The notes under the pieces are model-generated. The model saw only the letters and a program-made list of their open reading frames with translations. It had not been told where the DNA came from and made no database searches. This document shows positions 1 to 39,474 of a DNA stretch of 39,474 nucleotides, piece by piece. Position numbers and translations under genes: made by a program. This stretch comes from Candidatus Woesearchaeota archaeon (GTDB lineage Archaea; Nanobdellota; Nanobdellia; Pacearchaeales; GW2011-AR1), in the NCBI GenBank assembly GCA_964611235.1, contig CAZSWH010000001.1, forward strand, positions 1 to 39,474, read 5' to 3'. Positions within the stretch are counted from its first letter, which is position 1. Every line of letters starts with the position of its first letter.

Positions 1-60
1 TAGAATCTTAGAGACCTCATTAGACATTTCTTTGTAGCTTTTTGTTTTAATAATTTTCAT
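1..60 (-). CDS. First 20 codons of a gene that runs off the window; the N-terminus resembles NagB/6-phosphogluconolactonase-family sugar-phosphate enzymes
   Basis: ATG at 60..58 overlaps the pgk stop (59..57) as ATGA. Translation is MKIIKTKSYKEMSNEVSKIL. The family call rests only on N-terminal resemblance. Confidence 0.3.
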   Translation of the reverse strand, partial: MKIIKTKSYKEMSNEVSKIL

Positions 61-1190
61 TTCAATACATCCAAACCTGGAAGGTTTTCTCCAGCAATAT
101 AATTTAGCAATGCCCCTCCAGATAGACTTATGTGATTAAATTTACTTTTATTTATTCGTGAATTGTTAATTGCATCGCTCAAATGCCCTCCTCCAATAAC
201 AGAAAATGCTTTTGAATTTGCAATTGTTTTTAAAATTGAAAAAGTTCCTTTTTGAAAATGTTTATCAGAACAATCTCCTGCAGGTCCTTTCATATACACT
301 ACTTTTGCCTTATTTATTTCTCCACTAAATAACTTTATGGTGTTTTCTCCTATATCAAAAATCTCATATTCCGACGGAAAATCGGTTAAATCTAACTCCT
401 TTCTTTTTTCATTTACTTTCACAGCAAAATCAACAGGGGTGATAATATTTTTCATTTTCTTCTTTAACCTTCTAATTATCTCATCAAAATCTTTTATCTG
501 GTTTCTGAGATAGTTTTCCTGTTCCCCTATATTTTTTCCTTTAGCGATTAAACACATCTGTCCGAATAGCCCACACGCGAGAATTCTATTTCCTTTTAAT
601 AATTTAATGTTATCCAATGGTTTCGCCCCGGCTAAGATATATAAACAATTTTTAATTCTCAATTTTTCCAAGGTTTTTACTTCTTTTTCTAAAAGTCTTC
701 CTGCACAACTTTTCAGATATTTTGGAAAAAGAACAATTGAGGTTTGATTTCTGTGGCAAACTGAAAATGCATCATTAACATAAATCTCTGCATACTCTGT
801 GAGTTTCAATAATTTATTATTCTTTTTCTCAGGAGCAAACTCATCTTTTTCAAATCTAACATTTTCAAGAAGAATTGCTTCTTGAGGTTTCAATTTTTTT
901 ATCTCTGAAATTACTTTTTTCCCAAGAATATCGTCTATAAATTTTATTTTGACATATTTGTTTAATAATTTTGCGTGTTGTTTTAATGAAATAAAATCTT
1001 TTTTTCCTTGACTGCCTTGGTGTGCAATAACTACGACTTTCGCCTTTTTCTTTTTTAATTCTGAAATTGTCCTCGCTGATTCTTTTATTCTTTCAGAAGA
1101 AATTATTTTTCCATTTACCACATCAGAATTTAAATCAGAACGAAGGAGTGTAATTTTGTTCTTAAAATTAAAGTCAGAGATTGTTTTCAT
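57..1190 (-). CDS. pgk: phosphoglycerate kinase (archaeal-type)
   Basis: 377-aa ORF. The N-terminal LRSDLNS..V.NGKI...ERI......TI.EL...KAKVVVIAHQG pattern and the C-terminal GGG...DAI / SLSGGALL pattern are typical of PGK. The start overlaps the upstream stop as ATGA. Confidence 0.9.
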   Translation of the reverse strand: MKTISDFNFKNKITLLRSDLNSDVVNGKIISSERIKESARTISELKKKKAKVVVIAHQGSQGKKDFISLKQHAKLLNKYVKIKFIDDILGKKVISEIKKLKPQEAILLENVRFEKDEFAPEKKNNKLLKLTEYAEIYVNDAFSVCHRNQTSIVLFPKYLKSCAGRLLEKEVKTLEKLRIKNCLYILAGAKPLDNIKLLKGNRILACGLFGQMCLIAKGKNIGEQENYLRNQIKDFDEIIRRLKKKMKNIITPVDFAVKVNEKRKELDLTDFPSEYEIFDIGENTIKLFSGEINKAKVVYMKGPAGDCSDKHFQKGTFSILKTIANSKAFSVIGGGHLSDAINNSRINKSKFNHISLSGGALLNYIAGENLPGLDVLK

Positions 1191-2110
1191 TTCTTACCAA
1201 ATTTATTTATATAATCAATCGCTGCAATAGATGCTTTGGCACCTTCCCCTGCCGCAACAATTATCTGCTTGTCAGGAATATCTGTGCAATCTCCTGCTGC
1301 AAATATTCCAGTAATACTTGTCATATTTTCCTCTCGCGTTTTGGTACTGCGGAAAATCATTATCTCCCCCCATTTATTCTTCTTAACTTCTGTAAAATTT
1401 GCTTTACTAATCAACCCAACTTCAACAAAAATTCCATCTAATTTTAATTTTTTTTCAATACCCTCTTGTTCATATTTGATTTCATTTACAGAATTGTTTC
1501 CAAGAATTTCTTTTATTTTAACATCTAATATTGGTTTTATTTTTCTGTTTCCAAGAACTTTGTCCATTAAATAATTTTCTCCTCCTAGTTTTTTCATTAA
1601 ATCTAAGATGTAAACTTTTTTTGCGTATTTTTCTAAGAATAAAGCTGCTTCTAATCCCGAGTTTCCCCCACCAACAACTGCAACTACTTTGCCTTTAAAG
1701 GAAGGTGCATGACAAGTTGCGCAATAGTTAACTCCTTTCCCTAAGAATTTTTCTTCCCCCGGAACTCCTAATTTTTTAGGTTTTTTCCCAGAAGCAATAA
1801 TAACCGCTTTACTTTGATAAATATTCTTTTCTGTTTTTGTTACACAAATTTTTCCTTTTTTAGATAATTTCAATACTTCTTCTTGTTTTATTTTTATTTT
1901 ATAATCTTTTATATGTTCTTGGAATTTTTCAACAAGAGAAATACCTGTTTGGTTTGGAACTCCTGGATAGTTATCAACTTCAGAACTCCAGACAACCTGT
2001 CCACCAATGTCCAGAGTAACAATCAAAAATTTTAATTTTCTTCTTGCTGCATAAATCCCTGCAGAAATCCCTGCAGGACCTCCCCCAATTATTATTAAAT
2101 CGTAAATCAT
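1187..2110 (-). CDS. trxB: thioredoxin-reductase-family flavoprotein (atypical pyridine-nucleotide site)
   Basis: Has the IIGGGPAG FAD motif, a CATC redox-active dithiol, a second VVGGGNSGLEAALFL Rossmann motif and a C-terminal GIFAAGDC. The HRRxxxR NADPH motif is replaced by LDLMKKLGG. Confidence 0.85.
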   Translation of the reverse strand: MIYDLIIIGGGPAGISAGIYAARRKLKFLIVTLDIGGQVVWSSEVDNYPGVPNQTGISLVEKFQEHIKDYKIKIKQEEVLKLSKKGKICVTKTEKNIYQSKAVIIASGKKPKKLGVPGEEKFLGKGVNYCATCHAPSFKGKVVAVVGGGNSGLEAALFLEKYAKKVYILDLMKKLGGENYLMDKVLGNRKIKPILDVKIKEILGNNSVNEIKYEQEGIEKKLKLDGIFVEVGLISKANFTEVKKNKWGEIMIFRSTKTREENMTSITGIFAAGDCTDIPDKQIIVAAGEGAKASIAAIDYINKFGKK

Positions 2111-2153
2111 TTTCCTCTTTATAAAACGAAGAAATTATCCTTAATAAATTTTA

Positions 2154-3134
2154 TTACAATCTCTCCACCAAATCAACCAATCTACAACTATAACCATATT
2201 CATTGTCATACCATGCAAATACTTTCACTAAATTTTCATTGACTTGTGTCAGAGTTGAGTCAAAAATTGAGGAATTGGAATTTTTAATTACATCACTGGA
2301 AACAATTTCGTCCTTGCTGTATTGTAATATTCCTTTCATTTTTCCAGAAGCCAATTTTTTTATAGAATTGTTTATTTCCTTTACTGAAGTTTTTTTGTTT
2401 AGTTCGGCAACGAAATCCACGATGCTTCCACAGGAGATAGGGGCGCGAATTGCAAGCCCATCTAATTTTCCTTTTAGTTCAGGAATAACTTCTGCTACTG
2501 CTGTTGTTGCTCCTGAAGTCGTTGGTATAAAATTCACTGCTCCTGCTCTCCCTCTTCTTAATTTTTTGTGTGCAGTGTCAAGAATTCTCTGGTCATTTGT
2601 GTATGCGTGAATTGTCGTCATAAAACCTTTTTTTATGCCAAAATCGTCGCTAAGGATTTTCGCGATAGGAGCAAGACAGTTAGTTGTGCAGGACGCCATT
2701 GAGATTATCTTGTGCTCTTTTTTTAAATCGTTTTCGTTTACTCCCAAGACAATTGTCACATCAGGGGATTTAGCTGGAGCTGATATAAGAACTTTCTTTG
2801 CTCCTGCATCAAGATGTTTTTGAGCACCTTCTTTGTCTGTAAATCTTCCTGTAGATTCAATTACAACATCTATTTTTAACTTTTTCCAAGGAATAGATTC
2901 TGGGTCAGGTTCATTGAATATTTTAATTTTCTTTCCATCAACCTTTAGAAAATCTTTCCCGATTTCAACTTTCTTTTCATAAAGCCCATAAACAGAGTCA
3001 TATTTCAAAAGATAAGCAAGATTTTCAATAGGGATTAAATCATTTATTGCGACGATATTTATATTCTTCTCTAAACATAATTTTAAAACTACCTTGCCAA
3101 TTCTCCCAAACCCATTAATCGCTACATTCACCAT
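2154..3134 (-). CDS. gap: glyceraldehyde-3-phosphate dehydrogenase, class I (bacterial/eukaryotic type)
   Basis: Has INGFGRIG at the N-terminus, the active site SCTTNCLAP, and a WYDNEYGYS C-terminal motif. Length is 326 aa. Confidence 0.92.
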   Translation of the reverse strand: MVNVAINGFGRIGKVVLKLCLEKNINIVAINDLIPIENLAYLLKYDSVYGLYEKKVEIGKDFLKVDGKKIKIFNEPDPESIPWKKLKIDVVIESTGRFTDKEGAQKHLDAGAKKVLISAPAKSPDVTIVLGVNENDLKKEHKIISMASCTTNCLAPIAKILSDDFGIKKGFMTTIHAYTNDQRILDTAHKKLRRGRAGAVNFIPTTSGATTAVAEVIPELKGKLDGLAIRAPISCGSIVDFVAELNKKTSVKEINNSIKKLASGKMKGILQYSKDEIVSSDVIKNSNSSIFDSTLTQVNENLVKVFAWYDNEYGYSCRLVDLVERL

Positions 3135-3157
3135 CTTTTAATTATTAATCTCAAGGA

Positions 3158-3169
3158 TTATTTAAAGTT
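3158..3169 (-). promoter_or_regulatory. TATA-like box for the gap operon
   Basis: The minus strand reads AACTTTAAATAA, centred about 29 nt upstream of the gap ATG (3134). A nearly identical TTTAAAGTTATCT string lies upstream of the 19606..20367 gene. Confidence 0.4.
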
Positions 3170-3407
3170 ATCTTTGCCTCTAATAAAATATGCAACAATA
3201 GTTTTATTTCCCTTGTCAATTTTTCTTTTTTCTAAAATAAATGATTTGTTTTTAAGAAAGATTCTCCAATAATTTTTAATTCCTCTTATTAAATAATCCC
3301 TACCTTATAGATCTTTTCTCCTCTTTCTATAAACAATCTTCCCAGATCTTTAATGTTCTAATAGACAAATGACATAACTTATTTAAACTATCAAATTATA
3401 AAATTAT

Positions 3408-4154
3408 ATGTTTAAAAGAGGTTTAATGTTAAATATTAAAGGTTCAGGACATTTGGAGATAATACTTTCTTTTGTCTTTTTTGTTGGGTTTGTATTTTTT
3501 ATTTTTTTATTTTTAAAACCTTATGACACAAAATCAATGCCAGAATCTCTAATGAGAGGTCTTGCAGATTCTTTTGAAAAGAATACTTCAACAAACTTGA
3601 CAACATTTTTTTTAGAAGCAAATTATACTTCTTTTCCTCCAAATATGAGTTGTTTTTCTATTAATCTATCTAATGAAATTGATTTTTTTAAAATGGGTTT
3701 TAGCAATTCTTTTGTTGAAAATCTCTCAGATAATGAAGTTAGTTCAAGTTTAAGTTCTGATGGAATATTAAAAATCTCAAAAGGTTTGGGGAATTTGAAT
3801 GAAAGTTATTTTAAAATTTCTATTTCCCCTGAGTTTGAAGATGAAATTTTAGATCCTTCCTGCATGGAATTAGACGATTATAAAATAGGAAGTGTTTTGA
3901 ATAGAAAAGTTTTATCTTATAATTCCTTAATTAATTTAAACAAAAGTTATTCAGATAATTATGAAGGATTTAAACAAGATTTAGGAATCCCGAAAGTATT
4001 TGATTTTGCGATTGTCTCTAAAGATTTGCCGGAAATTAATATGAATAGAGCATCTCCACCCTCAGCAGAAGTCTTTGTATGTAATTATTATTTTAAAGTC
4101 CTGAAATCAAATGGAAATATAATAAATGCAGAATTTACTTTGAAGATATGGTAA
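3408..4154 (+). CDS. hypothetical membrane-anchored/secreted protein with a class III-like signal peptide
   Basis: 248-aa ORF. The N-terminus MFKRGLMLNIKGSGHLEIILSFVFFVGFVFFIFLFL has a short basic head followed by a long hydrophobic helix. The remainder is Ser/Asn-rich with N-x-S/T sites. Confidence 0.55.
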   Translation: MFKRGLMLNIKGSGHLEIILSFVFFVGFVFFIFLFLKPYDTKSMPESLMRGLADSFEKNTSTNLTTFFLEANYTSFPPNMSCFSINLSNEIDFFKMGFSNSFVENLSDNEVSSSLSSDGILKISKGLGNLNESYFKISISPEFEDEILDPSCMELDDYKIGSVLNRKVLSYNSLINLNKSYSDNYEGFKQDLGIPKVFDFAIVSKDLPEINMNRASPPSAEVFVCNYYFKVLKSNGNIINAEFTLKIW

Positions 4155-4187
4155 ATAAAATATTGGAGGCAGATAAGAAAGATTGTG
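4148..4187 (+). repeat. direct repeat copy 1 (40 nt, perfect)
   Basis: ATGGTAAATAAAATATTGGAGGCAGATAAGAAAGATTGTG. It includes the stop codon of the 3408..4154 ORF. The identical string recurs at 4239..4278. Confidence 0.95.
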
Positions 4188-4208
4188 CAATGGCAGAGCC
4201 CTTGCGAA

Positions 4209-4236
4209 GTAAAAACTTTTCGTCTGATGTTTTTAC
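4209..4236 (+). other. hairpin between the two repeat copies
   Basis: GTAAAAAC (4209..4216) pairs with GTTTTTAC (4229..4236): a perfect 8-bp stem with a 12-nt loop. Confidence 0.6.
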
Positions 4237-4238
4237 TA

Positions 4239-4278
4239 ATGGTAAATAAAATATTGGAGGCAGATAAGAAAGATTGTG
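4239..4278 (+). repeat. direct repeat copy 2 (40 nt, perfect)
   Basis: Identical to 4148..4187. It is followed directly by a second hairpin, GAACTGA-ACAAG-TCAGTTC (4278..4296), and then the 4319 ATG. Confidence 0.95.
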
Positions 4279-4318
4279 AACTGAACAAGTCAGTTCTAAT
4301 CAAATCTGCGATTTGCTA

Positions 4319-4732
4319 ATGAATAAAAAAGGGTGGATAAAAATTTTAGAAGCAACAGTGGCGATTTTAATCATCAGCAGTGTTTTGATTATGGTTTATT
4401 CTGGACAGCCAAAAAGAGTAGATATAGATAAAGAAGTTTCTGGTTTGCAAAAAAAAATATTGATGGATATATCTTCTGATAGTGATTTAAGGTCAGATGT
4501 CCTAAATGAAACTTATGGCAATCTTATAAATTATGTAGAAACAAAGATGCCTCTTTATTTAAATTTTTCTTTAAAGATTTGTAATCTGTCAATTTATACA
4601 CCTTGTAAAATTAATGACGATATATTTATTGCAACAGCAGACAAAGAAATATTTGTTGAAGAGACAGTTATCTCTACTGATTTAATAGAGTATGACCCAA
4701 AAAAAGTCAGACTTTTTGTCTGGAGAAAATAG
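4319..4732 (+). CDS. type IV pilin-like protein (class III signal peptide)
   Basis: MNKKGWIKILEATVAILIISSVLIMVY N-terminus. ATG at 4319 is preferred over the TTG at 4313 given in the ORF track. Confidence 0.6.
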   Translation: MNKKGWIKILEATVAILIISSVLIMVYSGQPKRVDIDKEVSGLQKKILMDISSDSDLRSDVLNETYGNLINYVETKMPLYLNFSLKICNLSIYTPCKINDDIFIATADKEIFVEETVISTDLIEYDPKKVRLFVWRK

Positions 4733-4735
4733 AGA

Positions 4736-6016
4736 TTATTCCCTCAATCTATCTGAAAATTCGCCTGAAATATTTTCAAGCATTTTTTCTCTGATTTTTA
4801 TTTTGTCTTTTGCCCACGCCTTATGACCGAGAACCCAAGCAAGTTTTACAAAAGCAGTTTCTGGGAGAATATCCTCAAGAAAGATTATTCCTGTTTTCTT
4901 CAATTCTCTCCCAGCCGAATAAATATTAGGATTTAATCTCCCATAAATCGTTTGTGGAGCCGCACAGAGCGTCATTCCGTTTTCAATTGCTTTTCTAATT
5001 TTAGGAAGCCAATTAAATTTTGATTCCCCAGACGGAACCTGTCCAATCCCTGTGATTTCAAAAACAATCCCTAAATATTTTTCTTTTTTATAATATTCAA
5101 TTATTGCGGGGTCTTGCCCAGGGTAAATTTTAATAAGGGCTACCTTTTCAGAATATTTAGGGTCAAAATTTATTTTTGTATCATTTCTTCTTGCATTAAA
5201 GCTTTTTAAAATTCTAAAATTATCTTTGGAGATCTCTGAAAAAGGTTCGCTATTAATAATTTTAAAAGCGTCTCTTCTTGAAGTGTGCATTTTTCGGACT
5301 TTCGTGCCAGGCATCGCGAGACAATATTTGTCATTTAAATCTTTATGCCCAATTAGTGATATTTCTGCAATATCTGAAACAGCGTATTTTGCAGAGCAAA
5401 TTAAATTCAAAGCAGCGTCGGTAGAACCCCTATCTATTGAACGCTGAGAATATGTTAAAGCGATGGGTTTATTTATTTTCTGAAGGAAAAATGAAAGTGC
5501 TGAAGAGGTATAATGCAAAAAGTCTGTTCCATGAGTTATTATTATTCCATCCACATTCTTTTCCTTAAGGAGAGATTTACAAACCTCTGCGATTTTTTTC
5601 CAATCTGAAAAAGACATATTTTCAGACCATTTCATAAATGGCTTTTCAATCCTTACAATATTGCATATATCTTTTATTTCAGGAGCAATATTAAATATTT
5701 CTTCTGCATCTGTTGATATGACTCCCCCTGTTTTTGGGTCAAGCCTTGAAGAAATTGTTCCACCAGTAATTATTATTGCAACATTTCTTAATTTCTCGTT
5801 TTCCTTTAATTCAATTTTTTTCTTTTCCTTCGGCTTTGGGATCTCAACAATCTCAGCGCCCAGAATTTCTGACTCACGAATTCCGATATTATATCCTGAA
5901 TTAAGTTTTAAAAGAATTATTTCTGGGGTGTAACTTTCTAAAATAGCTCCAGAGAACTGTCTTTCTCTTGTCTTGATGATAACCTTGTCTCCTATATTAA
6001 ATTCTTTAATTTTCAT
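4736..6016 (-). CDS. gatD: Glu-tRNA(Gln) amidotransferase subunit D
   Basis: 426 aa. An N-terminal extension precedes an asparaginase-type core with the IIITGGTISS and ITHGTDFLHYT motifs. Confidence 0.88.
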   Translation of the reverse strand: MKIKEFNIGDKVIIKTRERQFSGAILESYTPEIILLKLNSGYNIGIRESEILGAEIVEIPKPKEKKKIELKENEKLRNVAIIITGGTISSRLDPKTGGVISTDAEEIFNIAPEIKDICNIVRIEKPFMKWSENMSFSDWKKIAEVCKSLLKEKNVDGIIITHGTDFLHYTSSALSFFLQKINKPIALTYSQRSIDRGSTDAALNLICSAKYAVSDIAEISLIGHKDLNDKYCLAMPGTKVRKMHTSRRDAFKIINSEPFSEISKDNFRILKSFNARRNDTKINFDPKYSEKVALIKIYPGQDPAIIEYYKKEKYLGIVFEITGIGQVPSGESKFNWLPKIRKAIENGMTLCAAPQTIYGRLNPNIYSAGRELKKTGIIFLEDILPETAFVKLAWVLGHKAWAKDKIKIREKMLENISGEFSDRLRE

Positions 6017-6227
6017 TTTTCAACTCTTGCAGTTTTAATTTCCAATCTTCCAAAGTTAATCTTACAACATCATCCTCCTGAATTAACTTATTATTTATTA
6101 ATTTTAATAAAAGATAAGGGGCTGCACATTGCTCGCACTTTGTTAATTTACCAAACTTACAATAACCTTTTTCTTCCCATAACTTTAAACAAAATTCTAA
6201 TTCATGAATTAATTGCTGTTTGTCCAT
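6006..6227 (-). CDS. small Cys-containing hypothetical protein
   Basis: 73 aa, starting at the internal ATG at 6227 (MDKQQLIHELEFCLKLWEEKGYCKFGKLTKCEQCAAPY...). Its 3' end overlaps the gatD start by 11 nt. The longer track start at 6293 would overlap the divergent gatB-like start. Confidence 0.45.
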   Translation of the reverse strand: MDKQQLIHELEFCLKLWEEKGYCKFGKLTKCEQCAAPYLLLKLINNKLIQEDDVVRLTLEDWKLKLQELKNEN

Positions 6228-6287
6228 GCTAATGGGAAGAATTGGAAGTATAAAAAACTTATTAAATGTCAGTAATCTATTTAATCT

Positions 6288-7685
6288 ATGCAAAAAGAAG
6301 GAAAAAATTTTCCAATAAAAATTGGGCTAGAAGTTCATGGCTATCTTAACACTAAAGAAAAACTTTTTTGCAAGTGCAAGGTTTCAGAAGATGATTTGCC
6401 TAATATAAATGTCTGTCCTATCTGCACAGGTCAGCCAGGGAGCAAACCTATGGCACCAAATGAATCAGCTGTCAATAAATTAATCCAAATAGCTTTAATC
6501 CTCAAATCAAAGATAAATAAAAATTGGACTTGGCAGAGAAAACATTATAATTGGGCGGATTTGCCGAAAGGTTATCAGAACACAATTTCTGGACCTCACT
6601 CAACACCCTGTGCAGTTGGAGGAAAATTTAAAGGGATAAATATTGCAGAAGCGCATTTGGAAGAAGACCCTGCACAATGGAATCCTGAAAACGGGAAAAT
6701 AAATTATAACCGAAGCGGTTTTCCTTTAATAGAAATTGTGACAGAGCCAGAATTTTCATCAGCAGAACAAGTTGTAGAATGGTTGAAGGCTCTTATTCTT
6801 TTTTTGTTGTATATAAAATCTATAAGAAAAAACGCAGGGATAAAAGTTGATGTTAATGTTTCTACTTATGGCGACAGAGTTGAAATGAAAAACTTAAATT
6901 CTCTAGAAAAAATCCATAAGGCTATAGATTATGAAATTGCAAGGCAAAGTGAAAATTATAAAGAAAAAATTGAGCAAAAAAGAGAAACTTTGACTTTTGA
7001 TGAAAAACTTGGCAGGACAATTAAAATGAGGGAGAAAGAAGGAGCCGCAGACTATCGTTTTATTCCAGATCCTGACCTCCCTATTTTAAAAATAAATGAA
7101 AAAAAAATAAATGAAATGAAAAAAAAATTACCTGAAATGCCTGACAAGAAATTGGGTAAGTTAATTTCTAAATTTAAGATTAAAGAGAAGGATGCTAAAA
7201 TTCTTACGAAGAATCTCGAGCTTGTTGAGTTTGTTGAAGAACTCATTAATGAAAATATTAACATCAGAGATGATATATCTTGGATAACAATTGAACTTCT
7301 GAGAATTCTTAATTACAACAAGAAAACTCTTGAAGACGAAGACGTTGACATAAAACCATTGCATTTATCTGAATTGATAAAACTAGTAAATTCAAAAAAG
7401 ATAACTGTCCTGAAAGCAAAACAGATAATGAATGATTTCATCCCAAAAAGTTTTTCAGTAAAAGAGAAAGGTGACATAGATAAAATAAATGACGAGGCAG
7501 TAGGGAATTTATGCAGACAAGTTATTGATGAAAACCCGCGCATTGTTGAAGAATACAAAAATGGCAAAGAAGCGAGTTTGAATTTCCTAATAGGGCAAGT
7601 TATGAAATTATCAGGGAGAAGGGCGGACTTTAAAGTTGCGAGGGAGAAATTACTGGAGTTGATTAATTCTTTTAGAAAATTTTAA
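6288..7685 (+). CDS. Asp/Glu-tRNA amidotransferase subunit, GatB/GatE family (GatB-like in length and motifs)
   Basis: Motifs seen: GLEVHGYL, CPICTGQPGSKP, RKHYNWADLPKGYQNT, HLEEDPAQ, YNRSGFPLIEIVTEP, VDVNVS, MKNLNS, DYRFIPDPDLP, and a C-terminal YqeY-like LIGQVMKLSGRRAD. Length is 465 aa. Confidence 0.85.
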   Translation: MQKEGKNFPIKIGLEVHGYLNTKEKLFCKCKVSEDDLPNINVCPICTGQPGSKPMAPNESAVNKLIQIALILKSKINKNWTWQRKHYNWADLPKGYQNTISGPHSTPCAVGGKFKGINIAEAHLEEDPAQWNPENGKINYNRSGFPLIEIVTEPEFSSAEQVVEWLKALILFLLYIKSIRKNAGIKVDVNVSTYGDRVEMKNLNSLEKIHKAIDYEIARQSENYKEKIEQKRETLTFDEKLGRTIKMREKEGAADYRFIPDPDLPILKINEKKINEMKKKLPEMPDKKLGKLISKFKIKEKDAKILTKNLELVEFVEELINENINIRDDISWITIELLRILNYNKKTLEDEDVDIKPLHLSELIKLVNSKKITVLKAKQIMNDFIPKSFSVKEKGDIDKINDEAVGNLCRQVIDENPRIVEEYKNGKEASLNFLIGQVMKLSGRRADFKVAREKLLELINSFRKF

Positions 7686-7752
7686 TCCTTAGCATATTAA
7701 TAAGTTAACTGTTGGGAGATAGGTTTTTAAGTTTTAGAATTATCTTGTTTTT

Positions 7753-8022
7753 ATGAAATTTGAATTGGAAGATTTAGAAAAAGATTATGAGATTAATTTT
7801 GAGGAAATTGTTGAGAAAATAAAAAGCTCAGGGGCTAAATCTGTTTTGCTTCAGTTTCCCGACGGATTAAAACCATGGGCAGTTCCTATTGTAGAATTTC
7901 TTGAAAGAAAAACGAATACTCATATAAAAATTTGGCTTGGCTCGTGTTTCGGTTCTTGTGATATCCCAAAATCTGACTACGACTTGCTCGTTCAGTTCGG
8001 GCACGCAGAATGGAATGGTTAA
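7753..8022 (+). pseudogene. dph2: truncated diphthamide synthase Dph2 (N-terminal 89 codons only)
   Basis: VLLQFPDGLK, GSCFGSCD and LVQFGHA match the N-terminal part of archaeal Dph2. The ORF stops right after GHAEWNG, and no continuation is visible in any frame of the next 225 nt. Confidence 0.7.
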
Positions 8023-8061
8023 ATAAACTTTTTTAATTTCAACTAAAACTATTTCAACACA

Positions 8062-8086
8062 TTGCTCGCCAGAAATCGAACCGAGG
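8062..8086 (-). other. degenerate tRNA T-arm/acceptor fragment
   Basis: 8067..8082 (CGCCAGAAATCGAACC) matches tRNA-Ser 12800..12815 (CGCCAGGAATCGAACC) at 15/16 positions. The T-stem cannot pair and there is no 5' half. Confidence 0.5.
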
Positions 8087-8112
8087 TTTAATTCTTTATT
8101 TCGTGACCTTAG

Positions 8113-8123
8113 ACGCCCACGCC
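8113..8123 (-). repeat. 11-nt copy of the tRNA-Ser 3' acceptor end (att-like direct repeat)
   Basis: ACGCCCACGCC is identical to, and in the same orientation as, 12793..12803. That site comprises the first nt past the tRNA 3' end, the discriminator, the 3' acceptor strand and the first 2 nt of the T-stem of the intact tRNA-Ser gene. Confidence 0.6.
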
Positions 8124-8247
8124 GTACAGTTAGAAAAGGTTTAACGCCCTTTATTTTATCTTAACTCATTAAAGTAATCTGACTTTTTAAAATGAGACCG
8201 CTACTTGATTAGTAAAGAAGAGAAAAATTTTTTAAAGTTGTTCTATA

Positions 8248-8838
8248 TTAAAAGAAAAGATCTTTCTTTTGATATTTTTTTGTACTTTCTAAAAAATAAG
8301 CTATTTTAAATTTTAAAATATCATTCCAATAGATATTTTCTACTCTACAAACACCAAATTTATTCAATATTCCTTTAGTAAAGGTCGGAGGGACCCGAAT
8401 TACTATATTTTTTGTAATATTAATTTCAATTAACTCCCACAATTTAGTTAGATTTGGGGTGGTAAATTCTGGTCCTTTGGCATAAGTTCCATCCGAAGTA
8501 GTCCAACTTGGATCAAGAATTGCTACTTCTGCTTTAATTTTTTTAAGAAGTTGTTTGTTCAGAACATCCCCCAAGATAAATTGGGTCTTGTTTTCTATAT
8601 TATACATTTTAGCATTATTTTTAGCAGATATTATTTTTTTATTATTAATATCTATTCCATAAACTTTAGGGATTATTTTAGCCAATTGTATTGAAATGGT
8701 ACCAACCCCACAACAAAGTTCTACTGTATTATTAAATTTTCTTAATTGCTTAGCAATATGATGTGCAATTGGCTCAGGAGTGCTTATCTTTTTAGCTTCT
8801 GGATTAATTTCTATTGGTTTAGAAATTTTTAGACCCAT
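8248..8838 (-). CDS. class I SAM-dependent methyltransferase, exocyclic-amine (Tgs1/RsmD/Trm11-like) type
   Basis: Motif I is VELCCGVGTISIQLA, followed by VYGIDIN and NAKMYNI..K..FILGDV, with motif IV as AILDPSW (a variant of (D/N/S)PP(Y/F/W)). The start overlaps the stop of the 1235-aa gene by 10 nt. Confidence 0.75.
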   Translation of the reverse strand: MGLKISKPIEINPEAKKISTPEPIAHHIAKQLRKFNNTVELCCGVGTISIQLAKIIPKVYGIDINNKKIISAKNNAKMYNIENKTQFILGDVLNKQLLKKIKAEVAILDPSWTTSDGTYAKGPEFTTPNLTKLWELIEINITKNIVIRVPPTFTKGILNKFGVCRVENIYWNDILKFKIAYFLESTKKYQKKDLFF

Positions 8839-11800
8839 CTCAATTTCAAAATATCCTCTTTATTACCAATAATATCCCTAAATTGATTAAGTATTTTTTT
8901 GTCAAAGTCAAGTGAATAAATTCCTAAAAATGCAACATCAAGAGGTTTGTTGCTTTCTATTACTTTAGTTCTTACTTCCCAGTATCCCCTAAACCTTCTT
9001 TTGTATGAATTGAAATAAATGATTCTTAAAATCCCTACAATATCTTGGGCTAAAGCCTTTTCAGACTCATAAAACCATGCTGGATCTATAATCTTTATAG
9101 GGTCTTTATCATTTAATATTATGTTGTTTATGTTTAGGTCCCCATGTCCAAAACCTTCTTTATAACATTTAACAAGCTTTGAAAAAATATTTTTCAATAC
9201 TTTTGTTTCTAAATTAATCTTTGATTCCCTTAATACGTTTCCTTTAGCGTATTCTATAATATTTGCACAAAGATTTTTATCATAACCCAAATAGTTAGAA
9301 AAGAGGTTACTCACCTTAAAAAGTTTAGTTCCTAAAACATTTTCGCTTAAAAAATCCATGAGCCCGACTTTTACACATATTTTTGTTCCATTTCTAGAAA
9401 CACCATAAACAACAGAAAAGTTACCCTCTCCAGATATTTCTTCAACAACATATTCTTTATCAAATAAAATTATTTTTTGCCCAAGATATAATTCTTTATA
9501 AGAAGTAAAATTTGGCTCTGGAAAGATTGAAGAAAAGCGGGTGTATAATCTAATAAGATCTTGGGGGATTACCACCCCCCACTCTCCTGCTGAAAAAAGA
9601 ATTTTAGCTCCGATAATGTCCATTACTTTTTTTCTCATAAAACAAAAAATAATTCCATCTAACTCTCCAAGATACGTAACAAATTTATTTTTGGAAAAAA
9701 CAAAGGTAGAAGATCCTTTAAAAATTACATTTGATTTTTGAGAACCTCTTAAAAGTTCTTGGTAGCTCTCCTTTCTTCTATAATCTATTTTAGAGATTAA
9801 ACCAAAAGTGTCTTGCAATTTATTTAAAATATCTTTATTAGTGTGAAAGAAGTTTTTTAGTTCATTAGCTTTTTTAAGCAGATTTCTTTTTAATTGTCTG
9901 GTTATATAAGATTTGTTAATCTCCTTTAAAGCAAGAGATTCCAAATTTAGATTTTGAGGAAACTTTAAATTAATATTATGCTTTTTAGTAAATTCTAGAA
10001 TATCTTTAGCTTTAAGATTCTGAAAGTTTACCTCTGATAAAAAAATCTGGCAATCATTTTTTTGTTTTTTAGGGCCATTAAGCAAACCCCCAATTCTTGC
10101 AAAAATAAGATATAATATCTTTTCATCTATACTTCTGATCAGTTTTTTTGGAATCATATTTTCAAGATTTTCTTTAAAGAGGCTAAGGTTATAAATTTTA
10201 CAAATAGTGTCTATCAAGAACTCATTTGAAATGGTTTTTTTACTTGTTGTAATTTTTTCAAAAATATTTGATGGAAAACCATTATTACTGAAAACTATAT
10301 CAGTAAAAAGATTGTACCTAGAATGGTTGGTTAAAGGACTAAAATTTAAAAATTTTCTTTCTTTATCAAATTTGTCTTGATTTTGAAATACTAAGAGTCT
10401 ACAAAGATGGATAATTTTATTTTTAGAAGAGTCACAATTATCTTCTTCTTTATTCACTTGTTTTCTTGCCATTTTATAAACTTCTTTTATTATTTCATTA
10501 TTTTTCTGGATAAAGTTTCTTAAAAAATTATAAGCTTCCATAGTAACAAGATTACTATTTGATTTAAGGGATTTAAACAAAGTGGAAATATGTGGATTTT
10601 TATGTAATTTTTTTAAATATTTATAAGGACCTCTAGAAAAAATATTATTTCCAAAGCAAGTAGCTAATCTCTTTTTGATATTAGAAAGATTAATCCCTTC
10701 CAAATAGAAGTTTAAAGGTACAAACCACCCATGTTGGGGGCGACGCGTATCCCATAAAAGATATAATTTAGGATAGTTGTAATATACAATTCCTAAGTTC
10801 ATTAGAAGCTCTATTTGATTTAAAACTTTAGTTGACTCTTTTCTATTAGTATAAATATTTATCTCTGGAGCAGTTCCAAAAGGAGCAAATTTTTCTAAAA
10901 TAGCCTCCATCTTGTAAAAGAAATCCAAACTAGGCATTAAAGCAGATTTATTTTTGAAGATTACTTTTAATTCCTTTACCAAGAAATCTTTCAATCCAAT
11001 TTGGTTAAAGTTGGGGCTTAAGTTTCCCATAATTACTTTTAATTTTAATCTACTCTCATATCTCTCAAAATTTTTATTATCTGAAGGTCGTATTTCTGGA
11101 ATATTTTTATTAACAATCCCCCTAGAAATTATTTCAATTACATTGCCGTTCGGTTTAGATTTAACCTCTAGAGGTCTCTGATGAGGTTCTTTGATTGCAA
11201 GATTATTTCTGTTAAGAACAGAGCACAATCCTCTTATTACTTTTTCCTTCCTTTTATTGCTAATATTTCTATCTTGAAATAAAATCCTCATATTATCAAT
11301 ATCACTTGATTTTCTATGTAAAGCAGTCTTATAAAAAAAGGAACATGGCTTTGCCCATAGTGATATACTTTCTCTCAGATTTGCGTCTAACCCATCTAAA
11401 AATTCTTGTAATTCATCTATAATCTTTTTTTGATCTAACCATATTAGAGATTTGATTTTTGGAGCGATTTCAGAGTATTTTATTTCATATACTCTGTCTG
11501 GTAAAAAAATTCCAGCATTATCAAAATATTCTATAAATTGTTTATTTATTTGAAAAATTAGTCTTAATAGCTTAGATTCATTATCAAATTTGTCATAAAA
11601 TTCTCCAAATATATAATAATTATCAGAAAATCTTTCTTTTCTAGAAAAAAGATAATTTAATTGTTTATTCTTCGAAATAAGAATTTCAAGATATTTAATT
11701 AATTCTCCATAAAATAAGGAATCTCCAAAAAAGGAAAGATCATTAGAAAGAGAACTTCTAAAAAGAGGTGTTTGCCCATGGAATTTCTTGGAGAATAGAC

Positions 11801-12536
11801 TAAAAACTAATTTTCCTTTTAAAGCCATATAATGTGAGAGGCCACAATCAACACCAAAATATAACTGATATTGATTAATTGTTTTTATAGCTTCCTTTAG
11901 AGAATATGTGAACTTACACTTGACAAAAGGACAATTTTTTAATATAAATTCATTGATTTTATTTTTAGAGTTCTTTTGGCAAATTAATTTGATTTTAAAT
12001 CTATTAAGATCTAAAAATTCTAGAGATTTTTTAATTTCTTCTAAATTTATATCAAGCCTTTCTTCATTATTTTCTCCAACATTAAAATTGAGAATAGCAT
12101 TTTTCTTGGAAAGATTTAACTTTGGAACTTTTTGTGGAAGATAAACAAAACCAAGAAAGTTAGTTATTTCTTCTACTCTTTCTTCCTCAAAAAGAGAAGA
12201 AAATTTTCTCTCTCTATTAAAATCTTTAAACTTTATAAAAACTACTTCCTTATTCTTACTATTTCTGTAGATTTCTATAATATCACCATTAATTTTTGGT
12301 GAAGGAAGATCCTTACGTGTTAATAAGATCTTTAGACTCTTTTTACTTGAAGAACCTCTCTTCATAAAAGGAAGAAGAAGGAAATCCTCGTTTCCTTTAA
12401 AATAAATTTTCTTTCCAAATTTATGATGAATAGAGTTTATTAGGGGTAATTTAAATATCCAATCTCCTAATTTATTTGTTGATTCAACAATTTCAATAGA
12501 ATCATATTTTGATAACCAATTGTTCTTATTAAGCAT
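8829..12536 (-). CDS. 1235-aa multidomain protein: N-terminal GT9 (heptosyltransferase)-like domain, about 770 aa of unknown function, C-terminal Kdo/WaaP/RIO/Bud32-like kinase domain
   Basis: N-terminus: LGDWIFKLPLINSIHHKF and (aa 211-250) YSLKEAIKTINQYQLYFGVDCGLSHYMALKGKLVFSLFS resemble the GT9 signature. C-terminus (from aa 1032): G-loop GEGNFSVVYG, ICVKV lysine strand, catalytic GHGDLNINNIIL, then IKIIDPAW. No motif was recognised in aa 260-1030. Confidence 0.8.
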   Translation of the reverse strand: MLNKNNWLSKYDSIEIVESTNKLGDWIFKLPLINSIHHKFGKKIYFKGNEDFLLLPFMKRGSSSKKSLKILLTRKDLPSPKINGDIIEIYRNSKNKEVVFIKFKDFNRERKFSSLFEEERVEEITNFLGFVYLPQKVPKLNLSKKNAILNFNVGENNEERLDINLEEIKKSLEFLDLNRFKIKLICQKNSKNKINEFILKNCPFVKCKFTYSLKEAIKTINQYQLYFGVDCGLSHYMALKGKLVFSLFSKKFHGQTPLFRSSLSNDLSFFGDSLFYGELIKYLEILISKNKQLNYLFSRKERFSDNYYIFGEFYDKFDNESKLLRLIFQINKQFIEYFDNAGIFLPDRVYEIKYSEIAPKIKSLIWLDQKKIIDELQEFLDGLDANLRESISLWAKPCSFFYKTALHRKSSDIDNMRILFQDRNISNKRKEKVIRGLCSVLNRNNLAIKEPHQRPLEVKSKPNGNVIEIISRGIVNKNIPEIRPSDNKNFERYESRLKLKVIMGNLSPNFNQIGLKDFLVKELKVIFKNKSALMPSLDFFYKMEAILEKFAPFGTAPEINIYTNRKESTKVLNQIELLMNLGIVYYNYPKLYLLWDTRRPQHGWFVPLNFYLEGINLSNIKKRLATCFGNNIFSRGPYKYLKKLHKNPHISTLFKSLKSNSNLVTMEAYNFLRNFIQKNNEIIKEVYKMARKQVNKEEDNCDSSKNKIIHLCRLLVFQNQDKFDKERKFLNFSPLTNHSRYNLFTDIVFSNNGFPSNIFEKITTSKKTISNEFLIDTICKIYNLSLFKENLENMIPKKLIRSIDEKILYLIFARIGGLLNGPKKQKNDCQIFLSEVNFQNLKAKDILEFTKKHNINLKFPQNLNLESLALKEINKSYITRQLKRNLLKKANELKNFFHTNKDILNKLQDTFGLISKIDYRRKESYQELLRGSQKSNVIFKGSSTFVFSKNKFVTYLGELDGIIFCFMRKKVMDIIGAKILFSAGEWGVVIPQDLIRLYTRFSSIFPEPNFTSYKELYLGQKIILFDKEYVVEEISGEGNFSVVYGVSRNGTKICVKVGLMDFLSENVLGTKLFKVSNLFSNYLGYDKNLCANIIEYAKGNVLRESKINLETKVLKNIFSKLVKCYKEGFGHGDLNINNIILNDKDPIKIIDPAWFYESEKALAQDIVGILRIIYFNSYKRRFRGYWEVRTKVIESNKPLDVAFLGIYSLDFDKKILNQFRDIIGNKEDILKLRWV

Positions 12537-12793
12537 GCAAATTTAATTCTCAAATAGTTTTTAAGTATTTCTTTATTATTTTAGCCAAGATTTAATACAT
12601 TATTTGGGCGTTGGATAGAAAGTTTGGTGCCCTTATTCTTTAATTCTTAATGACATACTTAAAGTGATATATTAATAAGTTGTTATAGGTACCGTTTAAA
12701 CCCCTTATTTGCTAATCTATTTTTTTATTTCTCTTGTTGAGCAGGTTTTTGATATTTAAACCCGCCTTAAAGAGCATTACGCATTGTTTGAAA

Positions 12794-12874
12794 CGCCCAC
12801 GCCAGGAATCGAACCTGGGCGCCCCGAAGGGCCGAGATTTCCAGTCTCGTGCAATACCACTATGCGACATGGGC
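12794..12874 (-). tRNA. tRNA-Ser (anticodon GGA)
   Basis: The minus strand folds as GCCCATG TC GCA-TAGTGGTAT-TGC A CGAGA-CTGGAAA-TCTCG GCCCTTCGGGGCGC CCAGG-TTCGATT-CCTGG CGTGGGC G. It has a 7-bp acceptor stem, a long variable arm (GCCC/GGGC stem) and no encoded CCA. Confidence 0.9.
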
Positions 12875-12971
12875 ACAAAATTATAAAATTAAGAAGCTTT
12901 TAAGATTTGTGATAATTGCTTTTTATTTATAGAATTAAAAAAAATTTAGGATTTATCCAAACATTTTTAGT

Positions 12972-13280
12972 TTAATCAACCATCTCAATTTTTATTTTAA
13001 CTGTTCTCGGTATGGAAATTCGCATTATGTTATGGAGAATTTTATCATTGGAAGGAAGGTCTATTATTCTTTTATGAATTCGCATTTCAAACCTATCAAA
13101 AGTAGCTGTTCCGTCTCCGCAAGGAGATTTTCTTGTCGTCACTTTAAGTTTTTTAGTCGGCAAAGGAATCGGACCAGAAATAGGAATCCCTGCTCCGCTG
13201 GAAATAATCTTTATTTTATCGACTACATCATTTAATTTATCAATTTCTACACTTTGTAATTTAATCCTTACTTTGCTCAT
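12972..13280 (-). CDS. rps10: 30S ribosomal protein S10 (uS10)
   Basis: 102 aa. RIKL.S...D.L......I, GPIPLPTKKLKVTTRKSPCGDGT.TFDRFEMRIHKRIIDL is a typical archaeal uS10. Confidence 0.92.
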   Translation of the reverse strand: MSKVRIKLQSVEIDKLNDVVDKIKIISSGAGIPISGPIPLPTKKLKVTTRKSPCGDGTATFDRFEMRIHKRIIDLPSNDKILHNIMRISIPRTVKIKIEMVD

Positions 13281-13650
13281 TAGACATTGACAAGGATTAT
13301 ACTTTTAAATCTTACTGTATAAGATTAAATTAATTTTTAAAATTTTCTATATCCTCTTTATTTTTTTATTTAATAATATTGCTGTTTTTGAAGTTTTCTT
13401 TCAAGTGGAGAAATAAACTACTCTCACTATTATTCTTGAAAAGGATGCTTTGTTCTATTTAAAATTTCAATATTTTCACCTTTTTCTACCAAGATACTGA
13501 AAAATTATCGTGAGAATTAATAGAAAAACTTTGCTTAATCCATAAACGAACGGCAAAGAAATCAAAAATTCTTATAAAAAAGGCTAAGCAATTAGTTTCA
13601 CTCACCAAAATTTTTCAGAGGATTGAGATCATTAACTTTCAAAAAGAGAA

Positions 13651-14406
13651 TTATTTATAGAGAATTTTTGAGTCTTCTATTTTTTCATCAAATTCAATTA
13701 AAGAATAATTTTCCTTGTCTGCACTGCCAGGGTTTATTATCCTTGTTTTCCTAATTTTATCTTCACCAATATTTTCTTCTAAATGTCCACAAATAACCAT
13801 TGAGACACTTGCATTTTCAAGAGCAAATTTTAGCTTTGTAGAACCTATATGTTCCCCGGGGCTTACCGGGTTTGTTTTTGGAAGATTATCTAGTCTAATT
13901 CCAAAAGGAGGATAATGGCTAAGAAGTAAAACATTTTCATTATACTTTTTTAATTTTGAGTTTAAACTTTCATCAATTTTTCCAGGCAATGATATCTCAT
14001 CTCCTCTTCCTTTATCAAAATATCCAAATATATGTATGTTATCATGAGTAGTCCACTCATCATCTAAAAGTTTACAGTTTCTATAATTCGAGAGTATTTC
14101 TTTGAATCTATCATATTTTATTAACTCATTATTACCTCCCACAATATAAATTGGTTTTCCCAAACTTTCTAGTTTATCGCAAATATTACTAACCTTTTCA
14201 ACACCTTCTAATCTTATATTCTCTATTTCTTCCTTAGAAAAATTTTTCTCCCAATTCTTTCCATATTTAAAAAAGTAATCTCTAATCTTTTTTATATCAG
14301 CTAAATCTCCTGAAACGACTCCAAAATCAAATTTTTCTTTTTTTAGATTTTTAAATAAATTCTTTTCTGGAAATTCTCCTCCAAAAGTTAGTGCTAAAAT
14401 TCTCAT
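13651..14406 (-). CDS. calcineurin-like metallophosphoesterase family protein with degenerate metal-binding motifs
   Basis: Motifs seen: VSGDLAD (GDxxD), VGGNNE (in place of GNHE), LLSHYPP, VICGHLEE (in place of GHxH). The N-terminal D-x-H motif is absent (ALTFGGEF). Confidence 0.65.
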   Translation of the reverse strand: MRILALTFGGEFPEKNLFKNLKKEKFDFGVVSGDLADIKKIRDYFFKYGKNWEKNFSKEEIENIRLEGVEKVSNICDKLESLGKPIYIVGGNNELIKYDRFKEILSNYRNCKLLDDEWTTHDNIHIFGYFDKGRGDEISLPGKIDESLNSKLKKYNENVLLLSHYPPFGIRLDNLPKTNPVSPGEHIGSTKLKFALENASVSMVICGHLEENIGEDKIRKTRIINPGSADKENYSLIEFDEKIEDSKILYK

Positions 14407-14609
14407 ATTTCTTGAAACTTTATCTATTTTATATAATTAACTGAAAGTGCCCAACTTCTTTTTTAGAAAAGAAGAAACAAAAAAGGGTGATTTCTCTATT
14501 TTAAGGACTGGTGGTTGGGGGGTTTTAGATTCACCTTTTTCCATTTAGTATAATTTTCTATTAAGTTTTACTTTAAGAAGATTTATATACTTATAATTTA
14601 TTAATTTTT

Positions 14610-14786
14610 ATGGAAAAAGACGAGATTGAGAGAGCAGAAGAGCATGTGAAGGTTGCTGAAGAAATTGTTTTAGATACTGCAAAAAATATGAAAGGAAAAT
14701 GTAGAGAAGTTTTAGAAGACGCAGCTGTTTCACTTGAGAGGACAGAAAGCGACTTGGACGAAGTTGAAAAGAATGATTCTTGTTAA
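14610..14786 (+). CDS. 58-aa acidic helical hypothetical protein (below the ORF-track cutoff)
   Basis: ATG 14610 to TAA 14784..14786. Translation: MEKDEIERAEEHVKVAEEIVLDTAKNMKGKCREVLEDAAVSLERTESDLDEVEKNDSC. It has a protein-like charged heptad composition, same sense as and 36 nt upstream of the ATPase gene. The antisense 65-aa track ORF is low-complexity. Confidence 0.4.
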   Translation: MEKDEIERAEEHVKVAEEIVLDTAKNMKGKCREVLEDAAVSLERTESDLDEVEKNDSC

Positions 14787-14822
14787 CCAAATATTTATTA
14801 ATCAAAGTTTCTTTTCTGAAAG

Positions 14823-17468
14823 ATGAATATTAAAAAGAGAGGATTGACTTTTGCAGAGGCAGATAGAAGATTAAAAGAATATGGTTTTAATGAAATTAAG
14901 GATATTTCAAAAGTTTATCTTTTAAAGATTCTTTTGAGACAAATAAAAAATAATTTTATTGTTTATCTTTTATTTTTCGCAATGGTGCTTTCTTTTTTTG
15001 TCGGAAAATCACTGACGGCCTATGTTATTCTTGGTATTATTATTGTGGTAATTTTAGCAGGATTTATTCAGGAATATAAAGCAGAAAGAGCAATTCAGGC
15101 TTTAAAAAATATGATGACACCTTTTTCTGTTGTTATTCGTGATGGAAAAGAGCAGGAAATAGATTCAAGAGAAATAGTCCCTGGAGATATTTTAGTTTTA
15201 AGAAATGGAGAAAAAATTCCTGCGGATTGTATTGTTATTGAAGAAAAAGATTTGCTCGTTAATGAAGCTGTATTGACTGGGGAGTCTTCAGAAGTTAAAA
15301 AGGTTGCAGTTAAGAACACAACGAATTATACTGAAAAAAATACTTTATTTATGGGCTCTTTTATTGTTAGTGGGAAATGTATTGCTCAATCTATTCATAT
15401 AGGAATGAATACTCATTTTGGGCATATTGCGAGGATGATTTCAAGCACAGAGAAGGAACTTCCATTGCAAAAAAAAGTGAATACTATTGCGAAATATATG
15501 GTTATATTAGGTTCATTTTTTGCAATTCTAACTGGTTTAATTATGATTCTAAGGGTATCCACATTAGATAGTCCTTTTGTTATAGAAGTCCTGATAATGG
15601 TTATAGCAATTTGTGTAGCTTCATTTCCTGAAGGATTTCCGATGGTGCTTATTACTTCTCTTGCATCAGGGGCATATAGAATGGCAGGAAAAAATGCTAT
15701 TGTTAATAGAATGTCAATAATAGAAACATTAGGAGAAACAACTATAATTTGTGCAGATAAAACAGGAACAATCACAAAAGGAGAGATGACTGTTAGGAAA
15801 ATTTTTTCAGATAATCGTATCTATGATGTTTCCGGCACTGGATATTCAGGGCATGGCTTTTTCTTTTCTAATTCTAAAAAAATAACTCCAGAAAAAGAAA
15901 AGACCTTGAGTCTTCTTTTAAAGACAGCAGTTTTATGTAATGATTCAATAATTTCAAGAACCGGCGAGGCTAAGTTATATAAAATAAGCGGCGCTCCTAC
16001 AGAAGCTTCTTTACTTATAATGGGTGTAAAAGCAGGATTATTCAAGGAAGATTTTTATTTAACAAGAAACAAGGAAATTCCATTTACCTCTGAAAGAAAA
16101 ATGATGACTATTTTACAGAAAGAATCAAAAAACAGAATAGTTTATTCAAAAGGAGCTCTTGAAATATTATTATTTAAATGTAAATATATACAAAGAGATA
16201 ATGGAATTTTTAGATTATCAGACAGAGATAAAAAAAATATTTTGAGTTACAATAAAAAATTGACATCAAATTCTTTTAGAACTCTTGCTTTTGCTTATAA
16301 AAAAACAGATTCTATAAAAGAGGGAGATTTAGAGGAAAATCTAATTTTTTTGGGTTTTGTTGGAATGGAAGACCCGCCAAGAGATGAAATAAAAGATGCT
16401 TTAGTGACATGCAAGAATGCAGGAATCAAAGTAAAAATAATAACAGGGGATAATAAAGAGACTGCACTTTCTATTGCTGAACAAATAGGGTTAGATAAAG
16501 GAGAAATTTTAGAAGGTAAAGATTTAGAGAAAATCACAGACCAAGAGTTGATTAATAAAGTAAAAAATATTGTTATCTTTGCAAGAGTAAAACCAGAGCA
16601 TAAACTAAGAATTGTTAAAGCATTAAAATCTAGTGGCGAGATTGTCACAATGACAGGGGACGGAGTAAATGATGCACCTGCTTTGAAAGAAGCTCATATA
16701 GGAATTGCAATGGGGAAAAATGGAACTGATGTTTCACGTTCTGTGGCTGATTTAACTTTAAAAGATGATAACTTTGTGACTATTGTTGATGCAATAAAAG
16801 AAGGCAGAACTATATTTAAAAATATCCAAAAGTTTTCATCTTATCAAATCTCAGTTAATTTCGCACAGGTTGCAATAATTTTTTTGGCAGTTCTTTTAGG
16901 TCTGCCTCTTCCTTTAGTTGCTATACAAATCCTATTTATGAATATATTTTCTGACGAAATTACTGCGGTTGCATTATCTTTTAATCCTTACTCTAAAGAT
17001 GTTATGAACTATAAACCGAGAAAAAAATCTGAGATAATCTCCAGGCCTTTGCTTATGATGATTATAATTTCAGGACTTGTGATGAGTCTTGTTTCCTTGG
17101 CTGTCTTTTATTTTTCACTTTCAATTATGAGATTGGGGGAAGCAATGACTACGACTTTTCTTACAATGGTTTTTTTTGCAATGATGAATAGTTATAATTT
17201 TAGGAGTTTTAGAAAAGTTACTTTAACAAGGTCTCCTTTTACAAACAAGTTTTTAGTTTACGCTTCTTTATTTGTAATTTTAGTAACTGTATTTTTTATT
17301 TATTCTCCTGTAGGCTCTTTATTTAATTTAGTTGAAATCAGCCCTGTATACTTATTGGGAGTGTTTTTAATTTCTTTATCTGTAATAGTTATTATTGATT
17401 TGATAAAATGGATGAACGAAAAAAGGCAATGGTGGGGTGAAGATATGCAAGATTTTAACACAAAGTAA
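14823..17468 (+). CDS. P-type cation-transporting ATPase (P2-type, Ca2+/Mg2+-like)
   Basis: 881 aa. Has an N-terminal LT..EA..RL..YG.NE, TGES, PEGFP in TM4, the phosphorylation site CADKTGTIT, hinge TGDGVNDAPALK, and multiple C-terminal TM helices. Confidence 0.92.
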   Translation: MNIKKRGLTFAEADRRLKEYGFNEIKDISKVYLLKILLRQIKNNFIVYLLFFAMVLSFFVGKSLTAYVILGIIIVVILAGFIQEYKAERAIQALKNMMTPFSVVIRDGKEQEIDSREIVPGDILVLRNGEKIPADCIVIEEKDLLVNEAVLTGESSEVKKVAVKNTTNYTEKNTLFMGSFIVSGKCIAQSIHIGMNTHFGHIARMISSTEKELPLQKKVNTIAKYMVILGSFFAILTGLIMILRVSTLDSPFVIEVLIMVIAICVASFPEGFPMVLITSLASGAYRMAGKNAIVNRMSIIETLGETTIICADKTGTITKGEMTVRKIFSDNRIYDVSGTGYSGHGFFFSNSKKITPEKEKTLSLLLKTAVLCNDSIISRTGEAKLYKISGAPTEASLLIMGVKAGLFKEDFYLTRNKEIPFTSERKMMTILQKESKNRIVYSKGALEILLFKCKYIQRDNGIFRLSDRDKKNILSYNKKLTSNSFRTLAFAYKKTDSIKEGDLEENLIFLGFVGMEDPPRDEIKDALVTCKNAGIKVKIITGDNKETALSIAEQIGLDKGEILEGKDLEKITDQELINKVKNIVIFARVKPEHKLRIVKALKSSGEIVTMTGDGVNDAPALKEAHIGIAMGKNGTDVSRSVADLTLKDDNFVTIVDAIKEGRTIFKNIQKFSSYQISVNFAQVAIIFLAVLLGLPLPLVAIQILFMNIFSDEITAVALSFNPYSKDVMNYKPRKKSEIISRPLLMMIIISGLVMSLVSLAVFYFSLSIMRLGEAMTTTFLTMVFFAMMNSYNFRSFRKVTLTRSPFTNKFLVYASLFVILVTVFFIYSPVGSLFNLVEISPVYLLGVFLISLSVIVIIDLIKWMNEKRQWWGEDMQDFNTK

Positions 17469-17538
17469 TCTTAAAATCAGAGTCTATAAAAAGGTCTAAA
17501 AACTGAAACTATTTAAATCCTGTTAAGTTGTGAAAACT

Positions 17539-17868
17539 ATGAAAGAGGTAAAAAGGCCCTGGGGTAGTTTTAAGCAGTTTGTTAAAAATAAAAAATGCAC
17601 TGTTAAGGTTCTTGAAATAAACTCCAAACAGGAATTAAGTCTTCAGGTTCATAAAAATAGGGAAGAAAATTGGTATTTCTTTGATAAGGCAATTGTTCAA
17701 GTGGGAAATAAAAAAAAGAAAGTCAGCGAAGGAGAGATAATTAAAATTCCTAAGAAATCTCCACATAGGATTATCGCGGGAAATAAAAAGGTAAGAGTTT
17801 TAGAAATTTCTTTTGGTAAATTTGACGAGAAAGACGAAATAAGATTAGAGGATAAATATGGGAGATAA
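17539..17868 (+). CDS. cupin-fold mannose-6-phosphate isomerase (type II PMI C-terminal-domain-like)
   Basis: KRPWGSF....., ELSLQVHKNREENWYF, IPKKSPHRI, LEISFGKFDEKDEIRLEDKYGR match the ManC-type PMI cupin. ATG 17539 is preferred over GTG 17530; a TATTTAAAT box lies about 25 nt upstream. Confidence 0.8.
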   Translation: MKEVKRPWGSFKQFVKNKKCTVKVLEINSKQELSLQVHKNREENWYFFDKAIVQVGNKKKKVSEGEIIKIPKKSPHRIIAGNKKVRVLEISFGKFDEKDEIRLEDKYGR

Positions 17869-18676
17869 AATTATCGCAATAGATCTCGGCGGAACAAATT
17901 TAAGAGTTGCTCTTGTGAAAGACAACAAAATTTTAAAATATATTAAAAAACCGACGCCAAAGAGTAAGGATGAACTTCTGAAAGGGATTATTGATTCAAT
18001 AAATCCTCTGTTTGATAAAGATATAAAAGGAATTGGTGTGGCTTCTGCAGGACCGTTAGAAAAAGGAATTATAAAAAATCCTCCAAATCTCCCCTTAAAG
18101 AATTTTAATTTGAAAATTTTTTTAGAAAGAAAATTTAAGATAAAAACAGAAATTGCAAATGATGCCAATTGTGTTGCGATTGCAGAGACAAAATTAGGAT
18201 GTAAAAAGAAAAATTTTATTGTTCTGACTATAGGGACTGGAATTGGAGGAGGGATTATTGTAAATAGGAAACTTTATTCCGGGAAAGGACTTGCAGGAGA
18301 ATTAGGGCATATAGTTCTTAATAATGGAAAAGATTTTGAGTCACTCGCAGCAGGGAAGCGATTAAAAGAACTAACAATGAAAAATTTTGGAAAAGAATTT
18401 CTCGTTGCAGATTTAATAAAAATTAATAGTAAAAAATCAAATGAAATTTTGCAGGAATTAAGCAAATATCTTGGTCAGGGAATTGCCTCTTTGATTAATG
18501 TTTTTGACCCAGAGATTGTTATTCTAAGCGGAGGAGTAAAAGAATCTGGAAAAAAATATTTAAAGATGATTAGGGAGAACGCGAAAAAATATATAATTCT
18601 CCAGAGAAAAACTAAAATTATTTGGAGCAAACTAGAACATCCAGGAATTCTCGGAGCAAGTTTATTAGTAAAATGA
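17858..18676 (+). CDS. ROK-family sugar kinase (short form lacking the CxCGxxGC zinc motif)
   Basis: Motifs seen: IIAIDLGGTNLRVALV, NDANCVAIAE, TIGTGIGGGII, GELGHIV. Overlaps the cupin gene by 11 nt. Confidence 0.8.
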   Translation: MGDKIIAIDLGGTNLRVALVKDNKILKYIKKPTPKSKDELLKGIIDSINPLFDKDIKGIGVASAGPLEKGIIKNPPNLPLKNFNLKIFLERKFKIKTEIANDANCVAIAETKLGCKKKNFIVLTIGTGIGGGIIVNRKLYSGKGLAGELGHIVLNNGKDFESLAAGKRLKELTMKNFGKEFLVADLIKINSKKSNEILQELSKYLGQGIASLINVFDPEIVILSGGVKESGKKYLKMIRENAKKYIILQRKTKIIWSKLEHPGILGASLLVK

Positions 18677-19509
18677 AAGTAAAAAAAGTAAAAGCACCTG
18701 TTAGAATTGATTTTGCCGGCGGAACAACAGATATAAAATATTTTGCTGAGAGATACGGAGGAGCTGTCCTAAATTGCTCAATAAATAAATACGTTTACGG
18801 AGAATTAATTTCAGATGATAAAAAGGTTTCTTTAGAATATCACGCAGATATTCCAACTTCTTCTGGTTTAGGAACAAGCGGCGCTATGAATTTGGTCTGG
18901 CTCGCTCTGATAAGCAAAATAAAAGATAAAAAAGGGCTCGCTGAAAATGTTTACAAACTTGAGCAAAGCCAAGGATTAGTCGGAGGAAAACAAGACCAAT
19001 ATGCAGCTGCTCTTGGAGGAATAAATTTAATGTTATTCAATAAAAATAAAGTAACAATAAAAAAAGTTAAAATGAATAAAAAAATAATTCAGAAGTTAGA
19101 AGATTCTCTTGTGATTCTTTATGTAGGGAAACCTCATTTTTCAGGAGATGCAAATAAATTAATGATAGATAATTTGAAAAAAGAAACTAACGTAAAAGCT
19201 CTGCTTGAAATTAAAAAAATTGCTTTAGAAATGAAAAAAGCTCTTGAAAATTCCAATTTAGAAAAATTCGCTGAACTGCTCAATAAGGAAACAGGACAAA
19301 GAAGACAATTAGCAAAAGAAACAATCCCAAAGTTGGTGCAGGATTATATTGATAAAGGAATGAAAAATGGAGCAGTGGCTGCAAAGGTCTGCGGCTCTGG
19401 AAACGGCGGGAGCATTTTATTCTTTGGGGACAAAAAGAAATTAAAAAGAACTTTTAAAAAAGGGATTATAGATTTCAAATTTGATTGGAAAGGTTTGCAG
19501 TGGTTTTAA
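18673..19509 (+). CDS. GHMP-family sugar kinase (HddA / heptose-7-phosphate-kinase-like)
   Basis: APVRIDFAGGTTDIKYF, GHMP motif II PTSSGLGTSGA, and a C-terminal KVCGSGNGGS. ATG 18673 overlaps the ROK stop as ATGA, so it is preferred over the track start at 18622. Confidence 0.8.
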   Translation: MKVKKVKAPVRIDFAGGTTDIKYFAERYGGAVLNCSINKYVYGELISDDKKVSLEYHADIPTSSGLGTSGAMNLVWLALISKIKDKKGLAENVYKLEQSQGLVGGKQDQYAAALGGINLMLFNKNKVTIKKVKMNKKIIQKLEDSLVILYVGKPHFSGDANKLMIDNLKKETNVKALLEIKKIALEMKKALENSNLEKFAELLNKETGQRRQLAKETIPKLVQDYIDKGMKNGAVAAKVCGSGNGGSILFFGDKKKLKRTFKKGIIDFKFDWKGLQWF

Positions 19510-19605
19510 AAGTTTTTAGTTATAAAAGTAAGATTAAAATTGAACCTGCGATTTAGTCGGTGTAAACACGAGGATATATTTTTTGGAGAAAATTAATAAC
19601 TTTTA

Positions 19606-20367
19606 TTATATTACTACGTTTTCAGAATTTAGCACATCTGAAATACTTTTTCCATTTAAAGAAAGATTATATGATAGACCCCTTTTTGTTGTACTTTTAA
19701 TACCAATATCTTTATTAGAATGGAACTGTTCACTAATTTTATAAACACCTAATTCTCCCATCAATTGTAAGGGCGTTTCTCCTCTTCCAAAAATAGCCAT
19801 TTCTACCCAAGGATAAGGATTGGATTTAGCCAAACTAAATCTAATTAAACAATTTTCTAAAGTTGTTGTATAGCATGAGTCATTTGGTTGTTCTATTTTA
19901 GCTCCTCTTTTATGAAGATCTTCTAAGATTCTATTTCCTATTTCCCATATCTTATCTGGATTAATTCTATCTCCAGAAACAGATCCTAAATATCTTCTAC
20001 TATTTTCATCTATAACAGTTCCATAACTTGCGTAAGTTACTGCCTGAAAAGTTACAGGCATAATGTTTGATGGAACTAAAAGTTCTAAAACATTTTTTTC
20101 AGATTCTAAATAACCTCTTGCTATTTGTTCTTTAATTTTAGGAGTCGTTTCAAAGGGTCCTTCTATTCTTGAAGAACCTAACCTTCTTTCAAAACTTCCC
20201 ATAAAAGGATAATCATCAAGAAAATAATACCTCCTAGTTTCTAAGAAAAAAAGTAATTCGTGTTTTTTTGAGATTAAATCTTTTAAATCTTCTTCTAATA
20301 AAAATCTTACACCTTCTATTCCTTTTAAAATTCCTTTAGGAACTTTTAATACTTTTTGGAATGCCAT
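19606..20367 (-). CDS. hypothetical protein (no recognisable family)
   Basis: A long ORF, 253 aa from ATG 20367 (MAFQKVLKV...). A TATA-like TTTTTAAAG lies about 26 nt upstream. The gene is very AT-rich relative to its neighbours. Confidence 0.6.
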   Translation of the reverse strand: MAFQKVLKVPKGILKGIEGVRFLLEEDLKDLISKKHELLFFLETRRYYFLDDYPFMGSFERRLGSSRIEGPFETTPKIKEQIARGYLESEKNVLELLVPSNIMPVTFQAVTYASYGTVIDENSRRYLGSVSGDRINPDKIWEIGNRILEDLHKRGAKIEQPNDSCYTTTLENCLIRFSLAKSNPYPWVEMAIFGRGETPLQLMGELGVYKISEQFHSNKDIGIKSTTKRGLSYNLSLNGKSISDVLNSENVVI

Positions 20368-20506
20368 AGTCAACTTACTAAATGATTATTTTTAAAGTTA
20401 TCTCAGAAAAATTCATTTAAATTGGGTGGTAAAAGTTTTCATTATAAAAACTTATAAAATTTAGTAAAAAAATATATACTTCGTGTAACCAATCTATTTC
20501 GTTTTA

Positions 20507-21634
20507 CTAAAACTCCCCGTAAATCTCAAAAGTTTTTTTTGCAATAATGCTCCATCCATTGACCTTCTTGACATATTCCTCTGCATTCTTTGAAAATTTA
20601 TCTCTCATTTTTTTATTCCTGAGAAGTTTTATAATTGCTTTATAGAACTTGGCGCGGTTTTTTACAGCCAGTCCTGCTTTACTGTTTCTTATCTCTGCTC
20701 CAAGACCTTCTATATCCGTCGCTATTATAGGTGCTCCTACTGAAAGTCCGTGTGCGAGAACTCCTGACTGGCTTTCGCTTTTGTATGGAAGCACAAGGAT
20801 ATCAAAACTCTTTAATTTTCTGTAAAAAGCCATTTCATTATAATCTCTTACAGAAATATCTATATTCTTGCTTACAGGACTTTCCATAATCGATTGAAAT
20901 ACTTTTTCCAAATAAATTCTCGTTTCTTCTGCTGATTCTGGTTTTAATTCAAGAGAAAGTTTTGCGTTAGGAAATTTTTTGACTACTTTTGGCCATTGGC
21001 TAATTAGAGTTCTATATCCCTTTCTATCACTCGCGAGACCTGCAGAGCCAACAATTAAATCTGATAAAAAATAACCAAAACCTTTTTTCGCTTCATTTTT
21101 ATTAATTTTTATATCTTCTCTTGAGCCGTGAGGTAAAACATAAACATTGTTTGGCTTCCACCCTATATTTTCTGGGAGCAATTCTTTTTGGTAGTTCTCA
21201 TGCAAAATCCCTGCAGAAAGTTCTTTTAAACTGTTGCTTACAAATATTGAAAAATTTTTGTTTAACTTTTTATAAACACTGTGATAAGTCATCACAACAG
21301 GAATTTTAATTTCTTTTATCATCTTAATTAATTCTATGACTCTCTCATTATGGTCTCCATAAGTTTCGTAAAGCCCGTATTCATGTTGTATATGAACAAT
21401 GTCAGGCATTTCTTTTTTTATGATTTTGAGCACATTGTAGTGCCACTTTTTATTTTTCAAATTAATAATAGGATAATCAGATTTTTTAGCGTCTGTGTGA
21501 GCAATAATTTTCACTGAGAAATTTTTTTTATTTTTCTCTGCAAAGTTTTTCAAAGCAGAAATATAATGTCTAGAATAATAAGCAATACCGCACGAACGAG
21601 GCAGATAACTTGAAATCCACACCACTTTTACCAT
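20507..21634 (-). CDS. GT4-family (GT-B, group 1) glycosyltransferase
   Basis: 375 aa. The C-terminal half has the ...PYKSESQSGVLAHGLSVGAPIIATDIEG... (E-x7-E-like) signature, and N-terminal CGIAYYS. Confidence 0.8.
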   Translation of the reverse strand: MVKVVWISSYLPRSCGIAYYSRHYISALKNFAEKNKKNFSVKIIAHTDAKKSDYPIINLKNKKWHYNVLKIIKKEMPDIVHIQHEYGLYETYGDHNERVIELIKMIKEIKIPVVMTYHSVYKKLNKNFSIFVSNSLKELSAGILHENYQKELLPENIGWKPNNVYVLPHGSREDIKINKNEAKKGFGYFLSDLIVGSAGLASDRKGYRTLISQWPKVVKKFPNAKLSLELKPESAEETRIYLEKVFQSIMESPVSKNIDISVRDYNEMAFYRKLKSFDILVLPYKSESQSGVLAHGLSVGAPIIATDIEGLGAEIRNSKAGLAVKNRAKFYKAIIKLLRNKKMRDKFSKNAEEYVKKVNGWSIIAKKTFEIYGEF

Positions 21635-21720
21635 AAACTAAAAAAACTATTTTCTTTTATATATCTTTTGGTAATTCTCTGTTTCCAAATATCTGCATAC
21701 AATAATAATTAGCTTTTTTT

Positions 21721-21746
21721 TATTTTAATATTTACCATCTTCTTTT
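21721..21746 (-). repeat. 26-nt duplicate of the translation start region of the 21753..22211 gene
   Basis: TATTTTAATATTTACCATCTTCTTTT is identical to 22194..22219. On the minus strand it reads AAAAGAAG-ATG-GTA-AAT-ATT-AAA-ATA and opens only a 9-codon ORF (MVNIKIKKS*). Confidence 0.9.
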
Positions 21747-21752
21747 TGCATG

Positions 21753-22211
21753 CTAATTACCATAAATTACATTAATTCCGGCTGTGTCTTTATCATTTCC
21801 AATTTTATATTTAATTTTAAGTGACTGAGAGCCTTTTAAATTACTTAAATAAGAAATCTCTTCCCAGCTTTCCGAATGACTAGACTCTACAAATTTTACA
21901 CCATCACCTATAATTTGCAGAGAAGTATAACAACCGCCAAGCCCCCCTTTTTTGCATTTAATCTGAATACGAAAAATTTCCCATGGACCTTCCAAAGAAA
22001 GAAACTCAACAAAATCTTCACTTTTGGTGCCTCCGCCTTTTCCATGTAACTGAAGATAGGCAGAATTGCCACCATCAACTTCTCCAGCATCATGCCCATG
22101 AACATTTGGGTCTCCACTTCCATAAGCCATTACATAAGCAACAGCTATCAAAAGAACCATAACTCCTGCTAAAAACCATAAACCTTTTTTTTCTATTTTA
22201 ATATTTACCAT
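21753..22211 (-). CDS. hypothetical membrane-anchored/secreted protein (class III-like N-terminus)
   Basis: 152 aa. MVNIKIEKKGLWFLAGVMVLLIAVAYVMAYG is followed by a Gly/His-rich segment and a beta-rich C-terminus. Confidence 0.6.
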   Translation of the reverse strand: MVNIKIEKKGLWFLAGVMVLLIAVAYVMAYGSGDPNVHGHDAGEVDGGNSAYLQLHGKGGGTKSEDFVEFLSLEGPWEIFRIQIKCKKGGLGGCYTSLQIIGDGVKFVESSHSESWEEISYLSNLKGSQSLKIKYKIGNDKDTAGINVIYGN

Positions 22212-22219
22212 CTTCTTTT
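22194..22219 (-). repeat. 26-nt repeat partner (genuine start region of the 152-aa gene)
   Basis: Identical to 21721..21746. The flanking T-runs extend the similarity to about 33 nt with one indel. Confidence 0.9.
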
Positions 22220-22301
22220 ATATTTTATATGAAATTGTTGTTTAAAAACTTTTCGTTGTTTATTTTTTGGTTCATTAAAGGACTTTGAAAGCACTAAAAA
22301 T

Positions 22302-24518
22302 TTATTTCTTTTTTCTATTTAATCTTTTCTCTTCTAAAGATAATCTTGCTATAAGATAAGACAATGTTGATTCTGTTCCCTGATTTAAATTTATAGAATT
22401 TTCTGATAGTCCGTCGTAACATCCTCCTGTGTTCTCGTCATACATTATTTGTTTTAAATGATTTCTTCCTAAAAACCAATTGAAACTAAGAACTGCCCTT
22501 TTGTAATATTCTTCTTCTTTTGTTATTTCATAAGCAATAAGATAGGTCTGCACAAGATAAGAAGCGTCAATAGGTTGCTGGTCAAAGTAAGCTCTTTCTC
22601 CGTTCCGATTGAACCATCCGTTTTGTCCAATAAGAAAAAGGCATTCATTTTTAAAGAGAACTTCTGTCAGGAAGTTAAGAGTATCCTTCGCGATATTAAG
22701 GTATCTTTCATCCCGGATAACCTTATACGCAAAAAATAGTGACTCAGGAATTTTAGAATTAGCATAAGTTAAATAACTCTCAATCCATTGCCAATCTTTA
22801 GAAGAATTATGGTCATATAAGTCAGATAAAGAATCTGCTAATTTTTTAATCTTATCAAAATATTTTTGATTCTGGAATTTATTGTAATAATAACATAATC
22901 CGATTATTGAAAAGGCAAATGCTCTTGGGGAATTTAAAACATTAATTATTTCAGAAGATTTATCAAAAATTTTTCTCGCTTTGCAGACCATCTCTGAATC
23001 TTTTGAGTTATCTATTAAAAATCCTAAAGCCCATAATGTTCTACCGAAAGCATCTTCACTCGTCTTTATTTCTTTATTTTGTAAAAAATCATTGAACTTT
23101 CCATTTTCCATTTGCATTCTTTCAATAAAGTTGAGATAAACTTTTGAAAGATTAAAAGATAAGGAATCATTAAAAAGTTTATAATGTAAAACTGTTGTTA
23201 TTAATGCTCTTGCATTATCATCTAATGTGTATCCTGATTCATAATCCGGAGTTGAAAATTTTGAAAACTGAAGAATTCCGAAATCTGTCGTTGATTTCTG
23301 TATGTGGCTTAGTTTTATTGCAGGATATTCCTCAGTTATATCTTCTCTTAATTTTATGATGCTGTTAAAAATATTCAGATATTTAGCAGAGACATTTAAC
23401 CATGTCATCTTTCTAGTATAGGAATATGCACTTTTTTCAATTTCTAATCTCAAATTTTTATTAGAAAGAATTTTGTCAATCTCCTTTGCATAAGATTCTG
23501 AATTCTTTAATTTAACTAAAATTCCTCTACCATTTGATAAGATTTCTTTTGCATAAGTGCTTGGTGTAGAAACAACACATCTGCCGCATCCCATAGCATA
23601 AGATAATGTCCCACTTACTATTTGGTTTTTCTCCAGATTAGCACAAACATAAATGTCTGAAGCCAAGAGATAATAAATTATTTCTTTGAGACTAAGGTAT
23701 TTATTATAAAATTTAACATTCTTCTTAAGACCAAGATTTTTTATCTTTTGCATAAGCTCTTTTCTGTAAGATTCACCTTCTTCTTCCCTAACTACTGGGT
23801 GTGTCTCACCAATTATAAGATAAATAAGATTAGGATATTTTTTTACCAACGCTGGCATTGCTTCTATCATATACTCAACTCCTTTTCCTCGGCTCAATAA
23901 ACCAAAAGTAGACAAAACAATTTTTTTATGGAGGTTTAATTTTTCCTTAAATTTTTCCTGACTGCTAAATCTGACATTTGGAATGCCATGATGAACCACA
24001 TGTATTTTTTCTCTTTCAATATCATAATCTTTATTTAGTATTTTTATCGCACTATTTGCCATTACTATAATCGCGGAAACTTTTGACGCAATAAATTTAA
24101 CGATTTTTTTCTTTAATTCATCTGGCTTGGGCAGAATACTGTGAAAAGTAATTACAACAGGTTTCTTAATTGTTTCTAAAAAAGGAATAAGATAACTCCC
24201 ATATTCCCCTCCAAAAATTCCAAACTCATGCTGTATACACACAAGTTTGATATCTTCAGATTTGTTTATTTCCTTAGCTATATTAATAAAATCCCCTATG
24301 TCCTCCCTATTCACTTGAAAAATCACTTTTTTATTATAATTATAAATTCCTTCTTCATCATTTATTGCAATAACTTCAGACTTAAGTTTTGGATTAAATC
24401 TTTTATTCATTGAGTTAATAAGGTCTTCAGTAAAGGTAGCTATACCGCACTCTCTCGGAGGGAAGTTGCCGAAAAAACAAATTTTTGATTTAGGATTACC
24501 CTTCTTTTTAATTTTCAT
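22302..24518 (-). CDS. GT4 glycosyltransferase fused to a C-terminal domain of about 340 aa (possibly alpha/alpha-toroid)
   Basis: 738 aa. The N-terminal approximately 390 aa has CGIATFTEDL, HEFGIFGG, GLLSRGKGVEY, and an E-x7-E-like GTLSYAMGCGRCVVSTP. The C-terminal part (GILQFSKFSTPDYESGYTLDDNARAL..., FGRTLWALGFLI) is a separate, helix-rich domain. Confidence 0.8.
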   Translation of the reverse strand: MKIKKKGNPKSKICFFGNFPPRECGIATFTEDLINSMNKRFNPKLKSEVIAINDEEGIYNYNKKVIFQVNREDIGDFINIAKEINKSEDIKLVCIQHEFGIFGGEYGSYLIPFLETIKKPVVITFHSILPKPDELKKKIVKFIASKVSAIIVMANSAIKILNKDYDIEREKIHVVHHGIPNVRFSSQEKFKEKLNLHKKIVLSTFGLLSRGKGVEYMIEAMPALVKKYPNLIYLIIGETHPVVREEEGESYRKELMQKIKNLGLKKNVKFYNKYLSLKEIIYYLLASDIYVCANLEKNQIVSGTLSYAMGCGRCVVSTPSTYAKEILSNGRGILVKLKNSESYAKEIDKILSNKNLRLEIEKSAYSYTRKMTWLNVSAKYLNIFNSIIKLREDITEEYPAIKLSHIQKSTTDFGILQFSKFSTPDYESGYTLDDNARALITTVLHYKLFNDSLSFNLSKVYLNFIERMQMENGKFNDFLQNKEIKTSEDAFGRTLWALGFLIDNSKDSEMVCKARKIFDKSSEIINVLNSPRAFAFSIIGLCYYYNKFQNQKYFDKIKKLADSLSDLYDHNSSKDWQWIESYLTYANSKIPESLFFAYKVIRDERYLNIAKDTLNFLTEVLFKNECLFLIGQNGWFNRNGERAYFDQQPIDASYLVQTYLIAYEITKEEEYYKRAVLSFNWFLGRNHLKQIMYDENTGGCYDGLSENSINLNQGTESTLSYLIARLSLEEKRLNRKKK

Positions 24519-24625
24519 TTTATTATTTGTATTACTTACCTCTGCTGAGATTTATAAGCCTGTTGTTTTTGAGTCATGTAACTATGTAAAGAAAAATTTA
24601 AATACTTTTTAAGGCAATTATAAAA

Positions 24626-25222
24626 ATGAAAAAATTTGTTTTAATTATCATATTCTTGATTCTTCTGGTTCTATCTCTAACTTTGTTCTTTTTTAGAGAT
24701 TCATTTTTGGATTTAAAAAATAATTTTCCCGTCGGAAGCAAGTTTGAATCCGGAAAAACAAGTTTTGGTGATGAGGAAAAATCTTCTGATGACAATAATC
24801 AGACCAATGGAGGAAGTGAGATTGAAGAAACAGAATCTTTAGGAGTAGAAGGGATTAGAAATGGAAATGATGGAGAAAGAGAGTCACCATTGAACGAAAG
24901 TCCTGAAAGAGAATTAGAGTGTATTCTTATCCGTCCCGGAAATCTCCCTGATATAATTTGTAGTGTGAACTACATAAGTCCAAATGAAGTTTCAATAAAA
25001 ATAAAAAACGAAATTGGGAAAAAGATTGGGGTAGTAATAAGAATTGAAAAATGTGGTTTAGAGATTTTTAAGATGATAGAAAACAATGAGGAAAAGGATT
25101 TTGTTTTTCCGTGCAACAACAGAGAAAATTTTTTCAACGAGGAAGTTTTAATATCATATATTATTGATAATTCTGAAAAAGTTGATATCGGAGGATTCAT
25201 TCAGGGTTTTGTGTCATATTAA
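24626..25222 (+). CDS. hypothetical secreted/anchored protein
   Basis: 198 aa. Has an N-terminal TM/signal segment MKKFVLIIIFLILLVLSLTLFFF, an acidic linker and a Cys-containing C-terminal domain. Its 3' end overlaps the convergent pilin-like gene by 9 nt. Confidence 0.55.
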   Translation: MKKFVLIIIFLILLVLSLTLFFFRDSFLDLKNNFPVGSKFESGKTSFGDEEKSSDDNNQTNGGSEIEETESLGVEGIRNGNDGERESPLNESPERELECILIRPGNLPDIICSVNYISPNEVSIKIKNEIGKKIGVVIRIEKCGLEIFKMIENNEEKDFVFPCNNRENFFNEEVLISYIIDNSEKVDIGGFIQGFVSY

Positions 25223-26140
25223 ATCTCTTGCTCCGTAAATATCCAGATGAGGTTCGTCCAATCTGAACCATGATGGCATCCCTTCAATGAGATAAGGCTC
25301 CTCCTCACTATTCGAAAAATAAATGTAATCTACGACTGATTTTTCATGTATAATCAATCCTTGAGAACTTAAATCAGGCAGGTAAACCAACGATTCTATC
25401 CCATTGGCATTCGCGCCAGTTTTTCCTTCTAGCCTATCCAGAAAACTCGGAGCGAGAGGGGATGCAATATAATAAGAATTATTTACATGCAATAAAAGAT
25501 TTGAAATATTTTTTTCAGAAACAAAAGGCTCATAAGGAGTCTGTATTATTTTATTCACTATAAGCCCGTTAGTATTGATTATATAAAAAGGGTCTTCAAA
25601 GTTTATTATTTCTATTACGGAAGAAATTCTTTCTGTTTTATTCCAAGACGCGAGGTCACTTTTGTCCTTGACAAAAATTTGGATTTCCATTTCTATATTG
25701 ATGTTCCACGGGTCATCCTGAGTAACGGAAATATTTTTTAGAGAGTAATTCACAATCAAATTCATTTTGTTTCCGAATTCAGATATTCGCGAGTTCAGTT
25801 CTGGCAATTTATAGCCTTCCATTAGATTAAGAGTTTCATTTTTTATTGTTCCATTTAGAATGGTTTCTCTTATTGAGTCCTCAGCGTCTTCGAGAAAAGA
25901 TCCTGTTGAAGTTATGTAATCTTCAAGAGAGAGTATAGCCCTATAACCAGATATATAACCCTGGCGAGAGATGTCTTCTTCCAGAGAGAAAACAAAATTA
26001 TTTAGAGTAGTTATCCTTCTGTTTATTGCGCTTCTGTCTTGAATAATAAAATAAAAACTGAAGCTAATTAAAAAAAATGACAGCAAAGTTATTGCTATGA
26101 TAGTAAAGAAAATTCCTTTTTTGTTTGAAATCATCTCCAT
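25214..26140 (-). CDS. pilin-like protein 5 (class III signal peptide)
   Basis: 308 aa. N-terminus MEMISNKKGIFFTIIAITLLSFFLISF. Its start overlaps the upstream gene by 10 nt. Confidence 0.7.
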   Translation of the reverse strand: MEMISNKKGIFFTIIAITLLSFFLISFSFYFIIQDRSAINRRITTLNNFVFSLEEDISRQGYISGYRAILSLEDYITSTGSFLEDAEDSIRETILNGTIKNETLNLMEGYKLPELNSRISEFGNKMNLIVNYSLKNISVTQDDPWNINIEMEIQIFVKDKSDLASWNKTERISSVIEIINFEDPFYIINTNGLIVNKIIQTPYEPFVSEKNISNLLLHVNNSYYIASPLAPSFLDRLEGKTGANANGIESLVYLPDLSSQGLIIHEKSVVDYIYFSNSEEEPYLIEGMPSWFRLDEPHLDIYGARDLI

Positions 26141-28023
26141 CTTCTTATCTGAACCTCCGTTGACCAGATAAAAGGAACTCCTGATATGTCCATTGCGTCG
26201 ACGTCAAGTTCGTTTTCATCGAGAATCAAATCAATTTTGGTATTGTTATTTGAGTCAAGCTGTTTTATTAATCTTTCAACAGCATCGTCAAGCGCATCTT
26301 TTTCCGGATCCCATGGATCACTTGAGTCCCCAAGATTTAATTGCTTTGTTGAATTGTCCTCAAATTCAAGAAGCCTTGTTCCACCCTGCGCTTTTTCTTT
26401 TGGGTTTCCGTAATTTACATAACTTTTTATGAAATAAATTAGATAGCCATATGAAGCTTCGTTTGAGACCCCGTAGCCCTCTCCGAAATTTAAAGTGAAA
26501 TTATTTTTTCCTTCACTGAAAACTCCTGCTATTTTTTTAGGAGTGTACCCGAATCTGCTGAAGGATTTTATGTAAGTATCTGGCGGGGAGTTATATAATA
26601 CAATCAAGTTCGCGCCAGCCTTTTGGCTTGTCTCGCTTCCTGATGTTGAAAGCCATCCCAACTGCCAGTCTGCTAAAATTGGAACTGCATTGACAGGAAG
26701 AAAAAATTCCCAGACGAGACTTCTATAAAATGTGTTTTGTAAGTTATTTGAAACACTGGCGATAGGAATTTCTTGATTTATATCAATAGTCCCATAAGGA
26801 ATTTTTATTTCCGCAGAATCAATTTCAACATAAGAGTTTCTCCCCAAGACGACATTCTGACCGGTAATGTCTTCCCCTACATCCAGCACAAAGAAGAAAT
26901 ATTCATCATTAAGGTCGTGGTAATTTATTCCTATTAAATTTAGAGAGTTTTTTATTTCTGAATCTGAAAAATGAACAAAATTCTCAGAAGAGTATTTTTT
27001 CCCTATAACAACCCTTTGGTTTCCTTTTTTGAATGAAAGTGTAACATCAACAGAAGAATTTACTGAAACATTAATCGTGGAAATTTCCGCCGGCACGAAT
27101 ATTGACTTTTCGTAATGAAGCACGGATTTTGTCTCAATGACATTAAACGGAAATTTTTTTATGTGCTTAAAAGTTTGCATTTCAGGAATTTTGTAATCAA
27201 CTACTATATGAGACGCCCCATCGTCGCCACCCTGAGTGCTGTAAAAGTAGAGAAAATTTTTTCCAGGGTTCAAATAAGAAGTAATGTTGAAAATTCTGTA
27301 ATAACTGATTGTTCCGTCGTATATTTTATTGTCGTTGACAAATGCCTGTGCGTATTGATTAACCCAAGAGCCCTCAAGAAGCCATGATGAATCGACTATT
27401 TCAGCATCCGGCGGGAGTTCAAAATCATAATAAATTTTATTGGCAAGAACTGAACAGTAATTACCCCAAGAGTAAGTTTTCCAGCCTCCACAAACGAAGT
27501 CTCCTTTCAGAAACAAAGAGTTTTTTTTCTCAGAAATTTTTTTCAGCCACGCTTTTGCGACAAAACCTTTTATATCTTCTCCTTTTTTTATTCCACTTAT
27601 AATCTGCCTTTCAACTCTAACATTTTTTGCAGATTCAAAACTTGTGGAATTCACTGATGCAAGAAGGTCATCGTCGTACCATATTCCTATGTTACCATTT
27701 ATATCTAACTCTTCAATCAGTGACTGCGCAGTCACTTTTGCCAGTTCAATATCTTTTATATAAAGTTCGCCGATTGATTCTATAATAGAATTATTTAAGT
27801 TTGAAATCTTCCCTTCGGCTATCAATCCTTTCACAAAGCCGTTGTCCACTTCACCTATTTTCAGCGATGAGAATATTACAAGAATATCACTTTCTATGAA
27901 ATCTTCGTGCTCGTAGTGGTTAATCAACGGGAAAGCAACAATAATTGTCATAAATATTATAATCAGAGCTATTAAGGCGTCAATGCTGAAGAAAACGCTT
28001 TTTTTTGAGTTCATCATTCCCAA
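26131..28023 (-). CDS. large (630 aa) pilin-like protein, candidate tip/adhesin subunit
   Basis: N-terminus MNSKKSVFFSIDALIALIIIFMTIIVAF, then about 600 aa of beta-rich sequence. Overlaps both neighbours by 10 nt. Confidence 0.7.
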   Translation of the reverse strand: MGMMNSKKSVFFSIDALIALIIIFMTIIVAFPLINHYEHEDFIESDILVIFSSLKIGEVDNGFVKGLIAEGKISNLNNSIIESIGELYIKDIELAKVTAQSLIEELDINGNIGIWYDDDLLASVNSTSFESAKNVRVERQIISGIKKGEDIKGFVAKAWLKKISEKKNSLFLKGDFVCGGWKTYSWGNYCSVLANKIYYDFELPPDAEIVDSSWLLEGSWVNQYAQAFVNDNKIYDGTISYYRIFNITSYLNPGKNFLYFYSTQGGDDGASHIVVDYKIPEMQTFKHIKKFPFNVIETKSVLHYEKSIFVPAEISTINVSVNSSVDVTLSFKKGNQRVVIGKKYSSENFVHFSDSEIKNSLNLIGINYHDLNDEYFFFVLDVGEDITGQNVVLGRNSYVEIDSAEIKIPYGTIDINQEIPIASVSNNLQNTFYRSLVWEFFLPVNAVPILADWQLGWLSTSGSETSQKAGANLIVLYNSPPDTYIKSFSRFGYTPKKIAGVFSEGKNNFTLNFGEGYGVSNEASYGYLIYFIKSYVNYGNPKEKAQGGTRLLEFEDNSTKQLNLGDSSDPWDPEKDALDDAVERLIKQLDSNNNTKIDLILDENELDVDAMDISGVPFIWSTEVQIRRWR

Positions 28024-28508
28024 ACATAGACATAAACTGTCACAATTTTATTTTTGTAAATTGAAGCTCGGGTTATTTTGACTAAATTTTTTGAATTTAT
28101 ATTCCTAAAATCTACATCTGGCTTTCCAAAACCTTCAATTTCTTCAGAGCCGATAATTATCTTTCTATTAACTAAAAAATAATAATCATATCTGGTATTT
28201 AACAATCTCTTAGTCCTCGTATAATTTGTCTGAACCAAATTGTAAAATTCTTCAAGCTTTCTCTGGTCTATCTTGTTTTCAGTTAGTATTCCAATTCTTA
28301 CAACATTTTCGGAGTTCCATTCAGTAGGATAACCTTCTGATAAAATTATATTGGAAACGATTTTCCCTTCGTAAGCAAGAGTTTCGTAGTTTTCTTTCAG
28401 GTTTTTAGAGTAATTTACAGAATAGATGAGAAAGACAATTATACCTATTGAAAATATAATCATTGCTATCATAAGGTCAATACCCCCTGCTTGTGCTTTT
28501 TTATTCAT
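28014..28508 (-). CDS. pilin-like protein 3
   Basis: N-terminus MNKKAQAGGIDLMIAMIIFSIGIIVFLIY, starting from ATG 28508. Overlaps the upstream stop by 8 nt (ATGAATAA). Confidence 0.7.
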   Translation of the reverse strand: MNKKAQAGGIDLMIAMIIFSIGIIVFLIYSVNYSKNLKENYETLAYEGKIVSNIILSEGYPTEWNSENVVRIGILTENKIDQRKLEEFYNLVQTNYTRTKRLLNTRYDYYFLVNRKIIIGSEEIEGFGKPDVDFRNINSKNLVKITRASIYKNKIVTVYVYVWE

Positions 28509-28896
28509 TAAGATAAACGACTCCATTTTGTTTTTTTATTATATTGGCTCCTTTAATCGGCTGGCCTGTCACTGGAGCGACTGGGAGCAATCCCGAATTT
28601 TTTCTATTTTCAGTGATTACATAGACGCTTCCTTCAATTATGTTTATATTGTAATTCAAATTGTCAATTTTGTAGGGAATCTGAAATTCTCTCAAGTAGC
28701 CGTCTCTGGATTTTAAAGCGAGATTTATTTCGTCTTGAACTAAAGTAAGTATATTACTAATTATCATATCTCTTCTTTGAAGGACATTATAGGACATCTC
28801 TTTGTTCAGAACAAAGAGAAATATTATCATAAAAAGTAAAATAAATCCTACTAAAACAGCAAACTCTACACTACTTTGGGCTCTTTTATTTTTCAT
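28501..28896 (-). CDS. pilin-like protein 2
   Basis: 131 aa. N-terminus MKNKRAQSSVEFAVLVGFILLFMIIFLFV. Starts 1 nt after the upstream stop. Confidence 0.7.
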   Translation of the reverse strand: MKNKRAQSSVEFAVLVGFILLFMIIFLFVLNKEMSYNVLQRRDMIISNILTLVQDEINLALKSRDGYLREFQIPYKIDNLNYNINIIEGSVYVITENRKNSGLLPVAPVTGQPIKGANIIKKQNGVVYLNE

Positions 28897-28897
28897 T

Positions 28898-29317
28898 TTA
28901 AACCTGTCTTATAATTATTTTGTCTCCCTGCGCTGAAAGTTCTATATTCTTAATCCCGAAAAAGATGCTTATGGTTCCTTCAAGAGCAACCTTGCTTGAA
29001 AACGCGATTTTTTCCAGCCCAGACGATGTTTGGATAGTCACTAAAAGATTTCTCTCATAAAATTCTATTTCCTTCACTCCTTCGGGCAAATAAAGGGAAA
29101 TTGTCGCCTTGGACGGCTCGCCGTAATAATATACAGATTCCGCAGTTGAAATAATCTTGTTTGCGAAATTGTTAATCTGAATTGCCTTGATTCTGTCTTT
29201 TATGCTCCCACTATAAAAAAAAGCAATACCTAAAGTCCCTATTATAATGAAAGTGATAAATCCAACCAGGATTATATATTCTATACTAATCTGCCCCTTT
29301 TTTTTCATTCTTTCCAT
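28898..29317 (-). CDS. pilin-like protein 1
   Basis: 139 aa. N-terminus MERMKKKGQISIEYIILVGFITFIIIGTL (KKGQ/hydrophobic class III motif). It is the first gene of the minus-strand operon. Confidence 0.75.
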   Translation of the reverse strand: MERMKKKGQISIEYIILVGFITFIIIGTLGIAFFYSGSIKDRIKAIQINNFANKIISTAESVYYYGEPSKATISLYLPEGVKEIEFYERNLLVTIQTSSGLEKIAFSSKVALEGTISIFFGIKNIELSAQGDKIIIRQV

Positions 29318-29391
29318 AATATCTAAAAAAGGGATATATTAATAAAGATTACCCTACAATAGATTTATAAAATTATAGGGGGTATATTAAT
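29318..29391. promoter_or_regulatory. 74-nt divergent promoter region of the pilus locus
   Basis: TATA-like boxes face both ways: minus strand CTTTATTAATATA about 25-35 nt before ATG 29317, and plus strand GATTTATAAAATT about 20-30 nt before ATG 29392. Confidence 0.45.
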
Positions 29392-29949
29392 ATGGCAAAA
29401 GAGGGCAAAAGCTTGTTTTCAAAAGCAGTGATAATTTCAGTGATTATATTTTTTCTTAATCTTGCGTATTTATTTTACAAAAATATGAATCTTGAATATT
29501 TTAGAGGAGGTTTTACGGGAAATTCTATCAAGTCAGCAGTTTCAAGGGTTTTTGATTTGTCTATCTCCTCTAAAATATTTCTTGGTGTTCAGTTTGTTTT
29601 TATAATTATAATATTATCTTACACCTTTTTTTATGGTTATAAAGCAAGAATCCCCGATGAGAAAATAGATTCTTTTGCAACAAAAGTGGGTCCTCATCAG
29701 ACAGACCTTGATGTGCTTTATGAGATTTTAAAAAGAAAAAAAAGGATTAGGGTTTCGGAGATATTAAAATATTTTAAAATAAAAAAAGAAACTGCGATGG
29801 AATGGTGCAAGATACTTGAATCTGGCGAGCTGGCTACAATTGATTATCCTGGTTTTGGGGAGTCGGTAATTCAAATAAAACAGAGCAAAAATGAAAGTAT
29901 GGATAAATCTCTATCGGAAGAAAGTAAGGATAAAATAAATAAGAGGTGA
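29392..29949 (+). CDS. membrane protein with two TM segments and a C-terminal winged-helix-like domain
   Basis: 185 aa. Hydrophobic segments are AVIISVIIFFLNLAYLF and IFLGVQFVFIIIILSYTFFYG. The C-terminus LDVLYEILKRKKRIRVSEILKYFKIKKETAMEWCKILESGELATI looks like a wHTH. Its stop overlaps the start region of the ATPase gene. Confidence 0.6.
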   Translation: MAKEGKSLFSKAVIISVIIFFLNLAYLFYKNMNLEYFRGGFTGNSIKSAVSRVFDLSISSKIFLGVQFVFIIIILSYTFFYGYKARIPDEKIDSFATKVGPHQTDLDVLYEILKRKKRIRVSEILKYFKIKKETAMEWCKILESGELATIDYPGFGESVIQIKQSKNESMDKSLSEESKDKINKR

Positions 29950-29951
29950 GA

Positions 29952-31529
29952 ATGAAAAAAGATAAGAAAAGAGAGGATAAAAAAAAATCTGACAAAATTA
30001 AAGAAGAGCCAAATAAAATAGAAGAGAATATAATTAATAAAAAAGGAGTTTTGGATTCTTATGAGATAGAAGTTGATAAGGCAAAAGTTAATGTAACGAT
30101 TTCTAAGGAAAATTTGAGAGTCATTTACAAGTTGAATGTCCCTGAAGTTTCAATAGCGACGAAAAGTCTTCTTACAGAAGTCAGAAATGAGCTCGTGACA
30201 ACTACTTTAATAGGAATGAAAGAAATCACAGACCCTAATGCGTTCAAAGGAATTAAAAAAAGATTTATGGATTCAGCAAGTTCTCTCTTGAAATCGAAAG
30301 TTCCAACAATAAAAGAGAACATAAAAGAATTTTTGATTGGGAGATTGATGCAGGACATGCTGGGATTGGGGGACATAGAATTTTTGATAAATGATCCTAA
30401 CCTTGAAGAAATAGTTATACCAACATCAAAAGAGCCAATAAGAATTTATCACAGGAAATATGGCTGGCTGATTACAAACTTGACTATCCTTAGAGAGGAA
30501 GAAATAGCAAATTACTCAAATATTATCGCACGAAGAGTTGGGAGACAGATAACTGTTTTGACTCCGCTTCTTGATGCACACCTTATTTCAGGGGATAGAG
30601 TAAATTCGATTCTTTATCCGATAAGCACGAAAGGGAATACGATAACGATAAGAAAATTCTCGAGAGACCCTTACACAATAATTGATTTGATAAATAACAA
30701 AACATGCGACATAGAAACTGCTGTTTTAATGTGGCTCGCGATTGAATATGAAATGAATATTCTAATATCAGGAGGAACAGCGTCAGGTAAAACTTCTTTC
30801 TTAAATGCTTGCATGCCTTTTATTCCGCCGAACCACAGGATAATTAGTGTAGAGGATACAAGAGAATTAATGCTTCCAGATTTCCTTTATTGGACTCCTT
30901 TAGTTAAAAGAACTCCAAATCCTGAAGGAAAAGGAGAAGTGAGTATGCTGGACTTGCTTGTTAATTGTTTAAGAATGAGACCAGATAGAATAATTCTTGG
31001 GGAAATGCGAAGAAAAGAAGAAGCAATGGTTTTGTTTGAAGCGATGCATACAGGACATAGTGTTTATGCTACAGTGCATGCAGATTCCTCGGCAGAAACA
31101 ATATCAAGATTAACAAACCCCCCTCTAGATGTTCCACATAATCTTCTGAAAGCAGTTAATTTGAATGTAGTAATGTTCAGGGACAGAAGAAGAGGAATAA
31201 GAAGAGTCCTACAAATTTCTGAATTTGAATCAGGCAGAGGAGAAACTACTTCAAGAATTATTTACAGATGGATTCCAGAAGAAGACAAAATTGTAAAGCA
31301 CAGCGAGACTTCAAGATTTTTTGAGGACATATCAAGGATTACAGGAATGTCGCAGAAAGAAATAAATGAGGATTTAGAGACGAAGAAAAAAATTCTTCAA
31401 TGGTTGATAAAAAACAGTGTCCGCGATTTGAATAATTTTGGGAAAGTAATAAACTTTTATTATTCTGATAAGGAAAAACTAATGAAGAAAATTTCAGCGA
31501 ATAATATTGAAGAGATTGTTAAAAAATAA
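29952..31529 (+). CDS. type II/IV secretion-family ATPase (archaeal PilB/FlaI-like)
   Basis: Walker A is ISGGTASGKTSFLNA, Walker B region RPDRIILGEMRRKEEA, His box TGHSVYATVHA. AAGAGG lies 5 nt before ATG 29952. Confidence 0.9.
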   Translation: MKKDKKREDKKKSDKIKEEPNKIEENIINKKGVLDSYEIEVDKAKVNVTISKENLRVIYKLNVPEVSIATKSLLTEVRNELVTTTLIGMKEITDPNAFKGIKKRFMDSASSLLKSKVPTIKENIKEFLIGRLMQDMLGLGDIEFLINDPNLEEIVIPTSKEPIRIYHRKYGWLITNLTILREEEIANYSNIIARRVGRQITVLTPLLDAHLISGDRVNSILYPISTKGNTITIRKFSRDPYTIIDLINNKTCDIETAVLMWLAIEYEMNILISGGTASGKTSFLNACMPFIPPNHRIISVEDTRELMLPDFLYWTPLVKRTPNPEGKGEVSMLDLLVNCLRMRPDRIILGEMRRKEEAMVLFEAMHTGHSVYATVHADSSAETISRLTNPPLDVPHNLLKAVNLNVVMFRDRRRGIRRVLQISEFESGRGETTSRIIYRWIPEEDKIVKHSETSRFFEDISRITGMSQKEINEDLETKKKILQWLIKNSVRDLNNFGKVINFYYSDKEKLMKKISANNIEEIVKK

Positions 31530-31530
31530 A

Positions 31531-32412
31531 ATGGAATTTCACATACCTTTCACATTTTCTAGAATTGATAAATTAAAAAACAGGTCCAGATTTTTTTCTT
31601 CAAGAATTAGATATAAGAAAAAGACTAAACTCGGCGAATATCTTGAATCTTCTGAAGCAAATGCAACGAGAGAGGAATATCTTGGAATTTGCATAAGAAG
31701 TTTTTTTGTGGTTTTTGTTTTTTTGTATTTAATTTCGTCTATAATTCTCCTCCTGTTAGAAGTCAATTATTTTTATCTTTTTGGAATAGGGATAGCTTTT
31801 ATATTCGGGATATTTGTTTTTTTCAGCCAGATGATTTATCCGAAAATTTATCTTTCAAGGAAAAACAGAGACATTGAAAAAAATTTAATTCCAGCCCTGC
31901 AGGATATAGTGATACAACTTAATTCAGGGATACCTCTTTTTGACATAATGGCAAATGTTTCCTCTGCAAATTACGGTGTTTTAAGTTTGGAATTCAAGAA
32001 GGCAGTGAGGAAGATAAATGCTGGAGAACCGGAGGTAGAAGTTTTGAATGATTTGGGAAGAAAGAATCCTTCAATTTTTTTCAGGAGAACCTTATGGCAA
32101 ATCAGCAACGGAATGAATTCCGGAAGTGATATATCCACAATTGTAAAGGATAGTATACACTCTCTCAATGAAGAGCAGTTGATTCAAATACAAACTTACG
32201 GAAACAAACTCAATCCGCTGATTGTTTTTTATATGCTAATTTCAATAATTATCCCGTCGCTGTCAGTTTCTTTTCTTACTATAATTTCTTCGCTTTTAAA
32301 TATTCCGAATAATATGATAATTTTAATGTTCATTAGCCTTCTTATTTTTGATGTTTTGATACAGGTAATGTTCATAGGTTTAATTAAATCAAAGAGGCCC
32401 AGTTTGGTGTGA
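31531..32412 (+). CDS. pilus platform protein, single T2SS-F domain (TadB/TadC / half-FlaJ-like), copy 1
   Basis: Has TM helices, then a soluble helical domain (PALQDIVIQLNSGIPLFDIMANV...FFRRTLWQISNGMNSG), then C-terminal TMs. ATG lies 1 nt after the ATPase stop. Confidence 0.75.
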   Translation: MEFHIPFTFSRIDKLKNRSRFFSSRIRYKKKTKLGEYLESSEANATREEYLGICIRSFFVVFVFLYLISSIILLLLEVNYFYLFGIGIAFIFGIFVFFSQMIYPKIYLSRKNRDIEKNLIPALQDIVIQLNSGIPLFDIMANVSSANYGVLSLEFKKAVRKINAGEPEVEVLNDLGRKNPSIFFRRTLWQISNGMNSGSDISTIVKDSIHSLNEEQLIQIQTYGNKLNPLIVFYMLISIIIPSLSVSFLTIISSLLNIPNNMIILMFISLLIFDVLIQVMFIGLIKSKRPSLV

Positions 32413-33314
32413 TGAAAAAAGAAAAGACAAAATACGAAAAAGCAATGCAGAAAAGAGTTGCCATGCTGTCATTTGTATCTGCCTTAGTTGTAAGCCTGCT
32501 GATTTTTCTTAAATACAAAAGCATTCTGGCTTCGCTCTCCGGACTTGTCTTAACGCTTTTAATAATCTTTCTTTATTTTTATTTCAGAAAATCCCTCGAG
32601 AAATCAGCTAGAATAAAAAAGTTGGAAAATGTTTTTCCGGATTTCTTGCAGTTGATGTCGAGTAATCTTAAGGCAGGAATGACTGTAGATAGGGCTATGC
32701 TTTTGAGTTCGCGCCCGGAGTTTTCCCCACTGGACGAAGAAATTTTGAACACTGGAAAGGATATAGCAACGGGAAAAGACATAGAGCAGGCATTTATTAA
32801 TATGTCAAAAAGAATCGGCTCTGAAAAAATTAATAAAGTAATCCTTCTGCTGATTTCAGGGATAAGATCCGGAGGTGATTTGGCTGTTTTGTTGGAAGAA
32901 ACATCAACAAGCATTAGGCAGAGAGAATTTTTGGAAAAGAAAGCATCGTCCAATGTAACGATGTATGTTATTTTTATCTTTGTCGCTGTTTCATTTTCTG
33001 CTCCGGCTCTTTTTTCGCTTTCTACAGTGCTTGTGGAACTTATGACGGCGATATTTTCAGAACTTCCTGTAACTTCAACAGCGAATCTACCGTTTACATT
33101 ATCAAAAATAAATATCTCAACTAATTTTGTGAATTATTTTTCATTAGTGTTCATAATAATTATAGACATTTTGGCGTCGCTAATACTCGGGCTGATAAAT
33201 AAAGGAGAGGAAAAACAAGGGTTGAAATACCTTCCTTTTATACTTATAATAAGTCTGGCAGTATTTTTTCTTGCAAAGAAAGTTATCTCAAGTTTTATGG
33301 GGGGATTATTTTAA
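32412..33314 (+). CDS. pilus platform protein, single T2SS-F domain, copy 2
   Basis: Same architecture as copy 1 (FPDFLQLMSSNLKAGMTVDRAMLL...ISGIRSGGDLAVLLEE). ATG overlaps the upstream TGA by 1 nt. Confidence 0.75.
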   Translation: MKKEKTKYEKAMQKRVAMLSFVSALVVSLLIFLKYKSILASLSGLVLTLLIIFLYFYFRKSLEKSARIKKLENVFPDFLQLMSSNLKAGMTVDRAMLLSSRPEFSPLDEEILNTGKDIATGKDIEQAFINMSKRIGSEKINKVILLLISGIRSGGDLAVLLEETSTSIRQREFLEKKASSNVTMYVIFIFVAVSFSAPALFSLSTVLVELMTAIFSELPVTSTANLPFTLSKINISTNFVNYFSLVFIIIIDILASLILGLINKGEEKQGLKYLPFILIISLAVFFLAKKVISSFMGGLF

Positions 33315-34031
33315 GACAATCCCTTTTTTAATTATAAAAGAATTTACTGATGTGGAATGGGCCGTTCCTCTCATTTTTAAAACTTCAAGATTCCTTTCTC
33401 TTTTTTTTCCTTTTCTGGCAAAATGAAGAAGGATTACAGAGTCAGTTTCAAATTCCACAAATTTGGAAGAATCTTCTTTAAATCCTGAAGATTTCATTTC
33501 ATAAAGCAGGAGAGTTGTGCATTTCCACTTTCTTAAAAGAGTGAACAAGGAAAGGACGGCTTCTCTTTTTTTTAAGTCGTCTTCAAATAAAAGTTCAAAA
33601 GAATTCAGACAGTCTATTACTACTTTTTTTATTTTTCTTCTGAGGATAAGGCTCTCAATAATCCCACCACCTTCTTCAAGCATTGTTTTCATTTTTTCAG
33701 GGGTATATTCTATGAAGAAGAATTTGTCTTCTTTTTCAAGTTTTTCTAAATCCCACCCAAATTCAAGCATGTTTGAGTAAAAACTTTTTTTGTCTTCTTC
33801 AAAACTTATGTAAAGGGAAGGTTCGTCTGAATTTATTCCTTCAATGAGAAACTGGGTTCCGAAGATGCTTTTTCCAGCTCCAACGCCACCTACGATAAGG
33901 TTTGTGGAATTGTCTTCAAAACCACCATCAATCATTTTATCAAACTTCGGAATTCCACTTGAAACTCTTTTAATAATAGATTCAGAAACACTTCTTCTGC
34001 CGAGGCTCTTATTCTCTTTTTTTAATTTCAT
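33306..34031 (-). CDS. KaiC/RecA-superfamily ATPase (ArlH/FlaH-like)
   Basis: GIPKFDKMIDGGFEDNSTNLIVGGVGAGKSIFGTQF (Walker A), KKVVIDCLNSF (Walker B), LEVLKMRGTAHS. Length is 241 aa. Confidence 0.85.
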   Translation of the reverse strand: MKLKKENKSLGRRSVSESIIKRVSSGIPKFDKMIDGGFEDNSTNLIVGGVGAGKSIFGTQFLIEGINSDEPSLYISFEEDKKSFYSNMLEFGWDLEKLEKEDKFFFIEYTPEKMKTMLEEGGGIIESLILRRKIKKVVIDCLNSFELLFEDDLKKREAVLSLFTLLRKWKCTTLLLYEMKSSGFKEDSSKFVEFETDSVILLHFARKGKKRERNLEVLKMRGTAHSTSVNSFIIKKGIVLK

Positions 34032-34094
34032 AAATTCTCTAAATAATAGTTCCTTAAAAACTTAATGGAAAAAATAAATAAAAAAATAAATATT

Positions 34095-34556
34095 TTACGC
34101 GACTACTTTTTGTGCGATTGTTCCTGTTGATGTTAAATCTATAGAGATTCCTTCTTTCTGATAAATTATTGTGATGTCTCCTTTGATGTTATCTCCATCA
34201 CTCAAAGAATTTTCTGCAGTACATTCAACTGTTACAGTTAGTGTCTCGTCAGCATTAATTGAGTCAGGTAAACCTGTATAAGTTCCACAATTTGAAATAG
34301 TGACACTATAGATTTCATAATCTTCTCCACCATTATTTTTTATAGCCAACTGAACACCGCCATTTGCCCCATGACTTTCCATCGCATTAGCTGCAGGAAT
34401 ATAGAATGGTGGGTTTACAATGGCATTACCTGTGATATACTTTCCAGGACTAAAAACTCCAAAATACGCAAGAACACCTATAGCAATAACTGCTGCAAGA
34501 ATAGCCCAACCATAAGTCATAAGAAATTCCATCGCTGCTTGTCCTTTTTTATTCAT
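34095..34556 (-). CDS. major type IV pilin-like protein
   Basis: MNKKGQAAMEFLMTYGWAILAAVIAIGVLAYFG is a class III signal peptide. A strong AGGAGG (34561..34566, minus strand) lies 4 nt before the ATG. Length is 153 aa. Confidence 0.85.
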   Translation of the reverse strand: MNKKGQAAMEFLMTYGWAILAAVIAIGVLAYFGVFSPGKYITGNAIVNPPFYIPAANAMESHGANGGVQLAIKNNGGEDYEIYSVTISNCGTYTGLPDSINADETLTVTVECTAENSLSDGDNIKGDITIIYQKEGISIDLTSTGTIAQKVVA

Positions 34557-34690
34557 TTTACCTCCTTTTGATAATTTAAGTAAACATTTATTATAGAGGT
34601 AAAGACTTTATAAATATTTGTATTATTTGGGTATTTTCAACAAATTGTTTGAATCATAAGATTTATAAATTAATTTTTTCTTTTTGGAAT

Positions 34691-35296
34691 ATGTTTTATG
34701 AAGTTCTCGTTACGGACCATATAAGAGTAGAACCAAACAAATTTGGGATGGATACTGATAAAGCTGTCAGAATGCAACTAGAAGAATCTTACTTTGGATT
34801 TCAGGATAAAGATATCGGAAAAGTCGTCGCTGTTTTGGATGTGCTTGAAGTGAAAGAAGGTATAATTATTCCAGGAGATGGAGCGGCTTATTATGAATCT
34901 ACATTTAGATTAATAGTATTCAGACCAGAACTTCAAGAAGTTGTTTATGGTATTGTTGATGAGATTATAAATTTTGGAGCTTTTATGAATATAGGGGCTA
35001 TGCGTGGGATGATACACATTTCACAAACAATGGATGATTTTGTTTCTTTTTCAGACAGCGGAGTGCTCACTGGAAAAGATAGTGGAAGAAATCTTGTAAA
35101 GAAAGATAAATGTATCGCAAGAATTGTTGCTATTTCTTATAAAGAAGGAGAACCAAAAATTGGATTGACAATGAGACAGCCAGGGCTCGGTAAAATAGAA
35201 TGGATAAAAGCTGAAAAAGAAAAAGCACAGAAAAAAGCAAAACAGGAAGAAGTAAAAGAACAGAAAGCAAGTAAAGGGGGGAAGAAAAAGAAATAA
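34691..35296 (+). CDS. rpoE: DNA-directed RNA polymerase subunit E' (Rpo7)
   Basis: MFYEVLVTDHIRVEPNKFG N-terminus and an S1 domain GIVDEIINFGAFMNIGAMRGMIHISQTMDDF, with a Lys-rich tail. ATG 34691 is preferred over the track start. Confidence 0.9.
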   Translation: MFYEVLVTDHIRVEPNKFGMDTDKAVRMQLEESYFGFQDKDIGKVVAVLDVLEVKEGIIIPGDGAAYYESTFRLIVFRPELQEVVYGIVDEIINFGAFMNIGAMRGMIHISQTMDDFVSFSDSGVLTGKDSGRNLVKKDKCIARIVAISYKEGEPKIGLTMRQPGLGKIEWIKAEKEKAQKKAKQEEVKEQKASKGGKKKK

Positions 35297-35529
35297 TGGG
35301 AAGTTTATTTGATTGTAAATTTAAAGATCTTTATGAAAGTTTAATATATGTAAAAGGATATGGGAAGAATAAGGAGATTTATAGTATAATTGAAGGAGAT
35401 TTAGAAAAAGGAATTAGGGTTTCAGTAGTTAGTAAAGAACCTGGAAAATTATTAAAAGAAATTAGATTAGATAATCAGGCAAGAATCAGTTTTGTAGATA
35501 CTTTAGGGAGGATAACAGAAGAATCTTAA
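35296..35529 (+). CDS. 77-aa hypothetical protein between rpo7 and spt4
   Basis: ATG overlaps the rpo7 stop (TAATG). Translation starts MGSLFDCKFKDLYESLIYVKGYGKNKE... No family was recognised. Confidence 0.5.
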   Translation: MGSLFDCKFKDLYESLIYVKGYGKNKEIYSIIEGDLEKGIRVSVVSKEPGKLLKEIRLDNQARISFVDTLGRITEES

Positions 35530-35536
35530 AAATAAA

Positions 35537-35725
35537 ATGGCAAAAGAAAAAGCATGTTTGAATTGCAAGAAAATTTATATTGGGGATAAATGTTCTAATT
35601 GCGGCGAAACTCCTGCAAGCGATTCTTTTAAAGGGAGAATATATGTTTTTAATTCTAAAGAGTCAGAACTCGCTTTAAATATGAAAATAAATAGTGAAGG
35701 AGAATTTGCAATTAAGACAAAATGA
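35537..35725 (+). CDS. spt4: transcription elongation factor Spt4 (RpoE'')
   Basis: Has a zinc ribbon CLNC...CSNCG, then FKGRIYVFNSKESELALNMKI...GEFAIK. Length is 62 aa. Confidence 0.88.
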   Translation: MAKEKACLNCKKIYIGDKCSNCGETPASDSFKGRIYVFNSKESELALNMKINSEGEFAIKTK

Positions 35726-36033
35726 TTACTTCAAAAATTTTATCCCAGAAGAAAAATCCTTTTTTAGAAAGGGAAGAAATAATAATAGAGATAAACGACA
35801 AAATTACTCCAAGCAAGGAAGAGGTTAAAAAAATATTTGATAAAGAAAAAGATTTAATTGTTGTTAGAAACATTAATGCAAACTTTGGGAGAAATTCGTT
35901 TATTGCAAGTGTTTTTGTTTATGACAGCAAAGAAGCAAAAGAGAAAATTGAGACAATCCCTAAAAAAATAAAAAAGACAGAAGAAAAGAAAAAATCTGAA
36001 GAAAATTCTAGAGGAAATGAACCATCGCAATAA
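35722..36033 (+). CDS. rps24e: 30S ribosomal protein S24e
   Basis: NPFLEREEIIIEI......PSKEEVKK and FGRNSFIASVFVYDSKEAKEKIE, with a Lys/Glu tail. ATG overlaps the spt4 stop as ATGA. Confidence 0.88.
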   Translation: MITSKILSQKKNPFLEREEIIIEINDKITPSKEEVKKIFDKEKDLIVVRNINANFGRNSFIASVFVYDSKEAKEKIETIPKKIKKTEEKKKSEENSRGNEPSQ

Positions 36034-36239
36034 AATCAAAAATTAAAGGAAAGAAAAAACACAAGAACAAATCAGTTTCAAAAAAATATTCTAAATACAA
36101 AATTGAAGGCGGGAAGATTGTTGAAAAAGCGAGAAGTTGCCCAAGGTGTGGTCCGGGAATATTCTTAGCAAAAGGAAATGGTAGGTTATACTGCGGACGA
36201 TGTCATTTTACAGAATTTGAGAAAAAGGAAAAAGAGTAA
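36030..36239 (+). CDS. rps27ae: 30S ribosomal protein S27ae (no canonical start codon; ATA at 36030 proposed)
   Basis: The open frame 36021..36239 translates to ..IKSKIKGKKKHKNKSVSKKYSKYKIEGGKIVEKARSCPRCGPGIFLAKGNGRLYCGRCHFTEFEKKEKE*. This has the CPRCG...CGRC zinc ribbon and KKHK head typical of S27ae. There is no in-frame ATG, GTG or TTG after the TGA at 36018. Confidence 0.75.
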   Translation: MKSKIKGKKKHKNKSVSKKYSKYKIEGGKIVEKARSCPRCGPGIFLAKGNGRLYCGRCHFTEFEKKEKE

Positions 36240-36300
36240 TATTATCATTGCCTTAAATTTCTAAATTTATCTTAGGACTTATATGATAATCACATACTAA

Positions 36301-36355
36301 CCCTAGGAGATGCGATAAAGCGTTCAAAAAGTTGCTGTATCGCTCTCTCCTGGGG
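36301..36355. ncRNA. candidate structured RNA / long imperfect hairpin
   Basis: CCCT-AGGAGA-t-GCGATA [20-nt loop with an inner AGC/GCT pairing] TATCGC-tc-TCTCCT-GGGG gives about 16 bp. It is GC-rich against an AT-rich background. TGATAAT heptamers flank it at 36284 and 36365. Strand and function are unknown. Confidence 0.25.
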
Positions 36356-36479
36356 AAAAAGAGGTGATAATATAACTAAGTAGTGGTATTTTTTAAATCT
36401 TTCGGTTGTTGTAATTTTGAAGTGACGGACAAATAAAAACTCTGAAAACCTTTATTAACAACCCTCTCTAAAATATTAA

Positions 36480-37325
36480 ATGAATAAAAAAAACGAGAAA
36501 ATTAACCCAAACCAATTTTTTGATTTCATAATTAGAGAAGAACTTGGTTGGCAGACAATTATATATGATTTGATAAGAACTGAACAATTAGACCCTTGGG
36601 ATATTGATATAGGTATTCTGGCAGATAAGTATATCGAGAAAATACAGCAACTTGAAGAAGCAGATTTTTTTATTTCGTCAAAAGTTCTTCTCGCCTGTTC
36701 TCTTCTTTTAAGACTTAAGTCAGAGATTTTAGCAAATAATTATATTCAAGATTTGAACAATGAACTTTATGGGAATAGAGAAGAAAAGAGATATGAGATT
36801 GAGAGAATTGAAATTGATGAGGGTGATCTTCCTCTTATTATTCCAATAACCCCGATGACGCGGCATAAAAAAGTAACTCTTAAGGAATTGATGAAGGCGC
36901 TGAATCAAGCTATTGAAACAGAAAACAGGAGAATAAAGAGAGAGATTAAAGAAAAGCAAACAGAAAAATCTGTTTTAACAATTCTACCAAAAGACTATAC
37001 TCCATTAAAAACTCAGATAAAAAATATATTTAATTTTATAAAAAGCCATAATGAAAAAGGAAATGGCCATATTAAATTTTCTACTCTGGCTCCCTCAAAA
37101 GAAGAAAAACTCACATCGTTTGTCCCAATTCTTTATCTGTCTAATGACAATAGGATTTATTTAAGACAACAAAATCCTTTTGACGATATTCATATATACT
37201 TTGAAAAAATAAAAGAAGAAACTGAAGAAATAGAAAGAGAATTAGAATTACTGGATAAAGAAGAAATTGTTGAAAGTGAAGAAAATTTTGAAGAAGAATT
37301 GGAAGATTTAAATAGGGAAATTTAA
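36480..37325 (+). CDS. scpA: segregation and condensation protein A (kleisin)
   Basis: WQTIIYDLIRTEQLDPWDIDIGILADKYIEKI..LEEADFFISSKVLLACSLLLRLKSE is typical of the ScpA N-terminus. Has an acidic C-terminal tail. Confidence 0.8.
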   Translation: MNKKNEKINPNQFFDFIIREELGWQTIIYDLIRTEQLDPWDIDIGILADKYIEKIQQLEEADFFISSKVLLACSLLLRLKSEILANNYIQDLNNELYGNREEKRYEIERIEIDEGDLPLIIPITPMTRHKKVTLKELMKALNQAIETENRRIKREIKEKQTEKSVLTILPKDYTPLKTQIKNIFNFIKSHNEKGNGHIKFSTLAPSKEEKLTSFVPILYLSNDNRIYLRQQNPFDDIHIYFEKIKEETEEIERELELLDKEEIVESEENFEEELEDLNREI

Positions 37326-37353
37326 ATGCAAGGAAAAATAATCAGAATTATTT

Positions 37354-37668
37354 TCATTTGTCATACCACCCAACAGATTTTTTTATTCTGCCTTCTTCAA
37401 TTATTCTGTCTGCTTTATTTTCAATTCCTGATAAATAATCTTTAAAAGGTATATATTTATTAAGTTTAGAATCATAAACTATTATCCCATCTATAGATAA
37501 TTTCCTATATAATCTCATAACATTAGGACCATCGTCTCTTTCAAAAACTCTTACTTCATTTACATTTAGAGAAAATAAAGATCCGCCCATAAAATTAAAT
37601 ACTGCCCCAATGGCCATTCCACCTAATGCACCTTCTAAAAGATTTACTGCAGTCTTTTTATCTATCAT
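37354..37668 (-). CDS. hypothetical small protein with an N-terminal glycine-zipper hydrophobic segment
   Basis: 104 aa. LLEGALGGMAIGAVFNFMGGSLF, followed by a soluble domain. Confidence 0.5.
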   Translation of the reverse strand: MIDKKTAVNLLEGALGGMAIGAVFNFMGGSLFSLNVNEVRVFERDDGPNVMRLYRKLSIDGIIVYDSKLNKYIPFKDYLSGIENKADRIIEEGRIKKSVGWYDK

Positions 37669-37742
37669 TTACTAAATAAAAAACCAATCTTTTTAAACTT
37701 TTTGGTTGTTACGACTTAAGAATTAATAGAGATTTTTAATAA

Positions 37743-38903
37743 TTAAAATTTTTTCTCTATCTCCTCTTCATCTAAAAATTTTTCATCCCCACTTTTCATA
37801 TCTCTAATTTTAAATTTCTTTTTTTTAATCTCTTCTTTACCGATAAAAATCACTTTTTCAATTTTTTTGGCGTTTGCGTATTCTATTGCTTTTCCGACGG
37901 TTTTATCAAGGAGTAAAATTACTGAGATTCCTTTTTTTCTTAATTTCTCTGCGAGTTTTATTGCTTCCTTGTCCTGTTCAATTGAGATTATCTGAAAAGT
38001 TATCTGCTGAAAATCTACCTTAGACAATAAGAAAATTGGCTCAAGCCCAAAAGAAATTCCTGTTGATTGGATTATGTCTACTAAATAACTCCCGCCACCT
38101 GCCAAGGAAACATTTATTTCTTCTGACCAAACTTCAAATACAGTTCCATTGTAATATGAAAGTCCTCTTGCAAGAAATGGTTTGAATTCTACATTAATTT
38201 TATAGTTCTTACAATATTCTTTCAATTTTTTTATCTCATTATAGAAACTATATTTTTCAAACTCTTTCTCGTCCTGCTCAAAAATTTTAATTAATTTTTC
38301 CGCGTTATATTTTTTTAAGTTATTAACAACTTCAATTTTTGATATTTTATCTAACTTGTCTAATTCCTTAATTACATCCTCTCTGTCATTTTCTTTAATG
38401 TTTTCAGAAACAAGAATTTCATTTATTAACTTACGATTGTTTACATAAATTTTAACAGGAATTTTTAATTCTTCAAATGACTTTTTTGTTATTGCGAGAA
38501 TTTCTGCTTCGTCTTTTATTGAACTCCCAACAATATCTCCATCACATTGGATGAATTGTCTTGACCTTCCTTTTCTAATTGGTTCATCTCTAAAAACATA
38601 ACCAATCTGGTATCTTTTATAAGGGAGTTTTTGGTTCTTCGCAATTCTTTTAAGCTGAAAAGTAAATTCATATCTCAAGGCAAGTTTTCTCTTTCCTCTG
38701 TCCTTAAGTTTGAAAATATCTCTGACAGCCTCGTCATTTTGATTTTTTCCTTTAACAAAATCCTCTTTTTCAATCATAGGAGTCTCAGCCGGTTCAAATC
38801 CATAAAGCTCAAATTGTTTTTTTATTATCTCTTTTATTCTTTCTCTTTTTCTCGCTTCCTCTCCTAAAAAATCCTGGAAACCTTTAACTGTTTGCGTGCT
38901 CAT
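37743..38903 (-). CDS. hisS: histidyl-tRNA synthetase (compact, 386 aa)
   Basis: VKGFQDFL N-terminus, LRYEFT, motif 2 YQIGYVFRDEPIRKGRSRQFIQCDGDIVG, motif 3 region LAGGGSYL, and a C-terminal anticodon-binding domain (VILLLD..VGKAIEYANAKKIEKVIFIG). Confidence 0.88.
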   Translation of the reverse strand: MSTQTVKGFQDFLGEEARKRERIKEIIKKQFELYGFEPAETPMIEKEDFVKGKNQNDEAVRDIFKLKDRGKRKLALRYEFTFQLKRIAKNQKLPYKRYQIGYVFRDEPIRKGRSRQFIQCDGDIVGSSIKDEAEILAITKKSFEELKIPVKIYVNNRKLINEILVSENIKENDREDVIKELDKLDKISKIEVVNNLKKYNAEKLIKIFEQDEKEFEKYSFYNEIKKLKEYCKNYKINVEFKPFLARGLSYYNGTVFEVWSEEINVSLAGGGSYLVDIIQSTGISFGLEPIFLLSKVDFQQITFQIISIEQDKEAIKLAEKLRKKGISVILLLDKTVGKAIEYANAKKIEKVIFIGKEEIKKKKFKIRDMKSGDEKFLDEEEIEKKF

Positions 38904-39373
38904 AAGAAACTAAATAAAAAAGGGTTTATATTGTTTTTGAAAAAAAATTTAGCAAATTCTTTTAAAATAAAGGAGTTTACAACTTGCCAAAAGTAAGCCA
39001 AAGAAAGAATTGTTATTATGCACAATTTTAGTTTTGTTTAAATTTTATGAAATATCAATGAATTGTTGGTACCAAATTAATATTCCAGATTAGTGCCGAA
39101 GTCACCTGTTGGTCTCTCTGCGACTTATTCTATGTAAAATATTAAGCAATATCTCGAGAGCATTTTGATTTTGTCAGATTAAGAAAGAGAGGACATATCT
39201 CCTGAAATTATAGACATTATAAAATAACCAAACCATTATACAAATTTTAATAAAGTAAAAATTAATAATAAAAATATGTTAATTGAATTAGAAAAAGATT
39301 AAAGAGCTTTGTTAAAAAAGAAAATAATGTGGTAAGTGTTGATTGGAGAGGAATTTCAGATTTAAAGAGGGAG

Positions 39374-39474
39374 ATGGATTTTGGAAGAGGGAGAAACAGC
39401 ACTTTTGATCCTTTGTTTGAAAATTTATTAGATTATTTGGTTCAAAGTGATGTTCTAACTTTCTCAATAGAAAA
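39374..39474 (+). CDS. possible 5' end of an ORF running off the window
   Basis: ATG 39374 is preceded by AGAGGGAG. Translation is MDFGRGRNSTFDPLFENLLDYLVQSDVLTFSIE.. Only 33 codons are visible. Confidence 0.25.
   Translation, partial: MDFGRGRNSTFDPLFENLLDYLVQSDVLTFSIE

Follow-up and report, generated by a model that had tools for sequence, protein, structure and literature searches.

A two-gene island at the 3' end of a tRNA-Ser gene in a Pacearchaeota archaeon and its uninterrupted site in a relative

Genes and features of the locus

The DNA considered here (the window) is a stretch of 39,474 nt from the forward strand of contig CAZSWH010000001.1 (GCA_964611235.1), which belongs to a Candidatus Woesearchaeota archaeon placed in Pacearchaeales, GW2011-AR1. 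It contains an intact tRNA-Ser(GGA) gene on the minus strand (12794-12874; ARAGORN, and 57 bits with Rfam), the 3' end of which points toward a segment of inserted DNA at 8124-12792 (minus strand). This island consists of 4,669 bp of unique sequence, or 4,680 bp with one copy of the repeat that flanks it, and is absent from relatives.

The island is made up of two minus-strand genes, encoding a 1,235-aa multidomain protein (8829-12536) and, as the second gene of the operon, a 196-aa SAM-dependent methyltransferase (8248-8838), which run in the same direction as the tRNA and ribosomal protein S10 genes. The earlier note on this DNA listed these two genes and no others between the tRNA fragments and the tRNA, and this holds; non-coding DNA within the island is confined to 124 bp and 256 bp at its ends.

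The conserved right neighbour is the S10 gene (12972-13280, minus strand), and the order S10 then tRNA-Ser is kept in relatives. The left neighbour (7753-8022, plus strand) encodes an 89-aa stand-alone Dph2 N-terminal-domain protein (PF01866 positions 1-56; TIGR00322), here called mini-dph2. It had been described as a truncated dph2; however, it is an intact member of a stand-alone family with 530 matches, each of the best 120 having a length of 81-104 aa. Mini-dph2 is 86-114 aa in eight syntenic relatives, and syntenic short orthologues are found in L127, L141, L146, L148, L154, L157, L166, L169, L173 and L174. A pseudogene or truncation is ruled out, since orthologues measure 81-114 aa throughout and the 89-aa ORF is full-length for the family.

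The tRNA 3' end and its displaced copy

The tRNA-Ser(GGA) gene is complete despite the insert, which starts 1 nt beyond the discriminator. The island is bounded by an exact 11-bp direct repeat that comprises 2 nt of the T-stem, the 3' acceptor strand, the discriminator and 1 flanking nt. The proximal copy (12793-12803, minus strand) lies within and just beyond the 3' end of the intact tRNA, and the distal copy (8113-8123, minus strand), an attR-like junction, contains the displaced last 10 nt of the tRNA together with 1 flanking nt. The same-orientation identity reported from a first reading is exact and unique: ACGCCCACGCC is found at just these two positions in the window, on the same strand, where dinucleotide shuffles predict 0.03 matches with 1 mismatch permitted. 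Identity around the two copies ends abruptly on either side (1/7 and 2/7 matches).

A further fragment, fragment B (CGCCAGAAATCGAACC, 8067-8082), is identical to the T-arm/acceptor junction of the tRNA at 15 of 16 positions, as had also been reported, and shuffles predict 0.08 matches at ≤3 mismatches. By this measure the 11-mer and 16-mer matches are both far above chance. Neither obtains a tRNA score, even at E≤10, in agreement with the earlier view that these fragments are unable to fold as a tRNA. Both carry the CTGGCG variant of the window tRNA-Ser(GGA), the relatives having CTGGTG at all but three loci. Read in the tRNA sense, fragment B is preceded by an antisense T-arm-like segment, AGAATTAAACC, and the pair forms a hairpin.

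An uninterrupted site in a relative

One close relative, L173, has the same mini-dph2...tRNA-Ser-S10 neighbourhood without the island, with 71% amino acid identity to the window in mini-dph2 and nucleotide identities of 88% in S10 and 95% in the tRNA. In L173 the 11-mer is the tRNA's own 3' end, and it is followed by a flank homologous to window positions 8050-8112. This stretch (minus strand, 79-81% identity to the L173 flank) is the ancestral tRNA-Ser 3' flank, displaced by the insertion, and includes fragment B. Immediately beyond the 3' end of the L173 tRNA, 60 nt align to window 8053-8112 with identity at 42 of 53 positions, and the tRNA bodies agree at 56 of 60 aligned positions, whilst the inner ends of the island have no alignable counterpart in L173. 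The break in homology coincides exactly with the repeat on both sides. Since the L173 11-mer is the end of its tRNA and is followed by the shared flank, positions 8124-12792 were inserted into the 3' end of tRNA-Ser(GGA), and the boundaries are exact. The attL/attR footprint of integration proposed in the earlier note is thereby borne out.

Fragment B occupies the identical place in L173. It therefore predates the island and marks an earlier event rather than a further att site of this one, which upholds the suggestion that two fragments mark successive events. The earlier note had also proposed a search for an empty site with dph2 intact next to tRNA-Ser; the uninterrupted site exists in L173, but the intact dph2 expected beside it was a misprediction, the short form being the normal gene.

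Neither island gene is present at this site in L173, L174 or any other relative compared, including about 90 relatives anchored on S10 or mini-dph2. Ten other relatives have the mini-dph2 and S10/tRNA-Ser neighbours, with either no genes or different, non-island genes between them, and the S10-to-mini-dph2 interval differs among nearly all relatives. Within its own population the islet is fixed: it is present in eight contigs at 99.8-99.9% identity, and the repeat spacing of 4,680 bp is identical in L081 and L082 of the same population.

Composition and mobility genes

Sliding GC and k-mer analyses, as the earlier note suggested, place the island at the extreme of the window by a small margin. 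It is the lowest-GC stretch of 4.67 kb (27.1%) and, narrowly, the most deviant in tetranucleotide composition (distance 0.0224 versus 0.0207 for the next peak). In 1-kb windows GC is 26-28% in the island versus 30-32% at 6.5-7.5 kb and 15.5-16.5 kb, so that the claim of an AT-richer island stands, but with a contrast of about 4 points, not 10-15; the flanking values of 37-42% given for positions 6601 and 15601 are too high. GC3 of the two island genes (18-20%) is within the native range of 13-38%. Composition is weak evidence for foreignness.

No integrase is left at the locus, as had been claimed: Pfam identifies no recombinase in the ORFs tested across the 39-kb window, neither Pfam nor NCBIfam detects a recombinase domain in the two island ORFs, and residues 1-880 of the large protein have a predicted fold unlike that of recombinases. 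Neither an excised circular form nor an integrase fragment was found among window ORFs (by Pfam) or viral contigs, and searches of viral contigs with the predicted attP junction and the tRNA end gave no match. Integration of the SSV type, in which the integrase gene is split, is rejected, as the non-coding stretches of 124 bp and 256 bp at the two ends of the island contain no integrase fragments.

The cargo operon

The two ORFs overlap by 10 nt, with the 1,235-aa ORF upstream. In P0132 a methyltransferase domain is fused to a full-length homologue of the large protein, and in L184 a methyltransferase gene lies upstream of, and overlaps, such a homologue; in L178 a homologue of the methyltransferase is paired with a kinase gene. 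The two island genes form one operon and are functionally linked.

The methyltransferase resembles Tgs1, which modifies cap guanine-N2 (PF09445, 4.5e-14), and matches the human TGS1 structures 3egi and 3gdh at 1e-16. The large protein (AlphaFold2 pLDDT 82; Foldseek) is predicted to begin with a domain of about 300 aa with a GT-B/GT9 heptosyltransferase fold, for which Foldseek retrieves WaaC (E 4e-5, TM to target 0.56) and TibC, and which scores 16 bits against PF01075 versus a threshold of 22. Residues 330-880 form a conserved module with a nearly invariant RRPQHGW motif, and the C-terminal 250 aa or so are kinase-like, with weak matches to Bud32, Kdo-kinase and Pkinase. These folds suggest the putative biochemical functions of the cargo enzymes.

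Among 1.84 billion representatives, only 18 belong to the family of the large protein, which has almost no archaeal relatives. At least two of the contigs in the family are bacterial: L182 carries sigma-70, DnaG, RecA/RecX and FtsK, and L092 carries GreA. Contigs L184, L185 and L091, with homologues of about 900 aa, have no domain-specific markers. Given this rarity and the bacterial contigs on which the family is otherwise found, the island probably records that a set of sugar- or surface-modifying enzymes was gained by horizontal transfer; a bacterial origin is suggested. The nearest homologues of the methyltransferase (50% identity) are archaeal, so the cargo may be mosaic; in L178 a 50%-identical homologue directly follows an APH-type kinase gene.

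Origin of the island

The geometry is classical, with the 3' end of the tRNA facing the insert, direct repeats and a regenerated tRNA. The island is probably best read as the remnant, now without an integrase, of an integrative element that targets tRNA genes, or as a non-autonomous version of one. In this Pacearchaeota (DPANN) archaeon the 4,669-bp segment went into the chromosomal tRNA-Ser(GGA) gene at its 3' end, through a crossover within the 11-bp stretch, which now stands at both junctions; the tRNA has remained intact, and its old 3' end and old flank have moved 4.7 kb away. The most likely route is site-specific recombination catalysed by a tRNA-targeting integrase, either provided in trans or deleted later.

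Among the alternatives, an insertion of the transposon, casposon or MITE type, with the 11-bp repeat as a target-site duplication from staggered cuts, fares best but is unlikely. It would account for short direct repeats that end abruptly and for the many small tRNA-adjacent inserts in relatives, with duplicated tRNA ends of 9-24 nt. However, neither 8124 nor 12792 has a terminal inverted repeat, and there are no transposase or Cas1 domains in the island or the 39-kb window, on which grounds the casposon, IS and MITE classes were rejected. Target duplications of casposons are 14-15 bp, and an 11-bp duplication is also unlike those of common IS families.

Somewhat less probable still is an ancestral island that recombination between the 11-bp repeats removed precisely from L173 and other relatives. 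L173 does lack exactly the inter-repeat sequence, as precise excision would leave it, but neither gene is at this site in any of the anchored relatives and the large protein is nearly without archaeal kin; even then, the segment would still be a discrete att-bounded element. It is very improbable that the repeats are coincidental and the genes native, swapped by homologous recombination between conserved flanks. The variability of the S10-mini-dph2 region in nearly all relatives and the hardly deviant composition would be in line with such an exchange, which would, however, not produce an 11-bp duplication, and the shuffle expectations for both fragments and the homology breaks at the repeat also stand against it. 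Finally, a decayed second tRNA-Ser, the AGA paralogue, at 8067-8123 with native intervening genes would recall the series S10, tRNA-Ser(GGA), tRNA-Ser(AGA) common in relatives (tRNAs 40 bp-2.2 kb apart), but can be dismissed almost entirely, as the fragments carry the GGA-gene CTGGCG rather than the AGA-gene GGGGTG/GGGGTA, are not colinear with a tRNA in their order, and in L173 the 11-mer is the GGA gene's own end.

An integrase-less, tRNA-targeting element is thus preferred. The type of event is ordinary; the uninterrupted site in a close relative makes the case unusually well documented.

Small units flanking tRNA genes in relatives

In the relatives sampled, structured units of 45-135 nt follow about 20% of the tRNA genes (Ser, Arg, Gln, Trp, Asn); each opens with the cognate T-arm in antisense orientation and closes with a 9-24-nt duplicate of the tRNA 3' end. 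The arrangement is mirrored at the tRNA 5' end in L102, which L111 matches more weakly, and of orthologous tRNA genes identical in sequence some have a unit and others lack it. One subfamily adopts a four-way junction fold with 10 covarying pairs. A subfamily is common to tRNA-Arg (L007) and tRNA-Ser (L105, L133), and a second, recognised by eye only, to tRNA-Asn (L177) and tRNA-Ser (L095). They may represent a new miniature mobile element that targets tRNA genes, or else a structured RNA.

In at least two genomes an integrase-less cargo operon lies between tRNA and unit, each with its own duplicated tRNA end: at tRNA-Ser in the window and at tRNA-Asn in L177, which is a second case of the island architecture. 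The recombination machinery of the units might also capture cargo genes, including those of bacterial origin. More tentatively, the island may be one product of an undescribed, clade-wide tRNA-gene insertion system of Pacearchaeota and Woesearchaeota. The recurrence of the units merits a dedicated survey.

Significance and comparison with known systems

DPANN genomes are tiny and are thought to be shaped mainly by loss, and to our knowledge integrated elements are poorly documented in these archaea. At this locus a gain event in a DPANN archaeon is reconstructable to the base pair through the empty-site comparator; it shows that in Pacearchaeota foreign operons enter through tRNA 3' ends, and the genes acquired belong to a very rare enzyme family otherwise found on bacterial contigs. 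Two misreadings are also corrected: the short dph2 is a conserved mini-gene, and one tRNA fragment is older and shared.

By Foldseek, the N-terminal fold of the large protein is like that of WaaC/WaaF (GT9) and TibC, and its kinase-like C-terminus resembles the sugar kinases WaaP/KdkA through the weak Kdo-kinase/Bud32 match; the methyltransferase is comparable to the Tgs1 cap methyltransferase. Unlike LPS enzymes and Tgs1, the island domains are fused or operon-linked with a 550-aa module in an archaeal host without LPS, and sequence identity of the cargo to any characterised enzyme is 9-13%.

Integrase-less islets flanked by att sites are known as CIMEs (cis-mobilisable elements) from the ICESt1/St3 system of Streptococcus; these occur in bacteria, and their mobilisation by a known resident ICE has been demonstrated. 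The window island likewise has att-type repeats and lacks a recombination module, and would need an integrase in trans or else be immobile; it differs in its archaeal host and in being known without a cognate integrase or parent element. Williams (2002, Nucleic Acids Res 30:866; cited in PMC9897764) is said to have distinguished a 3'-end ('asymmetric') sublocation class of tRNA integration sites, which the identity block in the window resembles in running from the 3' acceptor strand to just beyond the gene end; an integrase subfamily is not assignable as no integrase is present.

In Archaea, tRNA fragments beside islands are the standard outcome of integration, as in the PYG1 island at tRNA-Gln of Pyrococcus yayanosii (Thermococcales; PMC9897764). 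The window repeat is 11 bp, unlike that of PYG1 at about 44 bp, and the insert has two genes in 4.7 kb, whereas Thermococcaceae islands span 9-23 kb (PMC9897764). The window island also differs from these in its DPANN host and in having no integrase, mobility or replication genes. As in PYG1 and the other Thermococcaceae islands, the insert lies between a complete tRNA and a direct partial copy of its 3' end, the tRNA is regenerated and the cargo is foreign (PMC9897764).

Repeats at the tRNA-Ser 3′ end

The DNA of the window is chromosomal and belongs to a member of the Pacearchaeota (DPANN); it has a GC content of ~30.7% and carries housekeeping genes for PGK, GAPDH, GatD, a GatB/E-type subunit, S10, HisRS and a P-type ATPase as well as a type IV pilus locus. 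Among reference genomes, MAGs of Pacearchaeota and Woesearchaeota are the closest to it. Its only real RNA gene is tRNA-Ser(GGA), located at 12794-12874 on the minus strand. ARAGORN also called a 96-nt tRNA-Leu(TAA) inside the 1,235-aa ORF (9693-9788, minus strand), a false positive for which the Rfam tRNA model is silent even at E ≤ 10.

An 11-mer, ACGCCCACGCC, is found at 8113-8123 and again, on the same strand, at 12793-12803, with just these two copies in the window and a chance expectation of 0.03 matches when one mismatch is tolerated. At the tRNA it spans one flanking nucleotide, the discriminator, the 7-nt 3′ strand of the acceptor stem and two nucleotides of the T-stem, the same coverage that the earlier note had described. 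To the left of the first copy, a second fragment (fragment B, CGCCAGAAATCGAACC, 8067-8082) matches the T-arm/acceptor junction of tRNA-Ser at 15 of 16 positions, where 0.08 matches are expected by chance at ≤3 mismatches. Both expectations come from shuffle tests, which replaced a flat-scoring Smith-Waterman comparison between the two intergenic regions because AT-rich chance matches score as high in the latter as real GC-rich ones. Identity drops sharply beyond the 11-mer, to 1/7 and 2/7 matches in the adjoining heptamers, and these abrupt ends have the look of a recombination core, not of a decayed long repeat. The 9-mer GCCCACGCC occurs a third time at 4812-4820 inside gatD, which we judge to be coincidental; the flanks there have no similarity to the tRNA, and on visual comparison with the protein sequence this copy agrees with Ala-Trp-Ala codons of the minus-strand gene.

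The uninterrupted site in a relative

Relatives were anchored on S10 in metagenomes and on the short dph2 homologue (mini-dph2) at the left of the island. In many of them mini-dph2 and S10/tRNA-Ser are convergent neighbours, separated by a variable 1.5-9 kb of DNA that contains the island genes in none. In the nearest relative, contig L173 (mini-dph2 71% amino acid identity; S10 88% and tRNA 95% nucleotide identity), the tRNA-Ser directly adjoins a flank that is homologous to window 8050-8112 at 79-81% identity and contains fragment B and a 30-nt spacer, and the 11-mer is the plain 3′ end of the tRNA. The window DNA just inside the repeats (from 8124 and up to 12792) gives no alignment to L173. 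On this alignment, the contiguity of flank and tRNA in L173 and the unaligned island ends show that 8124-12792 (4,669 bp) is inserted DNA, taken up at the 3′ end of the tRNA gene with 11 bp duplicated, and that fragment B is older than the island. The expected sequence of the empty site is …CCTTAG-ACGCCCACGCC-AGGAATCGAACC… and that of the circle junction is …TTGTTTGAA-ACGCCCACGCC-GTACAGTTAG…, both being synthetic sequences.

Both the 11-mer and fragment B carry the CTGGCG variant of the window tRNA-Ser, where relatives, except at three loci, have CTGGTG, which marks tRNA-Ser(GGA), rather than its tRNA-Ser(AGA) paralogue, as the source of the fragments; that they are the remains of a decayed copy of this paralogue is ruled out by the variant together with the L173 alignment.

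L173 has ~1.2 kb of its own extra DNA (10279-11440), which separates mini-dph2 from the old tRNA flank and encodes a 52-aa and a 307-aa ORF without a Pfam match; the site has therefore been altered more than once. A 9-nt copy of the L173 tRNA end, GTGGGCGTA, adjoins these ORFs. Contigs encoding an identical S10 belong to the same population as the window and are all occupied by the island, and in GatB-anchored loci of 80 reference genomes synteny stops at gatB, so that these loci yield no empty site. Of the empty site envisaged earlier, with an intact dph2 next to tRNA-Ser, the uninterrupted tRNA end is seen in L173, but the short dph2 is the normal gene.

A stand-alone Dph2 N-domain protein

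The 89-aa ORF at 7753-8022 had been taken for a truncated dph2, a description that does not hold, as it matches the length of its family and is 86-114 aa long in every syntenic relative examined. A search of 5.8 billion proteins gave 530 relatives, the best 120 of which are all 81-104 aa. The ORF encodes a conserved Dph2 N-domain protein that stands alone, with family members in the window, among the fetched proteins (P0004-P0123) and on contigs L127, L141, L146, L148, L154, L157, L166, L169, L173, L174 and L177. The stand-alone family, present in Pacearchaeota and Nanoarchaeota at 81-114 aa, covers only positions 1-56 of the 302 in PF01866. No other Dph2 parts are encoded near mini-dph2, which could be one piece of a split gene, or else a domain that serves a new function. 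A description of the family was not found in the literature.

Composition and cargo of the island

Of all 4.67-kb stretches of the window, the island has the lowest GC and the most deviant tetranucleotide usage, though by a narrow margin. The GC contrast, at ~4 points (1-kb windows, 26-28% against 30-32%), is smaller than the earlier note had stated, and the GC3 of the island genes is inside the native range. The island genes share a 10-nt overlap and are oriented like S10 and the tRNA; no more than 124 bp and 256 bp of the island is non-coding.

The shorter gene encodes a 196-aa Tgs1-like methyltransferase; the 1,235-aa protein has just 18 relatives among 1.84 billion representative proteins. 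Sequence searches of the latter against the PDB, single and profile, gave nothing usable, and its fold assignment comes from structure comparison only. An AlphaFold2 model covering residues 1-880 (pLDDT 82) places the predicted fold of the N-terminal ~300 residues with the GT9 heptosyltransferases (WaaC, TibC), followed by a conserved module without assignment (residues 330-880); the C-terminus is kinase-like.

Gene context shows that the two island genes are functionally linked. In P0132 (L182, 10001-14347) a methyltransferase domain is fused to a full-length homologue of the 1,235-aa protein, and in L184 (1587-5512) an overlapping methyltransferase gene lies upstream of the homologue and a NUDIX gene adjoins. 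The homologues in L091 and L092 have NUDIX neighbours too, and a 50%-identical homologue of the island methyltransferase in an archaeal contig comes after an APH-type kinase gene. The linkage of homologues to methyltransferase and NUDIX genes suggests a conserved multi-enzyme pathway, and the predicted function of the cargo is probably glycan or surface modification. The P0132 contig is bacterial (sigma-70, DnaG, RecA/RecX, FtsK) and L092 carries GreA; horizontal acquisition of the cargo from the bacterial gene pool is plausible.

Units flanking tRNA genes in relatives

In the fetched loci, a tRNA gene's own T-loop-to-3′-end segment recurs as a 10-24-nt copy within the next 60-270 nt for 9 of the 44 tRNA-Ser genes and for 11 of the 58 tRNA genes of other types. 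Units of 45-135 nt that end in a 9-24-nt duplicate of the tRNA 3′ end come after about 20% of tRNA genes (Ser, Arg, Gln, Trp). At the start of each unit lies an antisense copy of the T-arm of the cognate tRNA, and the units are found at L007 14394-14485, L105 4810-5133 (three in tandem), L133 14044-14141, L116 14814-14890 and L102 10826-10924 (mirrored at the tRNA 5′ end), with further loci in L008, L019, L021, L028, L035, L040, L042, L058, L065, L095, L101, L117, L123, L168 and L173. For orthologous tRNA-Arg genes of identical sequence, the unit is present in L007 and L008 and absent in L002. Homology of the unit bodies extends across tRNA types (from L007 Arg to L105 and L133 Ser), and by eye the L177 Asn unit resembles the L095 Ser unit.

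In one subfamily, the fold is a four-way junction in which 10 pairs covary across five copies, and the covariance model of this subfamily matches at tRNA-adjacent sites only. Fragment B with its spacer and a 118-nt unit in L173 have the same architecture as the units; neither is matched by this model. Rfam searches of six relatives gave no known family covering the units, and the literature search found no description of them.

The layout of the window recurs at tRNA-Asn(GTT) in L177 (2848-4085). There the tRNA is followed, in order, by a 1.03-kb insert containing one 301-aa ORF with no recombinase signal, a 16-nt copy of the tRNA end, a unit of ~100 nt and a further copy of 17 nt. This suggests that tRNA ends are used repeatedly as insertion sites in this clade.

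Many relatives also have a second tRNA-Ser with an AGA anticodon (A at position 34), usually beside tRNA-Ser(GGA) (L093, L094, L095, L098, L102, L105, L111, L112, L116, L117, L120, L123, L133). Unmodified A34 tRNAs are unusual in Archaea.

Mobility and mechanism

No integrase or transposase domain is present in the two island ORFs or in any other ORF of the 39-kb window, in agreement with the earlier remark that the integrase is missing, and the island ends have no terminal inverted repeats. Viral contigs, proposed as a place to look for homologues of the island genes, contained none, nor an attP junction or a copy of the tRNA-Ser 3′ end. L098, L111, L116 and L117 have ORFs between their two tRNA-Ser genes; none encodes an integrase, the products being a Zot/A32-like ATPase, a radical SAM protein, a HEPN protein and unknown proteins. 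Given the lack of a recombinase and of inverted repeats, and the empty searches for excised and viral forms, the island is read either as an integrase-less remnant or as an element that is non-autonomous; we infer that an integrase catalysed the insertion.

A tRNA-gene island is a well-known type of event. The present one is a new example in a lineage with few documented tRNA-gene islands, with unusual cargo and no mobility gene, and a description of such an island in DPANN was not found in the literature. The tRNA-flanking units and the mini-Dph2 family were less expected.

The footprint of integration into a tRNA 3′ end, the main interpretation of the earlier note, is upheld by the repeats and the L173 comparison. 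The element would have integrated site-specifically into the tRNA-Ser 3′ end, leaving direct repeats and regenerating the gene. In the textbook outcome of site-specific tRNA-gene integration, the 3′ end is toward the insert, direct repeats flank it and the gene is regenerated (PMC9897764), and the island has this same geometry, its tRNA 3′ end facing the insert between direct repeats and the tRNA regenerated.

Follow-up and report, generated by a model that had tools for sequence, protein, structure and literature searches.

A rare archaeal protein combining a divergent GT9-like glycosyltransferase domain, a family-specific middle region and a protein-kinase-like module

WaaP and WaaY phosphorylate the heptose of lipopolysaccharide (LPS), i.e., a sugar that has already been transferred by GT9 enzymes. 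The TibC/AAH autotransporter heptosyltransferases act on a non-LPS acceptor, a protein serine. WbdD of Escherichia coli O9a is a bifunctional kinase–methyltransferase that caps the glycan made by partner glycosyltransferases. Here, we describe a giant gene in a 39,474-nucleotide stretch of DNA from a Candidatus Woesearchaeota archaeon (hereafter, the window), the product of which joins a GT9-like domain to a kinase-like module across a family-specific middle region (Table 1). We tentatively favor, at somewhat less than even confidence, a model whereby this protein is part of an accessory, horizontally moved module for ADP-sugar transfer and phosphorylation, the sugar donor being ADP-heptose or something close to it.

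Table 1. Coordinates of the features discussed, as positions in the window
Feature	Position	Strand	Description or evidence
Giant ORF	8829..12536	(-)	1235 aa; GT9-like domain, family-specific middle region, protein-kinase-like C-terminal module
GT9-like GT-B glycosyltransferase domain, aa ~10-300	11637..12509	(-)	hhalign, Foldseek, family profile
Family-specific middle region, aa ~314-870	9927..11597	(-)	Alignments, AlphaFold2
Possible, unproven Pol-beta-type nucleotidyltransferase-like unit, aa ~365-475	11112..11444	(-)	Sub-threshold, register-consistent matches
C-terminal module common to P0015, aa 919-1232	8841..9782	(-)	~100-aa leader subdomain and minimal protein-kinase-like domain
Tgs1-like (Methyltransf_15) class I methyltransferase	8248..8838	(-)	196 aa, motif IV D-P-S-W; PF09445, PDB matches
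tRNA-Ser(GGA), proximal island boundary	12794..12874	(-)	Rfam RF00005, 57.1 bits; ARAGORN
Degenerate tRNA-Ser 3'-end and 3'-flank copies, distal att-like boundary	8058..8123	(-)	16-mer, 11-mer, flank copy, alignment

The giant gene is a real, rare, and unannotated enzyme gene. Its 3708-nt ORF, which starts with ATG, is also present on five further contigs from different samples with ≤3 nt differences; altogether, six independent assemblies carry it intact, and it is, therefore, not an assembly artefact. All motifs quoted in a preliminary description of this DNA were located in the protein, i.e., KLGDWIFKLPLINSI (aa 22-36), FGVDCGLSHY (aa 227-236), GEGNFSVVYG (aa 1036-1045), ICVKV (aa 1053-1057), GHGDLNINNIIL (aa 1130-1141), and IIDPAW (aa 1149-1154). 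The protein is predicted to be soluble, with zero transmembrane segments and a highest Kyte-Doolittle 19-residue window of 1.3. The archaeal host proposed in the same description is borne out by archaeal/eukaryotic-type uS10, Dph2, GatD, and Rpo7, a class III signal peptide, and pilus/archaellum genes. ARAGORN called a tRNA-Leu inside the giant ORF, a call to which Rfam gives no support.

Only ~20 clusters of relatives were recovered when 1.84 billion representatives were searched exhaustively, and the possibility raised earlier that the protein belongs to a common, annotated family did not materialize: the family is rare and unannotated. The relatives are ~900-aa proteins that consist of the GT9-like domain and the middle region. 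Besides the window archaeon, three genomes matched, all from ultra-small CPR bacteria, and no family members were found in the viral contigs searched. This two-part core is common to 12 full-length aligned members, including the window protein. By contrast, the kinase module is shared with a single bacterial protein, P0015, in which methyltransferase, core, and kinase form one polypeptide, and it is absent from the 10 other full-length aligned members. The three-domain fusion noted initially is present in the window protein, but it does not describe the family. Judging from these alignments, the evolutionary unit is the ~900-aa protein rather than the three-part fusion, and the kinase module is a lineage-specific addition.

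The alignments identify the N-terminal domain as a divergent GT9-type GT-B glycosyltransferase domain with putative catalytic and donor residues retained, in agreement with its initial assignment. It aligned with WaaC/WaaF/WaaQ/WaaU/P0029/P0030 over 232 columns (hhalign, 97.5% probability, E 6e-12), its model matched WaaC (Foldseek, E 3.5e-6, target TM 0.55) as well as 3tov, TibC, and WaaF, and a family profile recovered bona fide Glyco_transf_9 proteins. The domain shares with WaaC/WaaF (PF01075; PDB 2h1f, 6dfe, and 1psw) the GT-B fold, the N-terminal G-D loop, and the D-x-G-L-x-H donor motif. Specifically, the putative catalytic base is D25 in KLGDW, the donor motif comprises R160 and G228-V-D230-C-G-L-S-H235, and the WaaC residues D13, K192, D261, and H266 correspond to D25, R160, D230, and H235, respectively. 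D25 and the donor motif are conserved family-wide with conservative changes only (P0014 has Glu for D25 and P0007 has Glu for D230). However, identity to WaaC/WaaF is only 12-15%, the N-terminal (acceptor) half is shortened, a beta-meander is inserted at aa 58-113, and 560 extra aa are fused. PF01075 was matched by 8/18 family members, all below threshold.

The kinase-like domain spans aa ~1026-1235 and, as judged by its motifs and profile matches, is a minimal RIO/Bud32/APH-style protein-kinase-like domain that has kept the ATP-binding Lys, the catalytic Asp/Asn, and the metal-binding Asp (G-loop 1036-1045, K1056, H1131-G-D1133-x4-N1138, and D1151). In the catalytic loop, HGD..N replaces the HRD.K..N of true protein kinases. 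Only ~85 aa follow D1151, a length into which an activation segment or a complete C-lobe would hardly fit. The C-terminal module is 27% identical to that of P0015 (BLASTP, E 4e-32). A two-sequence profile (A6) matched CDK-type kinases (E 3.4e-7) and Rio2 (E 1.5e-4) in the PDB; P0015 matched Pkinase with E 1.2e-6 and 28.6 bits (cut-off 31.7), and the window protein matched Bud32 (E 4.6e-4), Kdo kinase (E 9.3e-4), and, also weakly, RIO1. The G-loop, the VAIK-type Lys, the HGD-x4-N loop, the metal-binding Asp, and the short tail are features of RIO/Bud32 and WaaP/WaaY/KdkA; the module differs from these proteins in that generic CDK-type kinases score best and in that it has its own ~100-aa leader and tail (ILxIIYFNx[YF][KR][KR]RFxxYW), both conserved and otherwise found only in P0015. 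A specific Kdo/WaaP affinity is not supported, with generic ePK and RIO models scoring best and hhalign against WaaP+WaaY giving 5.9% probability over the catalytic loop only. Of the original Kdo/WaaP/RIO/Bud32-like assignment, the small RIO/Bud32/APH-style kinase is supported and the specific WaaP link is not. In single-sequence searches, the window protein and P0015 were below the curated Pfam cut-offs for the GT9 and kinase domains, and the window protein was also below those of NCBIfam; both termini have profile-based support that exceeds chance but miss curated thresholds.

In animals, ADP-heptose binding activates the kinase ALPK1. By analogy, the GT9-like domain might be a noncatalytic ADP-sugar- or nucleotide-binding regulator of the kinase, and sugar transfer would be absent. 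A ligand-binding GT-B cleft is indeed joined to a kinase, and the NUDIX partner described below could control ligand levels. Nevertheless, we consider such a sensor kinase very improbable because the 10 other full-length members lack the kinase, so that the core must work without it, and because catalytic-base Asp and donor motif vary only conservatively among family members.

The middle region (~560 aa) is present in all family members and equals the transferase domain in its degree of conservation. Invariant are [CS]S399-x12-D412-x-D414, P-H452-Q453, R496-x-K-x-K500, F553-G554, W595-x2-RRPQHGWF-x-P607, S659, and E667. AlphaFold2 modeled the region confidently (pLDDT 77.5, pTM 0.82), while its best Foldseek matches fell short of significance in both the PDB (E 0.55) and BFVD (E 0.53), and matches in Pfam, NCBIfam, and PADLOC were zero. 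The preliminary description had recognized no P-loop, nuclease, or helicase motif in aa 260-1030; none was recognized here either, and structural relatives are also absent. A nucleotidyltransferase-like unit at aa ~365-475 is possible, with all matches sub-threshold but agreeing in register. Its predicted order is alpha1-beta1-[CS]S-alpha2-DxD/beta2-alpha3-beta3, as in Pol-beta nucleotidyltransferases (ANT(3'')/AadA, MNT, and CD-NTases); helix, strand, Ser, and DxD aligned with ANT(3'') 6sxj at a non-significant E of 0.23, hhalign to an MNT aligned SDxD and the next helix at only 2-7% probability, and the best, non-significant Foldseek matches were CdnC (E 0.55) and FAM46C. Conversely, the Gly of G[GS] is replaced and an invariant His-Gln stands where the conserved third carboxylate is expected.

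The last 10 nt of the giant ORF, its stop included, overlap the start of the methyltransferase gene, in line with the coupling noted initially. It encodes a full-length Tgs1 homologue (PF09445, 52.8 bits, cut-off 22; PDB trimethylguanosine synthase 3egi/3gdh, E 1e-16, residues 11-184). Known substrates of Tgs1-like methyltransferases are nucleotides and RNA caps, modified at guanine N2, and not sugars. Operon coupling to a methyltransferase recurs in 4/8 bacterial loci, but the partner enzymes are not orthologous, being Tgs1-like in the window, HemK2/MTS-like and part of the fusion in P0015, and of the Methyltransf_11/25 type in CPR operons. In 8/8 bacterial loci with flanking sequence, the core adjoins a NUDIX gene and an archaeal-type adenylate-kinase-like P-loop gene, each orthologous between loci; tblastn with the partner proteins of four loci found neither in the window. 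The cassette NUDIX has NudE, an "ADP compounds hydrolase," as its best, weak match. In one lineage only (L021/L022), it lies directly beside a gene for an HldC/RfaE-domain-II-like ADP-heptose synthase/heptose-1-phosphate adenylyltransferase (170.7 bits, cut-off 181.5). No ADP-heptose pathway genes adjoin the window gene, and a GHMP kinase ~6 kb away resembles HddA at the family level only (123 bits, cut-off 600).

These partners also bear on a quite unlikely reading, in which a nucleotidyltransferase-like middle domain, base-amino methyltransferase, kinase, NUDIX, and NMP-kinase-like protein would jointly synthesize or alter a nucleotide, the end of an RNA or DNA, or a signaling nucleotide, possibly for mobile defense or conflict. 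Along with the register of the middle-region motif and the Tgs1 homology, this reading draws on the nucleotide substrates of the NUDIX and adenylate-kinase-like partners, on mad2 of the MADS defense system as the best PADLOC match of the window and P0015 methyltransferases alike, and on the rare, patchy distribution and the tRNA-linked position. However, it leaves the GT9-like domain with its intact residues and the HldC-like neighbor without a role, the nucleotidyltransferase matches are non-significant, a conserved third carboxylate is missing from the middle region, the core has neither a PADLOC match nor viral relatives, and a nuclease or other effector is absent.

Protein or peptide modification is likewise unlikely. 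Here, the GT9-like domain would act as a TibC/AAH-type O-heptosyltransferase together with a protein kinase and a HemK/PrmA-type methyltransferase on a ribosomally synthesized peptide or on a protein that is secreted or lies at the surface. TibC/AAH (PDB 4rap and 4rb4) share the heptosyltransferase-type GT-B fold, with a significant structural match (E 2e-4); protein kinases are the top-scoring matches of the kinase profile; the P0015 methyltransferase is nearest to the HemK2/MTQ2 and PrmC protein methyltransferases; and radical-SAM/SPASM peptide-maturase homologues occur in L001 and L012, where two small ORFs separate core from maturase, and TauD-like dioxygenases/hydroxylases in L002 and L010. 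Yet, the WaaC-type fit is better (target TM 0.55 versus ~0.38 for TibC), no autotransporter substrate lies nearby, the short segment past D1151 is too small for a substrate-binding lobe, and the catalytic loop is not that of true protein kinases. Moreover, the maturase and TauD genes are inconstant (2/8 loci each), and the window methyltransferase is not HemK-like.

The giant gene and its methyltransferase lie in a 4.7-kb low-GC segment that extends from the tRNA-Ser(GGA), directly upstream on the same strand, to tRNA 3'-end remnants comprising GGCGTGGGCGT (8113-8123, an exact 11-mer), GGTTCGATTTCTGGCG (8067-8082), and CAATGTG (8058-8064). The 16-mer is confined to the two island boundaries (chance expectation 0.00). 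The element had been described as tRNA-flanked; this is correct for the tRNA-Ser, whereas the other flank consists of degenerate copies in which neither ARAGORN, with introns allowed, nor Rfam finds a tRNA. From this arrangement, the archaeal gene pair was probably acquired horizontally.

Returning to ADP-sugar transfer and phosphorylation, we suggest that the GT9-like domain moves a sugar from an ADP-sugar onto an acceptor held by the middle region, which may also hold a nucleotidyl- or phospho-transfer site at the invariant Ser-x12-Asp-x-Asp; the statistically unsupported nucleotidyltransferase-like reading counts against this second step. The fused kinase would phosphorylate the sugar before its activation or after transfer, and the co-translated methyltransferase might add a methyl cap, as WbdD does on O-antigen. 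WbdD resembles the system in uniting kinase, class I methyltransferase, and glycosyltransferase in one pathway, which P0015 does in a single chain; it differs in domain order, its coiled-coil ruler is absent here, and the methyltransferases vary by locus; the likeness is conceptual. With three non-orthologous kinds of methyltransferase, methylation could be coincidental or lineage-dependent. As conjectured in the preliminary description, the module could be self-contained, and its substrate could be a cell-surface or host-interaction component. The CPR versions would combine the same core with separate NUDIX (putatively an ADP-sugar pyrophosphatase), adenylate-kinase-like, often methyltransferase, and, in one lineage, HldC-like genes. 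The GT9 homology and residues, the kinase fold and motifs, the shared core, the P0015 fusion, the operon coupling to a methyltransferase, the constant partners, the weak NudE match, the HldC-like neighbor, the island features, and the distribution count for this model. Counting against it are the dependence of the ADP-heptose link on the neighborhood of a single lineage, the sub-cut-off Pfam scores of both terminal domains, the nucleotide/RNA-cap type of the window methyltransferase, and the maturase and TauD-like genes, whose presence at some loci may instead point to peptides as substrates. The identified hosts, CPR bacteria and an archaeon, are not known to make Kdo-lipid A; hence, the acceptor, be it a glycan, protein, lipid, or nucleotide, must be another than that of WaaC/WaaF. 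Altogether, this rare fusion points to an undescribed sugar-modification pathway common to cells without lipopolysaccharide.

The giant ORF in the archaeal window starts with ATG and encodes a protein of 1235 aa that contains all motifs cited in the preliminary description, at the positions claimed for them. Because near-identical copies of the gene (≤3 nt differences) lie on five further, independently assembled contigs from different samples, where the neighbourhood is constant, the ORF is not a chimera and did not arise from sequencing errors. The six copies differ by 0 to 3 nt, a number too small to judge purifying selection. The protein is predicted to be soluble because its strongest 19-residue hydropathy window reaches only 1.3. 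That the host is an archaeon is borne out by the contig genes, i.e., archaeal/eukaryotic-type uS10, a Dph2 fragment, GatD, Rpo7, a class III signal peptide protein and type IV pilus/archaellum-like genes. The 465-aa protein encoded next to the archaeal-type GatD scores above the NCBIfam cut-off as bacterial-type GatB rather than GatE, a pairing that is unusual for an archaeon.

Features of the archaeal window and of bacterial loci carrying the core (GT9-like domain and middle region)
Feature	Sequence	Coordinates	Strand	Remarks
tRNA-Ser(GGA)	window	12874-12794	minus	first in the minus-strand order of the island
Giant ORF	window	8829-12536	minus	second in the island
Tgs1-like methyltransferase gene	window	8248-8838	minus	third in the island; 10-nt overlap with the giant ORF
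tRNA-Ser 3'-end copies	window	8123-8058	minus	exact 11-mer, 15/16 16-mer and copy of the 3' flank
ARAGORN tRNA-Leu(TAA) call (rejected)	window	9693-9788	minus	96 nt, inside the giant ORF
Dph2 ORF	window	7753-8022	plus	89 aa, aligned with the N-terminal part of the family model (~300 aa)
GatD gene and gene for 465-aa protein	window	4736-7685		divergent
Sugar operon	window	17530-19509	plus	PMI-type cupin, ROK sugar kinase, GHMP kinase
Two GT4-type glycosyltransferase genes	window	20507-24518	minus	second product 738 aa
ORFs adjoining the pilus/archaellum-like locus	window	25214-28526		several without Pfam match
Archaeal type IV pilus/archaellum-like locus	window	28898-34031		class III signal-peptide protein, PilB-like ATPase, two T2SSF-type membrane proteins, KaiC/ArlH-like ATPase
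Fullest cassette version	L021 (same arrangement in L022)	5772-10912		HldC-like and NUDIX genes share a strand; methyltransferase, core and adenylate-kinase-like genes lie on the opposite one
Two small ORFs	L012	5607-7313		57 and 79 aa; flanked by the core gene and a gene for a radical-SAM/SPASM maturase-like protein

Homology of the N-terminus to GT9 glycosyltransferases, as proposed earlier, is supported by HMM, hhalign and Foldseek comparisons, though the curated Pfam and NCBIfam cut-offs were missed. First, in single-sequence scans, the protein scored 16.2 to 16.9 bits (E 0.007) against Glyco_transf_9 (PF01075), below the gathering threshold of 22, and 12.5 bits against the heptosyltransferase I model TIGR02193, for which the cut-off is 185. 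Second, hhalign of a profile of 12 family N-termini against a GT9 profile built from E. coli WaaC, WaaF, WaaQ and WaaU plus two GT9 proteins gave a probability of 97.5% (E 6.2e-12, 232 columns). Third, an AlphaFold2 model of aa 1-870 (pLDDT 82, pTM 0.70) had WaaC as its best Foldseek match in the PDB (E 3.5e-6, target TM 0.55), followed by 3tov (a Veillonella GT9 protein), the protein heptosyltransferase TibC and WaaF, i.e., the top matches were all GT9. In the hhalign alignment, D13, K192, D261 and H266 of WaaC correspond to D25, R160, D230 and H235, and thus the catalytic Asp in the G-D loop, the position of the donor-binding Lys and the D-x-G-x-x-H motif are present. These four residues are kept across the family alignment, the sole changes being a Glu at D25 and a Glu at D230 in one member each (P0014 and P0007, respectively). 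The acceptor-side half differs from that of WaaC in being shorter, with a four-strand beta-meander at aa 58-113. Altogether, the profile and model-based comparisons, which decide where single-sequence scans miss, place the N-terminal domain in the GT9-type GT-B fold. In textbooks, GT9 enzymes and ADP-heptose mark the assembly of the LPS inner core in Gram-negative bacteria; in CPR bacteria and archaea, LPS is an implausible acceptor.

Family alignments show that the region from aa ~314 to 870 is as conserved as the transferase domain, with the invariant motifs [CS]S399-x12-D412-x-D414, P-H-Q, R-x-K-x-K, F-G and W-x2-RRPQHGWF-x-P. The preliminary description had recognized no P-loop, nuclease or helicase motif here. 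Modelled separately, the region gave a confident structure (pTM 0.82) for which Foldseek returned no significant match, the lowest E values being 0.55 in the PDB and 0.53 in BFVD. It matched no Pfam, NCBIfam or PADLOC model, and in hmmsearch of PDB sequences the family profiles gave only GT9 matches or sub-threshold noise. The best, nonsignificant fold matches were CdnC (E 0.55) and FAM46C. In hmmsearch, the streptomycin adenylyltransferase AadA aligned in register at a helix, a strand, the Ser, the DxD and the next helix at a sub-threshold E of 0.23, and hhalign to an MNT protein gave the same register at a sub-threshold probability of 2 to 7%. A Pol-beta-type nucleotidyltransferase unit at aa ~365-475 would agree with the predicted order of elements (alpha-beta-alpha-beta-alpha-beta); a conserved third carboxylate is absent from the family alignment of this region. 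Three independent sub-threshold signals from sequence and model thus point to such a unit, which we take as a lead only. If the middle region were nucleotidyltransferase-like, the protein could be the centre of a nucleotide- or nucleic-acid-modifying or defence module. We consider this scenario quite unlikely; PADLOC gave no match to the core, its other matches being to generic methyltransferases and kinases only.

The family is small. A word search of 5.8 billion clustered proteins recovered two other clusters only, and hmmsearch across all 1.84 billion representatives gave 26 matches, 20 of them with E<1e-30; the weakest of the 26 were true PF01075 proteins. Ten more full-length members were aligned; they have 890 to 921 aa and consist of the GT9-like and middle parts only. 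A further bacterial protein, P0015 (1448 aa), combines an N-terminal MTS/HemK2-like methyltransferase, the core and a C-terminal kinase module. Among species-representative genomes searched with a trimmed family alignment, the family is carried by two Candidatus Saccharibacteria and one Candidatus Azambacteria; the remaining loci encode bacterial proteins, e.g., GreA, RecA, DnaG and sigma-70, and the viral contigs of IMG/VR contain no family relatives. The archaeal protein is the most divergent member and, in a neighbour-joining tree of 792 columns, lies on a long isolated branch; a sister relationship to P0015 received a bootstrap support of only 27% and is not adopted. A full-text literature search found no description of such a protein. 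Both terminal domains fall in known superfamilies; the architecture, the 560-aa region without relatives, the conserved cassette and the distribution over CPR bacteria and one archaeon are undescribed in the libraries and literature searched.

By itself, the C-terminus of the archaeal protein matches Bud32, Kdo kinase, RIO1 and Pkinase weakly across the catalytic loop, scoring 11.9 to 14.4 bits against Pfam kinase models, which is under the cut-offs. The C-terminus of P0015 is homologous to the last ~315 residues (27% identity, E 4e-32) and on its own reaches E 1.2e-6 against Pkinase (28.6 bits, cut-off 31.7). A profile of the two C-termini matches CDK-type kinases (E 3.4e-7) and Rio2 (E 1.5e-4) in the PDB from the Gly-rich loop through the DFG-equivalent Asp. 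G1036-x-G-x-x-S-x-V, K1056, H-G-D1133-x4-N1138 and D1151 occur in the correct order, are invariant in both proteins and align with the CDK motifs. The assignment of a kinase-like C-terminus is therefore upheld by a significant match to solved kinases and a complete set of motifs. Because only about 85 residues follow D1151, the domain is of a minimal RIO/Bud32/APH style. By contrast, the suggested affinity to Kdo/WaaP kinases found no support: hhalign of the same profile against WaaP and WaaY gave a probability of only 5.9% over 73 columns, covering the catalytic loop alone, and the Kdo kinase model scored 18.3 bits at a cut-off of 142. A reading of the fusion as a ligand-regulated kinase is, in our view, highly improbable; among the aligned full-length members, the kinase is fused to the core in the archaeal protein and P0015 only.

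In the bacterial loci, the core belongs to a cassette. Genes for a NUDIX hydrolase and a ~200-aa P-loop protein, each orthologous among loci, adjoin the core in all eight distinct loci with flanks. The NUDIX copies share 29 to 52% identity, with a best, weak affinity to the NudE "ADP compounds hydrolase." The P-loop copies share 27 to 46% identity and are full-length homologues of archaeal-type adenylate kinase (PDB 3h86, E 2e-10). In L001, L002, L010, L012 and L017-L021, this partner is an AdkA (archaeal-type) homologue and not bacterial Adk, and is a second cross-domain element of the cassette. An orthologous Methyltransf_11/25 gene lies directly upstream of the core start in four of the eight loci and overlaps it in three. 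In L021 and L022, from a CPR bacterium of Hainich groundwater, NUDIX is adjoined by a gene for an HldC/RfaE-domain-II-type heptose-1-phosphate adenylyltransferase (170.7 bits, cut-off 181.5); enzymes of the HldC type produce ADP-heptose, the donor of GT9 enzymes. An MNT-HEPN toxin-antitoxin pair is located just downstream of this cassette. The archaeal window contains neither a NUDIX nor an adenylate-kinase-like partner (tblastn, E≤0.01; queries from L001, L002, L010 and L012), and no NUDIX or P-loop gene lies near the P0015 gene. In place of these genes, a fused kinase and a methyltransferase occur in both, an arrangement compatible with the replacement of one kinase by another.

Among variable extras, L001 and L012 contain radical-SAM/SPASM maturase-like genes, whereas L002 and L010 contain TauD-like ones. 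The two small ORFs in L012 could encode precursor peptides. Maturase-like genes in two loci and TibC among the structural matches would suit a protein- or peptide-modifying enzyme; the partners present in all eight loci are NUDIX and adenylate-kinase-like genes, and we judge this alternative to be unlikely.

The archaeal gene is, as described earlier, coupled to a methyltransferase gene. The product of the latter passes the Pfam threshold of PF09445 (52.8 bits, cut-off 22) and is a full-length match to solved trimethylguanosine synthase (PDB 3egi/3gdh; E 1e-16, residues 11-184 of 196). The preliminary description had called the surrounding island tRNA-flanked. A true tRNA-Ser lies on one side; on the other are copies of its 3' end, on the same strand, and not a tRNA. 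The chance expectation of the 16-mer repeat is 0.00. A T-arm-like sequence near 8070 fails as a second tRNA even with introns allowed. The tRNA-Leu(TAA) call lies in AT-rich coding sequence and is almost certainly spurious because Rfam gives no support, even at E≤1. The three pieces of tRNA-Ser 3' end and flank are shuffled, with the acceptor piece upstream of the T-arm piece, which suggests two successive integration or excision scars and not one clean att site. The GC content is 27.0% for the island segment versus 30.7% for the window, and 26.7% for the giant ORF versus 32.0 ± 2.5% for the other ORFs. The arrangement is identical in all contigs of the population, and the 4.7-kb segment contains no integrase or other mobility gene. 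With no integrase and no empty site to compare with, integration at tRNA-Ser is a likely but unproven route of acquisition. The truncated Dph2 ORF abuts the distal island boundary, ending about 40 nt before the tRNA-Ser remnants, and is the same in all related contigs; it was possibly broken by the rearrangement that brought the island, or is a pseudogene.

We tentatively favour the idea that the archaeal protein serves as an accessory enzyme in a modification pathway based on an ADP-sugar. In this scheme, the GT9-like domain would move a sugar onto an acceptor held by the family-specific middle region, the kinase would phosphorylate the sugar before activation or after transfer, and the methyltransferase would cap the product. 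In the bacterial versions, NUDIX, adenylate-kinase-like and HldC-like proteins would manage the ADP-sugar and adenine nucleotides, and the HldC-like gene adjoining the cassette in L021/L022 points only indirectly to ADP-heptose as the donor. Such a scheme is reminiscent of WaaC/WaaF with WaaP/WaaY in the LPS core and of the kinase-methyltransferase WbdD in O-antigen capping. Elsewhere in the window, the GHMP kinase of a three-gene sugar operon has heptose-7-phosphate kinase HddA as its best match, at family level only; this operon could contribute to a pool of sugar-1-phosphate or nucleotide-sugar that matters for the GT9-like enzyme encoded 6 kb away. The second of two GT4-type glycosyltransferases has a C-terminal region weakly like glycoside hydrolase family 88.

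A bolder version of this pathway, rather doubtful as a whole, holds that the middle region has a novel enzyme fold, or is a nucleotidyltransferase diverged beyond recognition, and, with the GT9-like domain, defines an undescribed ADP-heptose-type glycoconjugate pathway in LPS-less cells. This pathway would have been exchanged between CPR bacteria and DPANN-like archaea, would decorate a surface or host-contact molecule of episymbionts, and would have recruited a kinase twice, as a fused protein-kinase-like domain in certain lineages and as a separate adenylate-kinase-like protein in others.

A conserved GT9-type domain that looks catalytically intact sits in lineages expected to lack an LPS acceptor, CPR bacteria where identified and one archaeon. 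It is joined to a large conserved region without structural relative, and its gene keeps company with genes for NUDIX, adenylate-kinase-like and methyltransferase proteins and, in one lineage, for an ADP-heptose synthase. These observations would extend ADP-sugar-based modification chemistry beyond LPS biology, and would add a concrete cross-domain gene family shared by CPR bacteria and a small-genome archaeon. The middle region may represent a new fold or enzyme family, and a single soluble protein with clear predicted active-site residues offers a testable handle that could show how these little-understood symbionts build or decorate a cellular component.
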